From: a virus | Direction: 5' to 3' (one strand) | Virus record (IMG/VR): IMGVR_UViG_3300017917_002838 | Span: 1 to 64,000 of that record | Length of the DNA: 64,000 nt | In this document: positions 1 to 64,000 of the stretch, one piece after another | How positions within the stretch are numbered: position 1 is the first letter of the stretch | Layout of the letters: the number at the start of each line of letters is the position of its first letter | The notes under the pieces: model-generated | What the model was told of the DNA's origin: nothing | The model's input: only the letters and a program-made list of their open reading frames with translations | The model's database searches: none | Program-made: the position numbers and the translations under genes

Positions 1-1
1 A

Positions 2-277
2 AGCAGTACCGTTATCTATATAAAGTACTTTTGCTTGTGTGTCTACATAAAGCAGTCCTTCTTTTGAAGATGCTGGCCGACTTGCGGTATTACCAAACTC
101 TACTGAGCTTCCAGCAATCCATTGTGAGCCATCATAAACCTTTAGTACGTTTTCTACAGTATTAAAATAAATCTGTCCTGCCACTGGTGAGGAAGGATCA
201 GATGCGTTGTTATGAATACGAGCATTAAGAAGTTCATTCTTATTTAAGTTAATACTCGTTGCAAATAATCTTGCCAT
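2..277 (-). CDS. Virion/tail-fibre-like protein, N-terminal part (runs off window)
   Basis: ATG at 277 after AGGAG; [37 protein letters not shown] resembles phage fibre repeats. Confidence 0.55.
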
Positions 278-288
278 TTATTATCTCC

Positions 289-720
289 TTATGACAGGTA
301 CGCTGTCCCTGAAAATGGTTGGGCCATTGTCAATGTTAAACTATTACTATTATTATACGTTATTCCGGTTTCTAATTCGTCTCCAGAACTGGCTTTAACA
401 GTCACATTTGGATTAAAACCCAAATCGTGATTTATAATTACTGAATATACTCCAGAAACTGGACCAGTGACCTGAGCCAGCTCCCAACTTATAACTGTTG
501 CTATTGGTTTATTTAAAATAAAGCTATCTGCTGTTGCCCAGCTATTGTTTAATGGTTTTGGGCCATAGAACCTTGTTGTATCTGTATCAAAATAGAAGTC
601 TCCTGGTACTCCAACTGTATTTACTGGAGCTCCAGATCCGCTTATAATCGTTCTACCGGGTGCTCCAGCAGACCTAACTACAACCTTCTGATCTATTTCA
701 TTAATGATTACTTGTGCCAT
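289..720 (-). CDS. Putative virion structural protein
   Basis: SGAP..G.PGDFYFDT and H.LG..P.V.V motifs common in tail-associated proteins. Confidence 0.5.
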   Translation of the reverse strand: MAQVIINEIDQKVVVRSAGAPGRTIISGSGAPVNTVGVPGDFYFDTDTTRFYGPKPLNNSWATADSFILNKPIATVISWELAQVTGPVSGVYSVIINHDLGFNPNVTVKASSGDELETGITYNNSNSLTLTMAQPFSGTAYLS

Positions 721-1064
721 TAAATTGTAACCGCCCTATTTAAAATTAAAAACCCTTCAAGAATCCTTGTCTTATTTCCAGTTAAATCTGTTATTACTAA
801 ATCATATGATGATTGTGGATAAAATAATTTATTTGTTCTAACATTTGAAAATGATATGGTCATTTTTCCAGTATTTCCCATAATATTAATTCCGTCATTA
901 TGAGTTAAAGTAAAAGCAAGTTTTTTTCCGCCCTTTTGATCTCTTACTTGTAATTTTGCTGTATATCCTGTTAAATCAATTGGAGTGTCGTCATCGTTCA
1001 AATACTCTACTTCAAATGCGAATGTAGAGTCTTGATCAATTTTAAAATTCTTGGTGGCTGCCAT
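720..1064 (-). CDS. Putative tail/baseplate (BppU-like) protein
   Basis: PIDLTGYTAKLQVR...YDL...RILEG signature. Confidence 0.55.
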   Translation of the reverse strand: MAATKNFKIDQDSTFAFEVEYLNDDDTPIDLTGYTAKLQVRDQKGGKKLAFTLTHNDGINIMGNTGKMTISFSNVRTNKLFYPQSSYDLVITDLTGNKTRILEGFLILNRAVTI

Positions 1065-1116
1065 AAAATAAAGTACTCCTATGCTTATTTTAGCATAGGA
1101 GCACTCTTAACGCTGT

Positions 1117-1353
1117 TTAAGCTTTGCGACCAAAAGCTGTATCTTTTGGATTTAATGCTCTCATAATTACTGGCAATGTTGCGGCAATTCCTGCATTGAG
1201 CATTGCCTTCCAGTCCTGATTTCCGGACATATAAACTGCAATAGCTGCTGCTAGAAAAGATCTTCCATAGCTAGCTAGTGCTGCTAGAAGCTGTTCCTTC
1301 ATATCTACTTTTCCATCCTTATTGAGGTCTTTATTCAATATAATCATCTCCAA
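1117..1353 (-). CDS. Putative holin
   Basis: Small, two hydrophobic segments, SYGRSF..LNPKD.AFG tail; start uncertain. Confidence 0.55.
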   Translation of the reverse strand: MEMIILNKDLNKDGKVDMKEQLLAALASYGRSFLAAAIAVYMSGNQDWKAMLNAGIAATLPVIMRALNPKDTAFGRKA

Positions 1354-1423
1354 CTGAGCCCTATGCTCAGGAATTAGGGAATTACCCCAAATTTATTTTA
1401 TCATTTATTTATAAATATAACAA

Positions 1424-2329
1424 TTAGTTGATTAATAATTGAGAAGAAATCCAATCTTCTAGCCGTATCGTTGGGTTATATCCAAAAATAGATTTGGCCT
1501 TATCTATACTCGCAAGTGTCTCTCTGGCTTCTCCAATTCTAGGAGGAATATTGATAGTATTTTGTGAAATATAGCTTGCTATCTCATTAATAGAATAATT
1601 TTTACCAGTTCCTATATTAAATACTGTTCCCAAAAGATCTTTTTCTAAATCTTTAGTTGCTGCTAAAATATTTGCATTAACAGCATCTATCACATTTGTG
1701 AAATCTCTTTTTTGATTTCCATCACCAACAATTGTAAGTTGTTTTCCTTCTTTAAACTGTTTAATAAACAATCCTACTACTGGAGCATATATTCCCTTTA
1801 AAGGATGTCTATTACCGTATACGTTAAAATATCTTAAACAAACTGTTTCCAATCCATATGTTTTTGAATATGTTTTGCAAAGTTTCTCTCCGGTTGTTTT
1901 TGTAACAGAATAAACATTTAAACAATCATCATTTTGTGTTTCAATGTTCGGAATTGTATTCATTCCATAGGCAGATGAAGTAGATGAATATACAACTCTT
2001 TTAACTCCGGCTTCTTTAGAACACTGTAGAACTGTTCCTGTTCCAACTGCATTTACGCTAATTGTTTCAAGAGGGTTGTCTATGGCTATTTGAATTCTTG
2101 AATGTGCAGCAATATGAAATACATAATCCACCCCATTGTATAAAGGTCTTGTATTTTCATAATCTCTAATATCTAATTTGTAATTATTTGCTTTTTCATT
2201 CCAATAAAATTTTTCATTGGATATGGCAGACTCATTATCTATGCATACAACTTCATGACCTAGCTCTATTAACTTATCAACTAAATTAGAGCCAATAAAT
2301 CCTGCACCACCAGTTACTAATGATTTCAT
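1424..2329 (-). CDS. NAD-dependent nucleotide-sugar epimerase/dehydratase
   Basis: TGGAGFIG, YxxxK (YSVTK), LRYFNVYG, RDFT. Confidence 0.92.
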   Translation of the reverse strand: MKSLVTGGAGFIGSNLVDKLIELGHEVVCIDNESAISNEKFYWNEKANNYKLDIRDYENTRPLYNGVDYVFHIAAHSRIQIAIDNPLETISVNAVGTGTVLQCSKEAGVKRVVYSSTSSAYGMNTIPNIETQNDDCLNVYSVTKTTGEKLCKTYSKTYGLETVCLRYFNVYGNRHPLKGIYAPVVGLFIKQFKEGKQLTIVGDGNQKRDFTNVIDAVNANILAATKDLEKDLLGTVFNIGTGKNYSINEIASYISQNTINIPPRIGEARETLASIDKAKSIFGYNPTIRLEDWISSQLLIN

Positions 2330-2333
2330 AAAA

Positions 2334-3431
2334 CTATTCTACCATTTTAATTGCTTTTTGTGCAGCATTAAGTCCTTGCATAACTGCCTGATCTGTATCA
2401 ATATAAACATAGTTTGCTAGTCTGCCAGCAGTTATTGCATTTGGATATTCTTTAATAAGATCTTGTTTTAATTGATTTGCCATTTTTCTATTAATTCCAT
2501 CTGCATCATCTATTGGATAATGTTTGTCTTTGGCTCCTGGATATTCGTGTGTAACAATTGTTCCAAGAATTTGATCTCTTTGTCCAGACATCCATTTTGT
2601 TTCTGTGCGCCTTGTATATTCTTTATCTAATCCTGGATGATTTATTGTTGCGTGTGGAAGACTTACTCCAAGAACATTAGGAATATACTGATGTTCTACT
2701 CTGACACCACGCCATGGTAGCTGATCCCTTAACATAAAATCATCTAATGCGGCAGTTACAATTACAGCATCATATTTATTCCATTCAACTGTATTAACGT
2801 CATCAGTTTTACCCATCCATATTTCCATTGGATAAGATGTTAACATATTATCAATTATTTTTGTCCAGCCACCTTTTGGCCAAGCTTGCCACTTATCTCT
2901 AAACAATGCAGTGTATCCGTCTGTCCTAAAATCTATTCTTTTAGGGGCAAATGATGCTGATAAATTTTTTGGATCTGTTCCCCACTGTTTTTGTGTATAA
3001 GGTAGTATAAACCATTCATATAATGTTTTGCCCATTATAGAAATTGCATATGTTTCAAAATTGGTGGAATCTGGATTAGCTGGAAGACTTGCCAATTCTT
3101 TTTCAATTATTGTCCATTCTGGTAATTGTTTTAACTCATCTATTTGTGGTGGCCATGACATTATTCCTGGAGGGACTTGAGTTTTTGTATGATGTATATA
3201 TGGAAGCCAGTCTCCAAACTTTTGTACTGTTTCAATTACTTCATCATTATTTGTATGGTTAATATGAATAGCATTTTGTTCATAAAGTATACCAGCAAAC
3301 TCTGCGGTTCTTACATGGCCACCAACATAATTTTTTGACTCATGAACTGTAACGTTCCAGCCATTATCTGCTAATTTCCATGCTGCCGTTGATCCTGTTA
3401 AACCAGAACCTATAATTAATGCTTTTTTCAT
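2334..3431 (-). CDS. glf: UDP-galactopyranose mutase
   Basis: GSGLTG FAD motif, H-x-x-HT, YT.KQWG, GRLANY.Y.D.DQ. Confidence 0.82.
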   Translation of the reverse strand: MKKALIIGSGLTGSTAAWKLADNGWNVTVHESKNYVGGHVRTAEFAGILYEQNAIHINHTNNDEVIETVQKFGDWLPYIHHTKTQVPPGIMSWPPQIDELKQLPEWTIIEKELASLPANPDSTNFETYAISIMGKTLYEWFILPYTQKQWGTDPKNLSASFAPKRIDFRTDGYTALFRDKWQAWPKGGWTKIIDNMLTSYPMEIWMGKTDDVNTVEWNKYDAVIVTAALDDFMLRDQLPWRGVRVEHQYIPNVLGVSLPHATINHPGLDKEYTRRTETKWMSGQRDQILGTIVTHEYPGAKDKHYPIDDADGINRKMANQLKQDLIKEYPNAITAGRLANYVYIDTDQAVMQGLNAAQKAIKMVE

Positions 3432-4222
3432 TTAAATGTTTTTATCCTTGACATATCGGATAATTCAAATTTAAACTCAACGATGTCCCAAAGTTTTTCT
3501 TTGTTTTGTTTTATTAAAAAATGTATTTCTGCAAGCTCTTCTTCTGTCAGTTGTTGAAATGGTTTATATCCGCCTAATCCAACCAACTGCTCTCTTCTTG
3601 TTCCTTTATCGGTAAAATGAAAAGGATTATATGAATAATCTATTACTTTATCTAGAGGATTTTGATCAAAATATTTATTTAAATATTTTTCTGTAATAAA
3701 TTTTGGAACATAATTTATTTCTTTATCTTTTTGTATCCATGGCAGAGTGGCCTCACAACATTTAATTACCTCTTCTTTACTTCCACCAAATATGCAAACA
3801 ATTGACCAGAAAGATTCCTCTCTTACTTTAAAGTAAGCTCCAGAATCTTCATTTTCTTCAAACCACTGAGAAATATGTCTAGCAGAAACTAGTTTGCCCT
3901 CTAATGTATCATTATCAAATTTCATATTTATATTGGTATCTGCATCAAACCAATAGAAGTTATCGAACTCTAAATTTTTTAATTCTAAAACTGAATAAAT
4001 TCTTGAAATATCTGCCTCATGCCAATCTTTACTTTCAGTATAATGAAATACTGTTTTATATTTAGACTGATCTAAATACTCTGATGGATCTTTTTCTGAA
4101 TAAAAATGAAATTCAATATCCCAGTCTCCAATATATAGGTGAGTAAATCTATTTATAAATCTAACACCCAATAGAAAGTAAGAGTTTGTAGCAGTTACTG
4201 AAATTATAGTTTTCTTTTTCAT
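3428..4222 (-). CDS. Glycosyltransferase, GT6-like
   Basis: AT.SY, DAD, FGG and E.YLNKYF resemble GT6 motifs. Confidence 0.6.
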   Translation of the reverse strand: MKKKTIISVTATNSYFLLGVRFINRFTHLYIGDWDIEFHFYSEKDPSEYLDQSKYKTVFHYTESKDWHEADISRIYSVLELKNLEFDNFYWFDADTNINMKFDNDTLEGKLVSARHISQWFEENEDSGAYFKVREESFWSIVCIFGGSKEEVIKCCEATLPWIQKDKEINYVPKFITEKYLNKYFDQNPLDKVIDYSYNPFHFTDKGTRREQLVGLGGYKPFQQLTEEELAEIHFLIKQNKEKLWDIVEFKFELSDMSRIKTFK

Positions 4223-4228
4223 TTTATC

Positions 4229-6163
4229 CTATGCTGAGATATCTACTATTTCGCAATTGCCGTCTGATGTGCAAGCGAGTGTTTGTGTTCCAGATGTTCC
4301 GTCTTCTGTTTCGTAGAATGATAAATCTTCCCAACGAATTGAAGAAGGCATTTTTGCAAGAAGTTCTAGATATTCTGTTTCATTTACTTCTTGATATGGA
4401 GCTTGTTTATATGAATGGTCGGAATAAGGAAGAAACGAAATTCCAGAAACCTCATCAAAATACTTGTAGACCCATGCTCCTACTTCCATCCATTCATCTT
4501 CTTTTACAGAAACTGTAATTGATGGTTTGTGTTCACACCATGCTCTTTGATAAACAAGCCAGGTGTTTAGATGATCAATTGCAGTAAGATCATTTCTTAA
4601 TATCGCACCTTCTGGTGCTTTAACTGGAAATGAAAATACATAAGTATCATTTGGTTTCATGAAATCATCTTCACAAGGAATGCCAACTTCTTTTAGGAAT
4701 GTTGATAGTGGATCTTTTTTATCACCACGAACCGTACGAATATAATATTGTGAATGCCATGGATGCATTCCAGAAGATACCCCGACCAATTGGGACACTG
4801 TTCCAGAAGGTTTTACGCAAGTAATTGCTGCAGACTCTGGAATCCCAATTTTCCCGGCCTCTTCTGCGTTTGTTTCTCTTGCGTACTCACGCAAACGAGA
4901 TAAATATTTTTCTAACTCTTTAATGTCTTCTTTTCCAGACATAAACTTATGTCCAAACTGTCCAGTTAAGGAGACTCCAAGCAATCTTTCCTCTTCTGTA
5001 TTATCCTTCCAAATTTTACGAAGGTACTTAAAGTCTGTAAGAGTTGCTTGCCATGTTCCAAGGATGGTTGCCAACCTTACTTTTTCTGCAATTGATTCTT
5101 TAGTATCTTTTTCACGAATAACAACTTCTGAAAGATTGCAGAACTGATTTGGTCTAAGAATAATCTCAGAACAAGGGTTGGTTCCATACCAAATTTCTGG
5201 ATCACGCTTGCCATACTTTGATGCCTGCATTTGTGCAGCTTTTACGTTGTAAATTCCTCTTTCGCCAGATTTTGAATCGTATAGATTTTTCCATTCTGTT
5301 ATAAACTGTTCCATCTCTGGTTTACGAGCATATGCAACAGAATTATTTGAAAGAGCTCTTTGAGAGTTTGCTTCCCACCAATTGCCTGATTTTGCATGTG
5401 CCATTTCAATATCATTAATATTAGATAATGAAATCATTGCAGAACGACGAACTCCACCAACAACTACAATTTCACCAATCTTACACATAATATCGTGACA
5501 CTCAATTGGTTTTAAGTTTCTACCTGCAGCACCCTTAAACTTAGCAATTGTAAAATCAAAAAGATTTACTAAAGGTTGCGGGCCAGACGATCTTCCTCCC
5601 ATAGTTTTAAGACGTGCACCTGCTGGTCGAAGTTTTGAAACATCTATAGATGGAATTTGTCCGGTCCAAAGCAAAGCAAGAAGTTCTCTATAAGCTTTAG
5701 CCCAGCCCTGCTTAGAATCTTCTACAACAATAACTGTATTTGATTTTTCTAAAACTTCTGGAACGGCAGGTAGTTTATTAATGTATTTATATTCAACAGA
5801 AAATCCTACCCCTGTCCCACACATGAGAATGTACATTGTTTCATCAAAAGCACGTGGATGATCAACTGGAATAAAAGAACAATTATAACCTGCAATATTA
5901 TCTCGTTCTAATGCTGCTCCAGAAGTCATAACTGCTCTCATGGAAGGCATAACGTTTCTGTTATAAACAGCGTCTTTAATTTCTGCAAGTGTCTTTGGGT
6001 CTGGTGTATAGTTATGATTCTCAAGTAGATGAGATGTCATAAAATTAAAGTATCTATCTACAGTTTCTCCCCAGTTTTCTCTTCTATTTTCTTCTGGAAT
6101 CCAACGGGCATACCTAGATAGAGCAATAAAATTCTCATAAGCATTCTCAATATACTTCGACAT
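4229..6163 (-). CDS. nrdJ: Class II (AdoCbl-dependent) ribonucleotide reductase
   Basis: PSMR, GTNPCSE, CNLSE, TCVKPSGT, C-terminal Cys pair; no intein-sized insert. Confidence 0.92.
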   Translation of the reverse strand: MSKYIENAYENFIALSRYARWIPEENRRENWGETVDRYFNFMTSHLLENHNYTPDPKTLAEIKDAVYNRNVMPSMRAVMTSGAALERDNIAGYNCSFIPVDHPRAFDETMYILMCGTGVGFSVEYKYINKLPAVPEVLEKSNTVIVVEDSKQGWAKAYRELLALLWTGQIPSIDVSKLRPAGARLKTMGGRSSGPQPLVNLFDFTIAKFKGAAGRNLKPIECHDIMCKIGEIVVVGGVRRSAMISLSNINDIEMAHAKSGNWWEANSQRALSNNSVAYARKPEMEQFITEWKNLYDSKSGERGIYNVKAAQMQASKYGKRDPEIWYGTNPCSEIILRPNQFCNLSEVVIREKDTKESIAEKVRLATILGTWQATLTDFKYLRKIWKDNTEEERLLGVSLTGQFGHKFMSGKEDIKELEKYLSRLREYARETNAEEAGKIGIPESAAITCVKPSGTVSQLVGVSSGMHPWHSQYYIRTVRGDKKDPLSTFLKEVGIPCEDDFMKPNDTYVFSFPVKAPEGAILRNDLTAIDHLNTWLVYQRAWCEHKPSITVSVKEDEWMEVGAWVYKYFDEVSGISFLPYSDHSYKQAPYQEVNETEYLELLAKMPSSIRWEDLSFYETEDGTSGTQTLACTSDGNCEIVDISA

Positions 6164-6260
6164 AATATAAAACCTTTCTTGACCGAGTTTTTGTGTCGGC
6201 CTCCGCTAAAATTGTTGTAATCTTAAGTATAGTATTTTTTCTTTTTAAAAATACTATTTT

Positions 6261-7250
6261 TTAAAATTTTTCTTCAAGATGCTGTAAAGCATTCTTAGTC
6301 AACTGTAACCAGTTATAGTCTTTATGAACCTGTTCTGATTGAGAATAGTAGTAACCAGAATAAGCTTTAAAGTTCATTACTGAATCATACATTACTTCTT
6401 TCAATGCGTCAACATCTGGCTTAAAAACTTTTCCTGGATGTTCAAAAGGCCACGGGGAATCTATCAACCTAGACTTTACACTTAAAGGTCCTATAAAGTC
6501 TTTATAATGTGCCCAAGTTGAAGTAGATATTGTTGGCATTCCAGTTGCTAAAGCTTGTAGGGGTATAAATCCAAATCCTTCACCATAACTTGGATATATT
6601 AAAATATCATGCATATGATATAAAGTTATTAACTCATTTATTGCTAATTCGTCTTTTATAATTGTTATATTGTTATAAAGTTCATTTGGAAGACCTATAA
6701 TACTTCCATGATCATTATATATTCTAGTTGTATTTTCTTTATGACATTTAAGAGTTAAATGAAATTGTTCTTTATGTCCAAATAATTCAGTAAATGCATC
6801 TACTACCATTTGACCAGATTTTCTAGTAGCCGGTTCTCCTACATGTAAAAACTTAATTACTCCATCATTTCTTTGACCTCTTTTAACTGATTTCCATATT
6901 GGTTCTATTCCATGAGGATAAACATGTATTGGTGGCTTTACTTTATTTTCTTTATATACATTAGCAACCCAATCTGATGTTGTCCAAACTTCATCACATA
7001 AATTAAATTTTTCTTTCCAGCCTTTTCTAAGTTCGGTTGATTCCCAAGGAGTATATCCTATTTGATATTGATTACGATGTAATTTATATCCGTCTGGTTG
7101 TGTAAAATTTATTTGAAAATCTGCTTTAGGATCTGCATATCTTACATTATGTCCTAATTCATTTAAAGATTTTACTATATGTTGTCCTGCATATCCATAT
7201 CCAACTGCTGGGTTTAAATTAGCTTTTATAGAGTAGTAAGATATGTACAT
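6261..7250 (-). CDS. GT4-type (GT-B) glycosyltransferase
   Basis: PHG, RK, PS.GEGFG..PLQALATG.P. Confidence 0.85.
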   Translation of the reverse strand: MYISYYSIKANLNPAVGYGYAGQHIVKSLNELGHNVRYADPKADFQINFTQPDGYKLHRNQYQIGYTPWESTELRKGWKEKFNLCDEVWTTSDWVANVYKENKVKPPIHVYPHGIEPIWKSVKRGQRNDGVIKFLHVGEPATRKSGQMVVDAFTELFGHKEQFHLTLKCHKENTTRIYNDHGSIIGLPNELYNNITIIKDELAINELITLYHMHDILIYPSYGEGFGFIPLQALATGMPTISTSTWAHYKDFIGPLSVKSRLIDSPWPFEHPGKVFKPDVDALKEVMYDSVMNFKAYSGYYYSQSEQVHKDYNWLQLTKNALQHLEEKF

Positions 7251-7337
7251 TTGTCCTTTTTTCTAGTCAACCGGCTTGACAGAATTGTTTAAATTCTGTT
7301 AAGATTGTATTTACTGTCTCTAAAGGAGGTAATACCA

Positions 7338-7916
7338 ATGGAGAAAAGTTTGAAGCGTTTGTTGTTTGTTATTACACATTCTAGCATAACATTTTCGTTT
7401 TTGCTAGTTTCAGTAATGATAACATCAGCTGGCGCTAAAAGGGCTGAAGCACTTGTTGTTAAGCCTGTAGCAATTCAAACAGTTGCTGCATATAAAGCAG
7501 AAAGAATAAAATTTCTTGAAGGCGCTAAGAATCTAACAGATCTAGAACTTCTTGAAGTTTTGACCCTAGCAGGTTTCGAAGGAAAAAAACTTCGTGTTGC
7601 TTGGGCTGTCGCTAAAGCAGAGTCTAATGGTAGACCAAGAGCCCATAATGGGAACAGAAAGACGGGGGACAACTCGTATGGCATATTTCAAGTAAATATG
7701 CTTGGGAATCTAGGTAAAATAAGAAGAGACAAGTTCGACCTAGCAAAAGATTCCAGCTTGTTTAATCCAATCAAAAATGCTAAAATAGCATATTATATGA
7801 CCGACAAGGGATCAGACTGGTCCGCTTGGTCAGCTTATGGAAATAAGAGATACAAGTATTTCTACAAAAAGTTTCCAAAAGTTTGTTTAAAAGTTAGTGG
7901 AGATTGGACAGTCTAA
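7338..7916 (+). CDS. Lytic transglycosylase (SLT-like) with N-terminal signal/anchor
   Basis: AES, SYGIFQVN, W.AW; AAAGGAGG RBS before ATG 7338. Confidence 0.8.
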   Translation: MEKSLKRLLFVITHSSITFSFLLVSVMITSAGAKRAEALVVKPVAIQTVAAYKAERIKFLEGAKNLTDLELLEVLTLAGFEGKKLRVAWAVAKAESNGRPRAHNGNRKTGDNSYGIFQVNMLGNLGKIRRDKFDLAKDSSLFNPIKNAKIAYYMTDKGSDWSAWSAYGNKRYKYFYKKFPKVCLKVSGDWTV

Positions 7917-8134
7917 TTAAAGTTCAAGTTCTAAACGCTTATAAAAAGTTAGCGGAGGAAAATATTGTTCCTCCGCTGCTTTGTCCTTCGGACCAAACTG
8001 ATTTATATCCAAATATAGACGAATCTGACAAGGTGTTTCTTTATTGTTTTTCTTGTACCTATAAAAATTATCTAGGCTTAGAAGCCTATTCTAAAATAGA
8101 AAAAGCTGTTATACAAAATAAAAATATTATATAA
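7904..8134 (+). CDS. Hypothetical Zn-binding protein
   Basis: CPxD...CxxC. Confidence 0.5.
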   Translation: MDSLIKVQVLNAYKKLAEENIVPPLLCPSDQTDLYPNIDESDKVFLYCFSCTYKNYLGLEAYSKIEKAVIQNKNII

Positions 8135-8200
8135 TTGGATTGATGGCACTTAAACAATTTGCCTATATATCTAAGGGGCATCCCCTTAAGAAAAGACGAC

Positions 8201-8434
8201 ATGACCGATTCCTCAACAACGCCAAATTCGGACGGGGTTCAAGAAGAAACTCTGGAAAACAACCTACCTCTAGTAACATACATAATGCTGCATAGAATTT
8301 ATGACCTTTTAGTTGTTATCGGAAAAAATTTAGTCAAGGATGACTCTTTAGACCGATTAATCTCTTATCATGAAAATGGATATTTATTGGGTCCGTCCCC
8401 TAGTTATTCTGAGGATCCTGATGCCAAAAAATAA
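8201..8434 (+). CDS. Hypothetical protein
   Basis: ORF in plus-strand operon; start inferred. Confidence 0.55.
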   Translation: MTDSSTTPNSDGVQEETLENNLPLVTYIMLHRIYDLLVVIGKNLVKDDSLDRLISYHENGYLLGPSPSYSEDPDAKK

Positions 8435-8540
8435 TGGTAAATGCGACCAAGAGGGAACTAGTACTATTGATGATTCAATTGACATGGTTTTAGACTCCGT
8501 TACTTCTTGACTTCAAAATTTACAATTGCTATAATAGTTT

Positions 8541-8611
8541 TAATATAAAGTCGAGCTATGCTCCTTTATGTTATCTAAAACCCCAGAGGAATCCGCCTCC
8601 TCTGGGGTTTT
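8541..8611 (+). ncRNA. Candidate two-hairpin small RNA
   Basis: TTGACT-N17-TATAAT (8507-8535), no ORF, ends in 14-bp hairpin with U tail. Confidence 0.55.
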
Positions 8612-8644
8612 CATATGGATCAATTTTAGAGTATAATAATATAT

Positions 8645-8920
8645 ATGATTAGACACCAAATAAAAGCTTTATCTACAACTATTCCTACAGAGTTAACCAT
8701 AGAAGATAATATAAATTCTGTATGTACTTTAGTGGTTCAAAATATAGACTCTACAAATTATATCTATATTGGAAACAGTTCTGTATCTTCTTCTGACTAT
8801 GGTTTTATGATTTATCCAAATCAAGCTTTTACGATTGAATTAAGACCAAATGATAGAATTTATGGTGTTGGTTCTGCAATAATTAATGCAGTTTGCATGT
8901 CTATAGAAAGATCAACATGA
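8645..8920 (+). CDS. Hypothetical (possible virion) protein
   Basis: VQN...IYIG..VS...YG beta-rich pattern. Confidence 0.55.
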   Translation: MIRHQIKALSTTIPTELTIEDNINSVCTLVVQNIDSTNYIYIGNSSVSSSDYGFMIYPNQAFTIELRPNDRIYGVGSAIINAVCMSIERST

Positions 8921-9552
8921 TTCAAAGTACAGTAGGTTTTACAAATCCACAGGTTACTGCGGCACCGCCTGCATACACAAGCACTGTAAAGCATTTAGTT
9001 AAAAGCGATTATAACGGTACAATCAATAAAGGTCAGGCAGTTTATGTAACTGGCTCTACTGGATTATCTGGAACCAACATGCTGGTAAATAGAGCAAGCA
9101 ATACTATAGAAATGACCTCATCTAAAACTATGGGTCTTCTTGAAACCAGTCTAAATAAGAACGGTATAGGTTATGTAATTACAGAAGGATTGCTTGAAGG
9201 ACTAGATACATCTGCAGCGGGTTCAGCAGGAGATCCAGTATGGCTAGGAGTAGACGGAAACCTGATATATGGATTAACAAATAAACCTGTAGCTCCAGCA
9301 CATTTAGTATTTATAGGAATAGTTACACGTAAGCAGCAAAATAACGGTGAAATCTTCGTTAAGGTTCAAAACGGATTTGAAATAGAAGAACTTCACAATG
9401 TTGTATTAACAGGCAAAACTGCTGGAGATACAATTGTATGGAACGGCGGAAACTGGATTAATAGAAATATAAATGGTGCTACTGGATCTTTTACATCTGC
9501 TGATGGCAAAACAGTTACGGTTACAAACGGAATTATAACCAATATTATCTGA
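8917..9552 (+). CDS. Virion/tail-fibre-like protein
   Basis: KGQAVY..G, GEIFVKVQNGFEIEELHNV, DGKTVTVTNGII motifs. Confidence 0.55.
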   Translation: MIQSTVGFTNPQVTAAPPAYTSTVKHLVKSDYNGTINKGQAVYVTGSTGLSGTNMLVNRASNTIEMTSSKTMGLLETSLNKNGIGYVITEGLLEGLDTSAAGSAGDPVWLGVDGNLIYGLTNKPVAPAHLVFIGIVTRKQQNNGEIFVKVQNGFEIEELHNVVLTGKTAGDTIVWNGGNWINRNINGATGSFTSADGKTVTVTNGIITNII

Positions 9553-9624
9553 GCCCCCCAACAGAATCGAACTGTCAACCTACGCATTACAAGTGCGTTG
9601 CTCTACCTATTGAGCTAAGAGGGC
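9552..9624 (-). tRNA. tRNA-Thr(TGT)
   Basis: Cloverleaf, anticodon loop TTGTAAT context, GTTCGA T-loop; no encoded CCA; overlaps last 10 nt of GT25 gene. Confidence 0.9.
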
Positions 9625-10319
9625 GGGTTTAATTTCCACCATAAAAGTGTAATATTTCTAGAATAATGATCTAGTCCATGCAATGAATTTGGAATAGATG
9701 AATCAAACTGTGTGGTTGGAACAAATAATTGATAAGTATAAGCTTTATCAGTCCAATAAATAAAATCATCAAAAACAGATGGAATATAATATTTTCCATC
9801 AATATAATGTCTGTCTAAAAATTCTTTTGCATATTTTCTTGACATTACATAACATACTACAGACCAATCAAAATGATGTCTTTTTCTTAAATGAAATTCT
9901 GCTGGATAAAATTTTTCATGGCATACATAGAGTTGCATTATGTCAAAATCTTTAGGAAATTCGTTATAAAAATCGTTCCACGTTTTACCATTCCAAAGCG
10001 GAACAGTATCTAGACTAAAATCATCTTCTATAAAAATTCCATATTCTTTATCACTAGTTTCATACCATAGTTTTATAGCATTTATATGAGAAATAGAAGA
10101 TGAGTTGCTTACATTGGGAAATTTTCTTGGAGCTTGTAAATCATTTCCAGGTTTATCTATAAGCATGTCTGAAACATCAATTTGTCTACCATCAACTGCC
10201 GGAACTATAGTAAAATCAACACCGTACTTATTTAACTCATTAGAAATATATTCTCTACGATCAGAATGTCTTTCTAGGTTAATAACGTATACTGGGCCAA
10301 AGCCCTCTAATGGATTCAT
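9615..10319 (-). CDS. GT25-family glycosyltransferase
   Basis: YVINL...RR, AVDG, SH, EDD. Confidence 0.82.
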   Translation of the reverse strand: MNPLEGFGPVYVINLERHSDRREYISNELNKYGVDFTIVPAVDGRQIDVSDMLIDKPGNDLQAPRKFPNVSNSSSISHINAIKLWYETSDKEYGIFIEDDFSLDTVPLWNGKTWNDFYNEFPKDFDIMQLYVCHEKFYPAEFHLRKRHHFDWSVVCYVMSRKYAKEFLDRHYIDGKYYIPSVFDDFIYWTDKAYTYQLFVPTTQFDSSIPNSLHGLDHYSRNITLLWWKLNPPS

Positions 10320-10356
10320 AGATTGTTATTGTACTATAAAATGTTAGATTTGAAAA

Positions 10357-11106
10357 TTAAGACCAGTAAGTTACGCTACAATACCCAGAACCACCATTTG
10401 CTCCACCGTTGGAGCCTAAGTTCCAGCCACCACCAGAACCTCCACCACCTGTATTGGCTGTAACGTTTACAAAATTTCCTTGACCTGAACCACTGCTTCC
10501 TGGCATATAAGAACCACCACCGCCGCCACCAAAACCATTTACTCCAACACCAGATATGTTTGCTGCCGTTGAACTGGAGTATGTAATTCCTCCTCCGCCA
10601 CCAGAACTTCCAGTTCCACCAAGAATGCTTAAGGAAACAGAAGTTCCATTAGTTAAAGATATTGCAGATCCACCAGCACCGCCTCCGCCACCAGGTCTTT
10701 CAAAAGAAGTGGAAGCACCTCCTCCACCACCTGAGCCTCCATTACCTCCAGCCTGACTGGTACCGCCTCCAAATCCACCACCTTCTGCTATCAATAATGA
10801 ACCAAAAGAGGAATTGGAACCTTTTGAACCATTTGTATTTGTTCCGCCGCCAGAACCTCCTCCACCAATAGTTACAGTATAAGAAGCACCAGGGGTAACA
10901 GGTAGTGTTCTTTGTAAAACTGCACCTCCTCCTCCACCACCACCACTAAAATTTGTTTGCGCTCCACCACCGCCGCCACCTCCGGCTACAAGAAACACAT
11001 CGACAGTGGTGCAGTTAGATGGAACAGTAAATGTTCCGGTAGATGTAAACTCAGATACTTTCTGACTTAACCCACTAGATGGTAAAGGGAATACATTTAT
11101 CCCCAT
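10357..11106 (-). CDS. Glycine-rich virion (fibre/decoration) protein
   Basis: FTSTGTFTVP..VAGGGGGG...GGSG.C.V.YW. Confidence 0.65.
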   Translation of the reverse strand: MGINVFPLPSSGLSQKVSEFTSTGTFTVPSNCTTVDVFLVAGGGGGGGAQTNFSGGGGGGGAVLQRTLPVTPGASYTVTIGGGGSGGGTNTNGSKGSNSSFGSLLIAEGGGFGGGTSQAGGNGGSGGGGGASTSFERPGGGGGAGGSAISLTNGTSVSLSILGGTGSSGGGGGITYSSSTAANISGVGVNGFGGGGGGSYMPGSSGSGQGNFVNVTANTGGGGSGGGWNLGSNGGANGGSGYCSVTYWS

Positions 11107-11270
11107 TATAAGTTCTCCTCAGTAGTAATCATCTTAGAAGATTCCTCAGCATTTCTTAATTGAGCTGCTTCTTGATCTACTAAATATTTTTCGTATTCTT
11201 GATCATTCATTTCACGAGTTATTTCTTGTTGTGTAGCACAATCAAAAATTCCTATTAATGGTCTTGTCAT
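11106..11270 (-). CDS. Small putative fibre-assembly protein (54 aa)
   Basis: MTRPLIGIFDC..EITREM.D.EY, coupled to neighbours. Confidence 0.5.
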   Translation of the reverse strand: MTRPLIGIFDCATQQEITREMNDQEYEKYLVDQEAAQLRNAEESSKMITTEENL

Positions 11271-11827
11271 TTTGATCCCCAAATAAAAAGTCCTCTACCA
11301 GCCCCACCAGATGGATTTACATTTACTGTTGAACTATCTGCATAAAAATCAATGCTTGTAATTGGTGATGTACTAGCAAAATATCCTTCAACCTCTCCAG
11401 CATAATTACCTTCTGCTCCAGACCAACCTTTGAACAATTTATATTCTGTTGAAGAAGAATAATTTTCTATAGTCAAAATAAAACCATGATTGTAGGAATT
11501 ATAACTAACAGAAAATCTTATATCGTTTCTTGGAGATACTGATGGATCGGAATATAAACCACCAGTATTATTTGTTTGTAAAAACAAATAATTATAAATA
11601 CTTGATGTACTACCATTTAATCTTACTTGCATACCAGTAACTGACGCTGGTTGATAAAATCTTGGACACATAATTTTTAGTGTTTTATATGTTTGTGGAA
11701 TATTGTTAATTGAAAAAGCGGCATTAGCGCTGTTTGTTGTATATGAAGCTAATTGAGTCCAATTTGGCTGAGTAACTAAATCAGATGAAGATAGTCCAGT
11801 TGATGCTCCTAATAATGCTATGCCCAA
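11267..11827 (-). CDS. Putative virion fibre protein
   Basis: TTG start MGIA; IPQTYK.L, I.NYSS, ITSI motifs. Confidence 0.55.
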   Translation of the reverse strand: MGIALLGASTGLSSSDLVTQPNWTQLASYTTNSANAAFSINNIPQTYKTLKIMCPRFYQPASVTGMQVRLNGSTSSIYNYLFLQTNNTGGLYSDPSVSPRNDIRFSVSYNSYNHGFILTIENYSSSTEYKLFKGWSGAEGNYAGEVEGYFASTSPITSIDFYADSSTVNVNPSGGAGRGLFIWGSK

Positions 11828-11884
11828 TTTACACACTCCAAAATTATTTTATATATAACTATTATATCGTAGGATAATTCAAAG

Positions 11885-11957
11885 CTGGCGATCCAGGGCT
11901 CGAACCTGGGACATCAGAGTTAACAGCTCTGCGCTCTGCCGACTGAGCTAATCGCCA
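11885..11957 (-). tRNA. tRNA-Asn(GTT)
   Basis: TGGCGAT/ATCGCCA acceptor, CTGTTAA loop. Confidence 0.92.
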
Positions 11958-11962
11958 ATATA

Positions 11963-12190
11963 TTATTTAGGTGGGTTTTGTAAATTTTCTATAATTTGAT
12001 AAAGTTCCCAAACTGTATCTGATGAATCACAAGTTGCTATTCTTTCTTCTAATAAACTAATGATATATGCACGTTCATTTTTTCTAGCCTTTGTACAGCC
12101 ATTACAGGGACACTTCCAACTTCCCCATGAATGAGCAGCAGCAGACCCAATCTGATCTCTTACAGGCTTATCTACGCCCGATAAATCCAT
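11963..12190 (-). CDS. Hypothetical Cys-containing protein
   Basis: CPCNGC motif. Confidence 0.5.
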   Translation of the reverse strand: MDLSGVDKPVRDQIGSAAAHSWGSWKCPCNGCTKARKNERAYIISLLEERIATCDSSDTVWELYQIIENLQNPPK

Positions 12191-12228
12191 TGCTATCCAA
12201 TCTACTAAAAGTGCGCCGGAAGAAAGAA

Positions 12229-12345
12229 CTACCCCAACATGCTAAGTATAGATAAAATACTAAAAGTTGTAAAGAAACCAATTGCCATAGTTGCTAAAGA
12301 TACGCCCATAGCAATTACCATAATCCAGAAAATCTTATCTAACAT
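12229..12345 (-). CDS. Small membrane protein (38 aa)
   Basis: MLDKIFWIMVIAMGVSLATMAIGFF..., read manually. Confidence 0.45.
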   Translation of the reverse strand: MLDKIFWIMVIAMGVSLATMAIGFFTTFSILSILSMLG

Positions 12346-12362
12346 AATATTATAATTATACC

Positions 12363-12479
12363 CTATTTGTGGCATGAACACTCGCATGCCCTTGGATTCT
12401 TATTCCAATCAATATATGAGACCCTACATTGATCATGTAAGCCATCCATACACCACCCAAATAATATTCTTCTATCCAC
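12363..12479 (-). CDS. Small Cys/His-rich protein (38 aa)
   Basis: GWC.DG.HDQC...CECSCH, read manually, GTG start. Confidence 0.5.
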   Translation of the reverse strand: MDRRILFGWCMDGLHDQCRVSYIDWNKNPRACECSCHK

Positions 12480-12562
12480 CGATGTATATTACAATAAAAT
12501 AAAAAAATGGTCAACTACTTTTTATTGAATTGAAAAAGTGCGCCGACGACAGAAGAACCCAT

Positions 12563-12592
12563 TTGACATCTTAAATTTTATAATGTTATACT
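12563..12592 (+). promoter_or_regulatory. Consensus sigma-70/sigA-type promoter facing a non-coding G-tract region
   Basis: TTGACA-N18-TATACT with TGn extension. Confidence 0.6.
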
Positions 12593-12724
12593 AATCTCGG
12601 TTTGTGGGGGCTTACACTGTTAACTCAAATGTACCAGATGTAACCTTCTCTATCTTTCCAAGAAGATTTTTAAACTTGGGGGGTAGGGGGGCTTTCCTAA
12701 AAATCTAAATCCCCAGATGGTAAA

Positions 12725-13291
12725 TTAAAACATATTATCTATATGATCTAATATTCTAACCATATATTCTTTTTTAAGATGTAAAGTATCTATAGTATCT
12801 TCTGGATCAAGATGATCATTTGGAAGTATATGTTTATAAGATATTACTTTAGCCCCAAATAGTCTAAGATATTGTGAAAATAAAGAAGCCATAGCTATTC
12901 TATCTTCAAGGGAACCTACTGTTGGAAATTTACACTCTATTACTTGAGGTATGGGTTCAAGAAAATATACAGTTTTCCCGCCAAAAAATTTTTCACAATG
13001 CTTTATAAGTTTCATAGCTACAAAATCAGGATTTCCCTTATCATATAAATGATTTCTAATATCATTATCACCTAACCAGATAATAACAACATCATATTCT
13101 TCAGGTATCTGAAATTCACTATAATTGGTATCCCACGCCATTTTTGCATGTTTCCAAACAAGATAAAATTCATTCTTTCTGACAAAGTGTGCAGAATCTA
13201 AATTTTTTGTTCCATACTCAATATCTGACTTTGGATCATCTGGATTTAAAAATCCTTGGGTATGTGAATCTCCAACTATTAATATCTTCAT
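12725..13291 (-). CDS. SGNH/GDSL hydrolase-like protein
   Basis: GDSH, GxND, DxxH. Confidence 0.7.
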   Translation of the reverse strand: MKILIVGDSHTQGFLNPDDPKSDIEYGTKNLDSAHFVRKNEFYLVWKHAKMAWDTNYSEFQIPEEYDVVIIWLGDNDIRNHLYDKGNPDFVAMKLIKHCEKFFGGKTVYFLEPIPQVIECKFPTVGSLEDRIAMASLFSQYLRLFGAKVISYKHILPNDHLDPEDTIDTLHLKKEYMVRILDHIDNMF

Positions 13292-13300
13292 AACCTAATT

Positions 13301-13690
13301 TTAAAAGCTTCTGTCTTCTATTACAAATCCATTTTCTCGATCAAATAATACCCATTCAATATCTACGATATCAAAGGTAGATCTAAGTGATTCCATTACC
13401 TTATTTAGGTCTAAATATCCACAAGTATATAGATCAAATTGAAGCAAAGCAGGTTCTGGCTCATCCCAGATATGAAAAGCTATATGGCTTGTTTCGATCA
13501 TCACTATTGCTGTTAACCCGCGATTTCCTGGAACTTCTACATATGATGCAAATGGTCCTTGTATAATCTTCATATTAATCTGGTCGACTAGATTTTTTAA
13601 GAATTCTATTCCACCTTCTTGTGTAGCAAGTGGATTATTTACTTTGGCATTTACCAATAAATGCTTATGATATATTGTAGCTGTTGTCAT
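13301..13690 (-). CDS. speD: S-adenosylmethionine decarboxylase proenzyme-like
   Basis: H..V, G.TA...IETSHI.FH.W, D.YTCG. Confidence 0.78.
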   Translation of the reverse strand: MTTATIYHKHLLVNAKVNNPLATQEGGIEFLKNLVDQINMKIIQGPFASYVEVPGNRGLTAIVMIETSHIAFHIWDEPEPALLQFDLYTCGYLDLNKVMESLRSTFDIVDIEWVLFDRENGFVIEDRSF

Positions 13691-13734
13691 ATCCCGCCCT
13701 TTCTTGACGTGAAAAATAATTATAGCATTATAGA

Positions 13735-13750
13735 TGTTTCATGTGAAACA
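13735..13750. promoter_or_regulatory. parS-like ParB site
   Basis: TGTTTCATGTGAAACA, 15/16 match to TGTTTCACGTGAAACA, within a 20-bp near-palindrome. Confidence 0.7.
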
Positions 13751-14005
13751 TCGATCTATATTCTAGTCGACTATAATATTCATTTTTAGAAAATGTTAAT
13801 ATATTTTTTATTTGTATGATACCATCCCTGTAAAGCGTGTCCGAATTGGGTAGTGCGCCCATATTGCCCTTTTATTTTGTGAGCCATATCACAAAAAAAG
13901 ATTTCAATTTATACCATATGCCCGAATTTCAGACTTGCGCTTGTCGGGGGTCTATGGTTCACTTAATACATGAACAAGGGACAAGGACTAGAGAAAGGAA
14001 AGAAT

Positions 14006-14369
14006 ATGAAAATCGAAATCCTAAAACCTAAATGCCAAACCTGCGGGTATATCCCAATGGAATCTTGGGATAGAATCTGCCCAAGAGATAAATCGGTAAT
14101 GCGTACCGAATTAGTAGAATTGGAGATGAACTAATGAACACAATTCAATGGATAGGCGCATATTGTGAGGAAGGTTGCCCTGATGAGGCTACCGCTTGCC
14201 TTCTATGCGTAGAAGGTAACGACATCAACGGATACTACGATGAGGAGATGAACTAATGAGCAATATCAAGCGCTACTTAGAAGAAATAGAAGGCGAATCT
14301 TTTAATGAGGCTATGGAGGCCTTGTTAGCCTTCTATCGTCAAGAGCAACTAGAGAAAGAGGGAAAATAA
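14006..14369 (+). CDS. Three coupled mini-ORFs (14006-14134 Zn-ribbon-like; 14134-14256 Cys/acidic; 14256-14369)
   Basis: RBSs and TAATG overlaps, read manually. Confidence 0.6.
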
Positions 14370-14582
14370 ATGAGCGCAACAATTCTTAGTAAATCTAATT
14401 TACTACTAGGCAAGACCTACGAATCAAAGAGAGGGTCAGGTGTTATCGCGGAGGTAACGAATAGCAGACACTATTCACCGCAAGGAACCTCTTATGTAGT
14501 AAGAGTAGAGCAACAAGACGGCGGGGTATTCTTTGCGACAGTAGTAATAGCCGACAATGACGAACTATGGGAGGAGATGTAA
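14370..14582 (+). CDS. Hypothetical small beta-barrel-like protein, paralog of 15535-15744
   Basis: LL.GK.Y...RGSG.I.E...Y.VRV...F.ATV shared. Confidence 0.65.
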   Translation: MSATILSKSNLLLGKTYESKRGSGVIAEVTNSRHYSPQGTSYVVRVEQQDGGVFFATVVIADNDELWEEM

Positions 14583-14584
14583 AT

Positions 14585-14770
14585 ATGTATTCTTTCGATA
14601 ACAATTCACTACTAGATAAGTACGCAACAATTCAGGAGGACGTGTTCGATATGTATAACTATGTAGAAGATGTAGAAGATGAAGAATCAGCGTTAGATTT
14701 TTTCAATGATTCAGACATTGAGGAAGAACAGTTAGACTGGGATGATGTAACTGATTCGATGTTCTTCTAA
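14585..14770 (+). CDS. Highly acidic mini-protein
   Basis: D/E- and aromatic-rich; GGAG RBS. Confidence 0.6.
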   Translation: MYSFDNNSLLDKYATIQEDVFDMYNYVEDVEDEESALDFFNDSDIEEEQLDWDDVTDSMFF

Positions 14771-14811
14771 TAACTAAATAAATAACTAACTACTAACGAA
14801 AGGTAATAACA

Positions 14812-14982
14812 ATGAACAATGGATTCTTAGATATAACGCTAGATAACTGGGGAGTATCTTTCTCTACCGCCCCGTACTACTTTTCCGTATCGTGGGGAGG
14901 CGTAGCGCTTGCCGTAGCCGTAGCCGTAGGCTGGAGGGTGTATCGCCACTTTAGACCCACTAAGCCCTTCTCTTTACTCTAA
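14812..14982 (+). CDS. Small membrane protein (56 aa)
   Basis: GAAAGG RBS; hydrophobic VALAVAVAVGW followed by basic tail. Confidence 0.55.
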   Translation: MNNGFLDITLDNWGVSFSTAPYYFSVSWGGVALAVAVAVGWRVYRHFRPTKPFSLL

Positions 14983-15169
14983 GAGATAACCCATAACCTG
15001 CCACCCGAAAGGGTGGCAAGGCTAAGGGCTAAGGGCTGGGGGGCTCGGTGGATCGCTTACGGGAAATGGTACGATACTCACGGGCAGCTAGCGCCCCCCT
15101 GTAGGTGCGGACTAAATTATTGATTTATGAAGAAGTAAATAAGATCCCTGGCCCGCAGAATAGGGGGCG

Positions 15170-15223
15170 TTTTCCACAGGCTTACGCACAGGTGTGGATA
15201 ACCCTCGAGAAATCTGTGGATAA
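15170..15223. promoter_or_regulatory. DnaA-box cluster
   Basis: TTTTCCACA 15170, TTACGCACA 15182, TGTGGATAA 15193 and 15215. Confidence 0.75.
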
Positions 15224-15534
15224 GCTACGGCGTGTCGCCCACACCGCAAATGTCCGATTTCTCCCAATCCTGCTTACGGGAGTGTCGTAGATCCACTTTG
15301 AAATAGGTGTAAATTTACAGGTTTTTTATTGGGTTTTTTAACACTTAAATTATTGCTATTTTTTACCTATCAAAAAAGCCCAATATTTTCGTGTAACGCA
15401 TTCGGGCGTGTCGAAGGCATGTGAGGCGTATCACAAATTATTTTTCAAGATGCCCGAATTATACGCATTTCTAATTTGATTTTGTCGGTGCGTTCGTGTA
15501 TCTTTGGTATTAGTCAATTAGAAAGAAGGTTCAA

Positions 15535-15744
15535 ATGTCCGCTCTCACATTTTCTCACAAAGGTTTGCTCGTTGGCAAATTCTACCAAGGTTCTCGCGGG
15601 TCTGGAATTATCCAGGAAGCCCAAGATTCAGAGGCTTGGTATGGCAGAGGAATTTCTGCCTATAAAGTTCGCGTTCGTCCTGATTACAAGGGTGATGGAA
15701 TTTATCTCGAAGATTTCTGGGCAACAGTTGCCGTAGAATGTTAG
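15535..15744 (+). CDS. Hypothetical protein, paralog of 14370-14582
   Basis: GAAGG RBS, own promoter. Confidence 0.65.
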   Translation: MSALTFSHKGLLVGKFYQGSRGSGIIQEAQDSEAWYGRGISAYKVRVRPDYKGDGIYLEDFWATVAVEC

Positions 15745-15866
15745 GGGATAACTAACCGAAACGGGGGCAGTTTCGAGAGTGTTCTCGCCCAACGTCGTAA
15801 GTAATAACTCTCACCATTTTTGTCAGCGCCAGATGATACAATTCAGAAATAAACGAAAGGGAAAAA

Positions 15867-16671
15867 ATGAGCCAGATGAAATTATCGTTAGAAAATTTTG
15901 ACGAAATGCTAAACGAAGTTTATGGAGAAATAAATGTTGCGGGCAGTATTTTCACCGCTTCAGATATTCTTAAAAATTGCGATTCTATTGCTTATAGTGT
16001 TTATGCCGCAGATTATTTAAGTTTTGATGAAGAAGAAGGGGAATAAAATGAAAAAATATAAAGTAACCTATGAAACTTTTGTAGAGGCTGAAGATAATCT
16101 TCGTGCCATGTTCAAGGCTAATCATAAATTAGACCCGCTTGGAGATGTTCAGTTTCAGTTTGATGTTGTAGATGTTGAAGAGGTATAAAATGGCAGAGAT
16201 GGAATTTTTTCGTATGGATAGCGAGGGAGCGGGCTGGCTACCGCTCTCTCAAATGAGTAAAGATGAATTTGATGAATTAGAAAAATCAGTTGCGTTTGAG
16301 TTAGAATTTTCCAAATACTTTAGATAAGGGAGAAATAAAAATGGGTAATTTATTAGATGTTATCGGTATCGAATGTATTACATGCGGAACTGCCGGATTT
16401 GTTTTCTATGGTGATGAAGGTATAACAGTTATGCCTTGCGAGTGTGAGGAATAAAAAATGTACACGTTTATAGTTGTATCACTTTCAGTTATTGCTACTC
16501 TAATTGGAGTAGCATTAGCAATTGTATTTTTTGATTTGGAAGAAAATGAAAATTCATAAAAGCATAGTTACAAAGGTTCAAGAGTTGCGTAGAAGTAATG
16601 CAGCTACACCGATCCCGTCTAAAAAAATTTATTCACGAAAGAAAAAACATAGGTTAAAAAAAGAGGAATAA
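15867..16671 (+). CDS. Six mini-ORFs (15867-16046, 16048-16188, 16190-16327, 16341-16454, 16458-16559 membrane, 16546-16671 basic)
   Basis: Tightly packed with purine-rich RBSs, read manually. Confidence 0.6.
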
Positions 16672-16816
16672 ATTCGTGTAACGTAGTCGGGCGTGTCGCG
16701 GCCCCCGCGGGCTTAAAGACTTTGTTACGGAGATCACATTAATTTCACGGGTCTAGGAGTTGCCAATGTCAGTGGCCTGTGTTATCGTTCTCTTACCTGC
16801 TACGAAAGGACTCCAA

Positions 16817-16957
16817 ATGGACGATTTATCTGCTGACCTCTATGGCGACTGGTTCGAGGCTGAGGAATACTCAACCGACGAAGAATATGAGGAGTGGGTC
16901 GATACCGACCTATTCTATGACAATGAACCACCGGCTGATGATATGTGGGGCTTTTAG
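16817..16957 (+). CDS. Highly acidic mini-protein (46 aa)
   Basis: GAAAGGA RBS, own promoter. Confidence 0.65.
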   Translation: MDDLSADLYGDWFEAEEYSTDEEYEEWVDTDLFYDNEPPADDMWGF

Positions 16958-17078
16958 CCCCACTAGGGCCCCGGCGGGCCCCAGTGTGTTGTTACGACAC
17001 GAAAATATTTTAGCCATAAACTTGCGAATGTCGGTTGTTTCTGCTATGGTTCTACCACCAACTACGAAAGGGCCAAAA

Positions 17079-17222
17079 ATGGAAATTTACAACGGCGGCG
17101 AACTCATCGATTTCTCCAACGAGGAGTATTTTGAGGGCATCATCTTTGCTGATGAATGCGATGCGGAGGAGGCTTATTTTGAGTCTCTATGGCTCGAGGA
17201 CCAAGAACAGGAGTGGATATAA
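17079..17222 (+). CDS. Highly acidic mini-protein (47 aa)
   Basis: GAAAGGG RBS, own promoter. Confidence 0.65.
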   Translation: MEIYNGGELIDFSNEEYFEGIIFADECDAEEAYFESLWLEDQEQEWI

Positions 17223-17343
17223 GCCCCTCTGGGGCCCCCGTGGGCTTTTTAATCTTGTTACGGGCATGTGATAATTATCACCGATCTGCAGCTATATTTT
17301 GTCGGTGGCCTCATGTATAATCTAGACTAAGAAAAGGGGAACC

Positions 17344-18060
17344 ATGAAACTAAAACGCTCTAACGATAGGAAGGTAACCAATGCCGTCTCCAAGAATGGA
17401 AAAACACCCGCTATTGCTAATACTTTTGGGCTACCTGCTGGGAAGGATTTCTCATGTCCTGGCGCTACTAGCATCTGCGAAAGTGTCTGCTATGCAGGAA
17501 AACTCGAAAAACTCTACAAGGGAGTAAAAGCCGTACTACTGCATAACTGGGAATTGTTACGCAATGCAGATATGGATACCATGCTACTTTTGATTGATGA
17601 GATGATTGTTGACTTTATTGCAGATTGTGAAAAGAAAAATGCGCCTAAACTCTTCCGTATACACTGGGACGGTGATTTCTTTAATGAAACATATACACAC
17701 GCATGGAGACTAGTAATCATGAACCATCCAGACGTAAAATTCTGGGTCTATACTCGCGTAAAATCTTCTGCCGAGATTCTTCAAGGCTTAGAGAATTTAT
17801 CAGTTTACTATTCTACCGATTCTGAGAATAAAGAAACCGCTCAAGAATTATCTGGTAAAGGCGTAAAACTTGCATACCTTGCAACTACTTTTGCAATGGC
17901 TAAAGAAGATATGCTAAATCTAATTGGAAAATCAGGCGTTAAGTGTCCTGAGAATAATAAAAAGATACCGCTTATTTCTGTAAATGGTTCTGCATGCGTT
18001 ACATGTGGGCAATGCGTATATGAAAGAAACGATATTCTTTTCTCCGCTACTAAAAAATAA
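17344..18060 (+). CDS. GP88-like (radical-SAM-related) protein
   Basis: CPGA..C...CYA, RIH..GDF, YT, C-terminal C..C..C. Confidence 0.7.
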   Translation: MKLKRSNDRKVTNAVSKNGKTPAIANTFGLPAGKDFSCPGATSICESVCYAGKLEKLYKGVKAVLLHNWELLRNADMDTMLLLIDEMIVDFIADCEKKNAPKLFRIHWDGDFFNETYTHAWRLVIMNHPDVKFWVYTRVKSSAEILQGLENLSVYYSTDSENKETAQELSGKGVKLAYLATTFAMAKEDMLNLIGKSGVKCPENNKKIPLISVNGSACVTCGQCVYERNDILFSATKK

Positions 18061-18249
18061 AATAACAAAAACAGTTTTCAATTTCAGTTTTTGATCTTGA
18101 AAATATTTTCAATTTGAAAATTGGGCCCCCATGGGCATTTTGTACCTTTTAAGGCGTGAGATTTATCACACCCGGAAACTGCATCTTGGATTATGCCATG
18201 TCAGTATTAGATGATATAATTTTCGCACAAACAACAAGAAGGGGAAACA

Positions 18250-18543
18250 ATGAAACAACCAACACTACAAGAACTACTAGACGCATGCTCCGATTCTATC
18301 GTTGCTGATGAAATTACAAACGAGGCAAAGACTCTAATCGCAACTCTTCAAGGTTCAGATAATCGTAATCAAATTATCTCAGAATTATTCGAGTATTCTT
18401 CTAGCCTTGCTTCTATGGTACTTACAAATGTACTTCATGTGTTATACACGCACGAACAAGTACAAGAACTAATCAAAGCGCAAGAACAGGCTATGGCCGA
18501 TGAACTAACAAATGAAATATCACAATTCTTAGGGGGTAAATAA
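18250..18543 (+). CDS. Hypothetical protein
   Basis: RBS and own promoter. Confidence 0.65.
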   Translation: MKQPTLQELLDACSDSIVADEITNEAKTLIATLQGSDNRNQIISELFEYSSSLASMVLTNVLHVLYTHEQVQELIKAQEQAMADELTNEISQFLGGK

Positions 18544-18544
18544 T

Positions 18545-18859
18545 ATGGGAAGAAATTTTGCAGAGGCATTATCAAACGTTGAAGGATTAGATATTGAGGA
18601 TGCAATTGCTATGCATCTTCAGTCTAATCACTATCCACCAATTCCAGTTGAAATGGTGACACCATGCATCCAGGCTATTGCTTGCTATAACAATGAATTT
18701 GATATGGATTTGCCTATTGCTCTACCCGAAATTGACGGATTCCAGGTAACTTACAAAGGCAGAACAACTGCACCTGCATGGTCAATTATTGAACAGCATC
18801 ATCTGCATCCATGGCTATATGATTACTATAATGATTATCCAGAAGAGGATGAGGACTAA
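18545..18859 (+). CDS. Hypothetical protein
   Basis: HL.SNHYPP.P, HHL..W. Confidence 0.65.
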   Translation: MGRNFAEALSNVEGLDIEDAIAMHLQSNHYPPIPVEMVTPCIQAIACYNNEFDMDLPIALPEIDGFQVTYKGRTTAPAWSIIEQHHLHPWLYDYYNDYPEEDED

Positions 18860-19079
18860 TGGCAATTTGCGTATCATGTGACGAACAAGGCACTCACGAA
18901 ATTATTGCCAATTCTTTTTATCTTTCAGGAACTTGGTATTGTTGTGCGTGTCTTGGACAATGTAATTGTGAGGATGAAAGCTGATGAAATGTTGGAGTTG
19001 TGATCAAATAATTGATCAAGAAATGGAGGGCTATCACCTGGTTGATGGCTCTCCAACTTGTTGTGAGTGTGAGGACTAA
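18859..19079 (+). CDS. Two Cys-rich mini-ORFs (18859-18984, 18984-19079)
   Basis: CxxC pairs, coupled starts and stops. Confidence 0.55.
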
Positions 19080-19173
19080 GGCCCCCGTGGGCCTAAAAGA
19101 TCTCTTACGACACGATTTGATTAATGTCGGTGCCTTGGTATATAATTCTACTAACTTAAAAGAAAGGGAAAAA

Positions 19174-19425
19174 ATGCTAGATACAACTAACTGGGCAAGA
19201 TACGAGTTTACTATTGGAGGTCTTACTTTTGTTTCGCTTGTAAATCAAGCAGGTACAATTTATCCAAAAGTTTCTATGCTTCCAAGACCAGTTCTTGATG
19301 ACATTAATCGACAAGCAATTCTAAGTTTAGTTGGTAATGTTGAATTTATGACTAGAACAGAAATCCAAGAAAAACTTGCTGAGGCAAACGAGTTCGCAAG
19401 CCAAGCGTTGCTTGAACTGGTCTAA
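19174..19425 (+). CDS. Hypothetical protein
   Basis: GAAAGGG RBS. Confidence 0.65.
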   Translation: MLDTTNWARYEFTIGGLTFVSLVNQAGTIYPKVSMLPRPVLDDINRQAILSLVGNVEFMTRTEIQEKLAEANEFASQALLELV

Positions 19426-19580
19426 TTAATAATAGATAGCGGGTACTTCCCCACCCGCTATCGCCCCCGTGGGCCCAACAACACGCTTACGATCATGTGA
19501 AATTTATCACAGCTTTTGAGCTTGATCTATGTCGGTGGCCTATGCTAGAATATGCTCACAACAAAATAAGGAGGCTAAAA

Positions 19581-19769
19581 ATGGATACACTATCCGTAAA
19601 GACACGACTATATCAGATAGGTGATTTATTTACCACTCTAAAGTCTGGTACTACTGGTGTAATCAAGGAAATCCATAGAACGGGGTCTGGCTCGGCTCGC
19701 GTATTGCTAGATGTTGGCGGTAAAGACCGCTGGACTAGCGTATCGGCTGAAGATTTAGACCTTCGCTAG
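19581..19769 (+). CDS. Hypothetical SH3/KOW-like protein
   Basis: IGD......TGVIKEI pattern; AGGAGG RBS. Confidence 0.6.
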   Translation: MDTLSVKTRLYQIGDLFTTLKSGTTGVIKEIHRTGSGSARVLLDVGGKDRWTSVSAEDLDLR

Positions 19770-19842
19770 TCAATTTGACGACACCTGAGTAAGTGTGATA
19801 AACTGCTCACCAACAAAAACAACAACTATCGAAAGGGAAAAA

Positions 19843-20265
19843 ATGAGTAGAGGCAAAGCGATAAATGTTAAAATCGCTACAAGCAAAGTAATCAAGGCGC
19901 TAGAAACTAAACTAGCGCAAATCAAGAAAACCTATGCTGAGCAAGATGCTCTAGAGGCTAAATACCAAAAGTCTTTAGAAAAGTGGAACAAAGAATTGTT
20001 AGAGTTCGCACTTGCTAATATCAAGAAGGCTAAGAATCTTCGTGTGAATATGCGTAGTTGGGATAAATCGTTAAATGTTGATTTTGATATTCCAACACTT
20101 GATGGAGAGTATCCAAAACAACCACAGCGAGAGTTCGAGCAACTACACACTCACTCATATAACGAGATGGTAGAAGAAATTGAGAACGCAATTCGTATTC
20201 TCAAAATGACCGACGAGGAAGTTGTAAGCACAAGCACATACAACGCAATCGCTCGTTATCTCTAA
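19843..20265 (+). CDS. Hypothetical protein
   Basis: GAAAGGG RBS. Confidence 0.7.
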   Translation: MSRGKAINVKIATSKVIKALETKLAQIKKTYAEQDALEAKYQKSLEKWNKELLEFALANIKKAKNLRVNMRSWDKSLNVDFDIPTLDGEYPKQPQREFEQLHTHSYNEMVEEIENAIRILKMTDEEVVSTSTYNAIARYL

Positions 20266-20393
20266 GTTTCCTATACGCCCCTTTCTGGGGCACACGGGAA
20301 TGAACCTTCCTGAGCAAGAAGCAAAAAGGCTCCCTCACCTAGGCACGTGAAGGCTAAACTGCCTACCATATCCCTACTAGAGAAAGTCAATTA

Positions 20394-20609
20394 ATGACAC
20401 GATTTAAAGTTGAAATCTGGGACGAGATCCCGCAAAATGATATCACCGTTTGGTTAGAAGAGGGCACTGATGCTCGTGGACTGTCTGAAATAGTCTGGTC
20501 CAATTTGAATAAGTTCCAAGGCAATGTAACTGGAGTACTAGTTGACACACTGCATAATAAAAGAAAGTTTGCATGCTACTATCCCATGGAGATTGTCTCA
20601 TCCAGGTAA
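20394..20609 (+). CDS. Hypothetical protein
   Basis: ORF with RBS. Confidence 0.6.
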   Translation: MTRFKVEIWDEIPQNDITVWLEEGTDARGLSEIVWSNLNKFQGNVTGVLVDTLHNKRKFACYYPMEIVSSR

Positions 20610-20746
20610 GAATGCAGCTCCGTACCCCTTTCGGAGCTGCGCCCCCTAGGGCGATATGTCCGTTTTACGATAGCTAAAAAGATCACCAGGCTTGCGAATG
20701 TCAGTCTTATCTGGTATTATTCTCGAATCAACTAAGAAAGGAAAAA

Positions 20747-21754
20747 ATGGCTCACAATCTCGAAACCGAAAATGGCGAAGTTGCTTTTGCTTTGCGGGGC
20801 GCTCCTGCTTGGCACAATCTTGCTAATCGTATTTTCTCAAAAGATGAGGAAGTATCAACTCAACTAATGCTAACAGAGGCTAAACTTTCTAATTGGAATG
20901 TTCGCCTCTCTCCAGTAACCGACCACATTCCTGCTGAATGGAATGATGTATCAGGTTCGCAATATGTTATTCGTACTAATCCATTTAATCAAGGAACTGA
21001 TGTTTTATCTGTTGTCGGTTCTCGATATCAAGTAATTCAGAATGAGGAATTATTTTCATTCGCTGATAATATCCTAGACGGTGATTCTCGTTGTGCTTGG
21101 GAATCTGCTGGCTCCTTAAAGTCAGGCAAGGTTGTATTCGGTTCTCTTACTGTTCCTCGTGAAATGGTATTAGACCCACAAGGCGCTAATGATAAGACTC
21201 AGTTATATCTTATCGTTTGGACATCTCATGACGGTTCTGTTGCTGTTCAAGCAGCGATTACACCAGTTCGTGTAGTTTGCCAAAACACCCTTAATCTTGC
21301 TATGAAGTCTGCTAAGCAGTCATTCAAGATTCGTCACACTCAATCTGCTGATGGAAAGATTCAAGTAGCACGAGAAACTCTTGGATTAACATTTCAATAC
21401 TTTGATGAATTTGAGAAAGAGGCTCAATCTCTATTTTCTCAAAGCATTACTGATGTAGAGTTCTCAAAACTTATTCAGACTATTTATCCAAAGCCTGATA
21501 AAGATACAAAGAATGCTATCACCCGCTGGGAAAATAAGGTTGTTATGCTTGATGACCTTTATCACAATTCCCCGACTAATGCTAATATCAAGGGAACAAA
21601 GTGGGGTGCGTTCAATGCGTTAACCGAGCGTTTGGATTATTACCGAAATGGTAAAGGTTCTAATTCAGATTCTCGTTATGCTTCCGCTTCAGGTTTCGAC
21701 CCTGTTATTACCGCTGAAAAGAATAAGATTCTTCAGGCTGTAAAAGCGTTCTAA
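20747..21754 (+). CDS. DUF932-family phage/plasmid protein
   Basis: PAWH.L, Y..IQN, ESAGSL, SHDGS, TPVRVVC.NTL, GT.WGAFNA.TE. Confidence 0.85.
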   Translation: MAHNLETENGEVAFALRGAPAWHNLANRIFSKDEEVSTQLMLTEAKLSNWNVRLSPVTDHIPAEWNDVSGSQYVIRTNPFNQGTDVLSVVGSRYQVIQNEELFSFADNILDGDSRCAWESAGSLKSGKVVFGSLTVPREMVLDPQGANDKTQLYLIVWTSHDGSVAVQAAITPVRVVCQNTLNLAMKSAKQSFKIRHTQSADGKIQVARETLGLTFQYFDEFEKEAQSLFSQSITDVEFSKLIQTIYPKPDKDTKNAITRWENKVVMLDDLYHNSPTNANIKGTKWGAFNALTERLDYYRNGKGSNSDSRYASASGFDPVITAEKNKILQAVKAF

Positions 21755-21793
21755 TCGCAACACCTGAGCAAGTGTCTAAACTGCTCACCAATT

Positions 21794-21867
21794 GGTTCGT
21801 TAGCTTAGTTGGATAAAGCGCTACCCTGTCACGGTAGAGATCACGGGTTCAAGTCCCGTACGAATCG
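21794..21867 (+). tRNA. tRNA-Asp(GTC)
   Basis: GGTTCGT/ACGAATC acceptor, CTGTCAC loop, GTTCAA; no CCA. Confidence 0.9.
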
Positions 21868-21978
21868 CCCCCTAGGGCCACAAAAATGTGTTACGAATCA
21901 CAAAATATTCCCCCCAAAAAGTAGACAAGTGTCAGTCCGGTAGTGTACAATTCTCCGCATACCAACGAAAGGAAAGAA

Positions 21979-22443
21979 ATGGAACAAACAACAAACAAGT
22001 TTGATAATGTTCAACCTTGGGAAGCAAAAGAGTTTCTTCAGCAACTAGATGAGAAACTAACTATCAAAGACGAAATTATCGTTGATTTAGATAAGCGTGT
22101 TTGGGAATTGAAAGAATCATTAGCAAAGGCTCAGGAAGATACTTCCAAGATTTTCAATAAATTTACTACATTGAAAGAATCTATCTTCTCTCTACTCGAT
22201 AATAATCGTGAGGGAGATGAAATTGAAATTACATTAGACGAGGCTAATGACTTTTTATATGCTAATGGTATTCAAACTATCAAGACTACCTACTCAGTTC
22301 ATTTTACAATTACTGGCGTTCTTGAAATCGAAGCAAGTAATGAAGATGAGGCCGAGCGTGAAGCCAGCGATGTTGATGTATCACATCATATGGGCGAAAT
22401 CACAGAGTTTGACGTTACCATAGATAGCGTGGAACAAGAGTAA
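21979..22443 (+). CDS. Acidic coiled-coil hypothetical protein
   Basis: GAAAGGA RBS. Confidence 0.65.
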   Translation: MEQTTNKFDNVQPWEAKEFLQQLDEKLTIKDEIIVDLDKRVWELKESLAKAQEDTSKIFNKFTTLKESIFSLLDNNREGDEIEITLDEANDFLYANGIQTIKTTYSVHFTITGVLEIEASNEDEAEREASDVDVSHHMGEITEFDVTIDSVEQE

Positions 22444-23034
22444 TGCTATATCAACTACAGGCACCTAACAAGTCCGCTTTCAATTTATCTGTGTTCGAGG
22501 CGGACTTGGCTGGACTAGACCCAGAATATGATACAAAAAACCTAACAATGGAAATTGGAACAGGTAAAGTAGAGAAGGTAAGAAACCTTATCATTAAATA
22601 CAAACTAATGGTATTATTTGAGAAGGAGTACGGATATAGTAATGAAGCATATATCCGAGCAGGCAAAGAAGGAAGAATCCTGAAAGGTGGAGTAAATCTA
22701 CAATGAACTATAAAGAAGGTTATATAGATGGATATAGGCAAGCACGGGAAGATATTGCCGAATCCTTAAGAAAACTTGTAGATGACCTAGATGAGCATTA
22801 TTCTGAACTAGTAGATGACCTAGCAGATAAATTGGAGGCTGGCAGTATATGAGCGAATGGATCGGTTGCGATAAATGTAGTGTTGCTGTTGCTCTTTATC
22901 AAGTTAAAGGAATCGAGGGTGAGTTATTTTTCTGCCACCACCACTTCCAGGAGAACGAAGAAAAATTAAGAACCTGGGCATTTGAAGTAATAGACCTAAA
23001 GGCTGAGGTTTTAGAAGAAGAACCTGTTGTTTGA
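22443..23034 (+). CDS. Three small hypothetical ORFs (22443-22706, 22703-22852, 22849-23034 with CDxC..FCxHH)
   Basis: Coupled ORFs. Confidence 0.6.
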
Positions 23035-23065
23035 CAATAAAATACTGGTCAACTATAATAAAAGA

Positions 23066-23173
23066 ACCAACCGTTAGGTGGAGCTATCAGCTTAATGCGA
23101 GCTAGTTCTTAAATATAGCATTCCCAGTATGCAGCCTAACAGTTACAGGCCCTCTTGATCAGAGGGCCTTTTT
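23066..23173 (+). ncRNA. Candidate structured small RNA
   Basis: TTGACA-N17-TATAAT (23031-23059), no ORF, intrinsic terminator 23147-23173. Confidence 0.6.
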
Positions 23174-23424
23174 AATGCCCACTCGGGCGAATAAATCTTC
23201 TTACGGCCCCCTTGGGCGATATTTCCGATTTATGACAATGTGTTTTAGATCACAGGATTTTGTGTAGACAAATGTCAGTGGTGCGTTATATAATTAGGGC
23301 ATGAACAAATTACCGACAAATTGGCGGAGAATGTCGGAAGCCGACAAAGATGCTTTTATATTGTCATATCATACTGGTAAAATGTTTTGTAATTGCACAA
23401 ACTGTATAAACGAAAGGGAAAATA

Positions 23425-24156
23425 ATGCCAAATTGGGTATTCAATACCTTGACAATTCAAGGTAATAAATCAGAAGTAGATTATATCAAAGATAAACTAA
23501 ATGAACCATTTACTCGTCAATACGATAATTGGAATATGGAAACACAAAAAATGGAAATTCAAGAAACTACCTATAGCAATCCTGTATTTTCATTTTGGAA
23601 TATCGTTCGTCCTACCGACCTCGAATCATATGTAAAACAACCTGAACATTCCACGGGTCAAACAATATCTGAAATCTTTTCAGGTAATGATTGGTATTCT
23701 TGGAATGTAAGAAATTGGGGAACCAAATGGGATGTTGCTGTTAGTGATAATAATAAATATACTGATACGGTATTAGTTGAGCATAAGTCAGAAGGTGAAG
23801 ACCAATGGCTTGTATATAAATTTGATACTGCTTGGTCCCCTCCTGTTTCTGCATTAGAAAGTTTATCTGAATTAGTTCCTAATTGTGTAGTAACTTTAGA
23901 TTGGCAGGAAGAGCAGGGATTTGGTGGACAAATAGAATTTATCCGAGGAGATGTAACTGCTGAATCTGATTATGAATCTAGATGTTATGACTGTGATGCA
24001 ATTGACACAATGGAGTATTGTGAAAATGACTGTGGTCAAATCTGTTCTAAATGTAATAATCTTGGCGAAGCCGACCTAGATTGTGTTGCAGAATGTCAGG
24101 ACCATAAGATATACTTGGAGACCAATGTACCCGATTATAGAAAGGCGGACCTATGA
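23425..24156 (+). CDS. DUF1281/YubB ferredoxin-like protein with Cys-rich tail
   Basis: MPNW, WY.W...NWGTKW, FDTAWSPP. Confidence 0.75.
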   Translation: MPNWVFNTLTIQGNKSEVDYIKDKLNEPFTRQYDNWNMETQKMEIQETTYSNPVFSFWNIVRPTDLESYVKQPEHSTGQTISEIFSGNDWYSWNVRNWGTKWDVAVSDNNKYTDTVLVEHKSEGEDQWLVYKFDTAWSPPVSALESLSELVPNCVVTLDWQEEQGFGGQIEFIRGDVTAESDYESRCYDCDAIDTMEYCENDCGQICSKCNNLGEADLDCVAECQDHKIYLETNVPDYRKADL

Positions 24157-25293
24157 GTTTCTTGGATGAAGAAAACCAGCAAGTTGTAGATTTAATTATT
24201 CAAGAAGTTGCTGAGGCATTATTTGAAGAATGGAATAATGCCAATTTAGATGAAGGCGATCTTTATGCAGATTATCAAATTCTAAATCATGCTGGAAGCA
24301 ATTACTTATATGGCAGATTCAATCAATACTACGATTTGAAACCAGGCGATGAATATTATATTGAATGGGACGAGGAGGCATAATGCTAGGATATACTGAA
24401 AAAGATCTAAACGATATGATTAATGGTGTCCTGGTCTCTTTGGACGCGACAAATCCGGAAGAGACTGATATAATTAGGCAACTAAATATGGCAAACGATT
24501 TCTTACAAGGCCTTTGGGCGGAAGGATATTTTGACTAATGGGAATGTATGACCAATCATGGTGTGTCTCGTGTGGAGCAGGAATGCTCTATACAGAGGAT
24601 GAAAATGTTACATGCTACAGATGTGACCAGGAAGAATATAACAAGCTCGAAACACGAGTATCTAGGTTTATGGAATATATTAAACTATATGTTATTAGTC
24701 TAGAGCAAGACGCAGATAGATTAGAAGAATTAAAACAAAACTTTCAAGGCGACTATGATTCAGAAGAATATGAGAATATAGTTCTTGATGACTACTATAA
24801 TACTGGAGAGCTTATTGCTTCCCGCCATTTATTGTCAGTAGCACAAAATATGATTGGTCAAAAGGAAAGGGAGGAAGTATGAGAGAGCTGAATATAAGTC
24901 CACGTCTACAAAAACTTATAGATAATGGAATCGATTCATTGGATATTATGCACGGTGAGCTTAAGAATCTAATGGTTGAAGCCGAGAAAGAATTAGAGGC
25001 AGCTATAGAGGAAGAAGAGCGTACCGAGGAGGCAATGGATTCCATGGAGCGCAAATATTGGGAGGGCCAGTTAGACGCTCTATCAATTGTTTATTCATTA
25101 ACATACAAACTATCATTTGCAAGAAAGGATTAATATGTACTTAACAAATGAATTCGTTCAACGTGAACTTGCCAGGGCACAACAGCTGCTTTGGGGAAGA
25201 TCTGAGACAGAGAATATCGAAGCTCATAATATCGTAGCTGCATTGCTTGTTGATCTAGAACGGGCGGGCAATAGGGCTTACGGGCTAAATTGA
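24153..25293 (+). CDS. Five mostly acidic hypothetical ORFs (24153-24383, 24383-24538, 24538-24882, 24879-25133, 25135-25293)
   Basis: Coupled ORFs with RBSs. Confidence 0.6.
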
Positions 25294-25361
25294 TGACTTA
25301 CGGTATATTGACAAAATTCACGGGCACGTTATATAATTAACCACCAATAGAAAGGAAAAAA

Positions 25362-25721
25362 ATGGGAGATAGAATAGTTTACTCGATTAAGCAAGATAGC
25401 AATTTGTCTATAAATCTATACAGTCATTGGGGAGGTTATGGACGATTTGAACTTCTTGCTAAGGCTTTAAACAAAGCTAGGCCTAGATGGGATGACACAT
25501 CCTATGCCACCCGCATTATTGTTTCGCAGCTTATAGGAGACGGATGGGATGACGAGACTGGTTTTGGTTTATGGGCCAGCAATGAACATGGTGCATATGG
25601 AGGAGACCATCCAGACATTATTATTAATCTAATTAATAAAACTGTAGAGGATGAAACTGGTGTACATGATTTTGATAAGTTTATCGATTATCATCTATCG
25701 AAGGTAGCTGCTAATGGCTAA
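25362..25721 (+). CDS. Hypothetical protein
   Basis: TTGACA-N18-TATAAT promoter, GAAAGGA RBS, Y.HW.G motif. Confidence 0.7.
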   Translation: MGDRIVYSIKQDSNLSINLYSHWGGYGRFELLAKALNKARPRWDDTSYATRIIVSQLIGDGWDDETGFGLWASNEHGAYGGDHPDIIINLINKTVEDETGVHDFDKFIDYHLSKVAANG

Positions 25722-26046
25722 AAAGAAATTAGATCTATCTGATATTGAACATATTGGAAGTTTTATGGTTGACAGCGGTCAAGCTATTATAGGTGACCCG
25801 TGCTATTTAGATGAATGGAATCCTAACACAAATGATGACTTCGAACCCGAAATATATGCAGGCGAATACGGTTACCTAGGAGCATGTCAAGCAACCCTCT
25901 CAGAAGCTGGAGGAGGCACCATAGGAATGAGCTCTGCAGTTGCAGTGTCAACTGGATGGGGCGACGGTGTCTATCCTGTCTACGTAAGGCGTGGAGAAGA
26001 TGATCGTATTATGCAAGTTATTATAGACTTCGAAGGGGTAATCTAA
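25714..26046 (+). CDS. DUF4241-like protein
   Basis: VDSGQ..IGDPCY, TGWGDG.YPV. Confidence 0.7.
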   Translation: MAKKKLDLSDIEHIGSFMVDSGQAIIGDPCYLDEWNPNTNDDFEPEIYAGEYGYLGACQATLSEAGGGTIGMSSAVAVSTGWGDGVYPVYVRRGEDDRIMQVIIDFEGVI

Positions 26047-26159
26047 GATTCGTAGGGCGGAAAAAATGTCTTACGATCATAACTAAATAATGGCGGGACT
26101 CATATTTACAATACCTGTACAATATGATAAAATTACAGTGTCTATGAAAGGACATAAAA

Positions 26160-26306
26160 ATGACAACAAAGCGAGACTATCTAAAGTCTAAGGGCATCAC
26201 AGTTGGAGCCCGTGGCCGTTTCTCAGGAGCTGCAAAGCAAGCTCTTCAGGAGGCCGCAAAGCAAGGCATTCAGTTCTCTGACGAGAAGTCTTCTGCAAAG
26301 AAGTAA
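26160..26306 (+). CDS. Lsr2-like DNA-binding mini-protein (48 aa)
   Basis: RDYL...GITV.ARGRF resembles the Lsr2 RGR AT-hook domain; not in ORF track. Confidence 0.65.
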   Translation: MTTKRDYLKSKGITVGARGRFSGAAKQALQEAAKQGIQFSDEKSSAKK

Positions 26307-26309
26307 TAA

Positions 26310-26773
26310 ATGCCAGCAATGAAATCCAGGAGGGGTCCTCGTCCAAAGGACCTGGACCTCTCGTGGTCAATTGGATCCAAAGCTATTAATCGGCGGAAGC
26401 TCGAGAAGCAGCGTGAAATAGATCTATATAATAGTTTGTGTGGACCGGTTACGGTCTCATATATTGAACCCAAATTGACAAACCCGAACAGATAGGATAG
26501 GATATCACAATGGCTAAGTCTAAAGATGAAAAGTTGGCGGAACAGTTTATCGAAGCCTTATCCAACCACTATTTTGATACACCAGGATTTGCCAATAAAC
26601 TAGTTACATTTGCTCCACATTATACAATAGATAAACTAGTCCAAGTTATAGAACATATTATTCTATTTGGATATCATAGGCAAAAACAGGATTGGGAGAA
26701 TAATTCAGTAACATCTCCAGGCCTAATCACCCTAAGAGATTGGAAGATTCTCCTAGATGAAAGGAATATATAG
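26310..26773 (+). CDS. Two hypothetical ORFs (26310-26495, 26510-26773)
   Basis: ORF track. Confidence 0.5.
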
Positions 26774-26833
26774 AACCCCTACTTCTATGTGTTCCTAATT
26801 AGGATGTGTTAATTCCCTTTCTTCATCCTAATT

Positions 26834-26869
26834 AATATCCCCCCAAACGTCCTTCGGGGGGATATTTTT
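26834..26869 (+). terminator. Intrinsic terminator closing the island
   Basis: AATATCCCCCC/GGGGGGATATT stem followed by T run. Confidence 0.7.
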
Positions 26870-27326
26870 ATGCCCAAAAATAATTGATCTGATCTACATC
26901 AAATAGCTACGGGCCTATGGGCCCAAATTCGCTTTTACGATCAATATAGATAAATCACTGGAAATATATAGCAATATGTCGACAAATCTATTAAAATATA
27001 TATAGAATATCTCAGAATGTGAGACAAATAGATTAAAATGATCTCAAAATATGAGATTATCTACCAGAATTGTGGGCGAATTGTCCGTTTTACGGGCATA
27101 TTTCCACAAACACTGGCACATATAGAAGGTATATATATGGACAAAATATCACATATTGGACTAAAAATAAGATTATGATCTCATTATATGAGACGCTTTA
27201 TTACCTATATATAAATTTATCGACAATACATAGTATTAGCAAGATAATCCATAGTATGAAATCCTTATGAGTATTCTCTAGAATGGTCTTTAAAATTGAT
27301 ATAAGGCCATTAGAGAGGACGGGGGA

Positions 27327-28944
27327 TTAGGAGTTATCTGCTATCCCTTGATCAATATAGAGCTCTCCATTTGGTCCTATAGAATATTGCAAAGCCATAG
27401 ATTGACCACATTTGAGACAATATGGCTCAAAGTCTAGATCTTTACTAATCTCTATATGCATTTGGGCATTACAGGGACATATATAGTTATATGTCTTATA
27501 TCCATCAAATATGTATAATGTCATTATTGATAAAGTGTAGGGTAGAGGTCTTTCTCGGATAACCCCCGCCATTTATTTTAGTTGTATAATCAATTGTGGC
27601 TACGAGATTATCGGCTATATCGTTAAAATAATATCGATTATCGATAAGTCTCCAACTACGCCAGCCGTCTGGTTCTTCCCAGAAATAATTCATTTTACTG
27701 GTTTTCATCCATCTCCTCCAATTGTTTAGCAAATTCCTTAGTTTCTAGACATTGGCGACAAAGCCATTCTAAATTGCCGATCTCGGCATAGGCGAATAGT
27801 CCTGTTCGCAAACAATATTTACAGCGCATTTTCTTCTCTCTCGTCGCCGCACTTTTCGCCAGCTAATATATAGTCAGTATTATCCATATAAGGGGGATAT
27901 AAAGCATTAGCTATTTGAGTATATAGTTCAGGTTGAGATACCTCTATACTGTCTATAATAGCCATAGCAGCCTCCATACGGTCAATATAGATGCCTTCTC
28001 TTTCATCTGATGCAAAGTATAGCTCTCTATAGGTTTCCCGCTCTTTTTTAACCCTATGTAATTGATCTAATAAATCAATTATTATTTCTTTATATTTATT
28101 TTTAGATGATCCAATCATGCTTCCGCCTTTTCTATTTTGTATCCACTCTGGTCTAGGATATGAATAATATACTGTGCCATCCTTCTAGGTTCGTCTGGTA
28201 GGCCATATTGGTATTGTTTATATAGGCCTTCCTGAAGTATATAAAATGGCGTATCTTTATTCATTACTTATCCTCTTTATCTTTTCTATAAGACTTTCTT
28301 TTCGGTGCTTGCTTACCTACATTAATATAGGTTTCTCGTCTAATTCCGTGCTTATTATAATCAACTCGTACTTCCGGCTTAGCTGTTTTGGGCTTTTCTT
28401 CTTCCATAACAAATCACCTCAACTCTTTTTCAATGGCCTGAATTGTTGGGCAAGGATAGTTAGTCATTTCGCAAGCCATACACATTCCATAGTCGTCTGA
28501 GTGCAATTCTGCTACCGCACGAAGAGCTTTAGTTGGAGCAATAAACTCGACTGGATGACCTATTCTTTTTAGCAATTCATCGTGTGTCATTTGACATCTC
28601 ATTCATATCGTCTATCCAACTATTTATTGTTACAGAGTTTCCAGCCATAATCAATAGCTCCCAAACTCTATGGCATTTTTCACACATACAATTTGGGTCA
28701 TAGGCATTTCCCCATCTAGATTCGTCGTGTATCATTATTATTCCTGGTCAAGCATACTTTTCATATTCCACCAGTTTGCCGGGTGGTCTATATCCACATC
28801 CCCGTGTTCATGTGAATTATCCATAATATCTTCAATATCTTGTTCTATCTTATTTAATTTATTAAGTAATAATAATGTATAAATAAAATTAATAGCTACT
28901 GCCATTACGATCAATACGTTAAATATCATTGGTTCCTTTCGCAA
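27327..28944 (-). CDS. Run of small hypothetical ORFs (e.g. 27819-28118, 28414-28602, 28738-28944)
   Basis: ORF track plus overlapping mini-ORFs; starts uncertain. Confidence 0.5.
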
Positions 28945-29027
28945 CCTATATTATCCTATATATGTAGGGGTTTGTCAATGACAAAAGGCTATGCTGATAC
29001 ACATAGCCTTTTAGATCTAATTAAATA

Positions 29028-29852
29028 TTATGACCAATAAACTACACGACAAAAACCAGAACCTCCTGAGCCTCCAGCAAAACCTGTTCCTGTGTAATTT
29101 GCACCGGCTCCACCACCACCAGATCCAGTATTTGATGTGGCTGATCCACCGGCAGTACCGACACTAGCAGTTCCGCTTCCAGAAACTCCGCCTACGGTAT
29201 TATTGTGAACAGTTATTGCACCGGCACCACCAGCGCCATAATTAAATATTCCAGGTCCTGGAGCGGAATAATTTGTGGAGTAACTTGAAAAACCACCACT
29301 ACCACCTTGAGAACCGGAGCCACCTGGCATAGCAGTAGTAACTGCTGTAAGATTATTTATTGCTGCCCCACCAGCTCCACCCCCACTACCAGCAGAAACG
29401 TTACCACTACTATTAGAGGCTCCACCGCCACCGCCACAACCACCATCTAATCCAGCAATAACGCCACCATTTTGTGGTCCCCTTGCGCCAGCACCACCTC
29501 CAGTTGCTGTCAATAACGCACCAAAAGTAGAGTTACTTCCGTTAGTTCCATTAGAGCCAGCAGTAGTAGCAGTGCCTCCTGCTCCACCGCCACCAATAGT
29601 TACAGTATAAGAAGAGCCAGAGGTTACTGTGATTGTTCTTAATAGAACACCACCACCGCCTCCACCTCCGCCTGCTAAAGCATAACCACCATTACCACTG
29701 GTTCCAACACCACCTCCGCCACCGCCACCTGCAACCAATAATACTTCAACGGTAGTCACATTGGACGGTACAGTAAAAGTACCAGTAGAAGTAAACTCAG
29801 ATACTTTCTGTGTTACTCCACTAGATGGAGCGGGAAATGTTGCTATACCCAA
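29028..29852 (-). CDS. Glycine-rich virion protein, paralog of 10357-11106
   Basis: QKVSEFTSTGTFTVPSN shared. Confidence 0.65.
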   Translation of the reverse strand: MGIATFPAPSSGVTQKVSEFTSTGTFTVPSNVTTVEVLLVAGGGGGGGVGTSGNGGYALAGGGGGGGGVLLRTITVTSGSSYTVTIGGGGAGGTATTAGSNGTNGSNSTFGALLTATGGGAGARGPQNGGVIAGLDGGCGGGGGASNSSGNVSAGSGGGAGGAAINNLTAVTTAMPGGSGSQGGSGGFSSYSTNYSAPGPGIFNYGAGGAGAITVHNNTVGGVSGSGTASVGTAGGSATSNTGSGGGGAGANYTGTGFAGGSGGSGFCRVVYWS

Positions 29853-30032
29853 TTAATTTTCCTCATTCTGAATTGACGGAAAAAATTCTCCACCATCAAT
29901 TCCGTTATTATAATCCCAACCATTTGTATATTCAATATACTTTTCTGGATTTGAAGCAACTACTTCATCTTCAACTCCAACTATAATATTTATAACTTTA
30001 TTGTTTTCTACTACAGCAAATAATCTTTCCAT
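29853..30032 (-). CDS. Small fibre-associated protein
   Basis: FAVVENNKVINIIV motif. Confidence 0.55.
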   Translation of the reverse strand: MERLFAVVENNKVINIIVGVEDEVVASNPEKYIEYTNGWDYNNGIDGGEFFPSIQNEEN

Positions 30033-30040
30033 AATATCTC

Positions 30041-30607
30041 CTATACCCAATACTCAATGTCAATTTTTCCAGAACCGCCAGCAGTTCCAGATTTATTATA
30101 ACCAGTTCCGCCAGATCCACCAGCGCCAATACTGTATGATATAGAATTTCCTGGTGTAGTAACAACAGTTGATGTTATTACTTGACCTGACTGACCAACT
30201 GCTCCTGGAACTAAATGATATTGTGTAGTAGTATTTCCAAACTGACCAAATGCTCCGCCTCCGCCTCCTCCGGCTTGACCAGTATTTGCCGTTCCTGCTG
30301 GCAAAGCATTGAAAGTTATATTTGCATCATTTGTACCAGAAGTTCCTGCAGTAATTCCTGGTCCACCATTTCCGCCTAAAGCTGAAGTTGCTCCGGTAAA
30401 AGTAGTAGTTCCACCAGTACCACCATCAGTTGTAGCTAATGCACCTCCAGTATTTGTTTTAAGTCCACCGCCACCACCGCCACCACCGTATAAAGTAACA
30501 TTAACATAAGTTACTCCAGCTGGAACAGTCCATGATGTACCGCTTGTTAAAGTTACCCTATAACTAGTTTTTCCACTAGATGGTACGGGAAATGTTGCTA
30601 TACCCAA
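30041..30607 (-). CDS. Glycine-rich virion protein
   Basis: SWTVPAGVT..GGGGGG..GGSG.I.I.Y. Confidence 0.65.
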   Translation of the reverse strand: MGIATFPVPSSGKTSYRVTLTSGTSWTVPAGVTYVNVTLYGGGGGGGGLKTNTGGALATTDGGTGGTTTFTGATSALGGNGGPGITAGTSGTNDANITFNALPAGTANTGQAGGGGGGAFGQFGNTTTQYHLVPGAVGQSGQVITSTVVTTPGNSISYSIGAGGSGGTGYNKSGTAGGSGKIDIEYWV

Positions 30608-30625
30608 TTAACTTAAACCTCCAAA

Positions 30626-30886
30626 TTATTCAGCTGGTACTTCAACTACTGGAGAAACAAATTCATCCTTAGCAGGATCATAAGTCATTCCAATTCCAGC
30701 ATAAGTTCCTCTGAAATTACCATTGTATGATGTTTGTACCCATTGGGTATCTTCACCAAAAAGGGACTTGCAGAAAGCGGTTCCAAGAGCTTCCTGCTCT
30801 TGTCCGTTCTCATCTAAAAGAACCTCGTTTGCTACAACAATAACCTGAGTTACTATATTGTTTTCGATCTTTGCAAAATGTGCCAT
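30626..30886 (-). CDS. Small fibre-associated protein
   Basis: MAHFA..WVQTSYN..FR..YAGIG..YD. Confidence 0.65.
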   Translation of the reverse strand: MAHFAKIENNIVTQVIVVANEVLLDENGQEQEALGTAFCKSLFGEDTQWVQTSYNGNFRGTYAGIGMTYDPAKDEFVSPVVEVPAE

Positions 30887-30992
30887 GTTATTACCTTCCT
30901 TTTATTATATATTTATTATACTATATGTTTAACCTATTACAATTACTCTACCACTACCACCAAAACCACCTGATGCACTACTTCCACCATTT

Positions 30993-31898
30993 TTATACCG
31001 CAATTATAATCACTCCTGAACCGCCAGAACCGGGAGATGCTGTCGCATAAGAACCGCCTCCTCCACCACCCCTATTTGCTTGTCCAGAAACGGCAGCGCT
31101 TGGGCTTGATGTTCCGCCATTTCCACCACCTTCATAAGCATAACCAATACCAGAATATGCAGTTCCGCCTCCGCCACCACCGCAATATCCAATTGATGAA
31201 CCAGTCATTGAATTATAAACTCCGGCTCCGCCTGCACCACCACTACCATTTTGACCAGTACCGCCTGTGCCACTTGGTCCACCACCACCGCCACCAGAAA
31301 AAGTTGAATATGCTGTTCCTCCGCCATATGTTCCTATTGTGCTTTTGCCTGCAAATGTGGAACCACTAACTGCACCAGCTCCACCACCTTGTGCCCCGTC
31401 TCCGCCTCTTGATGCTAGATCACTATCGCTTGAACTATTCATTTTTTTACCACCACCGCCTCCACCACTTGATGAAATATTTCCACCATTTAAAAATGTT
31501 ATTGAAGAAACAGATCCACAAGAAGCTGGTGTTGCAGCTGGACTATTAGATGCGCCAGCACCACCTGCTCCAACAGTTATAGTGTGAGCTCCAACTCCAG
31601 TAGAAGGGATATATAATTGAGAAAAATATATATATTCTCCACCGCCACCGCCTCCACCATTATAACCGCCACCGCCTCCACCACCGCCAACTACTAATAC
31701 TTCTGCAAATCCTCCTTGACCAACAATAATATTACCACTTCCAGTAAAAGTATATATAGTTTTACCATTATAACTAGATACAGATGGAGATCCAATTGTG
31801 CTAGTTATTGTTGCATTACCAACACCAGCAACAGTTGCAGGAACAGTGGAAGGATTTTTATCCGAACGACTTGAATAAGGTATTGAATAACTAGGCAT
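30993..31898 (-). CDS. Glycine-rich virion protein
   Basis: Gly-rich, ends GGSGVII. Confidence 0.65.
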   Translation of the reverse strand: MPSYSIPYSSRSDKNPSTVPATVAGVGNATITSTIGSPSVSSYNGKTIYTFTGSGNIIVGQGGFAEVLVVGGGGGGGGYNGGGGGGGEYIYFSQLYIPSTGVGAHTITVGAGGAGASNSPAATPASCGSVSSITFLNGGNISSSGGGGGGKKMNSSSDSDLASRGGDGAQGGGAGAVSGSTFAGKSTIGTYGGGTAYSTFSGGGGGGPSGTGGTGQNGSGGAGGAGVYNSMTGSSIGYCGGGGGGTAYSGIGYAYEGGGNGGTSSPSAAVSGQANRGGGGGGSYATASPGSGGSGVIIIAV

Positions 31899-32848
31899 TA
31901 TGTATACCACCTAAAAACTACTACTCCGGAACCACCGGCACCAGCTGGCATTGCACCAACAGTACCTGTCTGCACATCGGTGTATCTTCCACCGCCACCG
32001 CCACCTCCGGTGTTTGCAGTTCCAGAACCTGCAGCATTTGTATTATATGGAGACGTAGTAACTGTTTCCCAATTTGCTCCATTTCCTCCTCCGCCAATTC
32101 CACCGTAAGAAACTGGCCCATTTCCATTTGTACATCCGCCACCGCCTCCACCACGAACTACATAAGTTCCAGAAATATCAGAACCTTTACCCGGACCTCC
32201 TTGAGAAACTAATACTGATGTTGAAGCAGAAGTTCTGCGCCCAGATCCATCAACTCCTGAACCACCAGCGCCACCTCCACCGCCGCAATTGGTGTCTCCT
32301 CCATAACCCCACGAACTTTGATTAAAAGAATATCCACCCCTGTTACCTTCGCCAGATGTTCCATTTGCGGGAGTAGTACCGCTTGCGCCATTGCCCATTC
32401 CACCACCCGAGCCACCTACCTGAGCATTTTTACCTGTACTATAACCAGAACCACCACCAGAACAAGATATTGTTGTAAAACCAGTTCCAATTACTGAAGA
32501 ATCAGAACCATTTGTTGGTTGACGATTTGTACCAGCCCCTAAATATTGTCTTCCTTCTAAACCACCACCACCAACTGTTACTGTTAGCGTAGAACCTGGA
32601 ATACAAGTTTGATTTTTAAGCTCTCTATATCCACCAGCTCCTCCGCCTCCGCCTTCAGCAATACCTCCACCTCCACCGCCAGCAACAACTAAAACATCAA
32701 TTAAATTTACTCCAGATGGTACGGTAAAAGTTCCACTTGAATTAAATGTTTGATAATTTGCTGTTGTTGGTATGTTTACAGAAGTTGCTGGTACCGTAGA
32801 CGGCATCCTGTCTGAACGACTTGAATTTGGTATTGAATAACTAGGCAT
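31898..32848 (-). CDS. Glycine-rich virion protein
   Basis: Shares MPSYSIP.SSRSD..PSTVPAT with neighbour. Confidence 0.65.
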   Translation of the reverse strand: MPSYSIPNSSRSDRMPSTVPATSVNIPTTANYQTFNSSGTFTVPSGVNLIDVLVVAGGGGGGIAEGGGGGAGGYRELKNQTCIPGSTLTVTVGGGGLEGRQYLGAGTNRQPTNGSDSSVIGTGFTTISCSGGGSGYSTGKNAQVGGSGGGMGNGASGTTPANGTSGEGNRGGYSFNQSSWGYGGDTNCGGGGGAGGSGVDGSGRRTSASTSVLVSQGGPGKGSDISGTYVVRGGGGGGCTNGNGPVSYGGIGGGGNGANWETVTTSPYNTNAAGSGTANTGGGGGGGRYTDVQTGTVGAMPAGAGGSGVVVFRWYT

Positions 32849-32872
32849 CTATTAATTAATCTCCAGTTAAAT

Positions 32873-33556
32873 TTATTTTTTGTTTAAAAGATCTGAAACT
32901 GTACCAGAAGTTGGAACCTTCTTGGGCTTACCACCTTGATAGGCTGATGGTTTAATTACTTCGTTTGAAGTAACTGCACCAGACGGAGTGTTTACCGGTG
33001 GTGTTCCCATTCCAGTTCCATTTTCTGACATTTACTTCTTATCTCCAACTGCACCAAGAACGTTAATTGAATCTGTACCAGTCATATTAAATGTTGATGG
33101 TTGTCCTTGATTATTTACATCAGAAACTTTTGGATTTGGTACATTTACTCCCATAAAAGCTTCGCTATTGCATCCACACATTGCACACATATTATTTACC
33201 TGCCCCGAAATTTCTTGTTTCTTCAATTGTATGAACCATTTTATCTGTAACCCCAGCTTGTCCTTGAGATGAAACATCTTTAGATGGAAAAGCTGTTGAA
33301 GGTGCTTCCGTATAGTTTACAGCTGGAACATTATTTGTTGTCATTACATATTTTCTGATTCTGGGTACATATTAGTTTCTCTGCGATTGCCCATATCATA
33401 TGAACCTTCTGCATTAAATCCTGCATTACCTTGTGTTGACATATCTTTTGCTGGAAATGCCGATGCTGGATTTGCAGCATATTGTACGCCATTCCATACA
33501 GGTGTTGGGTTAATTTTTGGACCTGAGAATCCGTCCATGTTAATTCCGTCTGCCAT
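32873..33556 (-). CDS. Four short low-complexity ORFs (33344-33556, 33192-33344, 33032-33190, 32873-33031)
   Basis: Coupled, RBS-bearing, read manually. Confidence 0.55.
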
Positions 33557-33816
33557 TTTATCTCCTAAATATATAGTATCGGCATATAGCCTATACCAAT
33601 TATAGCACTATTCTTGGTCTAGATCGAAATGATCTTCTGGGCCAGCCATTTCTATATCAAATAAATCATCAGGCATTACCTGATTCATTTTGGCTACCAT
33701 AGATATTATTTTTTCAAATACTGTCATTTTCAATTAACCTATATTCCCGAGAAAGACAAATATAGTTATTTTTAATTTCATCAGATATTTCTCTAGAAAG
33801 ACCAGAAAAGTTAATT

Positions 33817-34215
33817 TCAACTCCATTCGGAGTTGTTTTGTACAGTCTTCCAGTCTGAATCAGATTCTTTAGTTTTGCCTCTATCAATTCTTCCATAATC
33901 ATCCAAATATCTAGTAATGTCGGATTCGTCATAGTCCCCGACTTGTACTTCTATGATTTTGATAGGCCTATCTTTTGAGCTTAATCTGTGGATCTGATTT
34001 TTTTTAATCTTAACCACGTCCCCGACTGACAGGTTTCTATTCTCAACACCTATTATACAGCTTCCCTCTCCAAACACAACAGACCATATTTCTTCTCTAT
34101 TTTTATGTGACTGTAGACTTAGTTGATGATAAGGTTTTATATAAAGTTCTTTTACCTGATATCCATCTCCAGATTGAAGTATTTTAAAATACCCCCAAGG
34201 TCTTTCCTCTATCAA
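33817..34215 (-). CDS. Cupin, mannose-6-phosphate isomerase type II C-terminal-like
   Basis: RPWG, LSLQ.H..R.E.W, IIEVQ.G...E.DI.R..DDYGR. Confidence 0.85.
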   Translation of the reverse strand: MIEERPWGYFKILQSGDGYQVKELYIKPYHQLSLQSHKNREEIWSVVFGEGSCIIGVENRNLSVGDVVKIKKNQIHRLSSKDRPIKIIEVQVGDYDESDITRYLDDYGRIDRGKTKESDSDWKTVQNNSEWS

Positions 34216-34403
34216 TCTTCCTCCTCAAATAATAGATCATCTGGAGTTGGTATTGTAAGAAGAGTACCGCAATGCAAGCAAGATCCATCTAAAAGGTATG
34301 TATCCAGTTCATATGTCTCTGGATCAAATGTAGCAACTATTACAAATAGGTTTGATCCACATGTTGGACATGCTGCACTGGGTATCCCCCTAGAATCTAC
34401 CAC
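34212..34403 (-). CDS. Zn-ribbon protein
   Basis: CPTCG..CLHCG. Confidence 0.6.
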   Translation of the reverse strand: MVDSRGIPSAACPTCGSNLFVIVATFDPETYELDTYLLDGSCLHCGTLLTIPTPDDLLFEEED

Positions 34404-34404
34404 A

Positions 34405-34710
34405 CTACATCCAGCTTTCTAGTTGTTTGACCAGCATGTGCTTAGGAACAGCGCCAGTAATCCTATTTGTTTCAACTCCATTTTTAATTATAATTGTAGT
34501 TGGTATTGTACTAACATTATATTTTTGCGATTGCAATGGATTTTTGTCTACATCAATTTTTGCAATTTTCCAAAAATATTGCTTGTCTACTTCTTCTACT
34601 ATTGGTGAATATCTATGACATGGTACACACCATTCTGCAGAAAAATATAAAACAATTTCTTTATTATCTTCAATATAAATATCTAAATTTTCATCAGTTC
34701 CAATAATCAT
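34405..34710 (-). CDS. Thioredoxin
   Basis: WCVPC, IPT. Confidence 0.88.
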   Translation of the reverse strand: MIIGTDENLDIYIEDNKEIVLYFSAEWCVPCHRYSPIVEEVDKQYFWKIAKIDVDKNPLQSQKYNVSTIPTTIIIKNGVETNRITGAVPKHMLVKQLESWM

Positions 34711-35177
34711 TTTGACTCCACATGTGTAGGCCAAAAATAGTTACAGGTTGAACAACAGGTATATCCTATATCTCGATAATCTGAAAACTGTTCAAAGAAT
34801 CGATACTCGTCTGGATCTTTTTCATATAACCTGCCACGATGACTATAGTGTACGGCTTCATTACCTAGCCACCAAGGAGTGTTTGATTCTACGCCCCAAA
34901 AATTGTCTAAATAGACAGATTCAAATGTCTTCTGCGTATTGTCTTTATATCCTCTAGCAATTACTTCTTTAATAATTTCTTCATTATAAGCAAGTAGCCA
35001 GTCTTCGTGGCCTTCCCACATTTTAACTGCGGGATGATTAGACCAGGCACCGCTCTCATATAATCCAGCTAAAGACTTTAGTATTTGTAGATTTTCTACA
35101 CGCTGTTTCATAAGTCTTTTACGGTCTAGATTTTGGGCACACTCTGTAAAATTTGCTGATGGTAAAAATGTTTGCAT
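34707..35177 (-). CDS. Pyrimidine-dimer DNA glycosylase-like (DenV/MSMEG_6728 family)
   Basis: MQTFLP, LD.KRL.KQRVE, HPAVKMW. Confidence 0.8.
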   Translation of the reverse strand: MQTFLPSANFTECAQNLDRKRLMKQRVENLQILKSLAGLYESGAWSNHPAVKMWEGHEDWLLAYNEEIIKEVIARGYKDNTQKTFESVYLDNFWGVESNTPWWLGNEAVHYSHRGRLYEKDPDEYRFFEQFSDYRDIGYTCCSTCNYFWPTHVESK

Positions 35178-35607
35178 GTGCAATATCCTATCAAATTATG
35201 TCTGTTTGGTCAACAGATTATTCTGTTTCCCACTCTCGGTAATACATTTCTAATTGATTTTGTATGTGATAAAACTTTTTTCTATTTTCCTCATATGCAG
35301 TCAGAATAGCTTGAGGAATATCTATCATTAGATCTTCAGACATAGATGAGTCTGGCTCCCAAACATCATATATGTCAACCTTTGATAAACCAACTTTAGG
35401 CATTCTTTAGTTCCTCTGCTGCTGCATTAAACTTATTCATAAAGTTTTGAACAACAAATAGGGTTATATCAGAAGCATCCTGAGCTAATTGTTTTAGATC
35501 TTCTGGTTTCTGCATATCTTCTGGCATATCTTTTTTTAGATAATAAAAGAGATCATTAGTTACTTCGCCAACAATCTCCTCTAGAACTGTTACTTGTTTT
35601 TCTGACA

Positions 35608-36540
35608 TTATACTAATCCAATCAAGTTAATTTTAATTCCGGTAAAACCTTTAGAACTTTTAACAACAGTTGCATTTGTTTTAATTAAATCAAATATCTG
35701 TTGATAAGTTAATTCTGGTTTGGCTGACTTAATCTTGAGCCATTGACCAGCAGCATATTGTGCAGCAGCAGAAGTTCCGGCAACATTGCTAAAAACTCCA
35801 TTTGGACCAAATACTCTCATATCGCCTAACTCAAATAGATCTGTCTTTGCAGAATCATTATTGCTATATAGATTAATGGAGTCTTGTCTATTTACTGCTC
35901 CAACAGCAATAGCCTCATCAATACATGAAGGCCAATCAATTCTTTTATAGTCATACCCATTTCCCGCTGCCATAAATGTTGGCACACCCAAACTAATTAA
36001 TGATGTTAGTCTTTGCTTTGTGTTGGGCGTGTTAGGGCAATAATTAGGAATATTTGGTAAATTATGATGACCCTGACTCATTGTAACTGCAGCAATATTA
36101 TACTTTTCTTTATTTGCGATAACCCAATCCAGTGCTTGTGTTACAGTTTGTTCATTTGAGACTTGTCTAAATCCAGTAGAAGTATTACCAATAATTCTTA
36201 CAAAAACAATGTTTGCATCTGGATTAGCATTTAGTAATGCTGAAACCATTTTTGTTCCATGATCAAACCCATTTGCAGTTATTAGGTTTGCTGGCATGTT
36301 TGCAGAGCCAACTCCTTCTTGGAAATTCTTTCCATTTGGACAAGAATTCCATTCTAAAATACACACCTCGTAAACAACTTTTCCAGACAATAATGGAAGA
36401 CTAGAATTAATAGCTGTATCCAAAACTGCAATCGTATATCCTGCATTTAAATTATTTAGTTTATTATTAACCTTTGCATGTGCAATATTAGGCACAATAA
36501 GTAGCAGTGCTGTAATTACTGATAGTATTTTTTTATTCAT
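35608..36540 (-). CDS. Secreted subtilisin-like (S8) peptidase
   Basis: Signal peptide, LDT, HGT, AAGN, GTS. Confidence 0.82.
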   Translation of the reverse strand: MNKKILSVITALLLIVPNIAHAKVNNKLNNLNAGYTIAVLDTAINSSLPLLSGKVVYEVCILEWNSCPNGKNFQEGVGSANMPANLITANGFDHGTKMVSALLNANPDANIVFVRIIGNTSTGFRQVSNEQTVTQALDWVIANKEKYNIAAVTMSQGHHNLPNIPNYCPNTPNTKQRLTSLISLGVPTFMAAGNGYDYKRIDWPSCIDEAIAVGAVNRQDSINLYSNNDSAKTDLFELGDMRVFGPNGVFSNVAGTSAAAQYAAGQWLKIKSAKPELTYQQIFDLIKTNATVVKSSKGFTGIKINLIGLV

Positions 36541-36579
36541 GGGTACATCTTACTAAAAAGATGCTAGCCTGTCAATAGG

Positions 36580-37128
36580 CTACAGATCAATAATTGTAAA
36601 GGGTTTACAGACTGCCGTCGAGTATGTTGCAGCAGCTTCTAAGGCCAGCTGAACACGTTTTTTGGGTGCTACAGAGGAACTTGTATAAAGAGACCCCATA
36701 GCAAAATCCATGCCAGCGCCTTCAGCTAAATAAGGCAATTGGTGTTCTCCAACATGGTAATCTTCATCGACATAAAACAACCTGCCAGTACCCTTTACGG
36801 CTACTAAAAATACTCCGCCAGTTTCTTCTGTTCCTGGAGTTGATTCTCCATAGCCATGAAACTTAAATGTATCTTTTACGGAATCAACAAACTTAGTTCT
36901 CATAAATTTGTCAAGATCATTGCTTGGTGTCCATTTTGGTGGAATCCAGTTATATTGTAAAATTTGCCCCATTCTAAAACTATCAACAAAAGCTATGCCA
37001 TATTGACCATTAATAAAAACTTTAGGATCTTTTCTGGCAATAATATATCCACTTTTGTCGTCAACTGCAGAACCATCTGCACCGAGATAAACTTTGTTGT
37101 TATGAACTAATCCAACAACACAAGTCAT
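36580..37128 (-). CDS. HslV/proteasome-beta-like Ntn hydrolase
   Basis: N-terminal Thr (MTC), GAD, K.F, G.G..FA.G.L. Confidence 0.68.
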   Translation of the reverse strand: MTCVVGLVHNNKVYLGADGSAVDDKSGYIIARKDPKVFINGQYGIAFVDSFRMGQILQYNWIPPKWTPSNDLDKFMRTKFVDSVKDTFKFHGYGESTPGTEETGGVFLVAVKGTGRLFYVDEDYHVGEHQLPYLAEGAGMDFAMGSLYTSSSVAPKKRVQLALEAAATYSTAVCKPFTIIDL

Positions 37129-38450
37129 GCTTTTTGCTTTCTCTTGTATGCTCCTATAAGTTGAGGTTGTCTTAGAATAAGTTCATTTAATTTTCCATCA
37201 ATGTCAAATGATCTCATCCAATTTCTTAGACATAAGTATAGAATAATTGGAACCAAGACATCTTGCCCGTTTTTCCATCTATACCATGTAAGCCAGATGG
37301 TAAAGCCATAAAGAGCAAGGCTTATAAATATCGAAATTAAGCCGAATAATTTATTCAATTGAACCCCTATACTATTCTACTATATCTTCTACAGCTTCGT
37401 GCTGTTCCTGCCATAATTGTTCTTCTAACCTTTTAATTACATATAAAGCCTGATCTAATTCATTCTTAATTAGTAAAAACTTTTCTCTGGTTTCATAATA
37501 TTTGTCCTTCCAGATATCTAATTCGTTTTCTACCCTAATTAAATCATCTCTTAATTCTTGCAAATCTGTTCTTAGTACCGAATTGCTTTCTAGTTTTTCT
37601 AATCTTTTTTCTTTCTTTTTTTGTATTCTTAGATCAACCAGCCTAGCGCCAGTTCCACTAAGAACTGCGCCTATAATTCCGGCTAAAATAACAGATATAT
37701 CCATATTAATCTAATTAAATTATATCATCTTTAGACTAATAATTCGTCTGCTAAAATCGCCTCGCCAACATATCTTTTCTTAATAATGTATTCTTTTACA
37801 TGATCTGGGCCATTTTGTCTTCCAGCTAAAATTACAATCCAGCGTGGTTCATATTTAGCTTCAATGCATGTCTCACACATTAAAAGGTTTATTGGCAATA
37901 AACTAGACTTTCTTGGGTTTAGTTTATTTTTTGTTTTATTGCAACTATAGCAAAGTATTTTTTCCATTATTCTTCCTCAATATGATGTATAACAAAACTA
38001 TCTACAATTGTAAAATCACTATTCTCTACCATTACTTCGTACTCGATCCCGTCTTTTTCGTAATGAACCATAGATGCAAACGCTCCCAGGCTTTGTATTT
38101 CTCCATAGATTCTTTCATCATGCAAGAAAACTATAATAAATTCGTCATAGTACTCTTCCACCAGGTCTGCCCTCCAATTCGCATCTTACACCATAAGATT
38201 CAATTATTTTTTTAACCATTTCAATGTAATCAATTATCTTCATTCTTTGAGAATCATTATACTGTTTAAAATTATCTTCATATAGTCTAATAGCGAGAAA
38301 TTCAGGAAACTTTACTATGTTCATTTCTAAGCCCCTTACGGGTTGCTTTATTTCTCTAATCTTTAATGCCATTTCTTTATTATAAAAAACTGGTTTATAT
38401 GGCTCTCCAGTCCAAGGATTTATATTATCTGCCGGATCTAATCTATCCAT
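37125..38450 (-). CDS. Five small hypothetical ORFs (37125, 37372 membrane-anchored coiled coil, 37731 Zn-binding, 37967, 38145)
   Basis: ORF track. Confidence 0.55.
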
Positions 38451-38751
38451 GCTTTTTCCTTAACTGTTTCCATACTACTTCTGTTTTGTGGGTATTTCTA
38501 GCATTGTCTACTGATCCAGAGTTTAAATATACTCCGCCCCAAACTCCGTACTCGTCATTTTCTACTCCAGAGCTATAGCAATTTTTAATTACTGGACAAG
38601 ATAGGCAGCATTGATCTATATTTTTTGCAATATTTATATCAGCTTCATATTTGTCATAAAAAAGATTTGTTTCCATGCCATTACAAATAGCAAGATTCCA
38701 CCAATTAAAATCTTCTGGGTCAAGGCCTAGTTCTTGTAATATAGTCGACAT
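38443..38751 (-). CDS. whiB: WhiB-family transcription factor
   Basis: W...A.C, C..CPV...C, GVWGG. Confidence 0.85.
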   Translation of the reverse strand: MSTILQELGLDPEDFNWWNLAICNGMETNLFYDKYEADINIAKNIDQCCLSCPVIKNCYSSGVENDEYGVWGGVYLNSGSVDNARNTHKTEVVWKQLRKKHG

Positions 38752-39027
38752 ATTTTTGCGGTATCTCCCACAATCCTTGATCATTTACAGGAATGCTTTT
38801 TGCAATCCCCCAGTGATTATTTCTAAACATTCCATGAATATCAAAAAAGCCTAGAGGAGTTTTTCTCCATATTATTAGAGAATACCCGTCCCAAAATGCC
38901 TCTTGTTGATAAGTTTTAAAATTTTTTATAAACTTATCAACTTCATGTTCAGTTATATTTATAGACATTTGCTTATAACAAAAGCCTAGATAAGTATTAT
39001 ACTACTTTAACCTAGGCTTTGTCAACA

Positions 39028-40071
39028 CTATTTCCAGTTATCTGGAATCATGTCAGATGCGCCAAGAGCCTTTGCTCTGCGCTTAATATGCTCTTTAACC
39101 TTTGGATCTGCTCCGCCTCTACCCCAAGACCTAATTGCATTCATTAAATCTGTGCGATTAGCTATTGGATATGACCCATCTGGCATTGCTTTTCCTTCTT
39201 CTGCCAATTTCTTTCTTTGAGCAGTAGAATAATTTCTTTTTACTAAATCATATGGATCAAATTTTTCAGCAAATAACGACTTGTCTACCTTCTCTACTGG
39301 TACACAATTTGGAACCATTCGTCCACCCTTTTCTTTCATACCTCTTTGTGTATATCCAGTCCAGCATTTTTGTAAAGTATTATCCCATTTATCTTCTTCT
39401 TCATTTTCTGAATCATATCTTTCAGAATTATCAGATTTAGCAACTGGCCAATTTATGTCATTTTTTTCTGGATCTCCAATTGGAGCTGGATTTTCAGACT
39501 CAGTTTCTGTTTCCATTTCTGTTTCAGAATTATCAGACTCTTCTTCTGGCTCTTCAATTAAAGCTTCAATTGCTTCCATCAAATGCTCTACAACCATTCC
39601 TAGTTGTTCTTTTGTAACTTCAGCACGTAATGCTTTTGATATTTCTTCATCATCTTCAATTTCAACAACTGTATCAAATTGTCCAAATTCTTCTGCAATA
39701 GCGTCCTTTAATTCTTCTAATAAATCTTGAGTAGATAAGTCTTTTTTCATATTTTTTTCTCTATTTACTATTTTTCTACTCCAAGAAAATCCTGCATCTC
39801 CGCCCCATGCATCCCACATAATTCTACCATTTGAAGGATTTGACGTATTATAAAAATCTTTTCCTTTTTTATCTACTTCATGTCTTGAAAAAAAAGAATA
39901 CATTCTTTTAACTGTAGAAAGACTTAGTGTTTCTCCTCTAGCTAACTGACCTGCTCTAGTCCAACCAACTTGTGTTCCAGCTCCAGTTGCCTTTCCTTCT
40001 TCTTTCCATCTAAGAGCACGTTTAGCAGCTGCCTTCATGCCAGATGTTGGTTTGTATCCTTCTTTTGCCAT
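39028..40071 (-). CDS. Modular hypothetical (probable virion-associated) protein
   Basis: Basic N-module, acidic linker, CW.GY..VPNCV and PDGSYPI modules. Confidence 0.6.
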   Translation of the reverse strand: MAKEGYKPTSGMKAAAKRALRWKEEGKATGAGTQVGWTRAGQLARGETLSLSTVKRMYSFFSRHEVDKKGKDFYNTSNPSNGRIMWDAWGGDAGFSWSRKIVNREKNMKKDLSTQDLLEELKDAIAEEFGQFDTVVEIEDDEEISKALRAEVTKEQLGMVVEHLMEAIEALIEEPEEESDNSETEMETETESENPAPIGDPEKNDINWPVAKSDNSERYDSENEEEDKWDNTLQKCWTGYTQRGMKEKGGRMVPNCVPVEKVDKSLFAEKFDPYDLVKRNYSTAQRKKLAEEGKAMPDGSYPIANRTDLMNAIRSWGRGGADPKVKEHIKRRAKALGASDMIPDNWK

Positions 40072-40246
40072 TTTGCTCCTATTTTATTTCTTTTATCTCT
40101 TGGACGAAAACTGAAATAACTTCATCGTCAATAAATATTATATCATTTAAATAATCCATGGCATCCTCTGCCGAGAATGCCTGGATCATAACTTCTGCAT
40201 CAACCTTTATTTTATAGGTTTTCATATAGCTATTATACTATTTTAA

Positions 40247-40713
40247 CTATTTCTTTGCGGATATGCCCTTTTTATCAACAGCATTAAATGCTTCATTAAT
40301 TTCTTCAACCGAGAGCTTGCCGTCGTCAAGAAAGGATCGGGCTAATTTTTCTACAACTGTAGCCACACCTAGCCCACCGGCTAGCATTACTGCCTTCATA
40401 GTATCAATTCCAACTACGGCTCCGGCTCCAATTACTGAAAGACCAGATGCCGCAAAAACTGCTACTATACGAGCAACTATATTTCCTAGACCACTCAACA
40501 TTATTCCTCCTTTTTGTTTCTTATTCTTAAAGTAACTATCCAAACAATTGTTGACCAAACTATTGCCCAACCAACTATTGTTCTGGCCATGCCAGTCAAA
40601 GTTAACCATGCTATAAAGAATCCAAGCAAAGTAAATGTTTGATTCATTATTTCAATGGTAGAATCCTTGACCCATGAAAGAAAACCTTTTATCATTTTCA
40701 TTACTAGTTTCAT
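40247..40713 (-). CDS. Two small membrane proteins (40247-40501, 40501-40713)
   Basis: Hydrophobic, coupled to upstream gene. Confidence 0.6.
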
Positions 40714-43172
40714 TAGATCCTCCTTGCTGACAATATGTTTGCTACTGCATTCATTACCTGAGATACAATAATCACAGGAATAATTACTTCTTGTGCTTTT
40801 TCTCTTTGATCGTCTGTCATGTCTGAACCGAGACTTGCCAATGCCTCTCCTGGATTAGACAATAGATCTCCTGCAAAATTTGCTAATTCTGTAAAACTTT
40901 CTGCTGCTCCAGCAAAAGCTGCTCCGGGATCAGTAAATACTTCTGCAATTGCTGTTGCTACTTGCTCCGCTTGTATTTCAGTCGCAACATCAGCAAGTGT
41001 ATATGGCATAGGGGCATTTTGATTTGCCTCCGCTCTCTGGCTAAATTGTTCTACAGCTTGCGCTATAACTTCATCTGTTTTAATTAATTCAGCCAATTGT
41101 TTTATTTCTGATTCAGATAAATTTGTTGATTTTATTACATCCATTAAATTTTCAGTTTCTTTTTCAGAAAGACCACTATCTTCTAATATATTTGCTATAA
41201 TTAATTCATCTTTAGAAAGGTTGTCATTTGGAAGAGTTTTTTCCTCGTCATCAATTATGGTCTCTTCAGGACTTGGAGAGTCTATATTTTCTTCAACGGG
41301 ATCTTCTTGCACAGGAGTCTGGTCTTCAATCGAATCTTCTTCTGCTGGAACAGGTTCTGGATTTGATTCATTATCGTCTACGGGATTCTGTTCATCAACT
41401 GGAGTTTGATCAATTGGTTCAGTTGGTTCAACAGGAACTTCTGAATCCGGATTTGGATTTGGATCTGGTTCCGGCTCTTCAGTGGGCTCGACAACAGGAT
41501 CGGGATTTGGAATTACTGGTGGAGGACTTGGTATCACAACAGGAGGTTCTGGTGCGGGAGGAGGAGCAGGTGGAACATATGGTTCCGGTGCAGGAGTTGG
41601 GGTCGGAGTTGGCTCGACAGGTGCGGGAGAAGTTGGAGTGGGCGAAGGCTCCGTGGGAGTTGGAGATGGACTCTGGGTGGGTTCTGGACTCTGGGTGGGC
41701 TCAGGACTTGGGGAAGGTGGAGGAGTAGGAGCATCTTTATAGGTAACAGAAACTATAAGAACTTTTACAACTCCTGGTACTGGATCTCCAAAAATAGTAT
41801 TCGTGGCTGATAGGTTTGCGCTAGACATATTTGTAAATTGTTGAGTTAATTGCGATGAAACATTTGATCCAAAATTTCCATCATTTGGATCTCCATACCA
41901 AGCATTTATTGAATTTATTACTTTGTTTTCTGGAGCAGTAATTGTTAGCGTATCATTTTCATTAATTGTATATTGTGGAGTAAAGGGAAGTGGTGCTGGA
42001 ACATATACTGGTGTAACATTTATAGAAGCATATAGATTAACTTCTCCGCTCCAGTTAGCAACCTTTATTTCATATTGACATCCATTTTGCAGATTATTTA
42101 TTACAAATGACGTTGGGTGCCCATCCGTATTTAAAGTTTGTCCCGCATAAGAATTTGAACATCCTTGAGGAGCATTTACCTGATAAAACCAAGTATTTGC
42201 ATTTGGGTGAGACGCAGATATTGTTGCTGACTCGTTTCCTGCTAAAGCAGATATTGTAGGCGCAATATCTGGTATATATGTAGAAACTATATTTGAGTCC
42301 GGAGAATAAACACTAAGACTATCGTTATCAGCTCTTATCTTAAACTGATATTGTTTTCCTCTACCATCTTGTGCAATTGTTGTGTATGGAATTGATATTG
42401 ATGTATTTAATGCAGTTGGACTTCCAACATTACCAGTTGCTATACCCCAACCATTTGTTGTAAAGTTTGATGTAGACCAACTTATAGCATATCTTTCTAC
42501 TGCAGTATTAGCTTCAGTTGGAGATGGAGCAGTCCATGATAATGTTACATTAGTTCCATCATGTGTTGCAGTTAATACACTTGGTGCATTTAATGATGGG
42601 GTTGGTGGAGGTGGAGCTACCTCTGTTGAAAAAGCAGAATTTGGAACTATTACAATTGAAGAATTTGGAAGTTGCCAAAATAATCTTGCTGTTGCACCTC
42701 CGCCAGTTTCATGATGAAGAATTTCTATTGTATATGATTGTCCTGCAACCATGTTAATCGATCCGGCTGAATTATAAAATCTTGGACCTTGTTCTACCCA
42801 GTTATATATAACATTAGTATTATTTATTCTTAATATAAAACCATCATCGCTGGAGTTTCTAAATATAATATTACCAGTAACTGGTGAAACTATTGTGCCA
42901 ATCCAAAGATTTGTAAAAAAATCTGGTTGACTGGGCAAGCATTGTGTTGCTCCGCCACCCCAATTATAATCTAAGTTTGAAGAAATACCACAATTTGTTG
43001 TAAAATTTGAAGGATCGAATGTTATTTGGGTATTTGGGGTGCTTGTTTGTTCTGCTTTTGAATACCAGCTAAGACCGGATGTAGGAATTCCGCTGGCAGA
43101 TTCGGCAAAGCCGAAGAAGGATGACCCTATAATCATCCCTAATGCGCCTAAAATTCTTAACCATTTGCCCAA
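40713..43172 (-). CDS. Exported PA14/FN3/lectin-like protein with Pro-rich stalk and C-terminal hydrophobic segment
   Basis: Signal peptide, SDDG, E.GGGA...L.W, FN3-like segments, FGDP.PG.VK.L. Confidence 0.72.
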   Translation of the reverse strand: MGKWLRILGALGMIIGSSFFGFAESASGIPTSGLSWYSKAEQTSTPNTQITFDPSNFTTNCGISSNLDYNWGGGATQCLPSQPDFFTNLWIGTIVSPVTGNIIFRNSSDDGFILRINNTNVIYNWVEQGPRFYNSAGSINMVAGQSYTIEILHHETGGGATARLFWQLPNSSIVIVPNSAFSTEVAPPPPTPSLNAPSVLTATHDGTNVTLSWTAPSPTEANTAVERYAISWSTSNFTTNGWGIATGNVGSPTALNTSISIPYTTIAQDGRGKQYQFKIRADNDSLSVYSPDSNIVSTYIPDIAPTISALAGNESATISASHPNANTWFYQVNAPQGCSNSYAGQTLNTDGHPTSFVINNLQNGCQYEIKVANWSGEVNLYASINVTPVYVPAPLPFTPQYTINENDTLTITAPENKVINSINAWYGDPNDGNFGSNVSSQLTQQFTNMSSANLSATNTIFGDPVPGVVKVLIVSVTYKDAPTPPPSPSPEPTQSPEPTQSPSPTPTEPSPTPTSPAPVEPTPTPTPAPEPYVPPAPPPAPEPPVVIPSPPPVIPNPDPVVEPTEEPEPDPNPNPDSEVPVEPTEPIDQTPVDEQNPVDDNESNPEPVPAEEDSIEDQTPVQEDPVEENIDSPSPEETIIDDEEKTLPNDNLSKDELIIANILEDSGLSEKETENLMDVIKSTNLSESEIKQLAELIKTDEVIAQAVEQFSQRAEANQNAPMPYTLADVATEIQAEQVATAIAEVFTDPGAAFAGAAESFTELANFAGDLLSNPGEALASLGSDMTDDQREKAQEVIIPVIIVSQVMNAVANILSARRI

Positions 43173-43253
43173 TTAAGACTACTCCAAGTATGAGTTTTGT
43201 ACCCATACACTAAAGATTATACCATCTTAACTAGTTTAAACTATTTTAGTTAA

Positions 43254-43436
43254 CTACTTTTTATTATCTGTTTTATAAAATCCTGGACCTTTAAACTGGA
43301 CGCCAATAGATTTATATGATCTAATCATTTTATATCCGCATTTTTCACATAAAGGAAAAACTTCTTCATCAGATATTTTTCTTTCAATTTCTTTATATTC
43401 ATCACAATTCATGCAAGTATATTCATATCTTGGCAT
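43254..43436 (-). CDS. FmdB-family Zn-ribbon protein
   Basis: MP.YEY.C..C, FKG.GFY.TD. Confidence 0.8.
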   Translation of the reverse strand: MPRYEYTCMNCDEYKEIERKISDEEVFPLCEKCGYKMIRSYKSIGVQFKGPGFYKTDNKK

Positions 43437-43492
43437 ACTTTATCCTATAAATAAAAATGGGGGCAGTTTACCTGCCCCCATAGTTTATCGCT

Positions 43493-44506
43493 TTACTTTT
43501 TGATTTTCTTTAGGAGAGCTGCATACTTCTTTTGCAAAGCTGTTAAATCAGCCTTGGCTTTTGCTAACTCTGCTTCTAGTGTTGCTTTTGTATTTGCAGC
43601 GGTCTTTTGTACAAGATCTACTGTTCCTAGAGCTTGTGCTAAATCTGCTTTTGTTTTAGCATGTGCAACTTTTTCAGCAGCAAGTTCTTCGGCAGCCTTA
43701 GCAGCCACCGCTTTAAGATTTGTTACTTCAGAAGCTAAATCTGATACAGTAACAAACTTTACTGTTGATTTCTTTGCTGCATCTAGTCCATCTACATCAG
43801 TAACTGCTCCTGGAAGAGCAATGCTTACAGCAGCCTGTCCAGCAGTTGCAGCATACTTTGTGCTGAATTTTGAAAGACCAGTTGTTGCATCTGATGCTGT
43901 GGCAGCAACTTCAATTGTTGCTCCAATAACAGTAACAGCTGGTGTTACTCCACCAACTACGTTACCAAAAATATCAGTTACCTTTACTGTATTTTCTACA
44001 ATACTTGCAGTGCTTACATCAGACTTAACTGTAGCATCAATATTATATGCTCCACCTGCTGTACCTTTCACATAATATGTAAGTGTATTTGAACCATTAA
44101 CAATTGTTACAGTTCCAACTTCAGTTGTTGTTGTATAAACAAAAAACTCTGCCGTATTTCCTGTACCAACATTAATTGTTAGGCTGGCAGCACCAGACTT
44201 TGAGGTTACTGGTGTTGTTGAAGTATGAAGAGCAGAAACTACAAAAGCTTTTGCTGTAGTAACAGCAACGCTGGTTCCTGGAACAATGTTTGATAGAGCA
44301 AACCTTACTGCATCTGTTGCTTCTACCTTATTGTCTGCAGGAACTGCTGCAATTGCAGCTCCAGCAATTGTATTTGCATCTGTGTCAGCAACTGAATTTA
44401 CAGTAACCACAACAGTTGGAAGATTTGCATGTGCCGGAGCAACTGCAATTAAAGAGCCTAAAATTGCCAAAGGCAATGCTAGAGCAATGTTCTTAACTTT
44501 TTTCAT
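43493..44506 (-). CDS. Exported Ala/Thr/Val-rich Ig-like protein with C-terminal coiled coil
   Basis: Signal peptide AHA, D.FGN. Confidence 0.6.
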   Translation of the reverse strand: MKKVKNIALALPLAILGSLIAVAPAHANLPTVVVTVNSVADTDANTIAGAAIAAVPADNKVEATDAVRFALSNIVPGTSVAVTTAKAFVVSALHTSTTPVTSKSGAASLTINVGTGNTAEFFVYTTTTEVGTVTIVNGSNTLTYYVKGTAGGAYNIDATVKSDVSTASIVENTVKVTDIFGNVVGGVTPAVTVIGATIEVAATASDATTGLSKFSTKYAATAGQAAVSIALPGAVTDVDGLDAAKKSTVKFVTVSDLASEVTNLKAVAAKAAEELAAEKVAHAKTKADLAQALGTVDLVQKTAANTKATLEAELAKAKADLTALQKKYAALLKKIKK

Positions 44507-44513
44507 TTATCTC

Positions 44514-44963
44514 CTAATTAATTTCTTTCAATGAATTGATTGTAATTACCCTTGGCTTTTTATCTTCTGGGATTTCTTTTACAATCTTAATAGAAAGTAT
44601 ACCATTCTCCATGTCTGCAGATACTACCTTGCAATGTTCTGCTAGAGCAAAGACTCTTGTAAACTTTCGTTTTGCAATACCGTGATGAACATAAGTTTCT
44701 TCTGTACTTTCTTGTCCACCCTCGATCTTGAGATTTCCATTCTCTTCTACCACTACGATGTCATCCTTAGAAAATCCTGCGAGAGCCATGTCAATAACAT
44801 GTGTATCGTCAGAAATTTTTCTGATGTTATATGGTGGGAAGGTCCCAGAATTAATATGTTTTACGTTTTCTAGTCTTGGCCATAGGTCATTGAATCCAAT
44901 AAAAAATGGATCAGACCAAAAATTAGATGGCAATAGGGAATTGAATTTATCGTATGTAATCAT
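44514..44963 (-). CDS. Small heat-shock protein (Hsp20)
   Basis: FPPYNI, ALAGF, GIA.R.F.R.F.L, NGIL. Confidence 0.92.
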   Translation of the reverse strand: MITYDKFNSLLPSNFWSDPFFIGFNDLWPRLENVKHINSGTFPPYNIRKISDDTHVIDMALAGFSKDDIVVVEENGNLKIEGGQESTEETYVHHGIAKRKFTRVFALAEHCKVVSADMENGILSIKIVKEIPEDKKPRVITINSLKEIN

Positions 44964-45033
44964 TTATTTCTCCTTTTAAGCGAGTATAGTTGATACCCCC
45001 ATTAGGCGGGTACCAACTATATTATATCAAATG

Positions 45034-45642
45034 TTACTTCTTTTTAGTAGCTGGCTTTTTAGCTGCTGGCTTTGCTGCTGGCTTTGCAGCAGCTTTTGTA
45101 GTAACTTCTTTCTTCTTTACTGGTGTACCAAATGCTGGTCTTCCAAATCCTACAATTGCTACTGGCTTGCTAGGCATAACCTTAGAGCCGTTCTTTTTCT
45201 TGTAGGCACGACGTTGAAGGCAAACTTCTCCGCCGTTTCTTTGATCTCCAGCCTTAGCTTTTGTTGTATTTCCTTCAATTACCATAACGGTTCCGTCCCC
45301 GTTATCCTTTACAACAATTCCAACGTGAGAAATTCTATCTACGCCGTCTGCTGGAAAGTCAAAGTAGGCAATATCTCCTGGCTGTGGACTCGCTTCTTCC
45401 GCCTTTTGCCAGGTTCCGGCTTTCATAAATGCTTGTGCTCCAGCTGGGGTATACACCGTATTTGGCATCTTTACCTGAGCCTCATTAGCACACCACATAA
45501 CAAAACTTCCACACCATGGTTGGAAATTTGAACCGGTAAATGCACCATATTTTGTTTCGTTATCTTTAGGACCTTCAATAGTTCCTTCTTCTGCAAGCGC
45601 AACTTCTACTAGTCGTGCTGCCGAACCTTGTACTGCTGCCAT
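45034..45642 (-). CDS. CHAP-domain cell-wall hydrolase (endolysin candidate)
   Basis: PWCGSFV, PGD, HVGIV, IEGNT. Confidence 0.85.
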   Translation of the reverse strand: MAAVQGSAARLVEVALAEEGTIEGPKDNETKYGAFTGSNFQPWCGSFVMWCANEAQVKMPNTVYTPAGAQAFMKAGTWQKAEEASPQPGDIAYFDFPADGVDRISHVGIVVKDNGDGTVMVIEGNTTKAKAGDQRNGGEVCLQRRAYKKKNGSKVMPSKPVAIVGFGRPAFGTPVKKKEVTTKAAAKPAAKPAAKKPATKKK

Positions 45643-45650
45643 TATTCTCC

Positions 45651-46109
45651 TTAGTTACCGTTGATCATAGTCGTTAGAGATGAAGTCATTTTCCATCTCC
45701 ACTTTTCGTGAGCAGTTATTCTATCTGCAAAAAAATTTGCAACGCCTTGCTCTTGAGCATCATTTGCAAGAATAAATGCTTGCTTTAGGTCGTTAATAAT
45801 AATGTCGTTAGAAACAACCAAAGATCTTAACATTTCGATTGGATTATTATCATTCATCGAAAGATCGTATTTTATAGTTGCTGTTCCGGAAATTTTATTG
45901 ACATCAAACTCTGCAAATTGTCTGAATATTCTAATCCATTCAGCGTATTGATCTATAGAATCCCACGCATCATTATAAATATCCGAGAACATTTCATGGA
46001 ATTGATCAAATAAAATTCCTTCTACATTCCAATGATATCCGTGAGCTTTTGTATAATAGACAAATACATTTGCTTGTAAAAGTCTTAATTGTTGCAATAA
46101 AGCTTCCAT
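45651..46109 (-). CDS. dps: Dps/ferritin-like protein
   Basis: K.H.YHWNV.G..F...H, D..AE.IR, H.K..W. Confidence 0.9.
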   Translation of the reverse strand: MEALLQQLRLLQANVFVYYTKAHGYHWNVEGILFDQFHEMFSDIYNDAWDSIDQYAEWIRIFRQFAEFDVNKISGTATIKYDLSMNDNNPIEMLRSLVVSNDIIINDLKQAFILANDAQEQGVANFFADRITAHEKWRWKMTSSLTTMINGN

Positions 46110-46153
46110 TATTAACTCCTAATTAATTTATTATCAAGTATACCATTTGCTTG

Positions 46154-46226
46154 CGCCCTAGGCAAGATTCGAACTTGCGACCAACGGATTAGAAGTCCGC
46201 TACTCTATCCACTGAGCTACTAAGGC
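46154..46226 (-). tRNA. tRNA-Arg(TCT)
   Basis: Cloverleaf, CTTCTAA loop. Confidence 0.92.
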
Positions 46227-46227
46227 G

Positions 46228-46300
46228 TACTTCCAACGGGGTTCGAACCCGCGTTACCGCCGTGAAAGGGCGGCGTCCTAGGCCACTAGACGATGGAAGC
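46228..46300 (-). tRNA. tRNA-Glu(TTC)
   Basis: Cloverleaf, CTTTCAC loop. Confidence 0.92.
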
Positions 46301-46301
46301 G

Positions 46302-46375
46302 TGGGGCGTGTAGGGCTCGAACCTACGACTACCGGATTATGAGTCCGGGGCTCTAACCAACTGAGCTAACGCCCC
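46302..46375 (-). tRNA. tRNA(CAT), probably Ile2 (lysidine type)
   Basis: CTCATAA loop, paired position 1:72, lacks initiator GGG/CCC anticodon stem. Confidence 0.85.
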
Positions 46376-46502
46376 CAACAACAAAGGCTATCATTTCTGA
46401 TAGCCTTTGTCTATAACTATAACATCCCAAGGTAGCGAGCCCGAATGTAGTAGGTGTTTTGGGGACCCTACTACTTAAAGTATATTACATAAATATTCTA
46501 AA

Positions 46503-47232
46503 TTATTTAGTTTTATTGTTTTTTTCTTCTGAAGCATATAAAGCTTTTAAATGCGCTATAGCTGCACTTCTAGTTGGGTGACATCCGACAAGCTTGCCGT
46601 CTCCCTCTTTAACTACAGCATATCCGCTGCATCCTGCAGCATTTTGTTTGATTTGCCAAGGCATTTTTTCTCCTTAATTATTTGGTAATTCTTTAGAGTC
46701 CATAGGAATTATTCCATACTCTCTAGCAACATTTAGACCTTCCTGTGTCATTCTAAAAGATGCCTCTAGATTTTCATCATATTCTATTTCTACATAACCT
46801 TCTTCATACAAGTTTTGTAGAACATTGTCTATGTGATCCATATGTGCACTCCACAATTCTGGGGCCACATCCTTTGCTTTATTTGTTATTCCATAAATAA
46901 ATTGACCATCATCATCAATTCCACTAAGCTCTATGGCACCTATTTCAATATAGTGATTTAATCTTTCATATTCATATTCATCGCCAAGATCTTCATCAAA
47001 CATTTTCTCTCATCGCTTCCTCTACTATTTGTTGAACAAACTCAGAAAAGTGTTTTCTGATGCTTCCGGCTGGTCTGCCATTTAACTCTTTCCATAATCT
47101 AGTATACTCTATTACGTTTGCATATGTAGTTGGGCATAGCATAATTTCATTATATTGTCTTAAAACGGTAGGAAGCGGGACGTGTTTACCACAACATTTA
47201 CATTCTTTTGCAAGTATTTGATATTTATTCAT
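46503..47232 (-). CDS. Three small hypothetical ORFs (46503-46664, 46674-47003, 46996-47232)
   Basis: ORF track and manual reading. Confidence 0.55.
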
Positions 47233-49019
47233 AGCATCTTCATTCTATCCAATGCTGTTGCTAAATCGCTAGGCATTGACTTTGGTGGTCTAATTAAATT
47301 TATAGAGTCTTTCTTTCCTTCAAAATATTCATCCATAGTCATGGATTCATAAGTATGTACTCTAATTTCTTTTTCTACTCCAGCATTAGATTTTGAAATA
47401 GCATTATAAATTGATCCACAAACTGCGTCCGCCAAATCTTTTGAACCTTTTCTAGGGTGATCAACTCGATCTCTCATAATTCTAAGCTGTAATAATTCAT
47501 CAATTAATAATGGTATATATGGTCCATGAAGTCTTTCTTCTAAAACAACCATAGCGAAATCGTCATAATGTTTTTTTGCAACCGACAAAAGTTCCGTATA
47601 TATGCTATATTGATTTAACTGTTGCATCATATCGTGAGAGTTCCATCTGTCAAAGGAACATGATCTTATCTTAAATCCCCGAGATTTTAAAGAAATTATA
47701 TAATCTTTTACTTCTGTAAAATCTACAGACTTATCTGCTGTTGGAGTCCAATATCTAATAGCATCTACGTGAACTATTGGTGCTGGTTGGGAATATTCAT
47801 TTGTTATTTTTACATTTACCCACTCTGACACATGAGACATTGCAACAGCGCAATGGTCGTGTTTTTGAGCTAAGTCTACGTGTATAAAATAGTCGACATC
47901 TTCTTTTGGCTTAAACCACTCTTCAAATCTTCCAAACTGATCTACAGCTATATTTGTATTACTGAAAGCTTTTTCTATTTTTTCTCTAGACTTAAAGAAA
48001 GCGTCTACAGCATCAGATGGCATGCATGCAAATCTTGCTAAGGCATCCGGCATATTTTTATAAAATTCAATTTTAAAATTTTCTATTTTTTTGGTTGGAT
48101 TTATATCCCATGTAGGTCTTTTAATTGCATATACTTTTGGTATTGTATATGAAATAATATGATCTTCTTCCCACTCAACAGTTATTTCATTTCCGTCAAT
48201 TCCGTCTGGAAGGTCTTCGTCCATCTTAAGTGTCTTACTTTGAATAATTGTTTCTTTTTCTGCTATTACTGAATTATAAAATTTTTGTATTGGATCATTT
48301 TTAAAACGAGGAAATGAAAGAAGTATAATCTTACCGAAATCTGGAAAACGAGAAACTACAGAACCTCTATACATATCATAAATAGCATCAGCGGTTTTAG
48401 CCTGATCGTGTCCTGTAGTATTTTCTGTAGCAAAACCAGAAATTTCATCAAGGATTACTGCTATTACGTTATAACCTTCCCAAGCTTCTCTTTCTGAGTG
48501 ACCTGAATGAACTGTAATATTTTTATCAAATTTTATCTCAGAAGCTTTTGGATCATATTTTCCAACAAACCAAGGAGATCTTTCTATTCTGGTCTTAAAT
48601 CCTTTAAAGAAAACATTGTTTGCTTGTTGTGCGTTAATAGCAATATTAAGAATATCTATAGAGTCTCCAGGTGGCTTACCATAGTATGTTGCAGGATCTT
48701 TAAGACACAACAATAGATACACCATGTATGAAACAGCTATAGTAGAACAATAGTCTTTGCCAGAACCTTTTCCGAGCTGTGCAATAATTTCGGTACAAGT
48801 TTGTTTGTATCTTATAGAACCTTCTTCTTTTCCAAATAACTTAATTAAAGTTGACTCTTTATATATCTGAGAAGACTTTTCAATAAGTGTATATTGATAT
48901 TCTGATAATGGTGGTAGACCTAAATAATCTGGGCTAGTTACAAAAGTTTTTAAATCTACTGGCTTTTCGTCAAACTCTTCGCCATCTAAAATATCTATAA
49001 TATCTGTAAAATCAAACAC
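47229..49019 (-). CDS. terL: Terminase large subunit
   Basis: GKGSGKD Walker A, ILDE Walker B, nuclease HVDL..D, DH....SKD.AD. Confidence 0.85.
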   Translation of the reverse strand: MFDFTDIIDILDGEEFDEKPVDLKTFVTSPDYLGLPPLSEYQYTLIEKSSQIYKESTLIKLFGKEEGSIRYKQTCTEIIAQLGKGSGKDYCSTIAVSYMVYLLLCLKDPATYYGKPPGDSIDILNIAINAQQANNVFFKGFKTRIERSPWFVGKYDPKASEIKFDKNITVHSGHSEREAWEGYNVIAVILDEISGFATENTTGHDQAKTADAIYDMYRGSVVSRFPDFGKIILLSFPRFKNDPIQKFYNSVIAEKETIIQSKTLKMDEDLPDGIDGNEITVEWEEDHIISYTIPKVYAIKRPTWDINPTKKIENFKIEFYKNMPDALARFACMPSDAVDAFFKSREKIEKAFSNTNIAVDQFGRFEEWFKPKEDVDYFIHVDLAQKHDHCAVAMSHVSEWVNVKITNEYSQPAPIVHVDAIRYWTPTADKSVDFTEVKDYIISLKSRGFKIRSCSFDRWNSHDMMQQLNQYSIYTELLSVAKKHYDDFAMVVLEERLHGPYIPLLIDELLQLRIMRDRVDHPRKGSKDLADAVCGSIYNAISKSNAGVEKEIRVHTYESMTMDEYFEGKKDSINLIRPPKSMPSDLATALDRMKML

Positions 49020-49021
49020 GG

Positions 49022-49549
49022 CTATTCTGCCTCAATAACTATTGGCTCCGGCTTGCCTACAACTTGTGCAAGCTTCTTCATAATGTCTTCTCTAATTTCT
49101 GGATATTTTGAAGAAACATCTTTTAATATACCAACTAATATTTCTTGCTTTCTTTCTGTTTCAGCTATTTGAGCAGCAAGGTCTTGGTTATCCAATAAAC
49201 CTACAGATTGAAGCATGTTAATTCTTTTTTGCTCTATGTCTGATATAAGTTTTAAAGCATTTGCCTTAACGTTTAGCTGTCCTGCCTGATCTGCATCGTC
49301 TACGGTCTTCCAGGCCTCTTTAATGAGCATTGCGTAGTGCTTGTCTGCTCCAGAAATAGCCTCTTTTGCCCTGTCCTTAGAAGACCTATCATTACTAATT
49401 ATGTCTTTCCAGCTATCAATTAGCTCCAAGACTTCTTTTCTTTGAAATCCAGTAATTGTGGCAATTTGAGTCGGGTTATTGCCTTTGAGCAATTCCTCGA
49501 CAACTTTATTCATGCGGTCAAAATGTTCCGCTAACTCTATTTCTGCCAT
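49022..49549 (-). CDS. HTH protein, probable terminase small subunit
   Basis: N-terminal HTH, directly upstream of terL. Confidence 0.55.
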   Translation of the reverse strand: MAEIELAEHFDRMNKVVEELLKGNNPTQIATITGFQRKEVLELIDSWKDIISNDRSSKDRAKEAISGADKHYAMLIKEAWKTVDDADQAGQLNVKANALKLISDIEQKRINMLQSVGLLDNQDLAAQIAETERKQEILVGILKDVSSKYPEIREDIMKKLAQVVGKPEPIVIEAE

Positions 49550-49580
49550 TTATATATTATACTTTTAGTCAACTAAAATG

Positions 49581-49904
49581 TCAATTTTGACTGGCTATTT
49601 TCAACAATATTAAATAACCAATTAGATCATCAATATCGTTATCTCCAGGAAAACCTTGAGCATTTTTTATCCTATTTAACTTATCATCAATACGAACTTT
49701 TAATTGTTCGGTAGCATCTGATTGTGCAAATAGTCTCATTGGGCTTAGTGCTGAGTCTCCATAAGAAATATTCTTTTTAACAAGATTGTGTGCTATTTCA
49801 TGGCACATATTAACTATCTTTAATCCGGACGGTGCCGTACATGCTTTTGTGACTAAATCATCACATCTAAAATATTCTCTATCTGGATATACTGGATCCA
49901 ACAT
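49581..49904 (-). CDS. Nucleotide-modification-associated (DUF1599-like) protein
   Basis: KN..YGDS, RI.DK..RI, DL.GY. Confidence 0.65.
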   Translation of the reverse strand: MLDPVYPDREYFRCDDLVTKACTAPSGLKIVNMCHEIAHNLVKKNISYGDSALSPMRLFAQSDATEQLKVRIDDKLNRIKNAQGFPGDNDIDDLIGYLILLKIASQN

Positions 49905-49911
49905 TTTCCAC

Positions 49912-50637
49912 CTATTCTTTAGTATTTTCAATTTTTTTATGAACCTCAGCTATCCACTGCACATAACCGTCCGTCCAATTTTGACTGCCATAAATATTTC
50001 TTGCAGCTATGTGATGGAATAGTCTCCAGTTTTCTCCACCATAGCAAAAGAATTTCAAGTCTTTAGATTTTTCTAAATTATTGTATTCTTCATAGTCCTT
50101 AATTAAATCATATTTTTTAGAAAACGTCAAGGACTTAGTTATTCCTGCTGTCCAAATTGTTGGTCCAGTCATGGCATGCACAAAATGTGGATTAGAATAG
50201 TCTGGATCTTTAAATGCTTCTTTAATTAAATCTAAAACATTTTTAATTATTTGATTTCCTGGTGTTGCAGCAAATAACCATTGACAAAAATCTATTTCAT
50301 GTTCTGGGCAAACAATTAGGGAATACTCGTCATTTATCCATGTATCTATTGGTTTTAAACATATGCAATCTAGATCTGCATATATTCCACCATATTTATA
50401 AATAACCATGTATCTCCATATATCACCTCTCATTACGCCAATAGGTGCAGTTATAAATATATTATGCCATTCTTCACCAAATTCTTTTAAAACAAACTCG
50501 GCGGCCTGAGTATCGTCCATATATACGTATTTATATTCAGGATTTAAACTCTTCCATGTTTCTGTTGTTTCTTTAATATAGTCTGGTAGAACATCATAAG
50601 GGTCTTTGTATGTTTGCCAAATTATTCTAGGAATCAA
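49912..50637 (-). CDS. GT32-type DXD glycosyltransferase
   Basis: IPRIIWQT, D..RY...Y.YGGIY.D.D, TGP. Confidence 0.88.
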   Translation of the reverse strand: MIPRIIWQTYKDPYDVLPDYIKETTETWKSLNPEYKYVYMDDTQAAEFVLKEFGEEWHNIFITAPIGVMRGDIWRYMVIYKYGGIYADLDCICLKPIDTWINDEYSLIVCPEHEIDFCQWLFAATPGNQIIKNVLDLIKEAFKDPDYSNPHFVHAMTGPTIWTAGITKSLTFSKKYDLIKDYEEYNNLEKSKDLKFFCYGGENWRLFHHIAARNIYGSQNWTDGYVQWIAEVHKKIENTKE

Positions 50638-51196
50638 TTTTAAAATCCTTTACTACTCTTGGGTCTATCCACCAATCTTCAAACATCCTATTTGGATCTC
50701 CATCATTAATATTTTCAGCAATCAATTCATATCCAAGCAATTTAAATATACCATGAGATTCAGCCTTGATTAAAGAGTTATCTGGGCTTGCATATAAATC
50801 ATGTTCATATGTTATAGTTGAAAATCTATACTCGAGTAAAGGTAGCTTATATAAAGCTTTAAGAGTTTGTTCGGCAGGCTCTATATCTAATTGCAGATAA
50901 TCAATTTGTTTTGGAAAATTATTATCTTTAAAATATTTTAAATAATTAAAATCTGTTGCGTCTGTAGCAATACATTTATTTTTTCTAGAATTATTATATA
51001 TCTCAACCAATTCTGAATTTATCTCAAAACCTACTCCAGACCAACCATATTCTTCTTCTAACAATAAAGTATTATTCCATGCGACTGGATCGTTAGATCC
51101 TATTTCTACATAGAATCCATTTCTTTTTTCTTTTAAAGCATTTAATACAAAAGATTCCTGGTGTGCTTGGCTTTGGCTCTTTTCAAATATCCTCAT
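50627..51196 (-). CDS. FkbM-like methyltransferase
   Basis: SQ..Q, YVEIG, NT..LE...W.G, IDYL.LDIE. Confidence 0.75.
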   Translation of the reverse strand: MRIFEKSQSQAHQESFVLNALKEKRNGFYVEIGSNDPVAWNNTLLLEEEYGWSGVGFEINSELVEIYNNSRKNKCIATDATDFNYLKYFKDNNFPKQIDYLQLDIEPAEQTLKALYKLPLLEYRFSTITYEHDLYASPDNSLIKAESHGIFKLLGYELIAENINDGDPNRMFEDWWIDPRVVKDFKIDS

Positions 51197-51339
51197 CTTT
51201 TTTTAATCAATCCAAACTTTTCTAAATATCTCTGTATGGTCATTGCAGAGACTCCACACTCATCAGCTATTTCTATAACTGTTTTCTTTTGAACAACGTA
51301 CCTTCTGTATAACCAAACCTCGCTTTGATATAGTTTCAT
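51193..51339 (-). CDS. Small HTH protein (48 aa)
   Basis: EIADECGVS..TI.RYL, read manually. Confidence 0.65.
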   Translation of the reverse strand: MKLYQSEVWLYRRYVVQKKTVIEIADECGVSAMTIQRYLEKFGLIKKR

Positions 51340-52082
51340 GATTTTCTCTTTAAAATTATATTAAAAACTTTTCTTGGAATATTGTTAATATCAAATCTAT
51401 CTCCATTTAAATAAAAAATATCATAATCAATATATATTTTTTGTAAAAATTTATTATCATTATGTCCAACTTCCATCATAATTAGTTTACATTTTTTTGT
51501 ATTATTATGCATTCCATCAAATACTTTTTCCTCATGTCCTTCTACATCAATTTTAATAAAATCTGGAGTTTCATCATAAATGCTATCCAATCTTATTGCT
51601 TTTACCTTTTCTACTGTATATTTATCATTGGGCTCATTATTATAAAAATCTAATTTTATGATTGTTGATGCTCCTATATTTTCAAAAGGGATAAGCATTG
51701 TGGCTTCGTAATTTTTATTAGAAAGAGCATATTGATACATTGTTATTTTGCCTGCATGATCATAATTGTTTAATTTTGTAGAAATTTGATAATTATCATT
51801 TAAATGTTTTAATGGTTCAAATGCTATTACTTCTCCGGTTTTTCCAACAATTCGTGCCATAACTTCTGTAAAGTATCCATTATTAGCTCCAATATCTAGA
51901 CATTTCCAACCAGGTTGTATATTTTTTATCATCCATTCAGTTTCTTCTTGCTCCCATATTCCTAATTTTTTGCAACATGCTTGTACTGCATTATCACTTT
52001 CATCTCCCGTATAAACAAAAAATGAGTTTAAAACTTTTGAAAATCCTCCAAGATTTACAATTTCTCTATTTTGTGTATTCAT
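51336..52082 (-). CDS. FkbM-family methyltransferase
   Basis: DIGAN.G, AFEP, KIDVEGHE. Confidence 0.88.
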   Translation of the reverse strand: MNTQNREIVNLGGFSKVLNSFFVYTGDESDNAVQACCKKLGIWEQEETEWMIKNIQPGWKCLDIGANNGYFTEVMARIVGKTGEVIAFEPLKHLNDNYQISTKLNNYDHAGKITMYQYALSNKNYEATMLIPFENIGASTIIKLDFYNNEPNDKYTVEKVKAIRLDSIYDETPDFIKIDVEGHEEKVFDGMHNNTKKCKLIMMEVGHNDNKFLQKIYIDYDIFYLNGDRFDINNIPRKVFNIILKRKS

Positions 52083-52648
52083 TATCTTTCCGTAAGTTGT
52101 TTATATCCATAAAATGCTATGCCAACCGAATCAGCAACATCAAAATCATCCAAGTTAATATTAAAGTTTGTATTTGCCCAGTTTACAGTTCTTTGCTTTC
52201 TTATCTCTCTCATTTTTGCTTTATACCAAGATTCAGTTTTACCTGGATTTTCAAACTTTAATTTGTCTTTTTCCATCTTTGTTGGATTTTTATTTCCAAT
52301 GTGTGATTGCCAAGCTGTTGGAGATATTGTAATTACTTTAGCCCCGCTAGACATTAGCTCGGCAATAACAACTCCATATACATAAGATAATTTAATAACA
52401 GCATCTGGAGACTTTACAAAAACAGCTCCTTCTACAACAATATAATCTGATTCCAATTGCGGAAGCATTGCCTTCATTTTTATTTTTGCGTCATATATTT
52501 TTTCATATATGTCTGCACCTACAAATTCTATTTTACCCCAACGAACCGGTTTATTGTTTTCTATCAGACAAAAAGCAACTGAATTTGTAGAAGCATCTAT
52601 GCCCAATACACGTTGCGCTTTTACTTTATGTAAACTAGCTAATGTCAT
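52082..52648 (-). CDS. ruvC: RuvC-like Holliday junction resolvase
   Basis: LGIDAS, VVE, D.AD. Confidence 0.75.
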   Translation of the reverse strand: MTLASLHKVKAQRVLGIDASTNSVAFCLIENNKPVRWGKIEFVGADIYEKIYDAKIKMKAMLPQLESDYIVVEGAVFVKSPDAVIKLSYVYGVVIAELMSSGAKVITISPTAWQSHIGNKNPTKMEKDKLKFENPGKTESWYKAKMREIRKQRTVNWANTNFNINLDDFDVADSVGIAFYGYKQLTER

Positions 52649-52910
52649 TTAGCAACCTCTTTATGTGCTCTCTGTCTTTAGTTTTATTTTTTTGTTGACA
52701 CTTAGTACATTTGTTGCCCTCGTTATATCTGCTTAACTTAGCACCACACTTACATTTTCTAACGGCACCATTTCTAATTGCTTTTTTTTCATAATACTTT
52801 TCCATAATTCTGCGATTAGTGGCAACACGGCAACACTCATCACAGCAATATTTTTGATTATGTGTTTTAGGATTAAAATCTTTTTTGCAATCTGAGTTAG
52901 CGCATATCAT
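52635..52910 (-). CDS. Cys-rich Zn-finger protein
   Basis: Multiple CxxC. Confidence 0.6.
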   Translation of the reverse strand: MICANSDCKKDFNPKTHNQKYCCDECCRVATNRRIMEKYYEKKAIRNGAVRKCKCGAKLSRYNEGNKCTKCQQKNKTKDREHIKRLLNDIS

Positions 52911-53683
52911 AATTTTGGAGCTTCAAATTTATCTATCTCAATAATGCCATTTTCTTTAGAATAGCATTCACTTCTGACAGGACACCCCTTGCAAACAGTA
53001 GAAGATTTTGTGAACGATCTAGTAGGCAAGGTATCCTCTTTATATGCCGACCATACAGTAGACATCCACTCAAAAGCTTCGTCAACAATTTGTTTATTTG
53101 CTTTATTCATCTCAATCGGTATTACTACAACTTCTTGCGTATTTTTATTCTCATATATAAAGAATCCCTCATCGGAATTGTTAATCTTCATATATATAAG
53201 TAGTTGTATTAAATGGTTTCCTGAAGGCTTAAGACTTGATTGCTTATGCAAAAATACTTCTTCTTTGGCCGTCTTTATTTCACCAATAATTTCTTTATTG
53301 TCAATTTCAAATATTAAATCGGCAAACCCTCTGATTGGTGGGTCCTGATTTAACATCTCCCGCTCTTCTTCTTTAAACCAGTCCATGTCTTTTATAAGGT
53401 CTTGAAGTCTTTCATGTGCTTGAGTACCATTCATCATGTTTGCAATTGCTACAGAGTCTTGTTGTTCCTCAAAAATTGCGCCGTTAAAAGCAATATACCA
53501 ATATCTAGCACAATTACCATGACCGTAACCTATTGTGCTTGGAGAAAAGGACTCTTTTTTAGTAAATTTATTTTCTCTTTTTTTAGAAAGGTATGCCTTG
53601 TTTAGCTTTTCGGAAAACTCCTCTAAGTTAAAAGACCCTTTGGACTTTTTGAACTTTAACTGGGATACTATTTCCCTTGACAA
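52907..53683 (-). CDS. Cas4-like/PD-(D/E)XK exonuclease
   Basis: SPS..C.R, GT..H, G..D..EIKT, Q...Y, C..CP....C. Confidence 0.78.
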   Translation of the reverse strand: MSREIVSQLKFKKSKGSFNLEEFSEKLNKAYLSKKRENKFTKKESFSPSTIGYGHGNCARYWYIAFNGAIFEEQQDSVAIANMMNGTQAHERLQDLIKDMDWFKEEEREMLNQDPPIRGFADLIFEIDNKEIIGEIKTAKEEVFLHKQSSLKPSGNHLIQLLIYMKINNSDEGFFIYENKNTQEVVVIPIEMNKANKQIVDEAFEWMSTVWSAYKEDTLPTRSFTKSSTVCKGCPVRSECYSKENGIIEIDKFEAPKL

Positions 53684-53691
53684 TTTTCCTC

Positions 53692-54030
53692 TTAACTATA
53701 TCGTGCAGAATACTTTAGTGCATCTACAAGCCGATCTATGGCTTCTTTAGCTGAGTAATAAATATTTTTTTTATAATTATTTATTGTTCCAGCTTTATCT
53801 TTACCAATTGTAGCATAATACGAAGCAAGTATGGCCAGTTTTGCAGATATTGCTTGTAATTCTACAATTAAAACTGGAGCTTTTGCAGATGGAACATCAG
53901 GGTTCATTACTAATTTAATTATTACTGACAAAGCCCTGTCCAGTTGTTCATCTTGCATATGCTCATGAAGATCATTAAATTCTGTAACTTCACTAATAAG
54001 TTCTAGTATGCTTTTAGCCTCTGTTGCCAT
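53692..54030 (-). CDS. Hypothetical protein
   Basis: ORF track. Confidence 0.6.
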   Translation of the reverse strand: MATEAKSILELISEVTEFNDLHEHMQDEQLDRALSVIIKLVMNPDVPSAKAPVLIVELQAISAKLAILASYYATIGKDKAGTINNYKKNIYYSAKEAIDRLVDALKYSARYS

Positions 54031-54164
54031 TATTTCTTACTTTCCAATGATTAACAATATAAGGTCCTAAATCGGACTTTATTCTGCCACTCTTTTCTAC
54101 CCTAACAATTCTACCATTTTGAATAATAGTTTTATTGTGTGGATGTTTTTTAATTCTTTGACCG

Positions 54165-54473
54165 TTAGACATCTTTTTTCTCCCACTCTTCTATAAGCTG
54201 CTCCAGTAATGACCATTCAATTACTGCGAGTCTTGTTTTGCTGTTATCTTTTCCAAGAATAAGTTTAAGTACAGGGTACTTGTCACGGCTAACTTTAAAT
54301 GTATCTGTACAAACTTTTGCCCAAATTTTTTGGGAAATAGAAATACTTGACTCATACTCTTTATAATCAACTACGAAATCCTTCCACTGAGCATCTCCTT
54401 TTTGATAGTTACCACGTCCACTATTTTTTTGCTGTTTTGCTCCATCACGTTTAGCTTCAGATCTTTCAGACAT
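54165..54473 (-). CDS. Small PD-(D/E)XK nuclease/resolvase-like protein
   Basis: SG....KGD..DYK. Confidence 0.55.
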   Translation of the reverse strand: MSERSEAKRDGAKQQKNSGRGNYQKGDAQWKDFVVDYKEYESSISISQKIWAKVCTDTFKVSRDKYPVLKLILGKDNSKTRLAVIEWSLLEQLIEEWEKKDV

Positions 54474-54653
54474 TACAGTTTAAATCCAGTAGAGGATATA
54501 TGTCCATTTGGACATTTCCAAAATATAATCTGTTTTTCTCTAACATATTCTGCTTCGTCTGCAACTTCCTGGCATTCCTGACAAGAAAATGATCCTTCAA
54601 CAATTGTCTTTGGCTTTTCTACATTTTCATATTCTGGTTCAGAAAAAATGTCA

Positions 54654-55652
54654 TTAAAGTTTGGCATCTATTTGTTTCCTTAGTTCGGTAACAACTTTAG
54701 GGTTTTCTTTAAGATATTGAACTGCTTTCTGCCTACCTTGTAGTCTTTCTCCCAATACCGTATACCAAGCTCCGCCCTTTTCAATAATTCCACACATCTC
54801 AGCAACATCTAGAGTTTCACCTATACTGTCCACTCCAAGCGACTCGCCCTGATAGTAGAAATCATATTGTCCAGACAAATTAGGTGGTCCAAGTTTGTTA
54901 TAGTCTATAATCCAGTTTACTGGTCTTCCAACCTTCTGTTCTATAATCTTGTCTCCAACCTGAACTCCAGCTTTAATAGCATTTGCTTCAGCCTCCGAAG
55001 ACCATAATTTAATAACAGTAGATGAGAAAAATTTTACTGCCATTCCACCCGTAGGGATATGGCTAGCATGCATAGAGCCAAATTGATTTCTTTGCTGTGA
55101 TATAAGAACCAGTAAAGTATTTTTGTTTGCATAATTTAACATTTTTACAGCATGAGTCATGTCTTTAGCCTCAGCACCAATTTGTTTTGTATCCTGCAAA
55201 TCCTTTAGTTCATTTCCATCTTTTTCAAAGTAGATTGCTGGTAGTAAAGCAGATATAGAATCTACAACTATTAAATCTACTCCTGCTTCCATAAGCCCAG
55301 TTGCAACATCAACCATATCGTTTACAGTTTTTGCTGGAGAATAAATTAATTTTTCCGAATCAACACCCAAACTTTCTGCCCACTTAGGATCATATGAAGA
55401 TTCAGAGTCTATCCAAGCACAAGTTTTTCCTTCTTGTTGAGCCAAACCAATCATTTGCAGGCAAAAAGATGACTTGCCAGCTGATTTGTTTCCCCATACC
55501 AAAACCTGTCTTCCATATCCTAATCCACCCTTAAGGGCAAGATTGAGACCAATGCTTGGCGTAGGCTGTTTTTCAATAGTAACGTCTATTGCAGATTGAA
55601 CTCGTTGTCTTGTTTTTGCATCTAATTGTGATAATACTTCTGTTATATCCAT
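54654..55652 (-). CDS. recA: RecA/UvsX-like recombinase
   Basis: G.KSAGKS, WIDSE, VVDSI, TGG.A..F. Confidence 0.92.
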   Translation of the reverse strand: MDITEVLSQLDAKTRQRVQSAIDVTIEKQPTPSIGLNLALKGGLGYGRQVLVWGNKSAGKSSFCLQMIGLAQQEGKTCAWIDSESSYDPKWAESLGVDSEKLIYSPAKTVNDMVDVATGLMEAGVDLIVVDSISALLPAIYFEKDGNELKDLQDTKQIGAEAKDMTHAVKMLNYANKNTLLVLISQQRNQFGSMHASHIPTGGMAVKFFSSTVIKLWSSEAEANAIKAGVQVGDKIIEQKVGRPVNWIIDYNKLGPPNLSGQYDFYYQGESLGVDSIGETLDVAEMCGIIEKGGAWYTVLGERLQGRQKAVQYLKENPKVVTELRKQIDAKL

Positions 55653-55682
55653 AAACTTCTTTCTGTTTGATTTATTATAGCA

Positions 55683-56096
55683 TTAAAATAAATTGCCGTG
55701 AAGTCTTGGACGAGCTCTATTTTTATCCATCTTAGAGTCTAAAACTTCATCTAGTGATTCCGAAACAATCTGTGCATTTTTAAGGGCAGCATAAAGATCT
55801 AATATCCTAATTAATACGTCTGCCATCTCTTCAACTATTTGGTAGCCACCCTTTTCTTTTCTTATTGCTTCTAAAACTTCAGTTACCTCAGAGTGTACTA
55901 ATGCTAGCTTATTTCCAATCTTGTCATAGCTTGTTTCGCCTTCCCAAAAACCTTTTTCAATAGCCGACTCATGTAGCACTGCTGCAAGGGCATCTAGACC
56001 GAACTCCGTTACAATTGAATGTGCTGTAGTTGTAACAGTAGGCTTATCTGGATTATTTGGATTTACTCTAAAATCTCCTATTTTAATTGTTCCCAT
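55683..56096 (-). CDS. MazG-like nucleotide pyrophosphohydrolase
   Basis: SEV.E.LEA, EEMADV. Confidence 0.8.
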   Translation of the reverse strand: MGTIKIGDFRVNPNNPDKPTVTTTAHSIVTEFGLDALAAVLHESAIEKGFWEGETSYDKIGNKLALVHSEVTEVLEAIRKEKGGYQIVEEMADVLIRILDLYAALKNAQIVSESLDEVLDSKMDKNRARPRLHGNLF

Positions 56097-56496
56097 TTTT
56101 ATCTCCTAGTTTAATAATAAAAGATGAATTATCTTCACTATAATCTAAAACTAATTGTTTTTCTTCTGTATTTCCTTTTAATACTGAATCAATTGTAACC
56201 TCAACAGATCCAATTTTTTCTAGTATTGCATATAATACATTTCCTATTTTTATTTGCGAGCTGATATCATTAATTTCGGACATAAACGTCTACCCCTTTA
56301 AATTTTTTTAACCAGTCGAAGGTTGACATAAGATTTTCTCTAGTAACACAGGTATCGCAACCACAAAATAATTCGTATGGCTCCCAACCTTCAGGAACGC
56401 CTTCATCTTCATAAATACTGTTTAGGCAAGTATTGATATGATCTGTTACAAAATTTTGTAAAGACTCCGCTTCTTCTGTAGTTAACTCAACTGAGG

Positions 56497-59400
56497 TCAT
56501 TTTATTTCCTTTACCATCAGTGTCCCATCTTCCAATTTTGAAAGGACTACATTGCATATCATTCCTTCTCTCATTTTTGCTAAAGCTAATTTATACATAC
56601 TAGTAAATACGATACATCTTGTCAACTCTTTATTATTATTTACAAGCACTATATGTGCCATTGTTTTACCAGCTTTAGTCTTATATGGAATAAAAGTTAA
56701 TACTCTATATTTATCTTCTGGAATATCTTTATACTCAGATCTATATAAATAGTCTACAAATATGTCATCTGTGTCTTCTTTAATCTCGTTTATATTTACA
56801 TATCTTGCAATTCGATTATCTCCAACTAATATAAAGTACATCTGTCCAGATTCTATTTGAGTATTTTCATTATGGAAAAGTCCTATAGATCCAGTCTCAT
56901 CAACTAATTCTATTCGAGCCCAGCCAGTACCTCTTTTAATTCCTTTAACCATTCCAAACATAACAAAACATCCAAGCTCATCAAAGTCTTCAATTGGTCT
57001 TGCTTGTGCTTTAATTTTTGGAGGAATAGTATTTAAATTAAACTGAGGTATTCCTAAGTATTCGTAGAAGTTTTCTTGTTCTTTTCCGCTTCTTGGATTG
57101 TCCTTAAAAGCAGCCCCGCCAATGGTATTAAGAGCGCTAACAGCCCTAGAGTTAATACCACTCCCTTTTGCTGACGCTTTTCCAGAAAAGTCTTTATAGT
57201 CTTCATATGGCCTCTTTTCAATTATTTTATTTGCTATGCTATCTGAAATATATTTAATATTTGCTAATCCAAATCTTATTGAATTATCTTGTAAAGAAAA
57301 ATCTATTTGTGATTCGTTTACATGTGGAAGTAATATCTTCAACCCAAGTCTTTTAGCCTCAATTAAATATTCAGTTCTTGCATCCTTGTCGCCTTCATTT
57401 TTAAGTATGGCGAACATAAACTCTAATGGATAATAATGCTTTAGCCACGCAGTCCAATAAGAAAGCATACTGTAAGCAACAGCGTGAGACCTATTGAAAG
57501 AGTAGCCAGCATGAGCTTCAAAATCATGCCATAGCGCTTCTGCCGTTTCTTTTGTAATGTGCTTTGAAGCTCCAGAAACAAATTTTTCTTTGAATTGATC
57601 AAACTCTCTTGCATCCTTTTTCTTACCAATAATCTTTCTTACTTTATCTGCTTCAGACCAGGACATGCCACCCAAATAAACGCAAGCTTGCATAACCTGT
57701 TCTTGATAAATAATAACACCATAAGTATTTTTTGTAAAAGGCTGCATAATTTGATGAACATATTCTACGGCTTCTCTACCATTTTTTCTGGCAATATATG
57801 AGGCACCGACAGTATTCATTGCTCCCGGGCGAACCAAAGCGTTTGATGCAGCTAAATCTTCAAAAGAGCTGACTCCCATTTTTATTAGAAGATTTGTATA
57901 TGGAGTTGCCTCAGCTTGAAAAACTCCTTTAGTATATCCAGAACTTAGATCAAAATATACTTTTGAATCATCTAAAGGAATTTGTGATGTAATTATATCT
58001 TTATTATATCTTTGTTTGATTGATTGAATTGTGTCTGAAATAACTGATAATGTTTTTAATCCTAAAGCATCTAGCTTGATTAGCCCAATGTCTGCTACTG
58101 TATCCATGTCATAGGCTACAACAGGAACCCGTCCAGATACCTTGTCTTGTGGATCTTCTCTAGTTTCAATTGGAGCATAGTTTCTAACATCATCTTTAGC
58201 AACAACTACACCGGCTGCATGTACTCCAACATTTCTAATTCTTCCACGTAATTTTTCTGCTAAGTTTGTAACTTCTGGATATTTATTTCTAAAATCTAAT
58301 GTGTTTGGCGAATCCATATAATCTTCAAATGTGTCTACAGATTTTAGTGCCTTGTTTACTTCACCAAGTGGCACCATGAATACTCGGGCAGCATCACGTA
58401 CTACACCCTTGTCTTTAAAATATGTAAATGTAGAAATAGATGCAACGTGCTTAAACTTTTTCTTTAGATAATCTTTAACTTCTTTACGACGGCGGTCTTC
58501 AAAATCTGTGTCAATATCCGGAAAGTCGTTACGCTCTGGATTAATGAATCGAAAAAATAGAAGATCATATTCTACTGGATCAACATCTGTAATTCCAAGG
58601 GTATAGCAAACCAAAGATCCGGCTGCAGAACCACGTCCTGGTCCAACCATAATGTTCTGAGACTTTGCCCAGTTAATCATATCTGCTACAACCAAGAAAT
58701 AAGAAGCAAATTTTTTATCCTTAATAATATTTAATTCTTCTGTTAATCTCTGTTCGTATACATCATTACCCAGTAAGGATGGTGTCAGGCCTAGCCTTTC
58801 TAGGCCCTGGAAGGCCATCTCAGCCAGTTTCTCGTCGGCATTGGTCTTGGGTACTGGAAGTAGGTCTAATCCCTGCTTAAAGTCGTACTCCTCGACCTTA
58901 TTTGCTATTTCAACTGTATTATCTAAAATGTCTGCCCTATTTATACCATTTAGTTTAAATGCTTCTTCTATTTCTTTTCTGGTCATTAAATATAAATCTA
59001 AATGTTCAAAGGATATCCTGCGCTCTGGCCATAGGTAATTATATCTTTCAAACATATTGTTTATTTTTCTAGACTTTTCAAAATCTAATTCTTTATTAGC
59101 TTTTGGAGAAGTAGAAAGGATTAGCATGGCCTCCTCTAATTCTCTTTCTGATTCTTTAGAGAAATGTGCATCACCAGTTGCAACTGGTTTAATTCCTAGT
59201 TCGTCTGCTAAATTTAATAAGGCTGTATTTATTTCTATTGGATTATGTGGCTGAACCTCAACATAAAAATCATCGCCAAATGTTTTTTTAAAATCTTTTA
59301 ATAATAATTTTGCGGTAGAAAAATCTTGCTTTTCAATTGCCTTGCTAATTAAACCGTTAAGACATCCGCTTAAAACAATAATGCCATCTGAGTATTCGTT

Positions 59401-59784
59401 TAAAACTTCTCTGTCAATTCTAGGCTTGTGATAAAAACCTTCTGTCCAGGCAATTTCTTGAAGTCTATTTATATTAGTAAGACCCTTTTGATTTTTTGCT
59501 AATAAAATTACGTGATTATAAGATTGAATAGATTTATCGGTAGCTGAAGATTTATCAAACCTATCTGTTGGAGATATGTACGCTTCTACTCCAAGGATGG
59601 GTTTAACTCCATGATCTTTTGCTGCAGCTTGAATTTCTCTGTGAGACGAAAGAGTTCCATGATCTGTTATTGCCATAGCTGGCTGACCAATTTCTTTTAC
59701 AGTTTTTATAAGCTCTTCTGGAGAATTTAATCCGTCCATGAGGCTATAATAACTATGAACATGTAAATGAACAAAACTATCCAT
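56497..59784 (-). CDS. dnaE: DNA polymerase III alpha subunit (DnaE-like)
   Basis: PHP HLHVH, GRGSAAGS, PDIDTD, YSFNRSH. Confidence 0.95.
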   Translation of the reverse strand: MDSFVHLHVHSYYSLMDGLNSPEELIKTVKEIGQPAMAITDHGTLSSHREIQAAAKDHGVKPILGVEAYISPTDRFDKSSATDKSIQSYNHVILLAKNQKGLTNINRLQEIAWTEGFYHKPRIDREVLNEYSDGIIVLSGCLNGLISKAIEKQDFSTAKLLLKDFKKTFGDDFYVEVQPHNPIEINTALLNLADELGIKPVATGDAHFSKESERELEEAMLILSTSPKANKELDFEKSRKINNMFERYNYLWPERRISFEHLDLYLMTRKEIEEAFKLNGINRADILDNTVEIANKVEEYDFKQGLDLLPVPKTNADEKLAEMAFQGLERLGLTPSLLGNDVYEQRLTEELNIIKDKKFASYFLVVADMINWAKSQNIMVGPGRGSAAGSLVCYTLGITDVDPVEYDLLFFRFINPERNDFPDIDTDFEDRRRKEVKDYLKKKFKHVASISTFTYFKDKGVVRDAARVFMVPLGEVNKALKSVDTFEDYMDSPNTLDFRNKYPEVTNLAEKLRGRIRNVGVHAAGVVVAKDDVRNYAPIETREDPQDKVSGRVPVVAYDMDTVADIGLIKLDALGLKTLSVISDTIQSIKQRYNKDIITSQIPLDDSKVYFDLSSGYTKGVFQAEATPYTNLLIKMGVSSFEDLAASNALVRPGAMNTVGASYIARKNGREAVEYVHQIMQPFTKNTYGVIIYQEQVMQACVYLGGMSWSEADKVRKIIGKKKDAREFDQFKEKFVSGASKHITKETAEALWHDFEAHAGYSFNRSHAVAYSMLSYWTAWLKHYYPLEFMFAILKNEGDKDARTEYLIEAKRLGLKILLPHVNESQIDFSLQDNSIRFGLANIKYISDSIANKIIEKRPYEDYKDFSGKASAKGSGINSRAVSALNTIGGAAFKDNPRSGKEQENFYEYLGIPQFNLNTIPPKIKAQARPIEDFDELGCFVMFGMVKGIKRGTGWARIELVDETGSIGLFHNENTQIESGQMYFILVGDNRIARYVNINEIKEDTDDIFVDYLYRSEYKDIPEDKYRVLTFIPYKTKAGKTMAHIVLVNNNKELTRCIVFTSMYKLALAKMREGMICNVVLSKLEDGTLMVKEIK

Positions 59785-59986
59785 CCCGCCTCCAATGTAT
59801 AAACGATTTAATATAAACTATCATATATGCGATAGCTGCAACTATAAAACCATATTGTTTTGTAACGATAGCATATGCTATCCATAAGCATTCATTGACA
59901 ACAAGTATGAGCCAACCCCAGATTGTTTTTTTACCAACAAAAAATATTCCGGTTACTCCAACCGCTGCTAATATCCATGACCACAT
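59777..59986 (-). CDS. Small PnuC-like membrane protein
   Basis: Three hydrophobic segments, W.Y..QYG. Confidence 0.5.
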   Translation of the reverse strand: MWSWILAAVGVTGIFFVGKKTIWGWLILVVNECLWIAYAIVTKQYGFIVAAIAYMIVYIKSFIHWRRDG

Positions 59987-59994
59987 TTTAATAA

Positions 59995-60014
59995 TAGGGG
60001 GCTTTCGCCCCCTA
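59995..60014 (-). terminator. Hairpin after SSB gene
   Basis: TAGGGGGC GAAA GCCCCCTA. Confidence 0.6.
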
Positions 60015-60017
60015 CCT

Positions 60018-60689
60018 TTACCAGTCTAAACTGCTGCTTGTTGAGGAATCTTCTGATTTTTCTGACTCATTGTTGAGATAGAATGATTCCTGCTCTGCAT
60101 ATGGAAGATCTCTAACGGCAACCGTTTCTAGATCGAATAATTCAAGTGCTGACTTATCAAAAGCACCCTCATCTTTTGCTAATGGAATTGCTGTGTAACT
60201 GGTATCTGTCTTAGAGCCAGTTCTCTTTACACGCCACATTAAATTAGAAATGCTACCCATTTCATTTGCATACTCAATGAGTGTTGGTGTAATTGTTTTT
60301 CCGCTATGACCTTGAGACAAGATTGCTACGTATGGATCTTCCTTGCCATCATCAACTAGAACGTTGATATAAAGTCTTTGTCGGCCTTTCCATCCAGCCT
60401 TATAGTCTTTCTTATGCTGTTCGCATCCCCAACACTTGCCTTGATCGTCAATTGTGCATAGGGCTTTTCGTCTGTAATCTTTAGGATTTGTATGTTCTAC
60501 TGCAATAAATCCAAGACCGTATTTAACATCGTAATGCGGTGAATCTGGGTCTAGCTCTTGTAAAAATCTAATCTTTAAGCTTTCGCCGTCTTCAATCTTT
60601 AGCCAACGGCCTTTTGGTCCGCCTTCTCCACTTGATTGTGGTTTGTCTAGTGCTTTGTTTAGGTCTTTTAGACCTTTTACTATTCCCAT
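60018..60689 (-). CDS. Single-stranded DNA-binding protein
   Basis: Replication-cluster position, Zn ligands, acidic tail ending in W. Confidence 0.7.
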   Translation of the reverse strand: MGIVKGLKDLNKALDKPQSSGEGGPKGRWLKIEDGESLKIRFLQELDPDSPHYDVKYGLGFIAVEHTNPKDYRRKALCTIDDQGKCWGCEQHKKDYKAGWKGRQRLYINVLVDDGKEDPYVAILSQGHSGKTITPTLIEYANEMGSISNLMWRVKRTGSKTDTSYTAIPLAKDEGAFDKSALELFDLETVAVRDLPYAEQESFYLNNESEKSEDSSTSSSLDW

Positions 60690-60745
60690 ATATATTCCTT
60701 ATCTGTATAGTTGGCAGTATAGATCTGCCTGTATATTCTATTATA

Positions 60746-61738
60746 TCATTGCCATAAAACATATTCAATATGAGAAACTGCATTTCTGATACAATCTTTT
60801 ATCTCAGAATCTGTCATGTCTCCCGCATCTTTTGCATCATGTGGGTATATCTTACCATAAGAATGCGAAGCCCACAAGATGTCTTTATTCTTTAATCTAC
60901 TTACAATTGAATTACCAAGTTCTCTACCTGCTAAATCTGCATCTGTCATAATTATTATTTTGTTAAAATATCTATTTAATAAATTAATATTTGTAGAAGA
61001 TAGATGTCCTCCCAGTGTTGCTACTACGTTTGGAAATCCAGCCTGATGAACCCTCATTGCATCAAAGGATGATTCTGTAATAATACAAATACCGCCAACA
61101 AGTTTAGCCCTGTGAATATTAAAAAGGGTACTACTGCGAGGTAGTCCCGTAGAGTTTTTGAACGTTTTACTATCAATCCCACGCCCAACAATCCCAACGC
61201 AAGTCCCGTCAGGGCTATGTACAGGAACAGTAACCATCCTGCGATTATAAGAATATCCAACATTAAAGTACTCCAATGTTTCATCTGTAAATCCACGACC
61301 ATGCATGTATGCACGTCCGTCATCATATTTTTTCATCTCTTCTGAAAGTTTTAATAATGTTTCTGAATCAAACTCTATAAACTCTGGTTTATCTTCTAGC
61401 GTTTCTGCTAACATTTCATCAAAGTTTGATAAAGATTCTGTTTCTTTACTAGAAATAAATCTTATTGCTTCAAAGTAATTCTTGCCACCTACTCTTTTTA
61501 TTAGATCAATAAGTGTTCCAGTTTCTCCGCAAGCTGGGTTGAAACACAACCATGCTCCAGAACTTTTGCTAACAGAAAAACTTGTTGTATGCCTATTACT
61601 ATGAAATGGACAATATAATAAAAAGTCGTTACCGGTTTCTCCAGCTACATCTAAACCTAAAGACTTTAGAACTGATTTAATGTGCGAGGAGGAATACGTC
61701 TGATCAGTTTGCTTTGCGAAATTCCCTCTAATTGCCAT
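60746..61738 (-). CDS. dnaG: DNA primase
   Basis: CPFH Zn finger, TOPRIM E..FD, D.D..G, KD. Confidence 0.88.
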   Translation of the reverse strand: MAIRGNFAKQTDQTYSSSHIKSVLKSLGLDVAGETGNDFLLYCPFHSNRHTTSFSVSKSSGAWLCFNPACGETGTLIDLIKRVGGKNYFEAIRFISSKETESLSNFDEMLAETLEDKPEFIEFDSETLLKLSEEMKKYDDGRAYMHGRGFTDETLEYFNVGYSYNRRMVTVPVHSPDGTCVGIVGRGIDSKTFKNSTGLPRSSTLFNIHRAKLVGGICIITESSFDAMRVHQAGFPNVVATLGGHLSSTNINLLNRYFNKIIIMTDADLAGRELGNSIVSRLKNKDILWASHSYGKIYPHDAKDAGDMTDSEIKDCIRNAVSHIEYVLWQ

Positions 61739-61965
61739 GCCTGACTCTTTCCTACATGCACTCCGTGGATAGTTATTAGGAACTTCCACTTTTCACCATC
61801 ATATTCTACAGAAAAGGCGGGGTCTATGTCAAGTGTTCTTACATAGCCCATGTCTCTCATATTATGTATCAGTAAAGATTCGTACTGGGCTCTGATTCTA
61901 ACCATGTCAGAATCATCTAGGAACTCGCCCTTAATTTGAAATCTTCTTAATTGTTGATGAGTCAT
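61666..61965 (-). CDS. Hypothetical protein
   Basis: ORF track. Confidence 0.6.
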   Translation of the reverse strand: MTHQQLRRFQIKGEFLDDSDMVRIRAQYESLLIHNMRDMGYVRTLDIDPAFSVEYDGEKWKFLITIHGVHVGKSQAWQLEGISQSKLIRRIPPRTLNQF

Positions 61966-63188
61966 TGCACCGGATTTTCATACACTTCCTTAATTATACC
62001 TCTATTGATATCCCAGTCCAGATAGAATGAAAATTCTTTTCCATGTCTATTTTTTCTAGAAACAATCTCAATAAGATTTGAATCGGAAATTCTATGAATG
62101 GCTAGTGCCATATCTGCATCATATTCAATTGCTTTTGACCAGGCTACCTGAGAAAGCATTGGTGGATTATCTTGGTCTGAGATATCATCCATTGTTGCAG
62201 CAGTAATATCAATAATTGGAATATTATTTGTCATTGCAAGCATTTTAAATTCACGAGAAATATTCATATTACGCTCTGTAGCACCAGAACTTTTTCTAGT
62301 ATCTACGAACAACTGGTGATAATCTAAAATAACTAGATCTGGCTTATGCTGGTCAATCTTTGCCTGAATAGTATTAGCGTTGACTTCTCCAACACCCTCA
62401 TTAGACACCAAAATAAATCCACGCTTATCTGCAAACTTCTTTTTACTCCAAGACTTGAAGTCGTCCATGTTTATATCACCACGAGAAATGTCGCTATTTT
62501 TAAATATACCGGAACCCATAATTGTATATATACGATCACGCATGTTTTCTGGAGACATTTCAAGGGATACAATCATTGGTTTAAAACCTTGCTCCCAAGC
62601 TTTGCATGCTAGATAAGAAGTAAACCAGGTCTTACCTTTACCCGGCCATCCTATAGCAACTATAAGATGTCCTGGAGCCATTCCTGTGGCATAAGCAGCA
62701 TCAATTGCTTCAAACCCCGTTGGTATTCCTGGACTTCCACCCATCATGGCAGACCTTAGTTTAACATTCTCAAAATGTTTTTCTGCTAATTCGATGTCTG
62801 TAACATCTACGTCTCGAATATTATTTGTAAACTTATTTAAAACAGAAAGCTCTTTTTGCATTTGATCTAGCACTCTTGCTGGAGTATCTTCTTTTAAACT
62901 ACTTCCGCTTTTCAAAATAATATTCTTGATTTTATTAGAAAGATATTCATTCTTTAATTCGTCTAGATAATATCCAGTTTCTGCTGTTACCTTTACTGGT
63001 TCAAAATCTTTAAACCGATCCTGAAGAATTCCAACTTCTGGTACCGACTTAAATTTTTGATAATAAGATTTTAAACTTTCCCAAATGTCTTTATGCGAAA
63101 CAAATAGGTCATCTACATTTTGTGCCAGCAGTACGCTTATGTCTTTATTCTGACATACTGCCGAGATTAGAGTTGCCTCCGTGTTCAA
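61962..63188 (-). CDS. dnaB: Replicative DNA helicase
   Basis: G.PGKGKT, SLEM, ILDY, IE.DAD, KNRHG; TTG start. Confidence 0.92.
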   Translation of the reverse strand: MNTEATLISAVCQNKDISVLLAQNVDDLFVSHKDIWESLKSYYQKFKSVPEVGILQDRFKDFEPVKVTAETGYYLDELKNEYLSNKIKNIILKSGSSLKEDTPARVLDQMQKELSVLNKFTNNIRDVDVTDIELAEKHFENVKLRSAMMGGSPGIPTGFEAIDAAYATGMAPGHLIVAIGWPGKGKTWFTSYLACKAWEQGFKPMIVSLEMSPENMRDRIYTIMGSGIFKNSDISRGDINMDDFKSWSKKKFADKRGFILVSNEGVGEVNANTIQAKIDQHKPDLVILDYHQLFVDTRKSSGATERNMNISREFKMLAMTNNIPIIDITAATMDDISDQDNPPMLSQVAWSKAIEYDADMALAIHRISDSNLIEIVSRKNRHGKEFSFYLDWDINRGIIKEVYENPVQ

Positions 63189-63721
63189 TGTTCCGCCTCT
63201 CTTCTACCATGCTCTTAGTCTCATATCTTAACATATCTCTATGATGTTTGTCACTTTCTATATCTCTTTTTAACTTATCTATTTTATCAAAGTTGTATAG
63301 GAACCAGGATATAGGATGTCCAGACTTATCTAAAGTAAAATAATAAGAAATTAATTCTTTAGCTTTTTCATAGCCAACAGAATCTATTACGTCCTGCATA
63401 CCCCACTTTTCACGATACCTATTAATTGAAGGATTTTTTCCGCCATACTTTTCTTTGTATAAATTTGTATAAAGTGTTAAAAGGGCATGTGGTAAATTAT
63501 TTTTATTTTCCATTCTTTAGCTCTTCTTCAACCTCTTCTGTTTTTTGAACAAGTTTCTTTTCTACAAATGCGTAAACTCTATCTGTGGCCGAGTCGACAG
63601 TCTCCCCGTCTCTAACCCAATCCTCTACGCCAATGCCAATTTTAATGCTCTCATAATTACCTAAATTTCTGGTAAATGAAAGATCAACCTTAACTTTTGT
63701 TTCGGACATAATCACCACCAA
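63145..63721 (-). CDS. Two hypothetical ORFs (63145-63513, 63503-63721)
   Basis: ORF track. Confidence 0.6.
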
Positions 63722-64000
63722 TATATCACAAAGTAGAAAAATAATAGATCTACTGATAAGCTTCTTTTATTTATTTGTATGCCAACTGCCAAAGTCTTAA
63801 ATGAATAAGACCATTCTAAAGAAAGTCTAAATTTTTTACGTCCGGAAGAATATACTCTATTCCTCATTAGTCCGCCTTCCAAACTGGTATAAATTTTCCG
63901 TCTTCTGTTTTCGTATACAGAATGATATTATTTTTTAAAAGAGCTGTCAACTCCCTTTTATTAGGAAGATCTTCTATATTTCTTCCTGAAGATAAAATAA

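Follow-up and report, generated by a model that had tools for sequence, protein, structure and literature searches.

A conserved small-gene island in a freshwater phage genome, probably an early host-interaction array read through host regulators

Results and Discussion

The island at ~13.7–27.3 kb of the window (the 64,000-nucleotide stretch analysed, from a contig of 104,555 bp) is probably, at a rough probability of 0.6 judged from sequence, a real and conserved early-gene array that is read through host regulators and forms the host-interaction arm of the phage. Its description as a real, dense and conserved mosaic of sequences matching the consensus of actinobacterial regulators (PafBC, CRP/GlxR, DnaA and ParB) is supported by the motif comparisons below. 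That it is first-injected, senses host state or titrates regulators, as the initial annotation also proposed, remains inference.

In the proposed mechanism, the arm would comprise at least 12 short transcription units encoding ~40 mostly tiny proteins, among them the gp88-like, DUF932, Api92-like, DUF4241 and DUF7455 proteins and an Lsr2-like mini-protein. Each unit opens with a putative housekeeping-sigma promoter that has a good, often extended, -10 box; a conserved -35 box is lacking, its position being taken by the -26 element that actinobacterial PafBC reads (tGTCgg-N10-tAnnnT). In about half of the units a CRP/GlxR-type palindrome lies upstream, at distances stepping by one helical turn. 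Three DnaA boxes precede one unit, a parS site marks the start of the array, and GC hairpins with a TTACGR tail separate the units. Host RNA polymerase, together with host PafBC (activated by ssDNA) and cAMP-CRP, would transcribe the array soon after entry, coupling early phage expression to the DNA-damage and nutritional state of the host, and the island proteins may act on host processes, for example by Lsr2 counter-silencing.

Organization of the island

Nearly all ORFs of the contig are on the minus strand, and the island is its sole long plus-strand block, in agreement with the strand-inverted 13.6-kb block of the initial annotation. The ~45 mostly tiny ORFs counted there become ~41 plus-strand genes in a crude SD-guided gene call; they are indeed mostly tiny, 34 being shorter than 100 aa, and the coding density is ~75%. 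The flanks, described as AT-rich and non-coding, are non-coding and AT-richer than the island (GC 0.40), but their GC (Table 1) is near the genome mean of 0.36. The motif classes reported for the island (PafBC-type promoters, CRP boxes, the hairpin/TTACGR element, a DnaA-box trio, a parS-like site and GACAC) are all concentrated within it, and the typical cassette order is borne out by direct reading of the sequence, as hairpin, TTACGR, CRP box, promoter, GAAAGG and ATG. Conservation was tested in 80 related freshwater contigs, across which this motif vocabulary is retained. The weakest of the earlier claims is that of structured RNAs: an Rfam search returned the tRNA-Asp and no other structured RNA, and of two non-coding stretches folded against shuffles one scored z = -2.7 (14983..15534) and the other, at z = -1.1, did not stand out. 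Homologues of the gp88-family protein are found near the right genome ends of cluster A mycobacteriophages, whose right arm is expressed early.

Table 1. Features of the island, in window coordinates.
Feature	Position	Strand	Remarks
Left (proximal) boundary	13691..14005	.	divergent, non-coding, between a minus-strand AdoMet-decarboxylase gene and the first island gene; GC 0.35
parS-like palindrome	13735..13750	.	15/16 match to TGTTTCACGTGAAACA
First six tiny ORFs (37–70 aa)	14006..14982	+	mostly unique to this phage
Control region	14983..15534	+	552 nt, non-coding
Three DnaA-box matches	15170..15223	.	TTTTCCACA once; TTATCCACA twice, on the minus strand; 22–23 bp spacing
Eleven intergenic promoters, TGTC(A/G)G-N10-TAnnnT	15483..23294	+	each 20–35 nt upstream of a GAAAGG-type RBS; starts 15483, 15821, 16767, 17029, 17300, 18199, 19125, 19530, 20699, 21930, 23273
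Boundary elements, GCCC-N2-8-GGGC, ~13 nt, TTACGR	16701..23235	+	starts 16701, 16968, 17234, 19081, 19463, 20641, 21867, 23177, 23206
Looser boundary-element copies	18125, 26919, 27073		
CRP/GlxR-type palindromes	17267-17282, 18155-18170, 19496-19511	.	further boxes at 13878 and 15420
One-mismatch CRP/GlxR-type variants	16723, 21887, 23239		
gp88-family protein (PF17338)	17344..18060	+	50% identical to Jay2Jay gp10
DUF932 protein	20747..21754	+	most conserved island gene, 80/80 relatives; 51% identical to Jay2Jay gp5
tRNA-Asp(GTC)	21793..21870	+	
DUF7455 protein	22849..23034	+	74/80 relatives
Api92-like protein (DUF1281_C ferredoxin-like domain)	23425..24156	+	64/80 relatives
DUF4241-like protein	25714..26046	+	
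Lsr2-like mini-protein, 48 aa	26160..26306	+	RGR motif; phrog_6269 match; 51/80 relatives
Right (distal) boundary	26774..27326	.	553-nt non-coding convergent junction; GC 0.33
Intrinsic-terminator-like hairpin	26837..26869	+	8-bp G/C-rich stem, then T run; after the last island gene
CGGGGGATTAGGAG	27320..27333	.	counterpart of the relatives' conserved junction motif GGGAGGGGGATATAGG

PafBC-type promoters

The strict promoter motif TGTCRGTG-N8-TANNNT occurs six times against 0.10 expected, every time on the plus strand and inside the island. With a relaxed motif, 13 of the 14 plus-strand matches in the genome are in the island, and one more lies outside it on the minus strand. Among the 80 relatives the strict motif is found 614 times on the coding strand and 0 times on the opposite strand (1183 versus 3 for the relaxed motif). 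The accompanying GAAAGG is also enriched in the island, with 21 copies against 5.2 expected by length. The consensus among the relatives is AAATGTCAGTGGc..taTGnTATAAT, its logo consisting of the -26 element and TGnTATAAT with no conserved -35.

PafBC acts through a -26 element and is activated by ssDNA (PMC8635444, PMC11804915); its published consensus is tGTCgg(N10)tA(N3)T (PMC8635444). The phage promoters share with the actinobacterial PafBC-dependent (RecA-NDp) promoters the arrangement tGTCgg-N10-tAnnnT with its GTC triplet, an equal distance to a SigA-type -10 box and the non-conserved -35 box. They differ in being phage-borne, in forming arrays of 10–19 per genome, and in combining an extended -10 box (TGn) with CRP-type sites further upstream. 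The searchable literature yielded no account of PafBC promoters on phages. Several promoters in the window also have a plausible TTGNNN hexamer 17–18 nt upstream of the -10 box, and these could therefore fire independently of PafBC.

The candidate host is an actinobacterial order; the link consists only of two mis-binned phage fragments in actinobacterial MAGs and the WhiB gene of the phage. In ~20 of 25 genomes of this order the recA promoter reads TGTCAGTGGC-N6-TACCTT, with a LexA box directly after it. The -26 element of the phage (TGTCAGTGGC, with the correct -10 spacing) is identical to that of this promoter, and even the two bases flanking it are shared. A pafBC-like tandem WYL pair is present in all 41 genomes sampled from the order and one Crp-type protein in all 11 sampled, and a domain search of the phage proteins returned no WYL, HTH_Crp_2 or ParB_N domain.

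CRP/GlxR-type palindromes

All three perfect copies of TGTGA-N6-TCACA in the genome lie in the island, as does every one of the nine found when up to one mismatch is allowed (2.25 expected). In the relatives, the spacing between CRP box and promoter falls into the classes 41/42, 51/52, 61/62, 72/73 and 83/84, which survive collapse to 52 independent clusters; a further class, 57/58, is on the opposite helical face. A perfect palindrome upstream of the core promoter and spacing steps of ~10.4 bp are features of class I CRP-dependent promoters. The positions deduced from assumed transcription starts (~-54, -64, -74 and -85) are, however, displaced by 2–3 bp from the E. coli class I positions, and the half-turn-offset 57/58 class and the PafBC-type partner promoter are further differences. 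Alternatively, such palindromes might serve as operators for a phage repressor that has escaped recognition.

parS site, DnaA boxes and cassette boundaries

Within the left boundary, the parS-like site is followed by a CRP-type box (13878-13893) and, at ~13942, by a degenerate TGTCGG promoter. The parS-like site is the only one in the phage, and a perfect 16-mer parS is found near the island start in 7 of the fetched loci, which come from six different contigs of relatives. The control region is conserved in relatives as judged by alignment. In it, a hairpin with a GNRA cap and GGCTAAG repeats accompany the DnaA-box trio, along with GYGTGTCS boxes and 73 nt of low GC (0.23); a CRP-type box (15420-15435) and a promoter (15483-15504) are also present. 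The three DnaA boxes start at 15170, 15193 and 15215, all within 55 bp, and at least three are clustered at the equivalent place in 13 of the 80 relatives.

The boundary element GCCC-N-GGGC..TTACGR has 11 plus-strand matches, two of which are nested variants of neighbouring copies; a search of the genome found none outside the island. GACAC occurs 25 times in the island against 10.9 expected. Isolated GYGTGTCS boxes contain the GTC core, yet have no -10 box.

Relationship to the Stanwilliamsviridae

The TerL protein (window 47229-49019) is 57–62% identical to those of the Stanwilliamsviridae, a family whose DNA is packaged with direct terminal repeats. Synteny with this family extends over the whole genome, ~45 genes being colinear with Streptomyces phage Jay2Jay, and the island fills the gap that separates the right arm's end from the left arm's start, the slot in which the cluster BE1 repeat sits. 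The gp88-like and DUF932 genes have homologous, colinear counterparts in Jay2Jay, gp10 and gp5 respectively, both within the terminal repeat of that phage (10,778 bp; PMC5764925); the gp5 homologue appears twice per BE1 record because it is inside the repeat. BE1 terminal repeats also include an lsr2-like gene (PMC5764925). By position and by three genes, the array appears to be homologous to the 10.8-kb terminal-repeat cassette array of BE1.

The repeat of cluster BE1 (Jay2Jay, Samisti12 and others; Boydwoodruffvirinae) is 10.7–11.5 kb long and resembles the island in its 20–25 small genes, its 70–130-bp spacers, its inversion relative to the long arm, the like order of the gp88-like and DUF932 homologues together with the lsr2-like gene, and its identical slot in an otherwise colinear genome. 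In contrast, GC is 36–40% here and 50% in BE1, and the island adjoins the divergent switch directly, whereas BE1 has 7 kb more of unique inverted genes. PafBC-type and CRP-type motifs are absent from the BE1 repeat, and were found neither in the Jay2Jay nor in the Gilson terminal regions, so this wiring appears specific to the freshwater phage clade. Cluster BK of Streptomyces phages (Gilson, BillNye and others; Loccivirinae) has the closest TerL (60–62% identity), the same overall gene order and a long small-gene array adjoining the genome end. However, its repeat is just 766 bp, its small genes run in the direction of the right arm, and its single copy of the DUF932 homologue is located ~21 kb from the end, beyond the repeat; a search for gp88 homologues in BK phages found none. 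With 766 bp in BK (62% TerL identity) and 10,778 bp in Jay2Jay, the length of the repeat is evidently labile in this family.

The pre-early and host-takeover modules of T5 and SPO1 likewise have many small genes and strong host-polymerase promoters, and lie in long terminal repeats of 10.1 kb and 13.2 kb, respectively (as quoted in PMC5764925). No homology was detected between the island and either module. To our knowledge, neither T5 nor SPO1 uses a host DNA-damage activator.

Genome ends and alternative explanations

In the right boundary, three ATCTCA-N5-6-TGAGA palindromes occur together with two loose boundary elements; by synteny, this stretch corresponds to where the genomes of Jay2Jay and Gilson end. 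Two independent relative contigs end no more than 1 nt apart in the G-rich GGGAGGGGGATATAGG motif and a third ends ~15 nt before it, a weak lead for a physical end.

The initial annotation raised the possibility of a long terminal repeat, in which the whole island would be a direct repeat collapsed to one copy by the assembler, carried at each end of the packaged DNA and entering first as in T5, SPO1 and cluster BE1. This is plausible but tentative; it is compatible with an early-gene array read through host regulators, to which it adds a claim on the genome ends. The kinship to Jay2Jay (57% TerL identity), the BE1-repeat slot, the two homologues of Jay2Jay repeat genes, the shared lsr2-like gene and the inverted orientation all point this way, if indirectly, and a collapsed repeat would yield exactly the circular, single-copy assembly seen. 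On the other hand, the island is single-copy in every assembly, as is DUF932 in all near-complete relatives where it is found; the 'DTR' of the contig is a 99-bp k-mer overlap, as are the 55–127-bp end repeats of relatives; and assemblies break up in the distal half of the island, at scattered positions, as expected for a microdiverse region. The short repeat and end-distant DUF932 homologue of BK, whose TerL is closest, also count against it. Another possibility is that the genome has defined ends at the convergent junction (~26.8–27.3 kb) with a short, BK-like repeat or none, the island being a unique terminal arm. Gilson, the best TerL match, has its exact 766-bp repeat at the equivalent junction, which here is non-coding with repeated palindromes, and 10 of 50 partial relative contigs end in it. 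This too is doubtful: the contig ends cluster only weakly, in a pattern spotted post hoc, most whole contigs containing the junction motif continue straight through, this contig and three relatives circularize with the junction inside them, and the orientation and gene content of the island are closer to BE1 than to BK.

Other explanations concern the motifs themselves. It is unlikely that the readers of the repeated motifs, TGTCAGTGG and TGTGA-N6-TCACA among them, are encoded by the phage instead of the host (candidates being the phage WhiB, a factor delivered with the virion or a DNA-binding protein that went unrecognised), with the palindromes as shut-off operators or the promoters middle-class rather than early. 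Most island proteins are without known function, repeated operators are common in phages, a WhiB is encoded, and GYGTGTCS and TTACGR have no assigned reader. However, the -26 element fits the published PafBC consensus and matches the candidate host recA promoter down to the -10 spacing and the two flanking bases, TGTGA-N6-TCACA is the CRP/GlxR consensus with the helical phasing of activator sites, the parS and DnaA boxes fit host consensus sequences, and the domain search found neither WYL nor Crp nor ParB in the phage. It is more doubtful still that the sites are mainly decoys that, through phage replication, titrate PafBC, CRP, DnaA and ParB from the host chromosome and so blunt the DNA-damage response and replication or segregation. 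There are 6 strict (13 relaxed) PafBC-type sites in ~10 kb of island, a 1.3-Mb candidate host MAG has ~10 strict non-phage matches (6 for a reversed control pattern), and the isolated GYGTGTCS boxes would suit such a role. Nearly every PafBC-type site is nevertheless coupled, in the correct orientation, to a -10 box with an RBS and a gene behind it; this coupling and the 614-to-0 strand polarity mark the sites as working promoters rather than decoys, and each genome has a single parS site and a single DnaA-box cluster.

An inverted array of small genes

The window covers the first 64 kb of a phage contig of 104,555 bp. Nearly all genes of the phage lie on the minus strand, and the block at ~13.7–27.3 kb (the island) is encoded on the opposite one. 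The gene set includes WhiB, Pol III alpha, DnaB, a class II ribonucleotide reductase and a UvsX-like recombinase, together with the structural genes for portal, protease and capsid protein. An 819-aa ORF that was first read as a polymerase is in fact a PA14/fn3 protein. A crude SD-guided gene call places ~41 plus-strand genes in the island, 34 of them shorter than 100 aa, in agreement with the initial annotation, which had described a strand-inverted block rich in tiny ORFs between AT-rich, non-coding stretches. GC is indeed somewhat lower in the boundaries (0.35 and 0.33) than in the island (0.40); the genome mean is 0.36. In a megablast search of GenBank phages the island matched nothing, and for most of its small proteins Pfam and PHROGs assign no function. 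Across the relatives, the gene content consists of a conserved core and many lineage-specific tiny ORFs.

The motifs claimed for the island are real and, in motif scans for the strict promoter, the CRP-type box and the boundary element, restricted to it. The proposed cassette order is legible in the sequence as hairpin, TTACGR, CRP-type box, promoter, GAAAGG and ATG, with GAAAGG ribosome-binding sites enriched about four-fold in the island. The weakest item is the set of structured RNAs: one spacer folds better than its shuffles (z = −2.7), a second folds no better than shuffles, and an Rfam search of the sequence returned the tRNA-Asp and no other structured RNA.

Positions of the island features and of related elements in the window
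Feature	Position	Size or arrangement	Remark
Second plus-strand block	7305–9552	small	
ORFs matching Jay2Jay g36 and g27	7904–8134; 8159–8434		
Left island boundary	13691–14005	divergent, non-coding	GC 0.35
parS-like site	13735–13750	15/16 match	mismatch at centre
Spacer with RNA fold	14983–15300		z = −2.7
DnaA-box trio	15170–15223	within 55 bp	
GACAC boxes	15229–15238; 15404–15413; 16689–16698		
Spacer, fold no better than shuffles	20.27–20.64 kb		
Boundary element with tRNA-like hairpin	20641		
tRNA-Asp with the spacer and TTACGA behind it	21793–21896	3′ end: T-stem and acceptor strand	
Lsr2-like mini-protein	26160–26306	48 aa	RGR motif
Lsr2-like ORF and following ORF	26160–26498	two in-frame stops between	
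Right island boundary (junction)	26774–27326	convergent, non-coding	GC 0.33
ATCTCA-N5-6-TGAGA palindromes	27009–27195	three	non-coding
Junction G-rich motif	27320–27333		
PA14/fn3 protein	40.7–43.2 kb	819 aa	
TerL	47229–49019	~40 kb from portal gene	adjoins HNH-like ORF and tRNAs

PafBC-type promoters

The strict promoter motif (TGTCRGTG-N8-TANNNT) occurs six times in the window, compared with 0.10 expected from shuffles, and all copies are on the plus strand of the island. With the relaxed form, TGTC(A/G)G-N10-TANNNT, the island holds 13 of the 14 plus-strand matches in the genome, and a single minus-strand match lies outside it. At least eleven intergenic promoters can be recognised in the window, each followed 20–35 nt on by a strong ribosome-binding site and then by one to six small genes.

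A search of IMG/VR with the island DUF932 protein gave 197 related stretches, the best 80 of which were examined (1.3 Mb, contigs up to ~120 kb). The motif architecture in related genomes, which had been suggested as a check, shows the same vocabulary: in these best 80 of 197, the coding strand has 614 copies of the strict motif and the other strand none, with 1183 versus 3 for the relaxed motif. The combination of these promoters with phased CRP-type sites, DnaA boxes and parS recurs in at least ~200 contigs of freshwater phages (197 stretches were confirmed and the best 80 examined). The logo built from 838 unique relative promoters, AAATGTCAGTGGc..taTGnTATAAT, consists of a −26 element and an extended −10 box, with only aAA ahead of the −26 element. 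It contains no conserved −35 box; some promoters of the window individually have TTGNNN at this position.

PafBC, the DNA-damage activator of Actinobacteria, recognises the consensus tGTCgg(N10)tA(N3)T, in which GTC is almost invariant across these bacteria; at its promoters the −26 element is read by PafB and is combined with a SigA −10 box, without a −35 box (PMC8635444). The activator responds to single-stranded DNA (PMC11804915). The phage motif agrees with this published consensus in both sequence and spacing, and the island promoters are read here as promoters of the host-PafBC type. Domain searches found no WYL, Crp-type or ParB-type domain in the phage. The initial annotation had also considered that the island titrates host regulators. 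The near-absolute strand polarity of the motif and its coupling to a −10 box, a ribosome-binding site and a gene argue for working promoters rather than decoys, and titration could be a side effect of the array. The searchable literature yielded no report of PafBC-class phage promoters, and none of such promoters occurring together with CRP sites in phase, DnaA boxes and parS.

CRP-type boxes, DnaA boxes, a parS-like site and boundary elements

All three perfect copies of TGTGA-N6-TCACA in the genome are inside the island, and allowing one mismatch gives nine (3 perfect and 6 with one mismatch), again all in the island, where 2.25 are expected. In the best 80 of the 197 relatives the perfect palindrome occurs 478 times in 1.3 Mb, and 517 of 549 CRP-type boxes have a promoter less than 200 bp downstream. 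The distances from box centre to −10 box fall into classes of 41/42, 51/52, 61/62, 72/73 and 83/84, a step of ~10.4 bp, and these classes survive when orthologous cassettes are collapsed to 52 clusters. One further class, at 57/58, is out of phase. Such helix-face phasing upstream of promoters, with one off-phase class, corresponds to an activator-type placement of CRP/GlxR-type sites, and the palindromes are read as putative host Crp sites.

The parS-like site near the array start differs from the palindrome TGTTTCACGTGAAACA in one central position. Perfect parS 16-mers are present near the array start in six different relative contigs, compared with ~0.0005 expected by chance, and they occupy the position equivalent to the imperfect copy of the phage. 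The DnaA-box trio (TTATCCACA-type boxes) is followed, 80 nt downstream, by a 73-nt stretch with a GC of 0.23, so that close-set boxes lie next to an AT-rich stretch, as in DnaA-box clusters of the origin-like kind or at DnaA-regulated promoters. It is kept between hairpin and promoter in 13 of 80 relative loci (best 80 of 197).

The boundary element, GCCC-N-GGGC followed after ~13 nt by TTACGR, has 11 plus-strand matches in the island, two of them nested in neighbours, and none elsewhere in the genome. Upstream of the promoters of the best 80 of 197 relatives, CGACAC/GTGTCG, GGCGTG and GTTACG/TTACGG are enriched 5–6-fold.

The 3′ end of the tRNA-Asp, GCCCCCTAGGGC, is identical to the hairpin of one boundary element and has the usual spacer and TTACGA behind it. 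tRNA 3′ ends might be the origin of the boundary elements, or the tRNA-Asp might double as one. GACAC boxes (GGCGTGTCG / CGACACGCC) are found at three places in the island and also in relatives, where they cluster ~25–30 nt upstream of promoters in reverse orientation. They share the GTC core with the PafBC element but lack a −10 box, and they may represent a second PafBC contact or may be read by WhiA. The three palindromes in the right boundary may serve as operators, as iterons of an origin or as packaging signals.

Candidate host

A scan of 185,579 species genomes with the strict promoter pattern gave ten matches, none of which is a host promoter: eight are chance matches in non-Actinobacteria and two are mis-binned fragments of the clade's island. 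The latter are short contigs, one in an Ilumatobacteraceae MAG (G006:C140, locus L153) and one in an Actinomycetota MAG (G007:C195, locus L154), with 73–95% identity to the island of the phage clade. They are binning contaminants, or possibly a hint to the host. The candidate host order was sampled around one of these MAGs (1.3 Mb), and its assignment rests on the mis-binned fragments.

All 41 sampled genomes of this order (1.2–2.2 Mb) encode a tandem pair of 300–345-aa WYL proteins in the pafB-pafC arrangement, and 11 of 11 have one Crp-type protein of 230 aa. Upstream of recA, TGTCAGTGGC-N6-TACCTT abuts a LexA box in ~20 of 25 genomes, and the ten-base −26 element of this promoter is the same as the phage consensus. 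It is this identity, together with the lack of WYL, Crp-type and ParB-type domains in the phage, that leads us to read the island promoters and palindromes as host-type sites. The sequence AACGGCGTGTCG, considered as a separate host motif, did not exceed the reversed control in 41 genomes; at recA it is a degenerate variant of the PafBC-type promoter. In several recA regions (L308–L331, from 24 genomes of 1.2–1.5 Mb, and L159) a second cGTCG..-N-TACCTT is located ~100 nt downstream, which looks like a two-promoter arrangement and resembles that of mycobacteria.

Kinship with Stanwilliamsviridae and the genome ends

TerL, which Pfam does not recognise and PHROGs recognises weakly, is 60–62% identical to that of cluster BK Streptomyces phages (62% to Gilson) and 57% identical to that of Jay2Jay (cluster BE1). 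In Stanwilliamsviridae the gene is likewise far from the portal gene and near an HNH-like ORF and tRNAs. By tblastn, ~45 ORFs are colinear with Jay2Jay at 22–65% identity, in a run comprising the ribonucleotide reductase, portal, capsid, tape measure, DnaB, primase, Pol III alpha, UvsX, TerL and WhiB. The TerL identity and this colinear core indicate that the phage is a freshwater relative of Stanwilliamsviridae.

The initial annotation had proposed that the island is a long terminal repeat. BE1 phages have terminal repeats of 10.7–11.5 kb, defined by read starts and doubled coverage, with 20–25 small ORFs that include an lsr2-like gene (PMC5764925). Two proteins encoded in the 10,778-bp repeat of Jay2Jay have counterparts in the island in the same order, gp5 (51% identity to the DUF932 protein) and gp10 (50% to the gp88-like protein); an Lsr2-like gene is common to both, and when the Jay2Jay map is circularised with its repeat collapsed, the repeat takes the same slot as the island. 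However, Gilson has an exact repeat of only 766 bp and carries its DUF932 homologue in single copy 21 kb from the end, so the length of the repeat changes within the family. The kinship of TerL to direct-terminal-repeat phages therefore predicts defined ends but not the length of a repeat. The contig's designated direct terminal repeat is an exact 99-bp overlap of its ends, of the kind that an assembler leaves when its graph is circular. Every assembly has the island in one copy, the end repeats being overlaps of 55–127 bp, and both a long repeat and a unique region would give this result, since a collapsed repeat looks like a unique region there. None of four near-complete relatives has long terminal repeats at its ends, which show 55–127-bp overlaps or nothing, and a second DUF932 copy was absent from all five further relative records. 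TerL, gene homology and slot lend the proposal real support, short of proof in view of the single-copy assemblies, the labile repeat length and the scattered contig ends, and a long direct repeat covering the island is regarded as somewhat unlikely.

Among the relatives, contigs break off at many points of the distal island and cluster weakly only at the junction. Here the ends of two independent relative contigs are no more than 1 nt apart in the conserved G-rich motif (GGGAGGGGGATATAGG in relatives, CGGGGGATTAGGAG in the window), which may be a physical DNA end or a site that breaks assemblies. These stops would fit a genome whose ends are defined at the junction and bear a short repeat. A linear 104-kb relative (G052) did not locate the termini, and no terminus motif common with the Jay2Jay or Gilson ends was found. 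We regard this arrangement, too, as somewhat unlikely. Other arrangements of the genome ends take up the remainder of the odds. Three CTCCAC repeats and a hairpin lie ahead of the junction motif in the relatives (L085:16360–16390; ends of L084, L063 and L103).

The terminal regions of Jay2Jay and Gilson contain no PafBC-type or CRP-type motifs. Two of the ORFs in the second plus-strand block match g36 and g27 of the unique inverted block of Jay2Jay, so that an ancestral inverted arm seems to have been split by ~4 kb of minus-strand genes. This insert encodes an AdoMet decarboxylase, a GDSL lipase and tRNAs.

A model for early transcription

We propose, with a probability of roughly 40%, that the whole early array of this widespread clade of freshwater actinobacterial phages is built on the host's PafBC ('sigma adaptation') promoter class with phased CRP sites, a DnaA-box trio and parS, that single-stranded DNA is the trigger, and that the array, once replication has multiplied it, drains the activator. 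Unmodified host RNA polymerase with SigA would start at the island promoters, where PafBC loaded with single-stranded DNA would stand in for the missing −35 contact. The single-stranded DNA could come from the ends of incoming or attacked linear phage DNA, or from replication forks. From one to four helical turns farther upstream, bound Crp-cAMP would modulate about half of the units; DnaA would modulate one unit or mark an origin, and parS would recruit host ParB to the array start. GC hairpins separate the units, and the array products would then act on host processes. Binding, timing and host in this model are inferred.

Early-gene arrays in terminal regions are already known from T5, SPO1 and BE1 phages; what this array adds is its wiring, in which PafBC-type promoters are joined by CRP sites in phase, by DnaA boxes and by parS. 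If the model is true, these would be the first phage promoters shown to depend on PafBC, and they would offer a natural entry point to the biology of PafBC, CRP, ParB and DnaA in streamlined Actinobacteria that are uncultured. If the sites are what they look like, the phage would couple its first transcription to damage and cAMP signals of the host, which gives a testable model for infection timing in phages of slow-growing, streamlined freshwater Actinobacteria. The kinship also ties an abundant uncultured clade to a cultured family, the Stanwilliamsviridae, where bench work can address terminal repeats, early expression and the island proteins (DUF932, gp88 and Lsr2-like).

The Lsr2-like mini-protein

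The RGR motif of the mini-protein resembles that of the Lsr2 DNA-binding domain, and a role as counter-silencer is plausible. Its ORF is followed by two in-frame stops and a 61-aa ORF without a family match; an Lsr2-like gene may have been split or truncated here, or the region could encode a deliberate single-domain competitor of host Lsr2.

Follow-up and report, generated by a model that had tools for sequence, protein, structure and literature searches.

Which protein switches on the array of small genes in the left part of this phage genome, and is it supplied by the phage or by its host? The genome (IMG/VR record IMGVR_UViG_3300017917_002838) is complete, measures 104.5 kb and belongs to an uncultured phage; the window analysed here is the stretch of 64,000 nucleotides at positions 1–64,000. 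Between 13.9 and 25.3 kb, the + strand carries an 11 kb array of short cassettes with about 40 small genes, which are probably early genes, and each cassette has its own promoter and hairpin. The motif TGTCRG-N10-TANNNT, to which the preliminary description of this DNA drew attention, occurs exactly 15 times in the window, compared with 0.94 expected occurrences (s.d. 0.97; maximum of 4 in 100 shuffles), and is absent from the 40 kb of the genome outside the window. Within the block, the + strand holds 13 perfect copies and an imperfect one, TGTCGG-N10-TTCACT, between 13942 and 24854 (Table 1). The earlier count of exactly 11 copies is correct for 15483–23294, where 11 perfect copies are found, and missed the two perfect block copies at 24094 and 24833; the one additional imperfect copy it mentioned was located at 13942. 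All 14 block copies stand on the + strand shortly before ORF starts, as had been described, with a Shine–Dalgarno site and ATG located 22–42 nt downstream of 13 of them and 130 nt downstream of the other. The other two exact matches, at 44383 (+) and 52958 (−), are inside genes outside the block and look like chance occurrences.

Table 1. Positions of the −26/−10 promoters and of other features in the window.
Feature	Position	Strand	Description
Promoter 1	13942..13963	+	TGTCGG-N10-TTCACT, imperfect −10; genes from 14006
Promoter 2	15483..15504	+	gene 15535–15744
Promoter 3	15821..15842	+	without −35-like hexamer; genes from 15867
Promoter 4	16767..16788	+	hybrid, TTGCCA 17 nt from −10; gene 16817–16957
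Promoter 5	17029..17050	+	TTGCGA at −35 position; gene 17079–17222
Promoter 6	17300..17321	+	GP88-family gene 17344–18060
Promoter 7	18199..18220	+	genes from 18250
Promoter 8	19125..19146	+	gene 19174–19425
Promoter 9	19530..19551	+	genes from 19581
Promoter 10	20699..20720	+	DUF932 gene 20747–21754 and tRNA-Asp 21793–21870
Promoter 11	21930..21951	+	hybrid, TAGACA 18 nt from −10; genes from 21979
Promoter 12	23273..23294	+	hybrid, TAGACA; 130-nt leader; DUF1281_C gene 23425–24156
Promoter 13	24094..24115	+	beyond the range of the preliminary description; genes from 24153
Promoter 14	24833..24854	+	beyond the range of the preliminary description; genes from 24879
Nine CRP-like boxes	13878..24007	+	TGTGA-N6-TCACA, at most 1 mismatch
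Canonical promoter	23031..23059	+	TTGACA-17-TATAAT; second promoter class
Canonical promoter	25308..25337	+	TTGACA-18-TATAAT; right edge of block
WhiB-like protein	38443..38784	−	sole transcription factor recognised in this phage

The block contains further elements. Eight of the nine CRP-like boxes lie 33/34, 43/44 or 63/64 nt upstream of TGTCRG, and about half of the −26/−10 promoters carry a phased CRP-like box. DnaA boxes, which are also host-type sites, are present in the block, and promoter 1 is the first after the divergent intergenic region. Since two canonical promoters coexist with the TGTCRG promoters, the host polymerase recognises ordinary −35 elements, and the TGTCRG promoters form a separate class. 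The canonical promoter at 23031 is predicted to produce an untranslated RNA of ∼110 nt that ends at the terminator 23147–23169. In the relatives, a canonical promoter is kept at the position of the one at 25308 and the downstream genes are not; the proteins behind this promoter were considered as a phage activator and dropped, as they are not conserved in the relatives. Most of the proteins encoded in the block are ORFans to which PHROGs and Pfam assign no function. The Rfam search returned only tRNAs, and a megablast comparison of the block with cultured phages gave no match.

To describe the promoter architecture, we compared 80 related IMG/VR loci, a profile built from 818 unique sites and five complete relative genomes. 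The 80 loci contain 1183 sites on the gene strand and only 3 on the opposite strand, with 3 and 8 in the reversed controls, and the sites of the five complete relatives are again confined to one block and one strand. Both the box and its spacing are strict: in a leave-one-out comparison of the 80 loci, TGTCRG yields the 1183 sites and any substitution at most 45, and spacings other than 10 nt yield at most 90 sites each. In the 818-site profile, TGTCRG continues as T-(G/C)-(G/C), the −10 element is near-consensus and often extended (TGnTATAAT), with G at −14 in 74% of the sites, and most columns of the −35 region hold no more than 0.1 bit and give no consensus. Conservation in orthologous regions is limited to the box, the −10 element and the ribosome site; the promoter of the DUF932 gene (promoter 10), for example, has an orthologous counterpart that is kept in relatives. 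A −35-like hexamer is found in 20–37% of the sites. Since a 5/6 match to TTGACA occurs in 20% of sites compared with 2% in the shifted control, a hybrid minority exists, and the three hexamers listed in the preliminary description (TTGCCA, TTGCGA and TAGACA) are all present in the block. Finally, a subclass of 21% carries a TGTCAG-ACCC tail, which forms the near-palindrome TGTC-A-GAC and whose ACCC lies outside the 22-nt consensus of PMC8635444.

PafBC is a WYL-domain heterodimer that slots in between the DNA and domain 4 of sigma-A; by this 'sigma adaptation', it lets the housekeeping polymerase initiate without a −35 element (PMC8635444, PMC6789036, PMC11804915). Its level stays constant, and ssDNA activates it (PMC8223512, PMC11804915). 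The PafBC motif is tGTCgg(N10)tA(N3)T with the box at −28 to −23 (PMC8635444), and this box is non-palindromic, has GTC strictly conserved across actinobacteria and is not accompanied by a −35 (PMC8635444, PMC6789036). The assignment of the phage motif to this actinobacterial RecA-NDp/PafBC type holds, since its sequence, its position at −28 to −23 and its 10-nt spacing match those of PMC8635444. As in the PafBC promoters of Mycobacterium and other Actinobacteria, the −26 box is non-palindromic and contains the invariant GTC in all 14 block copies, 10 nt separate it from a SigA-type TAnnnT, a −35 consensus is absent from the class apart from the hybrid minority, and the box often continues into a G-rich tail. 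The block promoters thus share the exact build of the host promoters which PafBC switches on, and the phage probably borrows this host switch.

Part of this architecture would also be seen if the sites were ordinary strong extended −10 SigA promoters, in which TGTCRG served as an operator or modulator for another host WYL/HTH regulator or for a later repressor. Such an arrangement would account for the near-consensus TATAAT, the frequent G at −14, the −35-like hexamers and the near-palindrome of the ACCC-tail subclass, and it agrees with the other host-type sites in the block, the CRP-like and DnaA boxes. However, the strict 10-nt distance and the non-palindromic main subclass are a better fit to an adaptor coupled to RNA polymerase than to a repressor, and the box coincides with that of PafBC in both sequence and position. 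The same box also occurs at recA of a low-G+C actinobacterium, beside an SOS box: in an actinobacterial metagenome contig of 46% G+C, an SOS box is followed by TGTCAGTG-N8-TAGATT before recA. This contig need not derive from the host itself, and its −10 element (TAGATT) is weaker than that of the phage (TATAAT with TGn). We therefore consider an operator role of the box unlikely; nevertheless, with the stronger, extended −10 of the phage and the −35-like hexamers, much of the promoter activity could be PafBC-independent.

If the box is read by an activator, this could be of phage or of host origin. The preliminary description had seen no WYL protein in the window, and this absence extends to the whole genome and to the five complete relatives, as six-frame and ORF screens of the six complete genomes of the group found neither a WYL domain nor a PafC-type HTH. 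No sigma factor or HTH regulator was found among the 126 ORFs of the genome. Judging from the WhiB-like protein and the Stanwilliamsviridae relatives, the phage infects actinobacteria; the ESM Atlas supports Actinomycetota at the phylum level only, and a search for host genomes with the phage WhiB returned only two spurious non-actinobacterial loci.

A phage-encoded reader did not appear in these six-frame and ORF screens, neither a sigma factor nor an activator such as MotA/AsiA of T4, although the ORFans could hide a new DNA-binding protein. A phage or virion protein of a new fold might accordingly read the −26 box and recruit or remodel the SigA polymerase in the manner of T4 MotA/AsiA; the resemblance of this box to that of PafBC would then stem from convergence or deliberate competition, and the block would be a 'middle' class switched on by the product of a canonical promoter. 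The canonical promoters conserved within and beside the block and the many ORFans leave room for such a protein, and the Streptomyces relatives do without the box, which would make it an innovation of the lineage of this phage. On the other hand, the screens of the genome and its relatives revealed no HTH, sigma, WYL or PafC-type domain, the genes behind the 25308 promoter are not conserved even though its motif is, and the very first promoter of the block already bears the box. Moreover, such a reader must hit the same six bases at the PafBC distance from the −10 element, and we judge it slightly less probable still than an operator role. A repeat for packaging, replication or recombination, rather than a promoter element, is highly improbable, because the copies keep a fixed −10 distance, a single strand and, in 13 of 14 cases, a 22–42-nt leader to the Shine–Dalgarno site and ATG, and because conservation across orthologous regions is restricted to the box, the −10 element and the ribosome site.

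We therefore favour, with a probability of roughly 0.6, the explanation that the phage uses host PafBC together with the SigA polymerase to fire the block upon the appearance of ssDNA and would encode no reader of its own. Each cassette promoter consists of a TGTCRG(TGG) −26 element, a 10-nt spacer and a near-consensus −10, without a consensus −35. ssDNA arising at DNA entry, nuclease attack or replication onset would activate host PafBC, which would then fire the block with the SigA polymerase, and the −35-like hexamer of the minority would give basal, PafBC-independent expression. The sequence, spacing, strand, position and conservation of the sites and the absence of a phage WYL protein, PafC-type HTH or sigma factor are observed features of these genomes, whereas binding by PafBC, triggering by ssDNA and the timing of expression are inferred. 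The preliminary description had proposed that the phage couples its first genes to the host damage sensor. PafBC-type boxes do head the block, but the block also contains canonical promoters that are conserved, which leaves the term 'first genes' with partial support only.

In the cultured Streptomyces relatives (Stanwilliamsviridae), the same cassette block lies within the terminal repeat, which also holds a DUF932 homologue. By position, the block of our phage corresponds to this long terminal repeat. The promoters differ: Streptomyces phage Evy has 16 canonical promoters with (C)TTGTN or TAGACA, a spacing of ∼17 nt and TAGACT, and the PafBC-type pattern is not enriched in BillNye, Samisti12 and Gilson. 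TGTCGG strings in Evy were rejected as boxes, since they are part of terminator-like hairpins far upstream of the canonical promoters. A −35 hexamer 16–18 nt from the −10, the mark of canonical SigA/HrdB promoters, is thus found in Evy and at the two separate promoters of our phage and is not a class feature of the block. The PafBC motif is reported to be conserved in the phylum of the Streptomyces hosts (PMC8635444). As the Streptomyces relatives manage without PafBC-type promoters, this promoter type is not required for such phages. A broader scenario, which we regard as possible but offer tentatively, is that in an abundant lineage of uncultured actinophages the host PafBC box replaced the −35 of the terminal-repeat early promoters, making the host ssDNA alarm, whose purpose is to launch DNA repair and perhaps defences against phages, the ignition of takeover, with a CRP-type input added.

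We found no published report of a PafBC-type promoter class on phages, and to our knowledge such promoters have been described so far only as the host LexA-independent DNA-damage regulon. In this phage, promoters of this build are the dominant type in the block, and they are conserved in a sizeable metagenomic phage group. If the favoured explanation is true, phages can plug into the host ssDNA sensor and its sigma adaptation instead of bringing their own transcription factors, and the sigma adaptation of the host activator substitutes for a phage sigma factor or appropriator. The phage also supplies a set of natural, consensus-perfect candidates for PafBC control, some of which carry and others lack a CRP box, a −35 or an extended −10.

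Unlike the PafBC promoters of hosts, the phage sites stand 14 in a row and precede tiny ORFans, not repair genes; their −10 elements are near-perfect and often extended, and they include the −35-like minority, phased CRP-like boxes at about half of the promoters and the TGTCAG-ACCC subclass. All six positions of the phage box are near-invariant, whereas in the M. smegmatis ChIP consensus of PafBC only GTC exceeds 50%. The block shares with the terminal repeats of Stanwilliamsviridae such as Evy the many short one-strand cassettes of small genes, every one of which has a promoter and a hairpin to itself; however, it uses −26/−10 promoters where Evy uses canonical −35/−10 promoters. Early cassette arrays in long terminal repeats are also known from SPO1 and T5. 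T4 middle promoters combine a MotA box at −30 with a −10 element and are read via AsiA/MotA 'sigma appropriation'. Similarly, an activator box replaces the −35 in our phage, with a normal −10 and the host housekeeping sigma retained; however, T4 encodes MotA and AsiA, whereas no reader was found in the screens of our phage and its box equals the site of a host activator. Lastly, hosts that link an ssDNA alarm to infection turn this alarm on phages, whereas here the phage appears to exploit it, which suggests that the alarm by which hosts counter DNA damage and phages can be made to serve the phage.

The window holds 15 matches to the pattern TGTCRG-N10-TANNNT, with 0.94 expected. Thirteen perfect copies and one imperfect copy lie in the block, an array of small genes that is the only large + strand module (13.9-27.3 kb) amid - strand genes. 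A GAAAGG-type ribosome site and then ATG follow 22-42 nt 3' of each block copy (130 nt at 23273). The two matches outside the block are within genes and look like chance, and the remaining 40 kb of the genome outside the window holds no match. The observation is confirmed: a recount gives the tally of the preliminary description, 11 perfect copies and one imperfect copy within 13942-23294, and further perfect copies are located beyond that range at 24094 and 24833.

Features of the window in and around the promoter block
Feature	Position	Strand	Remark
Sugar-modification cluster	1424-7250, 9615-10319	-	NAD-dependent epimerase, UDP-galactopyranose mutase, several glycosyltransferases (GT6-like, GT4, GT25)
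S-adenosylmethionine decarboxylase gene	13301-13690		
CRP-like boxes	13878-24007	+	nine
Promoter copy 14	13942	+	imperfect -10 TTCACT; first promoter past divergent intergenic region
Non-coding gap	14983-15483		500 nt, in block
DnaA-box-like sites	15170-15223		three in the gap; two are perfect TTATCCACA, - strand
Perfect promoter copies	15483-24854	+	13
GCCC-N4-GGGC small hairpins	16700-23200		e.g. 17231-17248, 19463-19474, 20641-20652, 23177-23188
tRNA-Asp gene	21793-21870	+	in block
TTGACA-17-TATAAT, perfect	23031	+	upstream of ~110-nt untranslated RNA
~110-nt untranslated RNA	within 23031-23176	+	putative
TTGACA-18-TATAAT, perfect	25308	+	canonical promoter
WhiB-like protein gene	38443-38784	-	
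Pattern matches outside block	44383, 52958		within genes

The full phage genome is 104,555 bp with 35.8% G+C and a 99-bp end overlap, and the window is its first 64 kb; IMG/VR classes it under direct terminal repeats, and CheckV completeness is 100%. Pol III alpha and the large terminase share ~60% identity with their counterparts in large Streptomyces phages of the family Stanwilliamsviridae, namely BillNye, Samisti12, Gilson and Evy. The host is an actinobacterium, a phylum-level assignment made because of this kinship, the WhiB-like protein, which is a literature marker for actinobacterial phages (PMC10202952; PMC6802176), and the phage UDP-galactopyranose mutase, whose nearest cellular look-alike cluster is Actinomycetota.

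Relatives were gathered with the DUF932 protein of the block, giving 197 IMG/VR contigs at 78-87% identity, and 80 loci were analysed. The pattern is found 1183 times on the gene strand versus three times on the opposite strand, and reversed-pattern controls gave 3 and 8. Five relatives of 107-120 kb, complete or nearly so, likewise have their sites confined to a single 10-13 kb block on a single strand. In leave-one-out tests, each position of TGTCRG is specific: any substitution leaves at most 45 sites versus 1183 (R is A in 975 and G in 208). The 10-nt spacer is strict as well, no other length giving more than 90 sites. The 818 unique sites give the profile AAA-TGTCAG-T-(G/C)-(G/C)-c-n-T-a-T-G-c-TAtAAT, with essentially no information in the -35 region, and in the aligned orthologous promoters preceding DUF932 the only fixed parts near the gene are the box (TGTCRG), the -10 and the ribosome site. 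Regarding the tail of the -26 element, the subclass TGTCRG-TGG accounts for 44% in the 80 loci (L004-L083) and TGTCAG-ACCC for 21%, the latter yielding a near-palindrome, TGTC-A-GAC.

The in vivo motif of PafBC, the host WYL-domain activator, is tGTCgg(N10)tA(N3)T, with the 5' part at -23 to -28; its GTC triplet is contacted by two PafB arginines and strictly conserved across actinobacteria (PMC8635444). PafBC promoters lack a -35, and PafBC is placed between the DNA and SigA domain 4, termed 'sigma adaptation' (PMC8635444). The site is non-palindromic (PMC6789036); the PafBC level is constant, and single-stranded DNA switches the protein on (PMC8223512; PMC11804915). The phage element is alike in sequence, position, spacing and missing -35, and the earlier identification as the PafBC/RecA-NDp motif stands (PMC8635444). 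A literature search found no report of PafBC-type promoters in phages. We predict, with a probability of roughly 0.6, that the phage would use host PafBC and SigA polymerase to transcribe the block.

G is present at -14 (extended -10) in 74% of the 818 unique sites, and the copies could be activator-independent extended -10 promoters, the box serving another factor. We regard this as unlikely. That a phage protein reads the box is likewise unlikely, although a reader could be hidden among the ORFans: six-frame searches found no WYL domain in this genome and five relatives (extending the earlier statement for the window), no HTH of the PafC type in this genome and four others and nothing above the cut-off for sigma region 4, and in Pfam screens of 40 block ORFs and 86 other ORFs WhiB was the sole recognizable regulator, sigma factors and HTH regulators both being absent.

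On the host side, a metagenome scan with the promoter pattern joined to A/T-rich codons for the RecA motif GKGS(V/I)M matched one contig (46% G+C; ftsK-pgsA-regulator-recA). An SOS-type box, TCGAACGTATGTTCG, lies 5' of its recA and is followed by TGTCAGTG-N8-TAGATT at ~35 nt from the start codon. Against PDB 1ubc and 1g18, M. smegmatis and M. tuberculosis RecA, the RecA of this contig scores 593 bits; against 2rec and others, E. coli RecA, it scores 482 bits. At the sequence level, this promoter type is thus present at recA in one or more low-G+C actinobacteria, not necessarily including the phage host.

Both canonical promoters of the block are kept in place in relatives. It follows that the host polymerase recognizes a normal -35, that the TGTCRG promoters form a class of their own and that their genes are not necessarily the earliest to be expressed. 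The preliminary description had tied the first genes of the phage to incoming-DNA sensing; its motif class holds, but this coupling is only partly supported. The transcript from 23031 is a putative phage small RNA (fold z = -4.0) that ends with a 9-bp G+C hairpin and T-run, a strong terminator; its sequence has no blastn match in relatives at the place where the promoter is conserved. The two proteins behind the 25308 promoter were rejected as readers of the box: they are not conserved in relatives, though the promoter motif is.

The copies at 16767, 21930 and 23273 are hybrid promoters with -35-like hexamers, as previously proposed; in relatives, a 5/6 TTGACA match lies 16-18 nt from the -10 in 20% of sites, while a shifted control gives 2%. 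The 64-kb window has nine CRP-like boxes (TGTGA-N6-TCACA, at most one mismatch), every one of them in the block, and eight are 33/34, 43/44 or 63/64 nt 5' of a TGTCRG, thus helically phased. The small hairpins precede most promoters, often with TTACG ~12 nt past them; those bearing a T-run, found at some, may be weak terminators bounding cassettes. The tRNA-Asp gene is probably co-transcribed with the DUF932 cassette, since it lies downstream of the DUF932 gene and ahead of the promoter that follows. The gap with DnaA-box-like sites may serve as an origin or titrate DnaA; in relatives, perfect DnaA boxes form an inverted pair 5' of the DUF932 promoter.

In the cultured Streptomyces phages, the genome end is 1.2-2.6 kb away from the DUF932 homologue (gene 2-5), which occurs twice per record; therefore, this gene is inside the long terminal repeat. 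The Evy repeat (L093, Evy 1-10500) has the same layout as the block, with ~22 small genes and gaps of 100-180 nt, in which tandem hairpins (GGGCCC-TTCG-GGGCCC, next TGTCSGGCCCGGACA and a T-run) precede a canonical TAGACT promoter. The 16 promoters between its genes are canonical, however, with (C)TTGTN or TAGACA, ~17 nt and then TAGACT, and the PafBC-type pattern is not enriched in BillNye, Samisti12 and Gilson. Hence the -26 box arose as a novelty of this uncultured lineage, in a terminal-repeat module that is otherwise conserved and probably early, and the cassettes of Evy and of the block are alike in logic but different in parts.

Follow-up and report, generated by a model that had tools for sequence, protein, structure and literature searches.

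The late promoters of phages P2, P4 and 186 carry activator sites of the form TGT-N12-ACA at about −55, and these sites are bound by the Ogr, Delta and B proteins. The T4-type PeSL described by Arbiol, Comeau, Krisch and colleagues in 2010 is said to join a sigma-70 promoter to a terminator, and recombination between its copies has reportedly been demonstrated. In actinophages, the Cluster A repressors are monomers with two domains; the asymmetric sites that they read are oriented and lie in promoters and in short gaps between genes (PMC9283540).

Here we describe an oriented two-box site in the virus record IMGVR_UViG_3300017917_002838, of which positions 1 to 64,000 form the window that was analyzed; the whole genome comprises 104,555 bp, and its 99-bp terminal overlap is an assembly overlap. 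Phages with this site are abundant in lakes, and their hosts are uncultured actinobacteria. In the early block of these phages, small unknown genes are densely packed and driven by promoters of the host DNA-damage (PafBC) type. The site lies at the upstream edge of most of the promoter units in this block, which we refer to as the island. Several small Cys-rich proteins are also encoded there.

A pattern scan for GGGC-N12-TTACG returned 14 exact matches, all on the plus strand and spanning 15041–27094, together with two near-copies carrying one mismatch, at 18133 (TTAAG) and 23214 (TTATG); the original prediction had given the same counts and strand. Shuffled sequence yielded 0.20 matches on average and at most 2. 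In the complete genome of 104,555 bp there were the same 14 forward and 0 reverse matches, a control with the motif written backwards gave 0, and neither strand carried a copy outside the island, where the original prediction had also noted none by eye. The predicted 12-nt spacer of variable sequence was likewise recovered: when the spacer was varied from N6 to N19, N12 gave 14 copies and every other length at most one, and all 14 copies consist of two invariant blocks at this fixed distance with unrelated spacer sequences. GGGC is followed mostly by A-rich or mixed sequence, and the base preceding TTACG varies among copies and is not a constant G. GCCC-N4-GGGC occurs ten times in the genome, always within the island (before eight exact and two mismatch copies), and GGGC-N4-GGGC forms were found at 15033, 25274 and 26911, both in line with the prediction. 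The GCCC arm had been counted as part of the element, but it lies outside the conserved core and is absent in relatives and in the right-hand copies here. The placement flush against a stop codon (19081), hairpins (19463 and 20641) and tRNA-Asp (21867) proved correct throughout, as did the tandem pairs (23185/23214 and 25262/25282). The copies are the following, where the palindrome is GCCC-N4-GGGC.

15033–15061, plus strand: copy 1, GGGC-N4-GGGC-N12-TTACG, after a terminator-like hairpin (15000–15022) and a short GGGCTAA repeat
15165–15187, plus strand: degenerate N13 variant with a DnaA-box-like spacer (TTTTCCACA), the form most often taken by the copies in relatives
16701–16729, plus strand: copy 2, GCCC-N4-GGGC-N12-TTACG; a PafBC-type box starts 37 nt past TTACG
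16968–16996, plus strand: copy 3, with the palindrome; a PafBC-type box starts 32 nt past TTACG
17234–17262, plus strand: copy 4, with the palindrome, heading the GP88 gene cassette; a CRP-like TGTGA-N6-TCAC lies 4 nt and a PafBC box 37 nt past TTACG
18125–18153, plus strand: one-mismatch copy (TTAAG) with the palindrome, upstream of a PafBC-type promoter at 18199
19081–19109, plus strand: copy 5, with the palindrome, starting 1 nt past a stop codon; proximal geometry, with a PafBC box 15 nt past TTACG
19463–19491, plus strand: copy 6, with the palindrome and a strong hairpin directly before it; CRP-like box 4 nt and PafBC box 38 nt past TTACG
20641–20669, plus strand: copy 7, with the palindrome and a hairpin directly before it, heading the DUF932 gene
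21867–21895, plus strand: copy 8, with the palindrome, adjoining the 3′ end of tRNA-Asp; TTACG lies within a CRP-like TGTGT-N6-TCACA box
23177–23205, plus strand: copy 9, with the palindrome, after a canonical terminator (23147–23169 and a T run); first of a tandem pair
23206–23234, plus strand: one-mismatch copy (TTATG) with the palindrome, second of the tandem pair; CRP-like box 4 nt after and PafBC box 38 nt after
25262–25302, plus strand: two overlapping tandem copies (25262 and 25282) without a hairpin; TTACG of the 25282 copy is 5 nt before a perfect TTGACA-N18-TATAAT promoter (proximal geometry)
26055–26075, plus strand: copy without a hairpin, ahead of the Lsr2-like gene (26160–26306) and its promoter
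26911–26939, plus strand: copy of the GGGC-N4-GGGC form at the island's non-coding right end, the sole copy here to retain a sequence (TCACTGGAAAT) like the third box of the relatives (see below)
27074–27094, plus strand: last copy, in non-coding DNA where the island and minus-strand genes converge

The element follows the end of a transcription unit and stands before the next promoter, which agrees with the claim that it usually precedes a promoter. The downstream promoters are mostly of the PafBC type (TGTCRG-N10-TAnnnT), often with a CRP-like box in between, and each cassette has its own. An alignment of nine modules contains the invariant islands GCCCC..GGGC, TTA.G, TGTC.GT and TA...T amid variable sequence, and the last two agree with the published PafBC motif, tGTCgg(N10)tA(N3)T (PMC8635444). 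The element lies 15–38 nt from the core promoter here and 34–108 nt from it in relatives, and in most copies TTACG is 29–108 nt from the PafBC box. The shortest modules have TTACG 5–7 nt before the −35 hexamer (5 nt in one copy here, 25282, and 6–7 nt in 33 unique copies in relatives), and one copy here (19089) has it 15 nt before the PafBC box; in both forms of this proximal geometry TTACG is at about −46 and GGG at about −62. A UP element or a class I activator site is expected to adjoin the −35 region on its upstream side, at about −40 to −65. The variable distance to the promoter, which is not cleanly helix-phased, argues against a classical activator that touches RNA polymerase.

The genome was compared with 80 related metagenomic phage loci. 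The motif generalised for these loci, GGG-N13-TTACG, occurs 469 times in the forward and 15 times in the reverse orientation, mostly in intergenic DNA; 15% of the unique copies fall inside mechanical ORFs, though such ORFs cover 67% of the region. Orthologous copies occupy stable positions across the relatives, and the family-wide core is GGG(S)-N12-TTACG, with a spacer that keeps its length and is free in sequence (A-rich, other, or often a DnaA box). In the 80 loci the element is made up of a GCCC..GGG hairpin, TTACG and a third box, and it is found at operon boundaries of the small-gene block. The third box, CCCTGRAA, is held tightly at 15–17 nt past TTACG. Compared with the relatives, this genome lacks about 21–22 nt that include the third box, its hairpin is shortened to GCCC-N4-GGGC, and all of its copies read GGGC, whereas the relatives have a position-specific G/T/C pattern. 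CCCTGRA occurs 0 times in the island, while the two-box copies are kept (14 of 14). Judged by this comparison, the genome is a natural two-box deletion variant from which the third box has been lost, and its value lies in showing the two-box site apart from the third box of its relatives. The loss also indicates that the two boxes here are not a −35/−10 promoter.

One interpretation of these results, to which we assign a probability of about 0.45 on sequence comparison, is that GGG(S)-N12-TTACG acts autonomously as an asymmetric site at which a protein binds double-stranded DNA, at the edge of promoter modules. A single factor, be it a small complex or a monomer that has two DNA-binding parts, would read both short blocks, the centres of which are about 16 bp apart. 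The repeated modules of this early-type gene block are ordered as terminator, upstream site, in some cases a CRP-like box, promoter and leader, with the element as their upstream edge, and the whole block would in this way receive one common control input. This input might be shut-off or insulation between cassettes, as by an operator or roadblock, or it might be a boost of the adjacent promoters. Since about half of the copies have no hairpin and still keep GGG, the spacing and TTACG, it appears that the DNA sequence itself is read. The proposal that one protein reads two half-sites is favored by the fixed distance, the free spacer, the strict orientation and the conservation in the lineage, and the Cluster A repressors are a documented precedent for such a reader, but no binding protein was found; no DNA-binding domain could be recognised in the conserved proteins of the island. 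A search of 401 Actinomycetota genomes with the three-box pattern produced 4 matches versus 4 control matches, which argues against a copied host regulon site, with the reservation that the true host may be outside this set. The DnaA-box form gave one unrelated match in the genome collection. The binding factor is probably specific to the phage lineage rather than a general host regulator.

A narrower hypothesis, possible but doubtful, is that lytic actinophages have a new, lineage-specific control system with this element as its operator, in which the factor that reads GGG and TTACG 16 bp apart insulates or shuts off the early cassettes. Such a factor would have no detectable similarity to the L5 repressor and would act in one orientation, the cassette promoters would borrow the PafBC, CRP and DnaA machinery of the host, and the free spacer would be a slot for mounting host-factor sites such as DnaA boxes.

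Alternatively, the element might be the upstream part of a factor-dependent promoter, in which TTACG is −35-like and the third box (CCCTGRAAT) is −10-like, providing each cassette with a second, differently timed promoter in the manner of tandem early and middle promoters. We think that this is unlikely. The position of the third box in relatives does give roughly promoter geometry, the third box of the right-hand copies coincides with the −35 hexamer and promoter spacer that are followed by TATAAT, and in locus L019 its position holds a PafBC-like TGTCCC-N10-TAGAAT. However, GGGC-N12-TTACG persists in every copy of an island that is devoid of CCCTGRA, there is no conserved block here between TTACG and the PafBC box, and no −10-like hexamer is present 17–18 nt past TTACG. 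Furthermore, the hexamer of the third box, TGRAAT, does not have A at position 2, which group-1 sigma factors need in the −10 hexamer. Sigma region 2 was not detected in the phage genome, and a search for a T7-type RNA polymerase gave no match, but its control matched in no genome either.

An RNA-level role at the end of the transcription unit, where a GC hairpin and UUACG would insulate the cassettes as a factor-assisted terminator, a 3′-end stabiliser or a processing site, is also improbable as an account of the whole element. The element is always downstream of a gene end in the sense of transcription, and a hairpin of at least 4 bp has GGG as its 3′ arm in 50% of the unique copies, as compared with 23% of all GGG sites, with compensatory arm changes such as CCCGCA/TGCGGG, CCCTCA/TGAGGG and CCCAT/ATGGG. 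In the left-hand copies GGG is fused to a hairpin with some such changes, and an RNA-level role may hold for part of the element. Nevertheless, the register from GGG to TTACG is constant in the half of the copies that have no hairpin, and it is constant from GGG and not from the hairpin foot, which is 10–13 nt from TTACG. Many orthologous hairpins have just 3 bp with 10-nt loops, a T run follows one copy only, and a separate, strong, terminator-looking hairpin stands directly before several copies.

The original prediction had also raised a recombination boundary for cassette shuffling, operated by a site-specific enzyme or by homologous exchange between the repeated heads in the manner of T4-type PeSL. 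The element is located at cassette boundaries, gene content and order vary between relatives, several cassettes are unique to this genome, and the phage encodes RecA and a RuvC-like protein. The uniformity of the heads (GGGC in 14 of 14 copies, ten with the same GCCCC-N3-GGGC head), set against the position-specific pattern of the relatives, hints at homogenisation within the genome, but similarity between heads within the genome, 0.364 versus 0.353 after permutation, is marginal. The ends of blastn matches are enriched about two-fold within −40 to +20 of copies, which is expected anyway from more divergent intergenic DNA. The copies are stably orthologous, as for copy 7 before DUF932, which has an ortholog in at least 64 of the 80 loci. 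Comparison of relatives with at least 92% identity gave 28 indels or replacements (about 12 of them distinct, a small sample), and none lay within about 290 nt of a copy, so the proposed alignment of breakpoints with the element did not hold for recent events. No tyrosine recombinase (Phage_integrase, the control for which was positive in 14 of 14 genomes), serine recombinase or Y1 transposase (Y1_Tnp) was matched in the genome. On this evidence shuffling at the element is very unlikely, and the element is most likely a docking site of a regulatory protein, not a gene-shuffling site.

The least probable explanation is a replication, packaging or DNA-entry signal, with iteron-like initiator sites near DnaA boxes or a location near the genome end: DnaA boxes lie within the spacer of many copies, every complete relative has a cluster of three copies in AT-rich, non-coding sequence where the island ends, and Streptomyces BE phages carry DUF932 of the homologous block in their long terminal repeat, at two places per record, but most copies stand singly before promoters over 12 kb and are not arrayed, neighbouring copies are irregularly spaced (20 to 57 nt), the BE phage Jay2Jay lacks the motif, and none of the tests supported a packaging or DNA-entry signal.

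If the element is a protein-binding site, an oriented two-box sequence heading each unit would offer a handle on the co-regulation or insulation of the block and a bait for finding the protein that binds it. Its scope would be a detail of regulation within a single phage lineage; a new kind of biology would be involved only if the factor that binds it proved novel.

Several described kinds of element were considered and rejected. A bipartite −35/−10 promoter for any sigma-70-family factor would have its boxes 15–20 nt apart, or a −10-like box 16–19 nt past TTACG, whereas the spacer from GGGC to TTACG is 12 nt and no conserved block follows TTACG. An intrinsic terminator consists of a GC stem and a U tract, and only the copy at 17231–17248 passes a terminator scan. 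Integron cassettes are promoterless and end in an attC site, an R″/R′ inverted repeat with GTTRRRY; here each cassette has its promoter, TTACG is not preceded by a constant G, and no IntI-type tyrosine recombinase was found. A hairpin with a cleavage site of the IS200/IS605 or REP type was set aside, as no Y1 (HUH) transposase was found.

The operators and stoperators of Cluster A phages (L5 gp71 and the TipsytheTRex repressor, PMC9283540) are likewise asymmetric, present in many copies, oriented with transcription and located in promoters and intergenic gaps. The same co-orientation is seen here (14/0 forward/reverse, and 469/15 in relatives, with depletion from ORFs). In contrast to the contiguous 13–14-bp consensus of stoperators, which is distributed genome-wide in temperate phages, the element is bipartite (3–4 and 5 bases around a free 12-nt spacer) and confined to 15–27 kb of a phage without an integrase. 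The suggested stoperator-like roadblock is possible, but the sites are restricted to one gene block and an L5-type repressor is absent (tblastn of L5 gp71 against the whole genome, best E 3.2). The modules resemble T4-type PeSL in that a stem-loop and a promoter form a compact repeated unit between small non-essential genes of a plastic region, and the nine-module alignment contains such a unit between small genes. They differ in that the two-box site is separate and upstream of promoters that are PafBC-type and not plain sigma-70, and recent indels map elsewhere. The P2/P4/186 sites share two short blocks, a free 12-nt spacer, a position before each operon and, in the proximal geometry, a location near −55; the P2 site is a dyad, whereas the element is asymmetric and often much further upstream, and no activator was found. 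Jay2Jay and other Streptomyces BE phages have a homologous gene block (DUF932, Lsr2-like) in the terminal repeat. Regular expressions detected neither GGG-N13-TTACG nor a PafBC-type box in Jay2Jay. Its layout is the same, with a hairpin, a conserved box and a promoter with a TAGACT-type −10, but the conserved box is a different one, the palindrome GTCCG-N3-CGGACA. The BE phages, which are culturable and carry this differently worded box in the same place, would be a tractable system for the principle.

Scanning both strands of the complete 104,555-bp record, of which the window is the first 64 kb, gave 14 exact copies of GGGC-N12-TTACG, all within the window on the + strand between 15041 and 27094, with no reverse copy and no match to the backwards control; shuffled sequence gave 0.20 on average and never more than 2. 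Two more copies carry one mismatch, at 18133 (TTAAG) and 23214 (TTATG). The counts agree with the original prediction of 14 exact and two one-mismatch copies, all on the + strand, and the scan upholds its statement, made by eye, that the element is confined to the island, the + strand block of small genes. The proposed fixed spacer of 12 nt also stood: when spacings between N6 and N19 were tried, N12 yielded 14 copies and no other length more than one. The palindrome GCCC-N4-GGGC, the shortened form that the upstream arm takes here, occurs 10 times in the genome, 10 of 10 within the island, and each directly precedes one of the 16 exact or one-mismatch copies, in agreement with the ten copies reported to have GCCC-N4 in front. 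The details of placement beside stop codons, hairpins and the tRNA-Asp, and of the tandem pairs, were likewise correct. Directly before the first copy lies a tandem repeat of the 7-mer GGGCTAA (15016-15040), which is also present in L019, the closest relative (~5125-5155). The element is real, strongly non-random and conserved across the lineage.

The phage encodes a DnaE-type polymerase that shares 59% identity with its counterparts in Streptomyces BE/BK phages, together with DnaB, a DnaG-like primase, RecA, a RuvC-like protein, WhiB, a class II ribonucleotide reductase and six tRNAs; an Rfam search returned tRNAs only. The 99-bp terminal overlap of the record is an assembly overlap only. Nearly all + strand genes in blocks are confined to one stretch, between 13.7 and 27.3 kb, almost the sole such block of the genome, and this block has a G+C content of 39.4%, as compared with 35.2% for the rest of the genome. 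Nearly all of its approximately 40 small proteins lack a known family, the exceptions being GP88, DUF932, DUF7455, an Api92-like domain, DUF4241 and a 48-aa Lsr2-like DNA-binding domain. Features of the genome named here are the following.

26160-26306: Lsr2-like protein of 48 aa, solely an Lsr2-like DNA-binding domain (phrog_6269, E 2e-9)
38443-38784, minus strand: WhiB
54654-55652, minus strand: RecA
45651-46109, minus strand: ferritin/Dps-like protein
29028-32848 and 10357-11106, minus strand: five Gly_rich_2 domain paralogues in two places, probably tail-fibre-like

The promoter of the Lsr2-like gene is headed by a copy of the motif, both here and in relatives. Homologous DUF932 and Lsr2-like genes of Streptomyces BE phages lie inside the long terminal repeat, and by this analogy the block is probably an early region and perhaps the first to enter. 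The island's left, divergent edge carries a palindrome, GATGTTTCATGTGAAACATC (13733-13752), one mismatch from the actinobacterial parS consensus; in two relatives (L024, ~1020; L031, ~1000) it directly precedes a motif copy. Three TCTCA-N6-TGAGA palindromes (26990-27200) are interleaved with the last two motif copies at an AT-rich, non-coding convergent junction, where relatives carry other, lineage-specific palindromes. The palindromes at this junction may be operators or an origin.

For comparison we used 80 IMG/VR loci whose DUF932 proteins are 78-87% identical to that of the window; DNA nearly identical to the window was not found in cultured phages. In these loci the exact GGGC form has 157 forward copies and a single reverse one, and five complete relatives each have 3-4 exact copies, on one strand and clustered at the right end of the island. 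Spacer length is conserved in the relatives as well, because the apparent N6, N9 and N10 variants all read GGGG in the N12 register, and the family-wide motif is therefore GGG-N13-TTACG. In this form there are 469 forward and 15 reverse matches, with 6-10 copies per island, and GGG stands 16 nt upstream of 469 of the 894 forward TTACG sites in the relatives. Mechanically called ORFs cover 67% of the region but contain only 15% of unique copies. Copies are orthologous among relatives; at least 64 of the 80 loci have the one that precedes DUF932. The fourth base is position-specific along the island and common to relatives (G G G (A/T) C C C), while it is C in 14 of 14 copies here.

The sequence of the spacer is free, being A-rich in the right-hand copies of the relatives, and more than 130 of their copies have a DnaA box as spacer (GGGg-TTATCCACA-ggs-TTACG), frequently with a second DnaA box just after TTACG. 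In the window, in contrast, three DnaA-box-like 9-mers (one TTTTCCACA and two TGTGGATAA) form a cluster in non-coding sequence that follows the first motif copy (15165-15225). Relatives also carry a third box (aaAa-CCC-n-GAAatt) at a narrowly fixed distance of 15-17 nt past TTACG. CCCTGRA does not occur in the island of this genome, where the third box has been lost; all copies nevertheless keep GGGC, the 12-nt spacer and TTACG, so that the two-box unit is at the least retained, and may work, without the third box. Three ORFs present in 66-76 of the 80 relatives (L024:11237-11923, L028:6469-6657 and L028:6263-6469) are also missing here, and were thus lost together with the third box. They match no family, including those in Pfam, and are candidate partners of that box alone, giving no lead on the two-box site.

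Alignment of nine modules of this genome revealed invariant islands amid variable sequence, in the order GCCCC-N3-GGGC, the 12-nt spacer, TTA(C)G, 15-38 variable nt, TGTC(A/G)GT, N9, TAnnnT and a shared leader that ends in GAAAGG and ATG. Of the conserved pieces of each module the element stands furthest upstream, with the preceding unit ending before it and the next promoter lying after it. The CRP-like box TGTGA-N6-TCACA follows TTACG by exactly 4 nt in several copies here, as compared with 25-27 nt in relatives. The last promoter part, TGTC(A/G)GT ... TAnnnT, equals the published PafBC motif tGTCgg(N10)tA(N3)T, a −26 element without a −35 (PMC8635444). Forward matches to the PafBC pattern number 14 in the genome, 13 of them within the island. 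A second repeated unit, TTCGTGTAACG-N5-CGGGCGTGTCG, has two copies with 83% identity (15372-15413 and 16657-16698). GGCGTGTCG occurs three times, always forward and inside the island, and CGACACGCC, its reverse complement, is common among the modules of relatives; this repeat could be a half site of PafBC type.

Where modules are shortest, TTACG is 5-7 nt upstream of a −35 hexamer, as in copy 25282, where it stands just before a perfect TTGACA-N18-TATAAT promoter, and in 33 unique copies of the relatives. In copy 19089 TTACG is 15 nt upstream of the PafBC box. Both proximal arrangements put TTACG at approximately −46 and GGG at approximately −62, where UP elements and the sites of class I activators are located. 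In most modules, extra boxes (CRP-like, DnaA) are inserted and the element is further upstream, without clean helical phasing; the distance from TTACG to the PafBC box is 34-108 nt in relatives. Phasing of the element with that box was considered and rejected, since the clusters at 35, 46, 74, 80 and 89 nt do not fall on one helical face and are confounded by orthology. The variable distance and the lack of clean phasing are more in keeping with an operator, an insulator or an architectural site than with an activator, which must contact RNA polymerase from one face of the helix.

The most likely reading, to which we give a probability of about 0.45, is that the element is an oriented, putative protein-binding site on DNA. 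A search of approximately 60 phage proteins against Pfam and PHROGs yielded only WhiB, the Lsr2-like domain, a 48-aa HTH peptide and DUF7455 as conceivably DNA-related, and none of the four is linked to the site. The composite does not appear to be used by the host as a regulon site: the three-box pattern had 4 matches, against 4 for the control, in 401 Actinomycetota genomes, among which the true host is perhaps unsampled, and the DnaA-box form had one unrelated match in the genome collection.

One alternative, which we consider unlikely, is that the element acts at the RNA level as a terminator or insulator. Among unique copies in relatives, 50% have GGG as the 3′ arm of a stem with 4 bp or more, as compared with 23% of all GGG sites, and some of the arm pairs differ by compensatory changes (CCCGCA/TGCGGG, CCCTCA/TGAGGG and CCCAT/ATGGG). 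However, the stem is missing in half of the copies, many orthologous stems have just 3 bp and 10-nt loops, the constant register is measured from GGG and not from the foot of the stem, a T run follows the stem in one copy only, and a separate strong hairpin precedes several copies. In our reading the hairpin is an accessory structure of the transcript end and shares its G run with the DNA site. A pause site (hairpin, then Y-G) was rejected because the hairpin foot is 16-17 nt from CG, not 11-12. Long-range pairing of GGGS with the CCC of the third box was also rejected, as the fourth base did not covary (by eye). The exact hairpin-plus-motif pattern gave only 9 single, chance-like hits across IMG/VR.

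It is equally doubtful that the element is itself part of a promoter. No consistent −10-like hexamer lies 16-19 nt past TTACG here, and the third box is missing from the island; together these weaken a promoter-type reading, at least for this genome. GGGC as −35 with TTACG as −10 was rejected because the 12-nt spacer is too short, and a minus-strand ECF-like reading (GGG-N16-CGTAA in relatives) because its spacing is approximately 3 nt short and its direction antisense. Sigma region 2 was not found in the phage, and the 48-aa HTH peptide (51193-51339) is a weak region-4-like match. The orthologous copy after DUF932/tRNA in relatives (e.g. L075:11151) reads GTGTTACGACTCACA, a CRP-like palindrome centred on TTACG; the 10-mer within it, TACGACTCAC, which also stands in the T7 promoter, is probably a coincidence arising from that palindrome. 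A T7-type RNA polymerase search had no match in the phage and is uninformative, as its control matched nowhere.

The proposal that the element marks recombination boundaries for cassette shuffling was not borne out, and we regard a recombination site as very improbable. Gene content and order do vary among relatives, and the all-C fourth base with the shared head hints that copies here are homogenised, which may reflect homologous exchange between heads, aided by the RecA of the phage. Nevertheless, head similarity within the genome is barely above the permuted value, and no tyrosine recombinase, serine recombinase or Y1 transposase was found in the genome, although the control searches did give matches. 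When relatives were aligned, as the original prediction had suggested, none of the 28 indels or replacements (~12 distinct) that separate loci of at least 92% identity fell at a copy, or came closer to one than approximately 290 nt. Ends of blastn matches showed a 2-fold excess near copies, but this is expected anyway from the more divergent intergenic DNA. A replication, packaging or entry signal is the least probable of the five readings, and a small remainder of probability is assigned to none of them.

By analogy, the closest documented mechanism for an oriented protein-binding site is the operator/stoperator system of Cluster A mycobacteriophages, in which a monomer carrying two DNA-binding domains recognises asymmetric, oriented sites (PMC9283540). 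The element differs from Cluster A stoperators on three counts, namely the repressor, the form of the site and its distribution; a homologue of L5 gp71 was not found in the phage. T4-type PeSL units resemble the layout of the modules but not the two-box site, and their hallmark, recombination at the units, was not seen here. The intergenic modules in the terminal repeat of the BE phage Jay2Jay (1-11 kb) consist of a hairpin followed by GTCCG-N3-CGGACA and, after it, a promoter whose −10 is TAGACT, so that the layout is the same as here but the box is different. TGTCCG/CGGACA words are also seen in several motif spacers of the window (20657 and 27082). The shared layout shows that this phage group conserves, as part of its design, a slot that separates terminator from promoter, and that the box within the slot is lineage-specific. 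The element belongs to the repeated regulatory sites of phage early regions.
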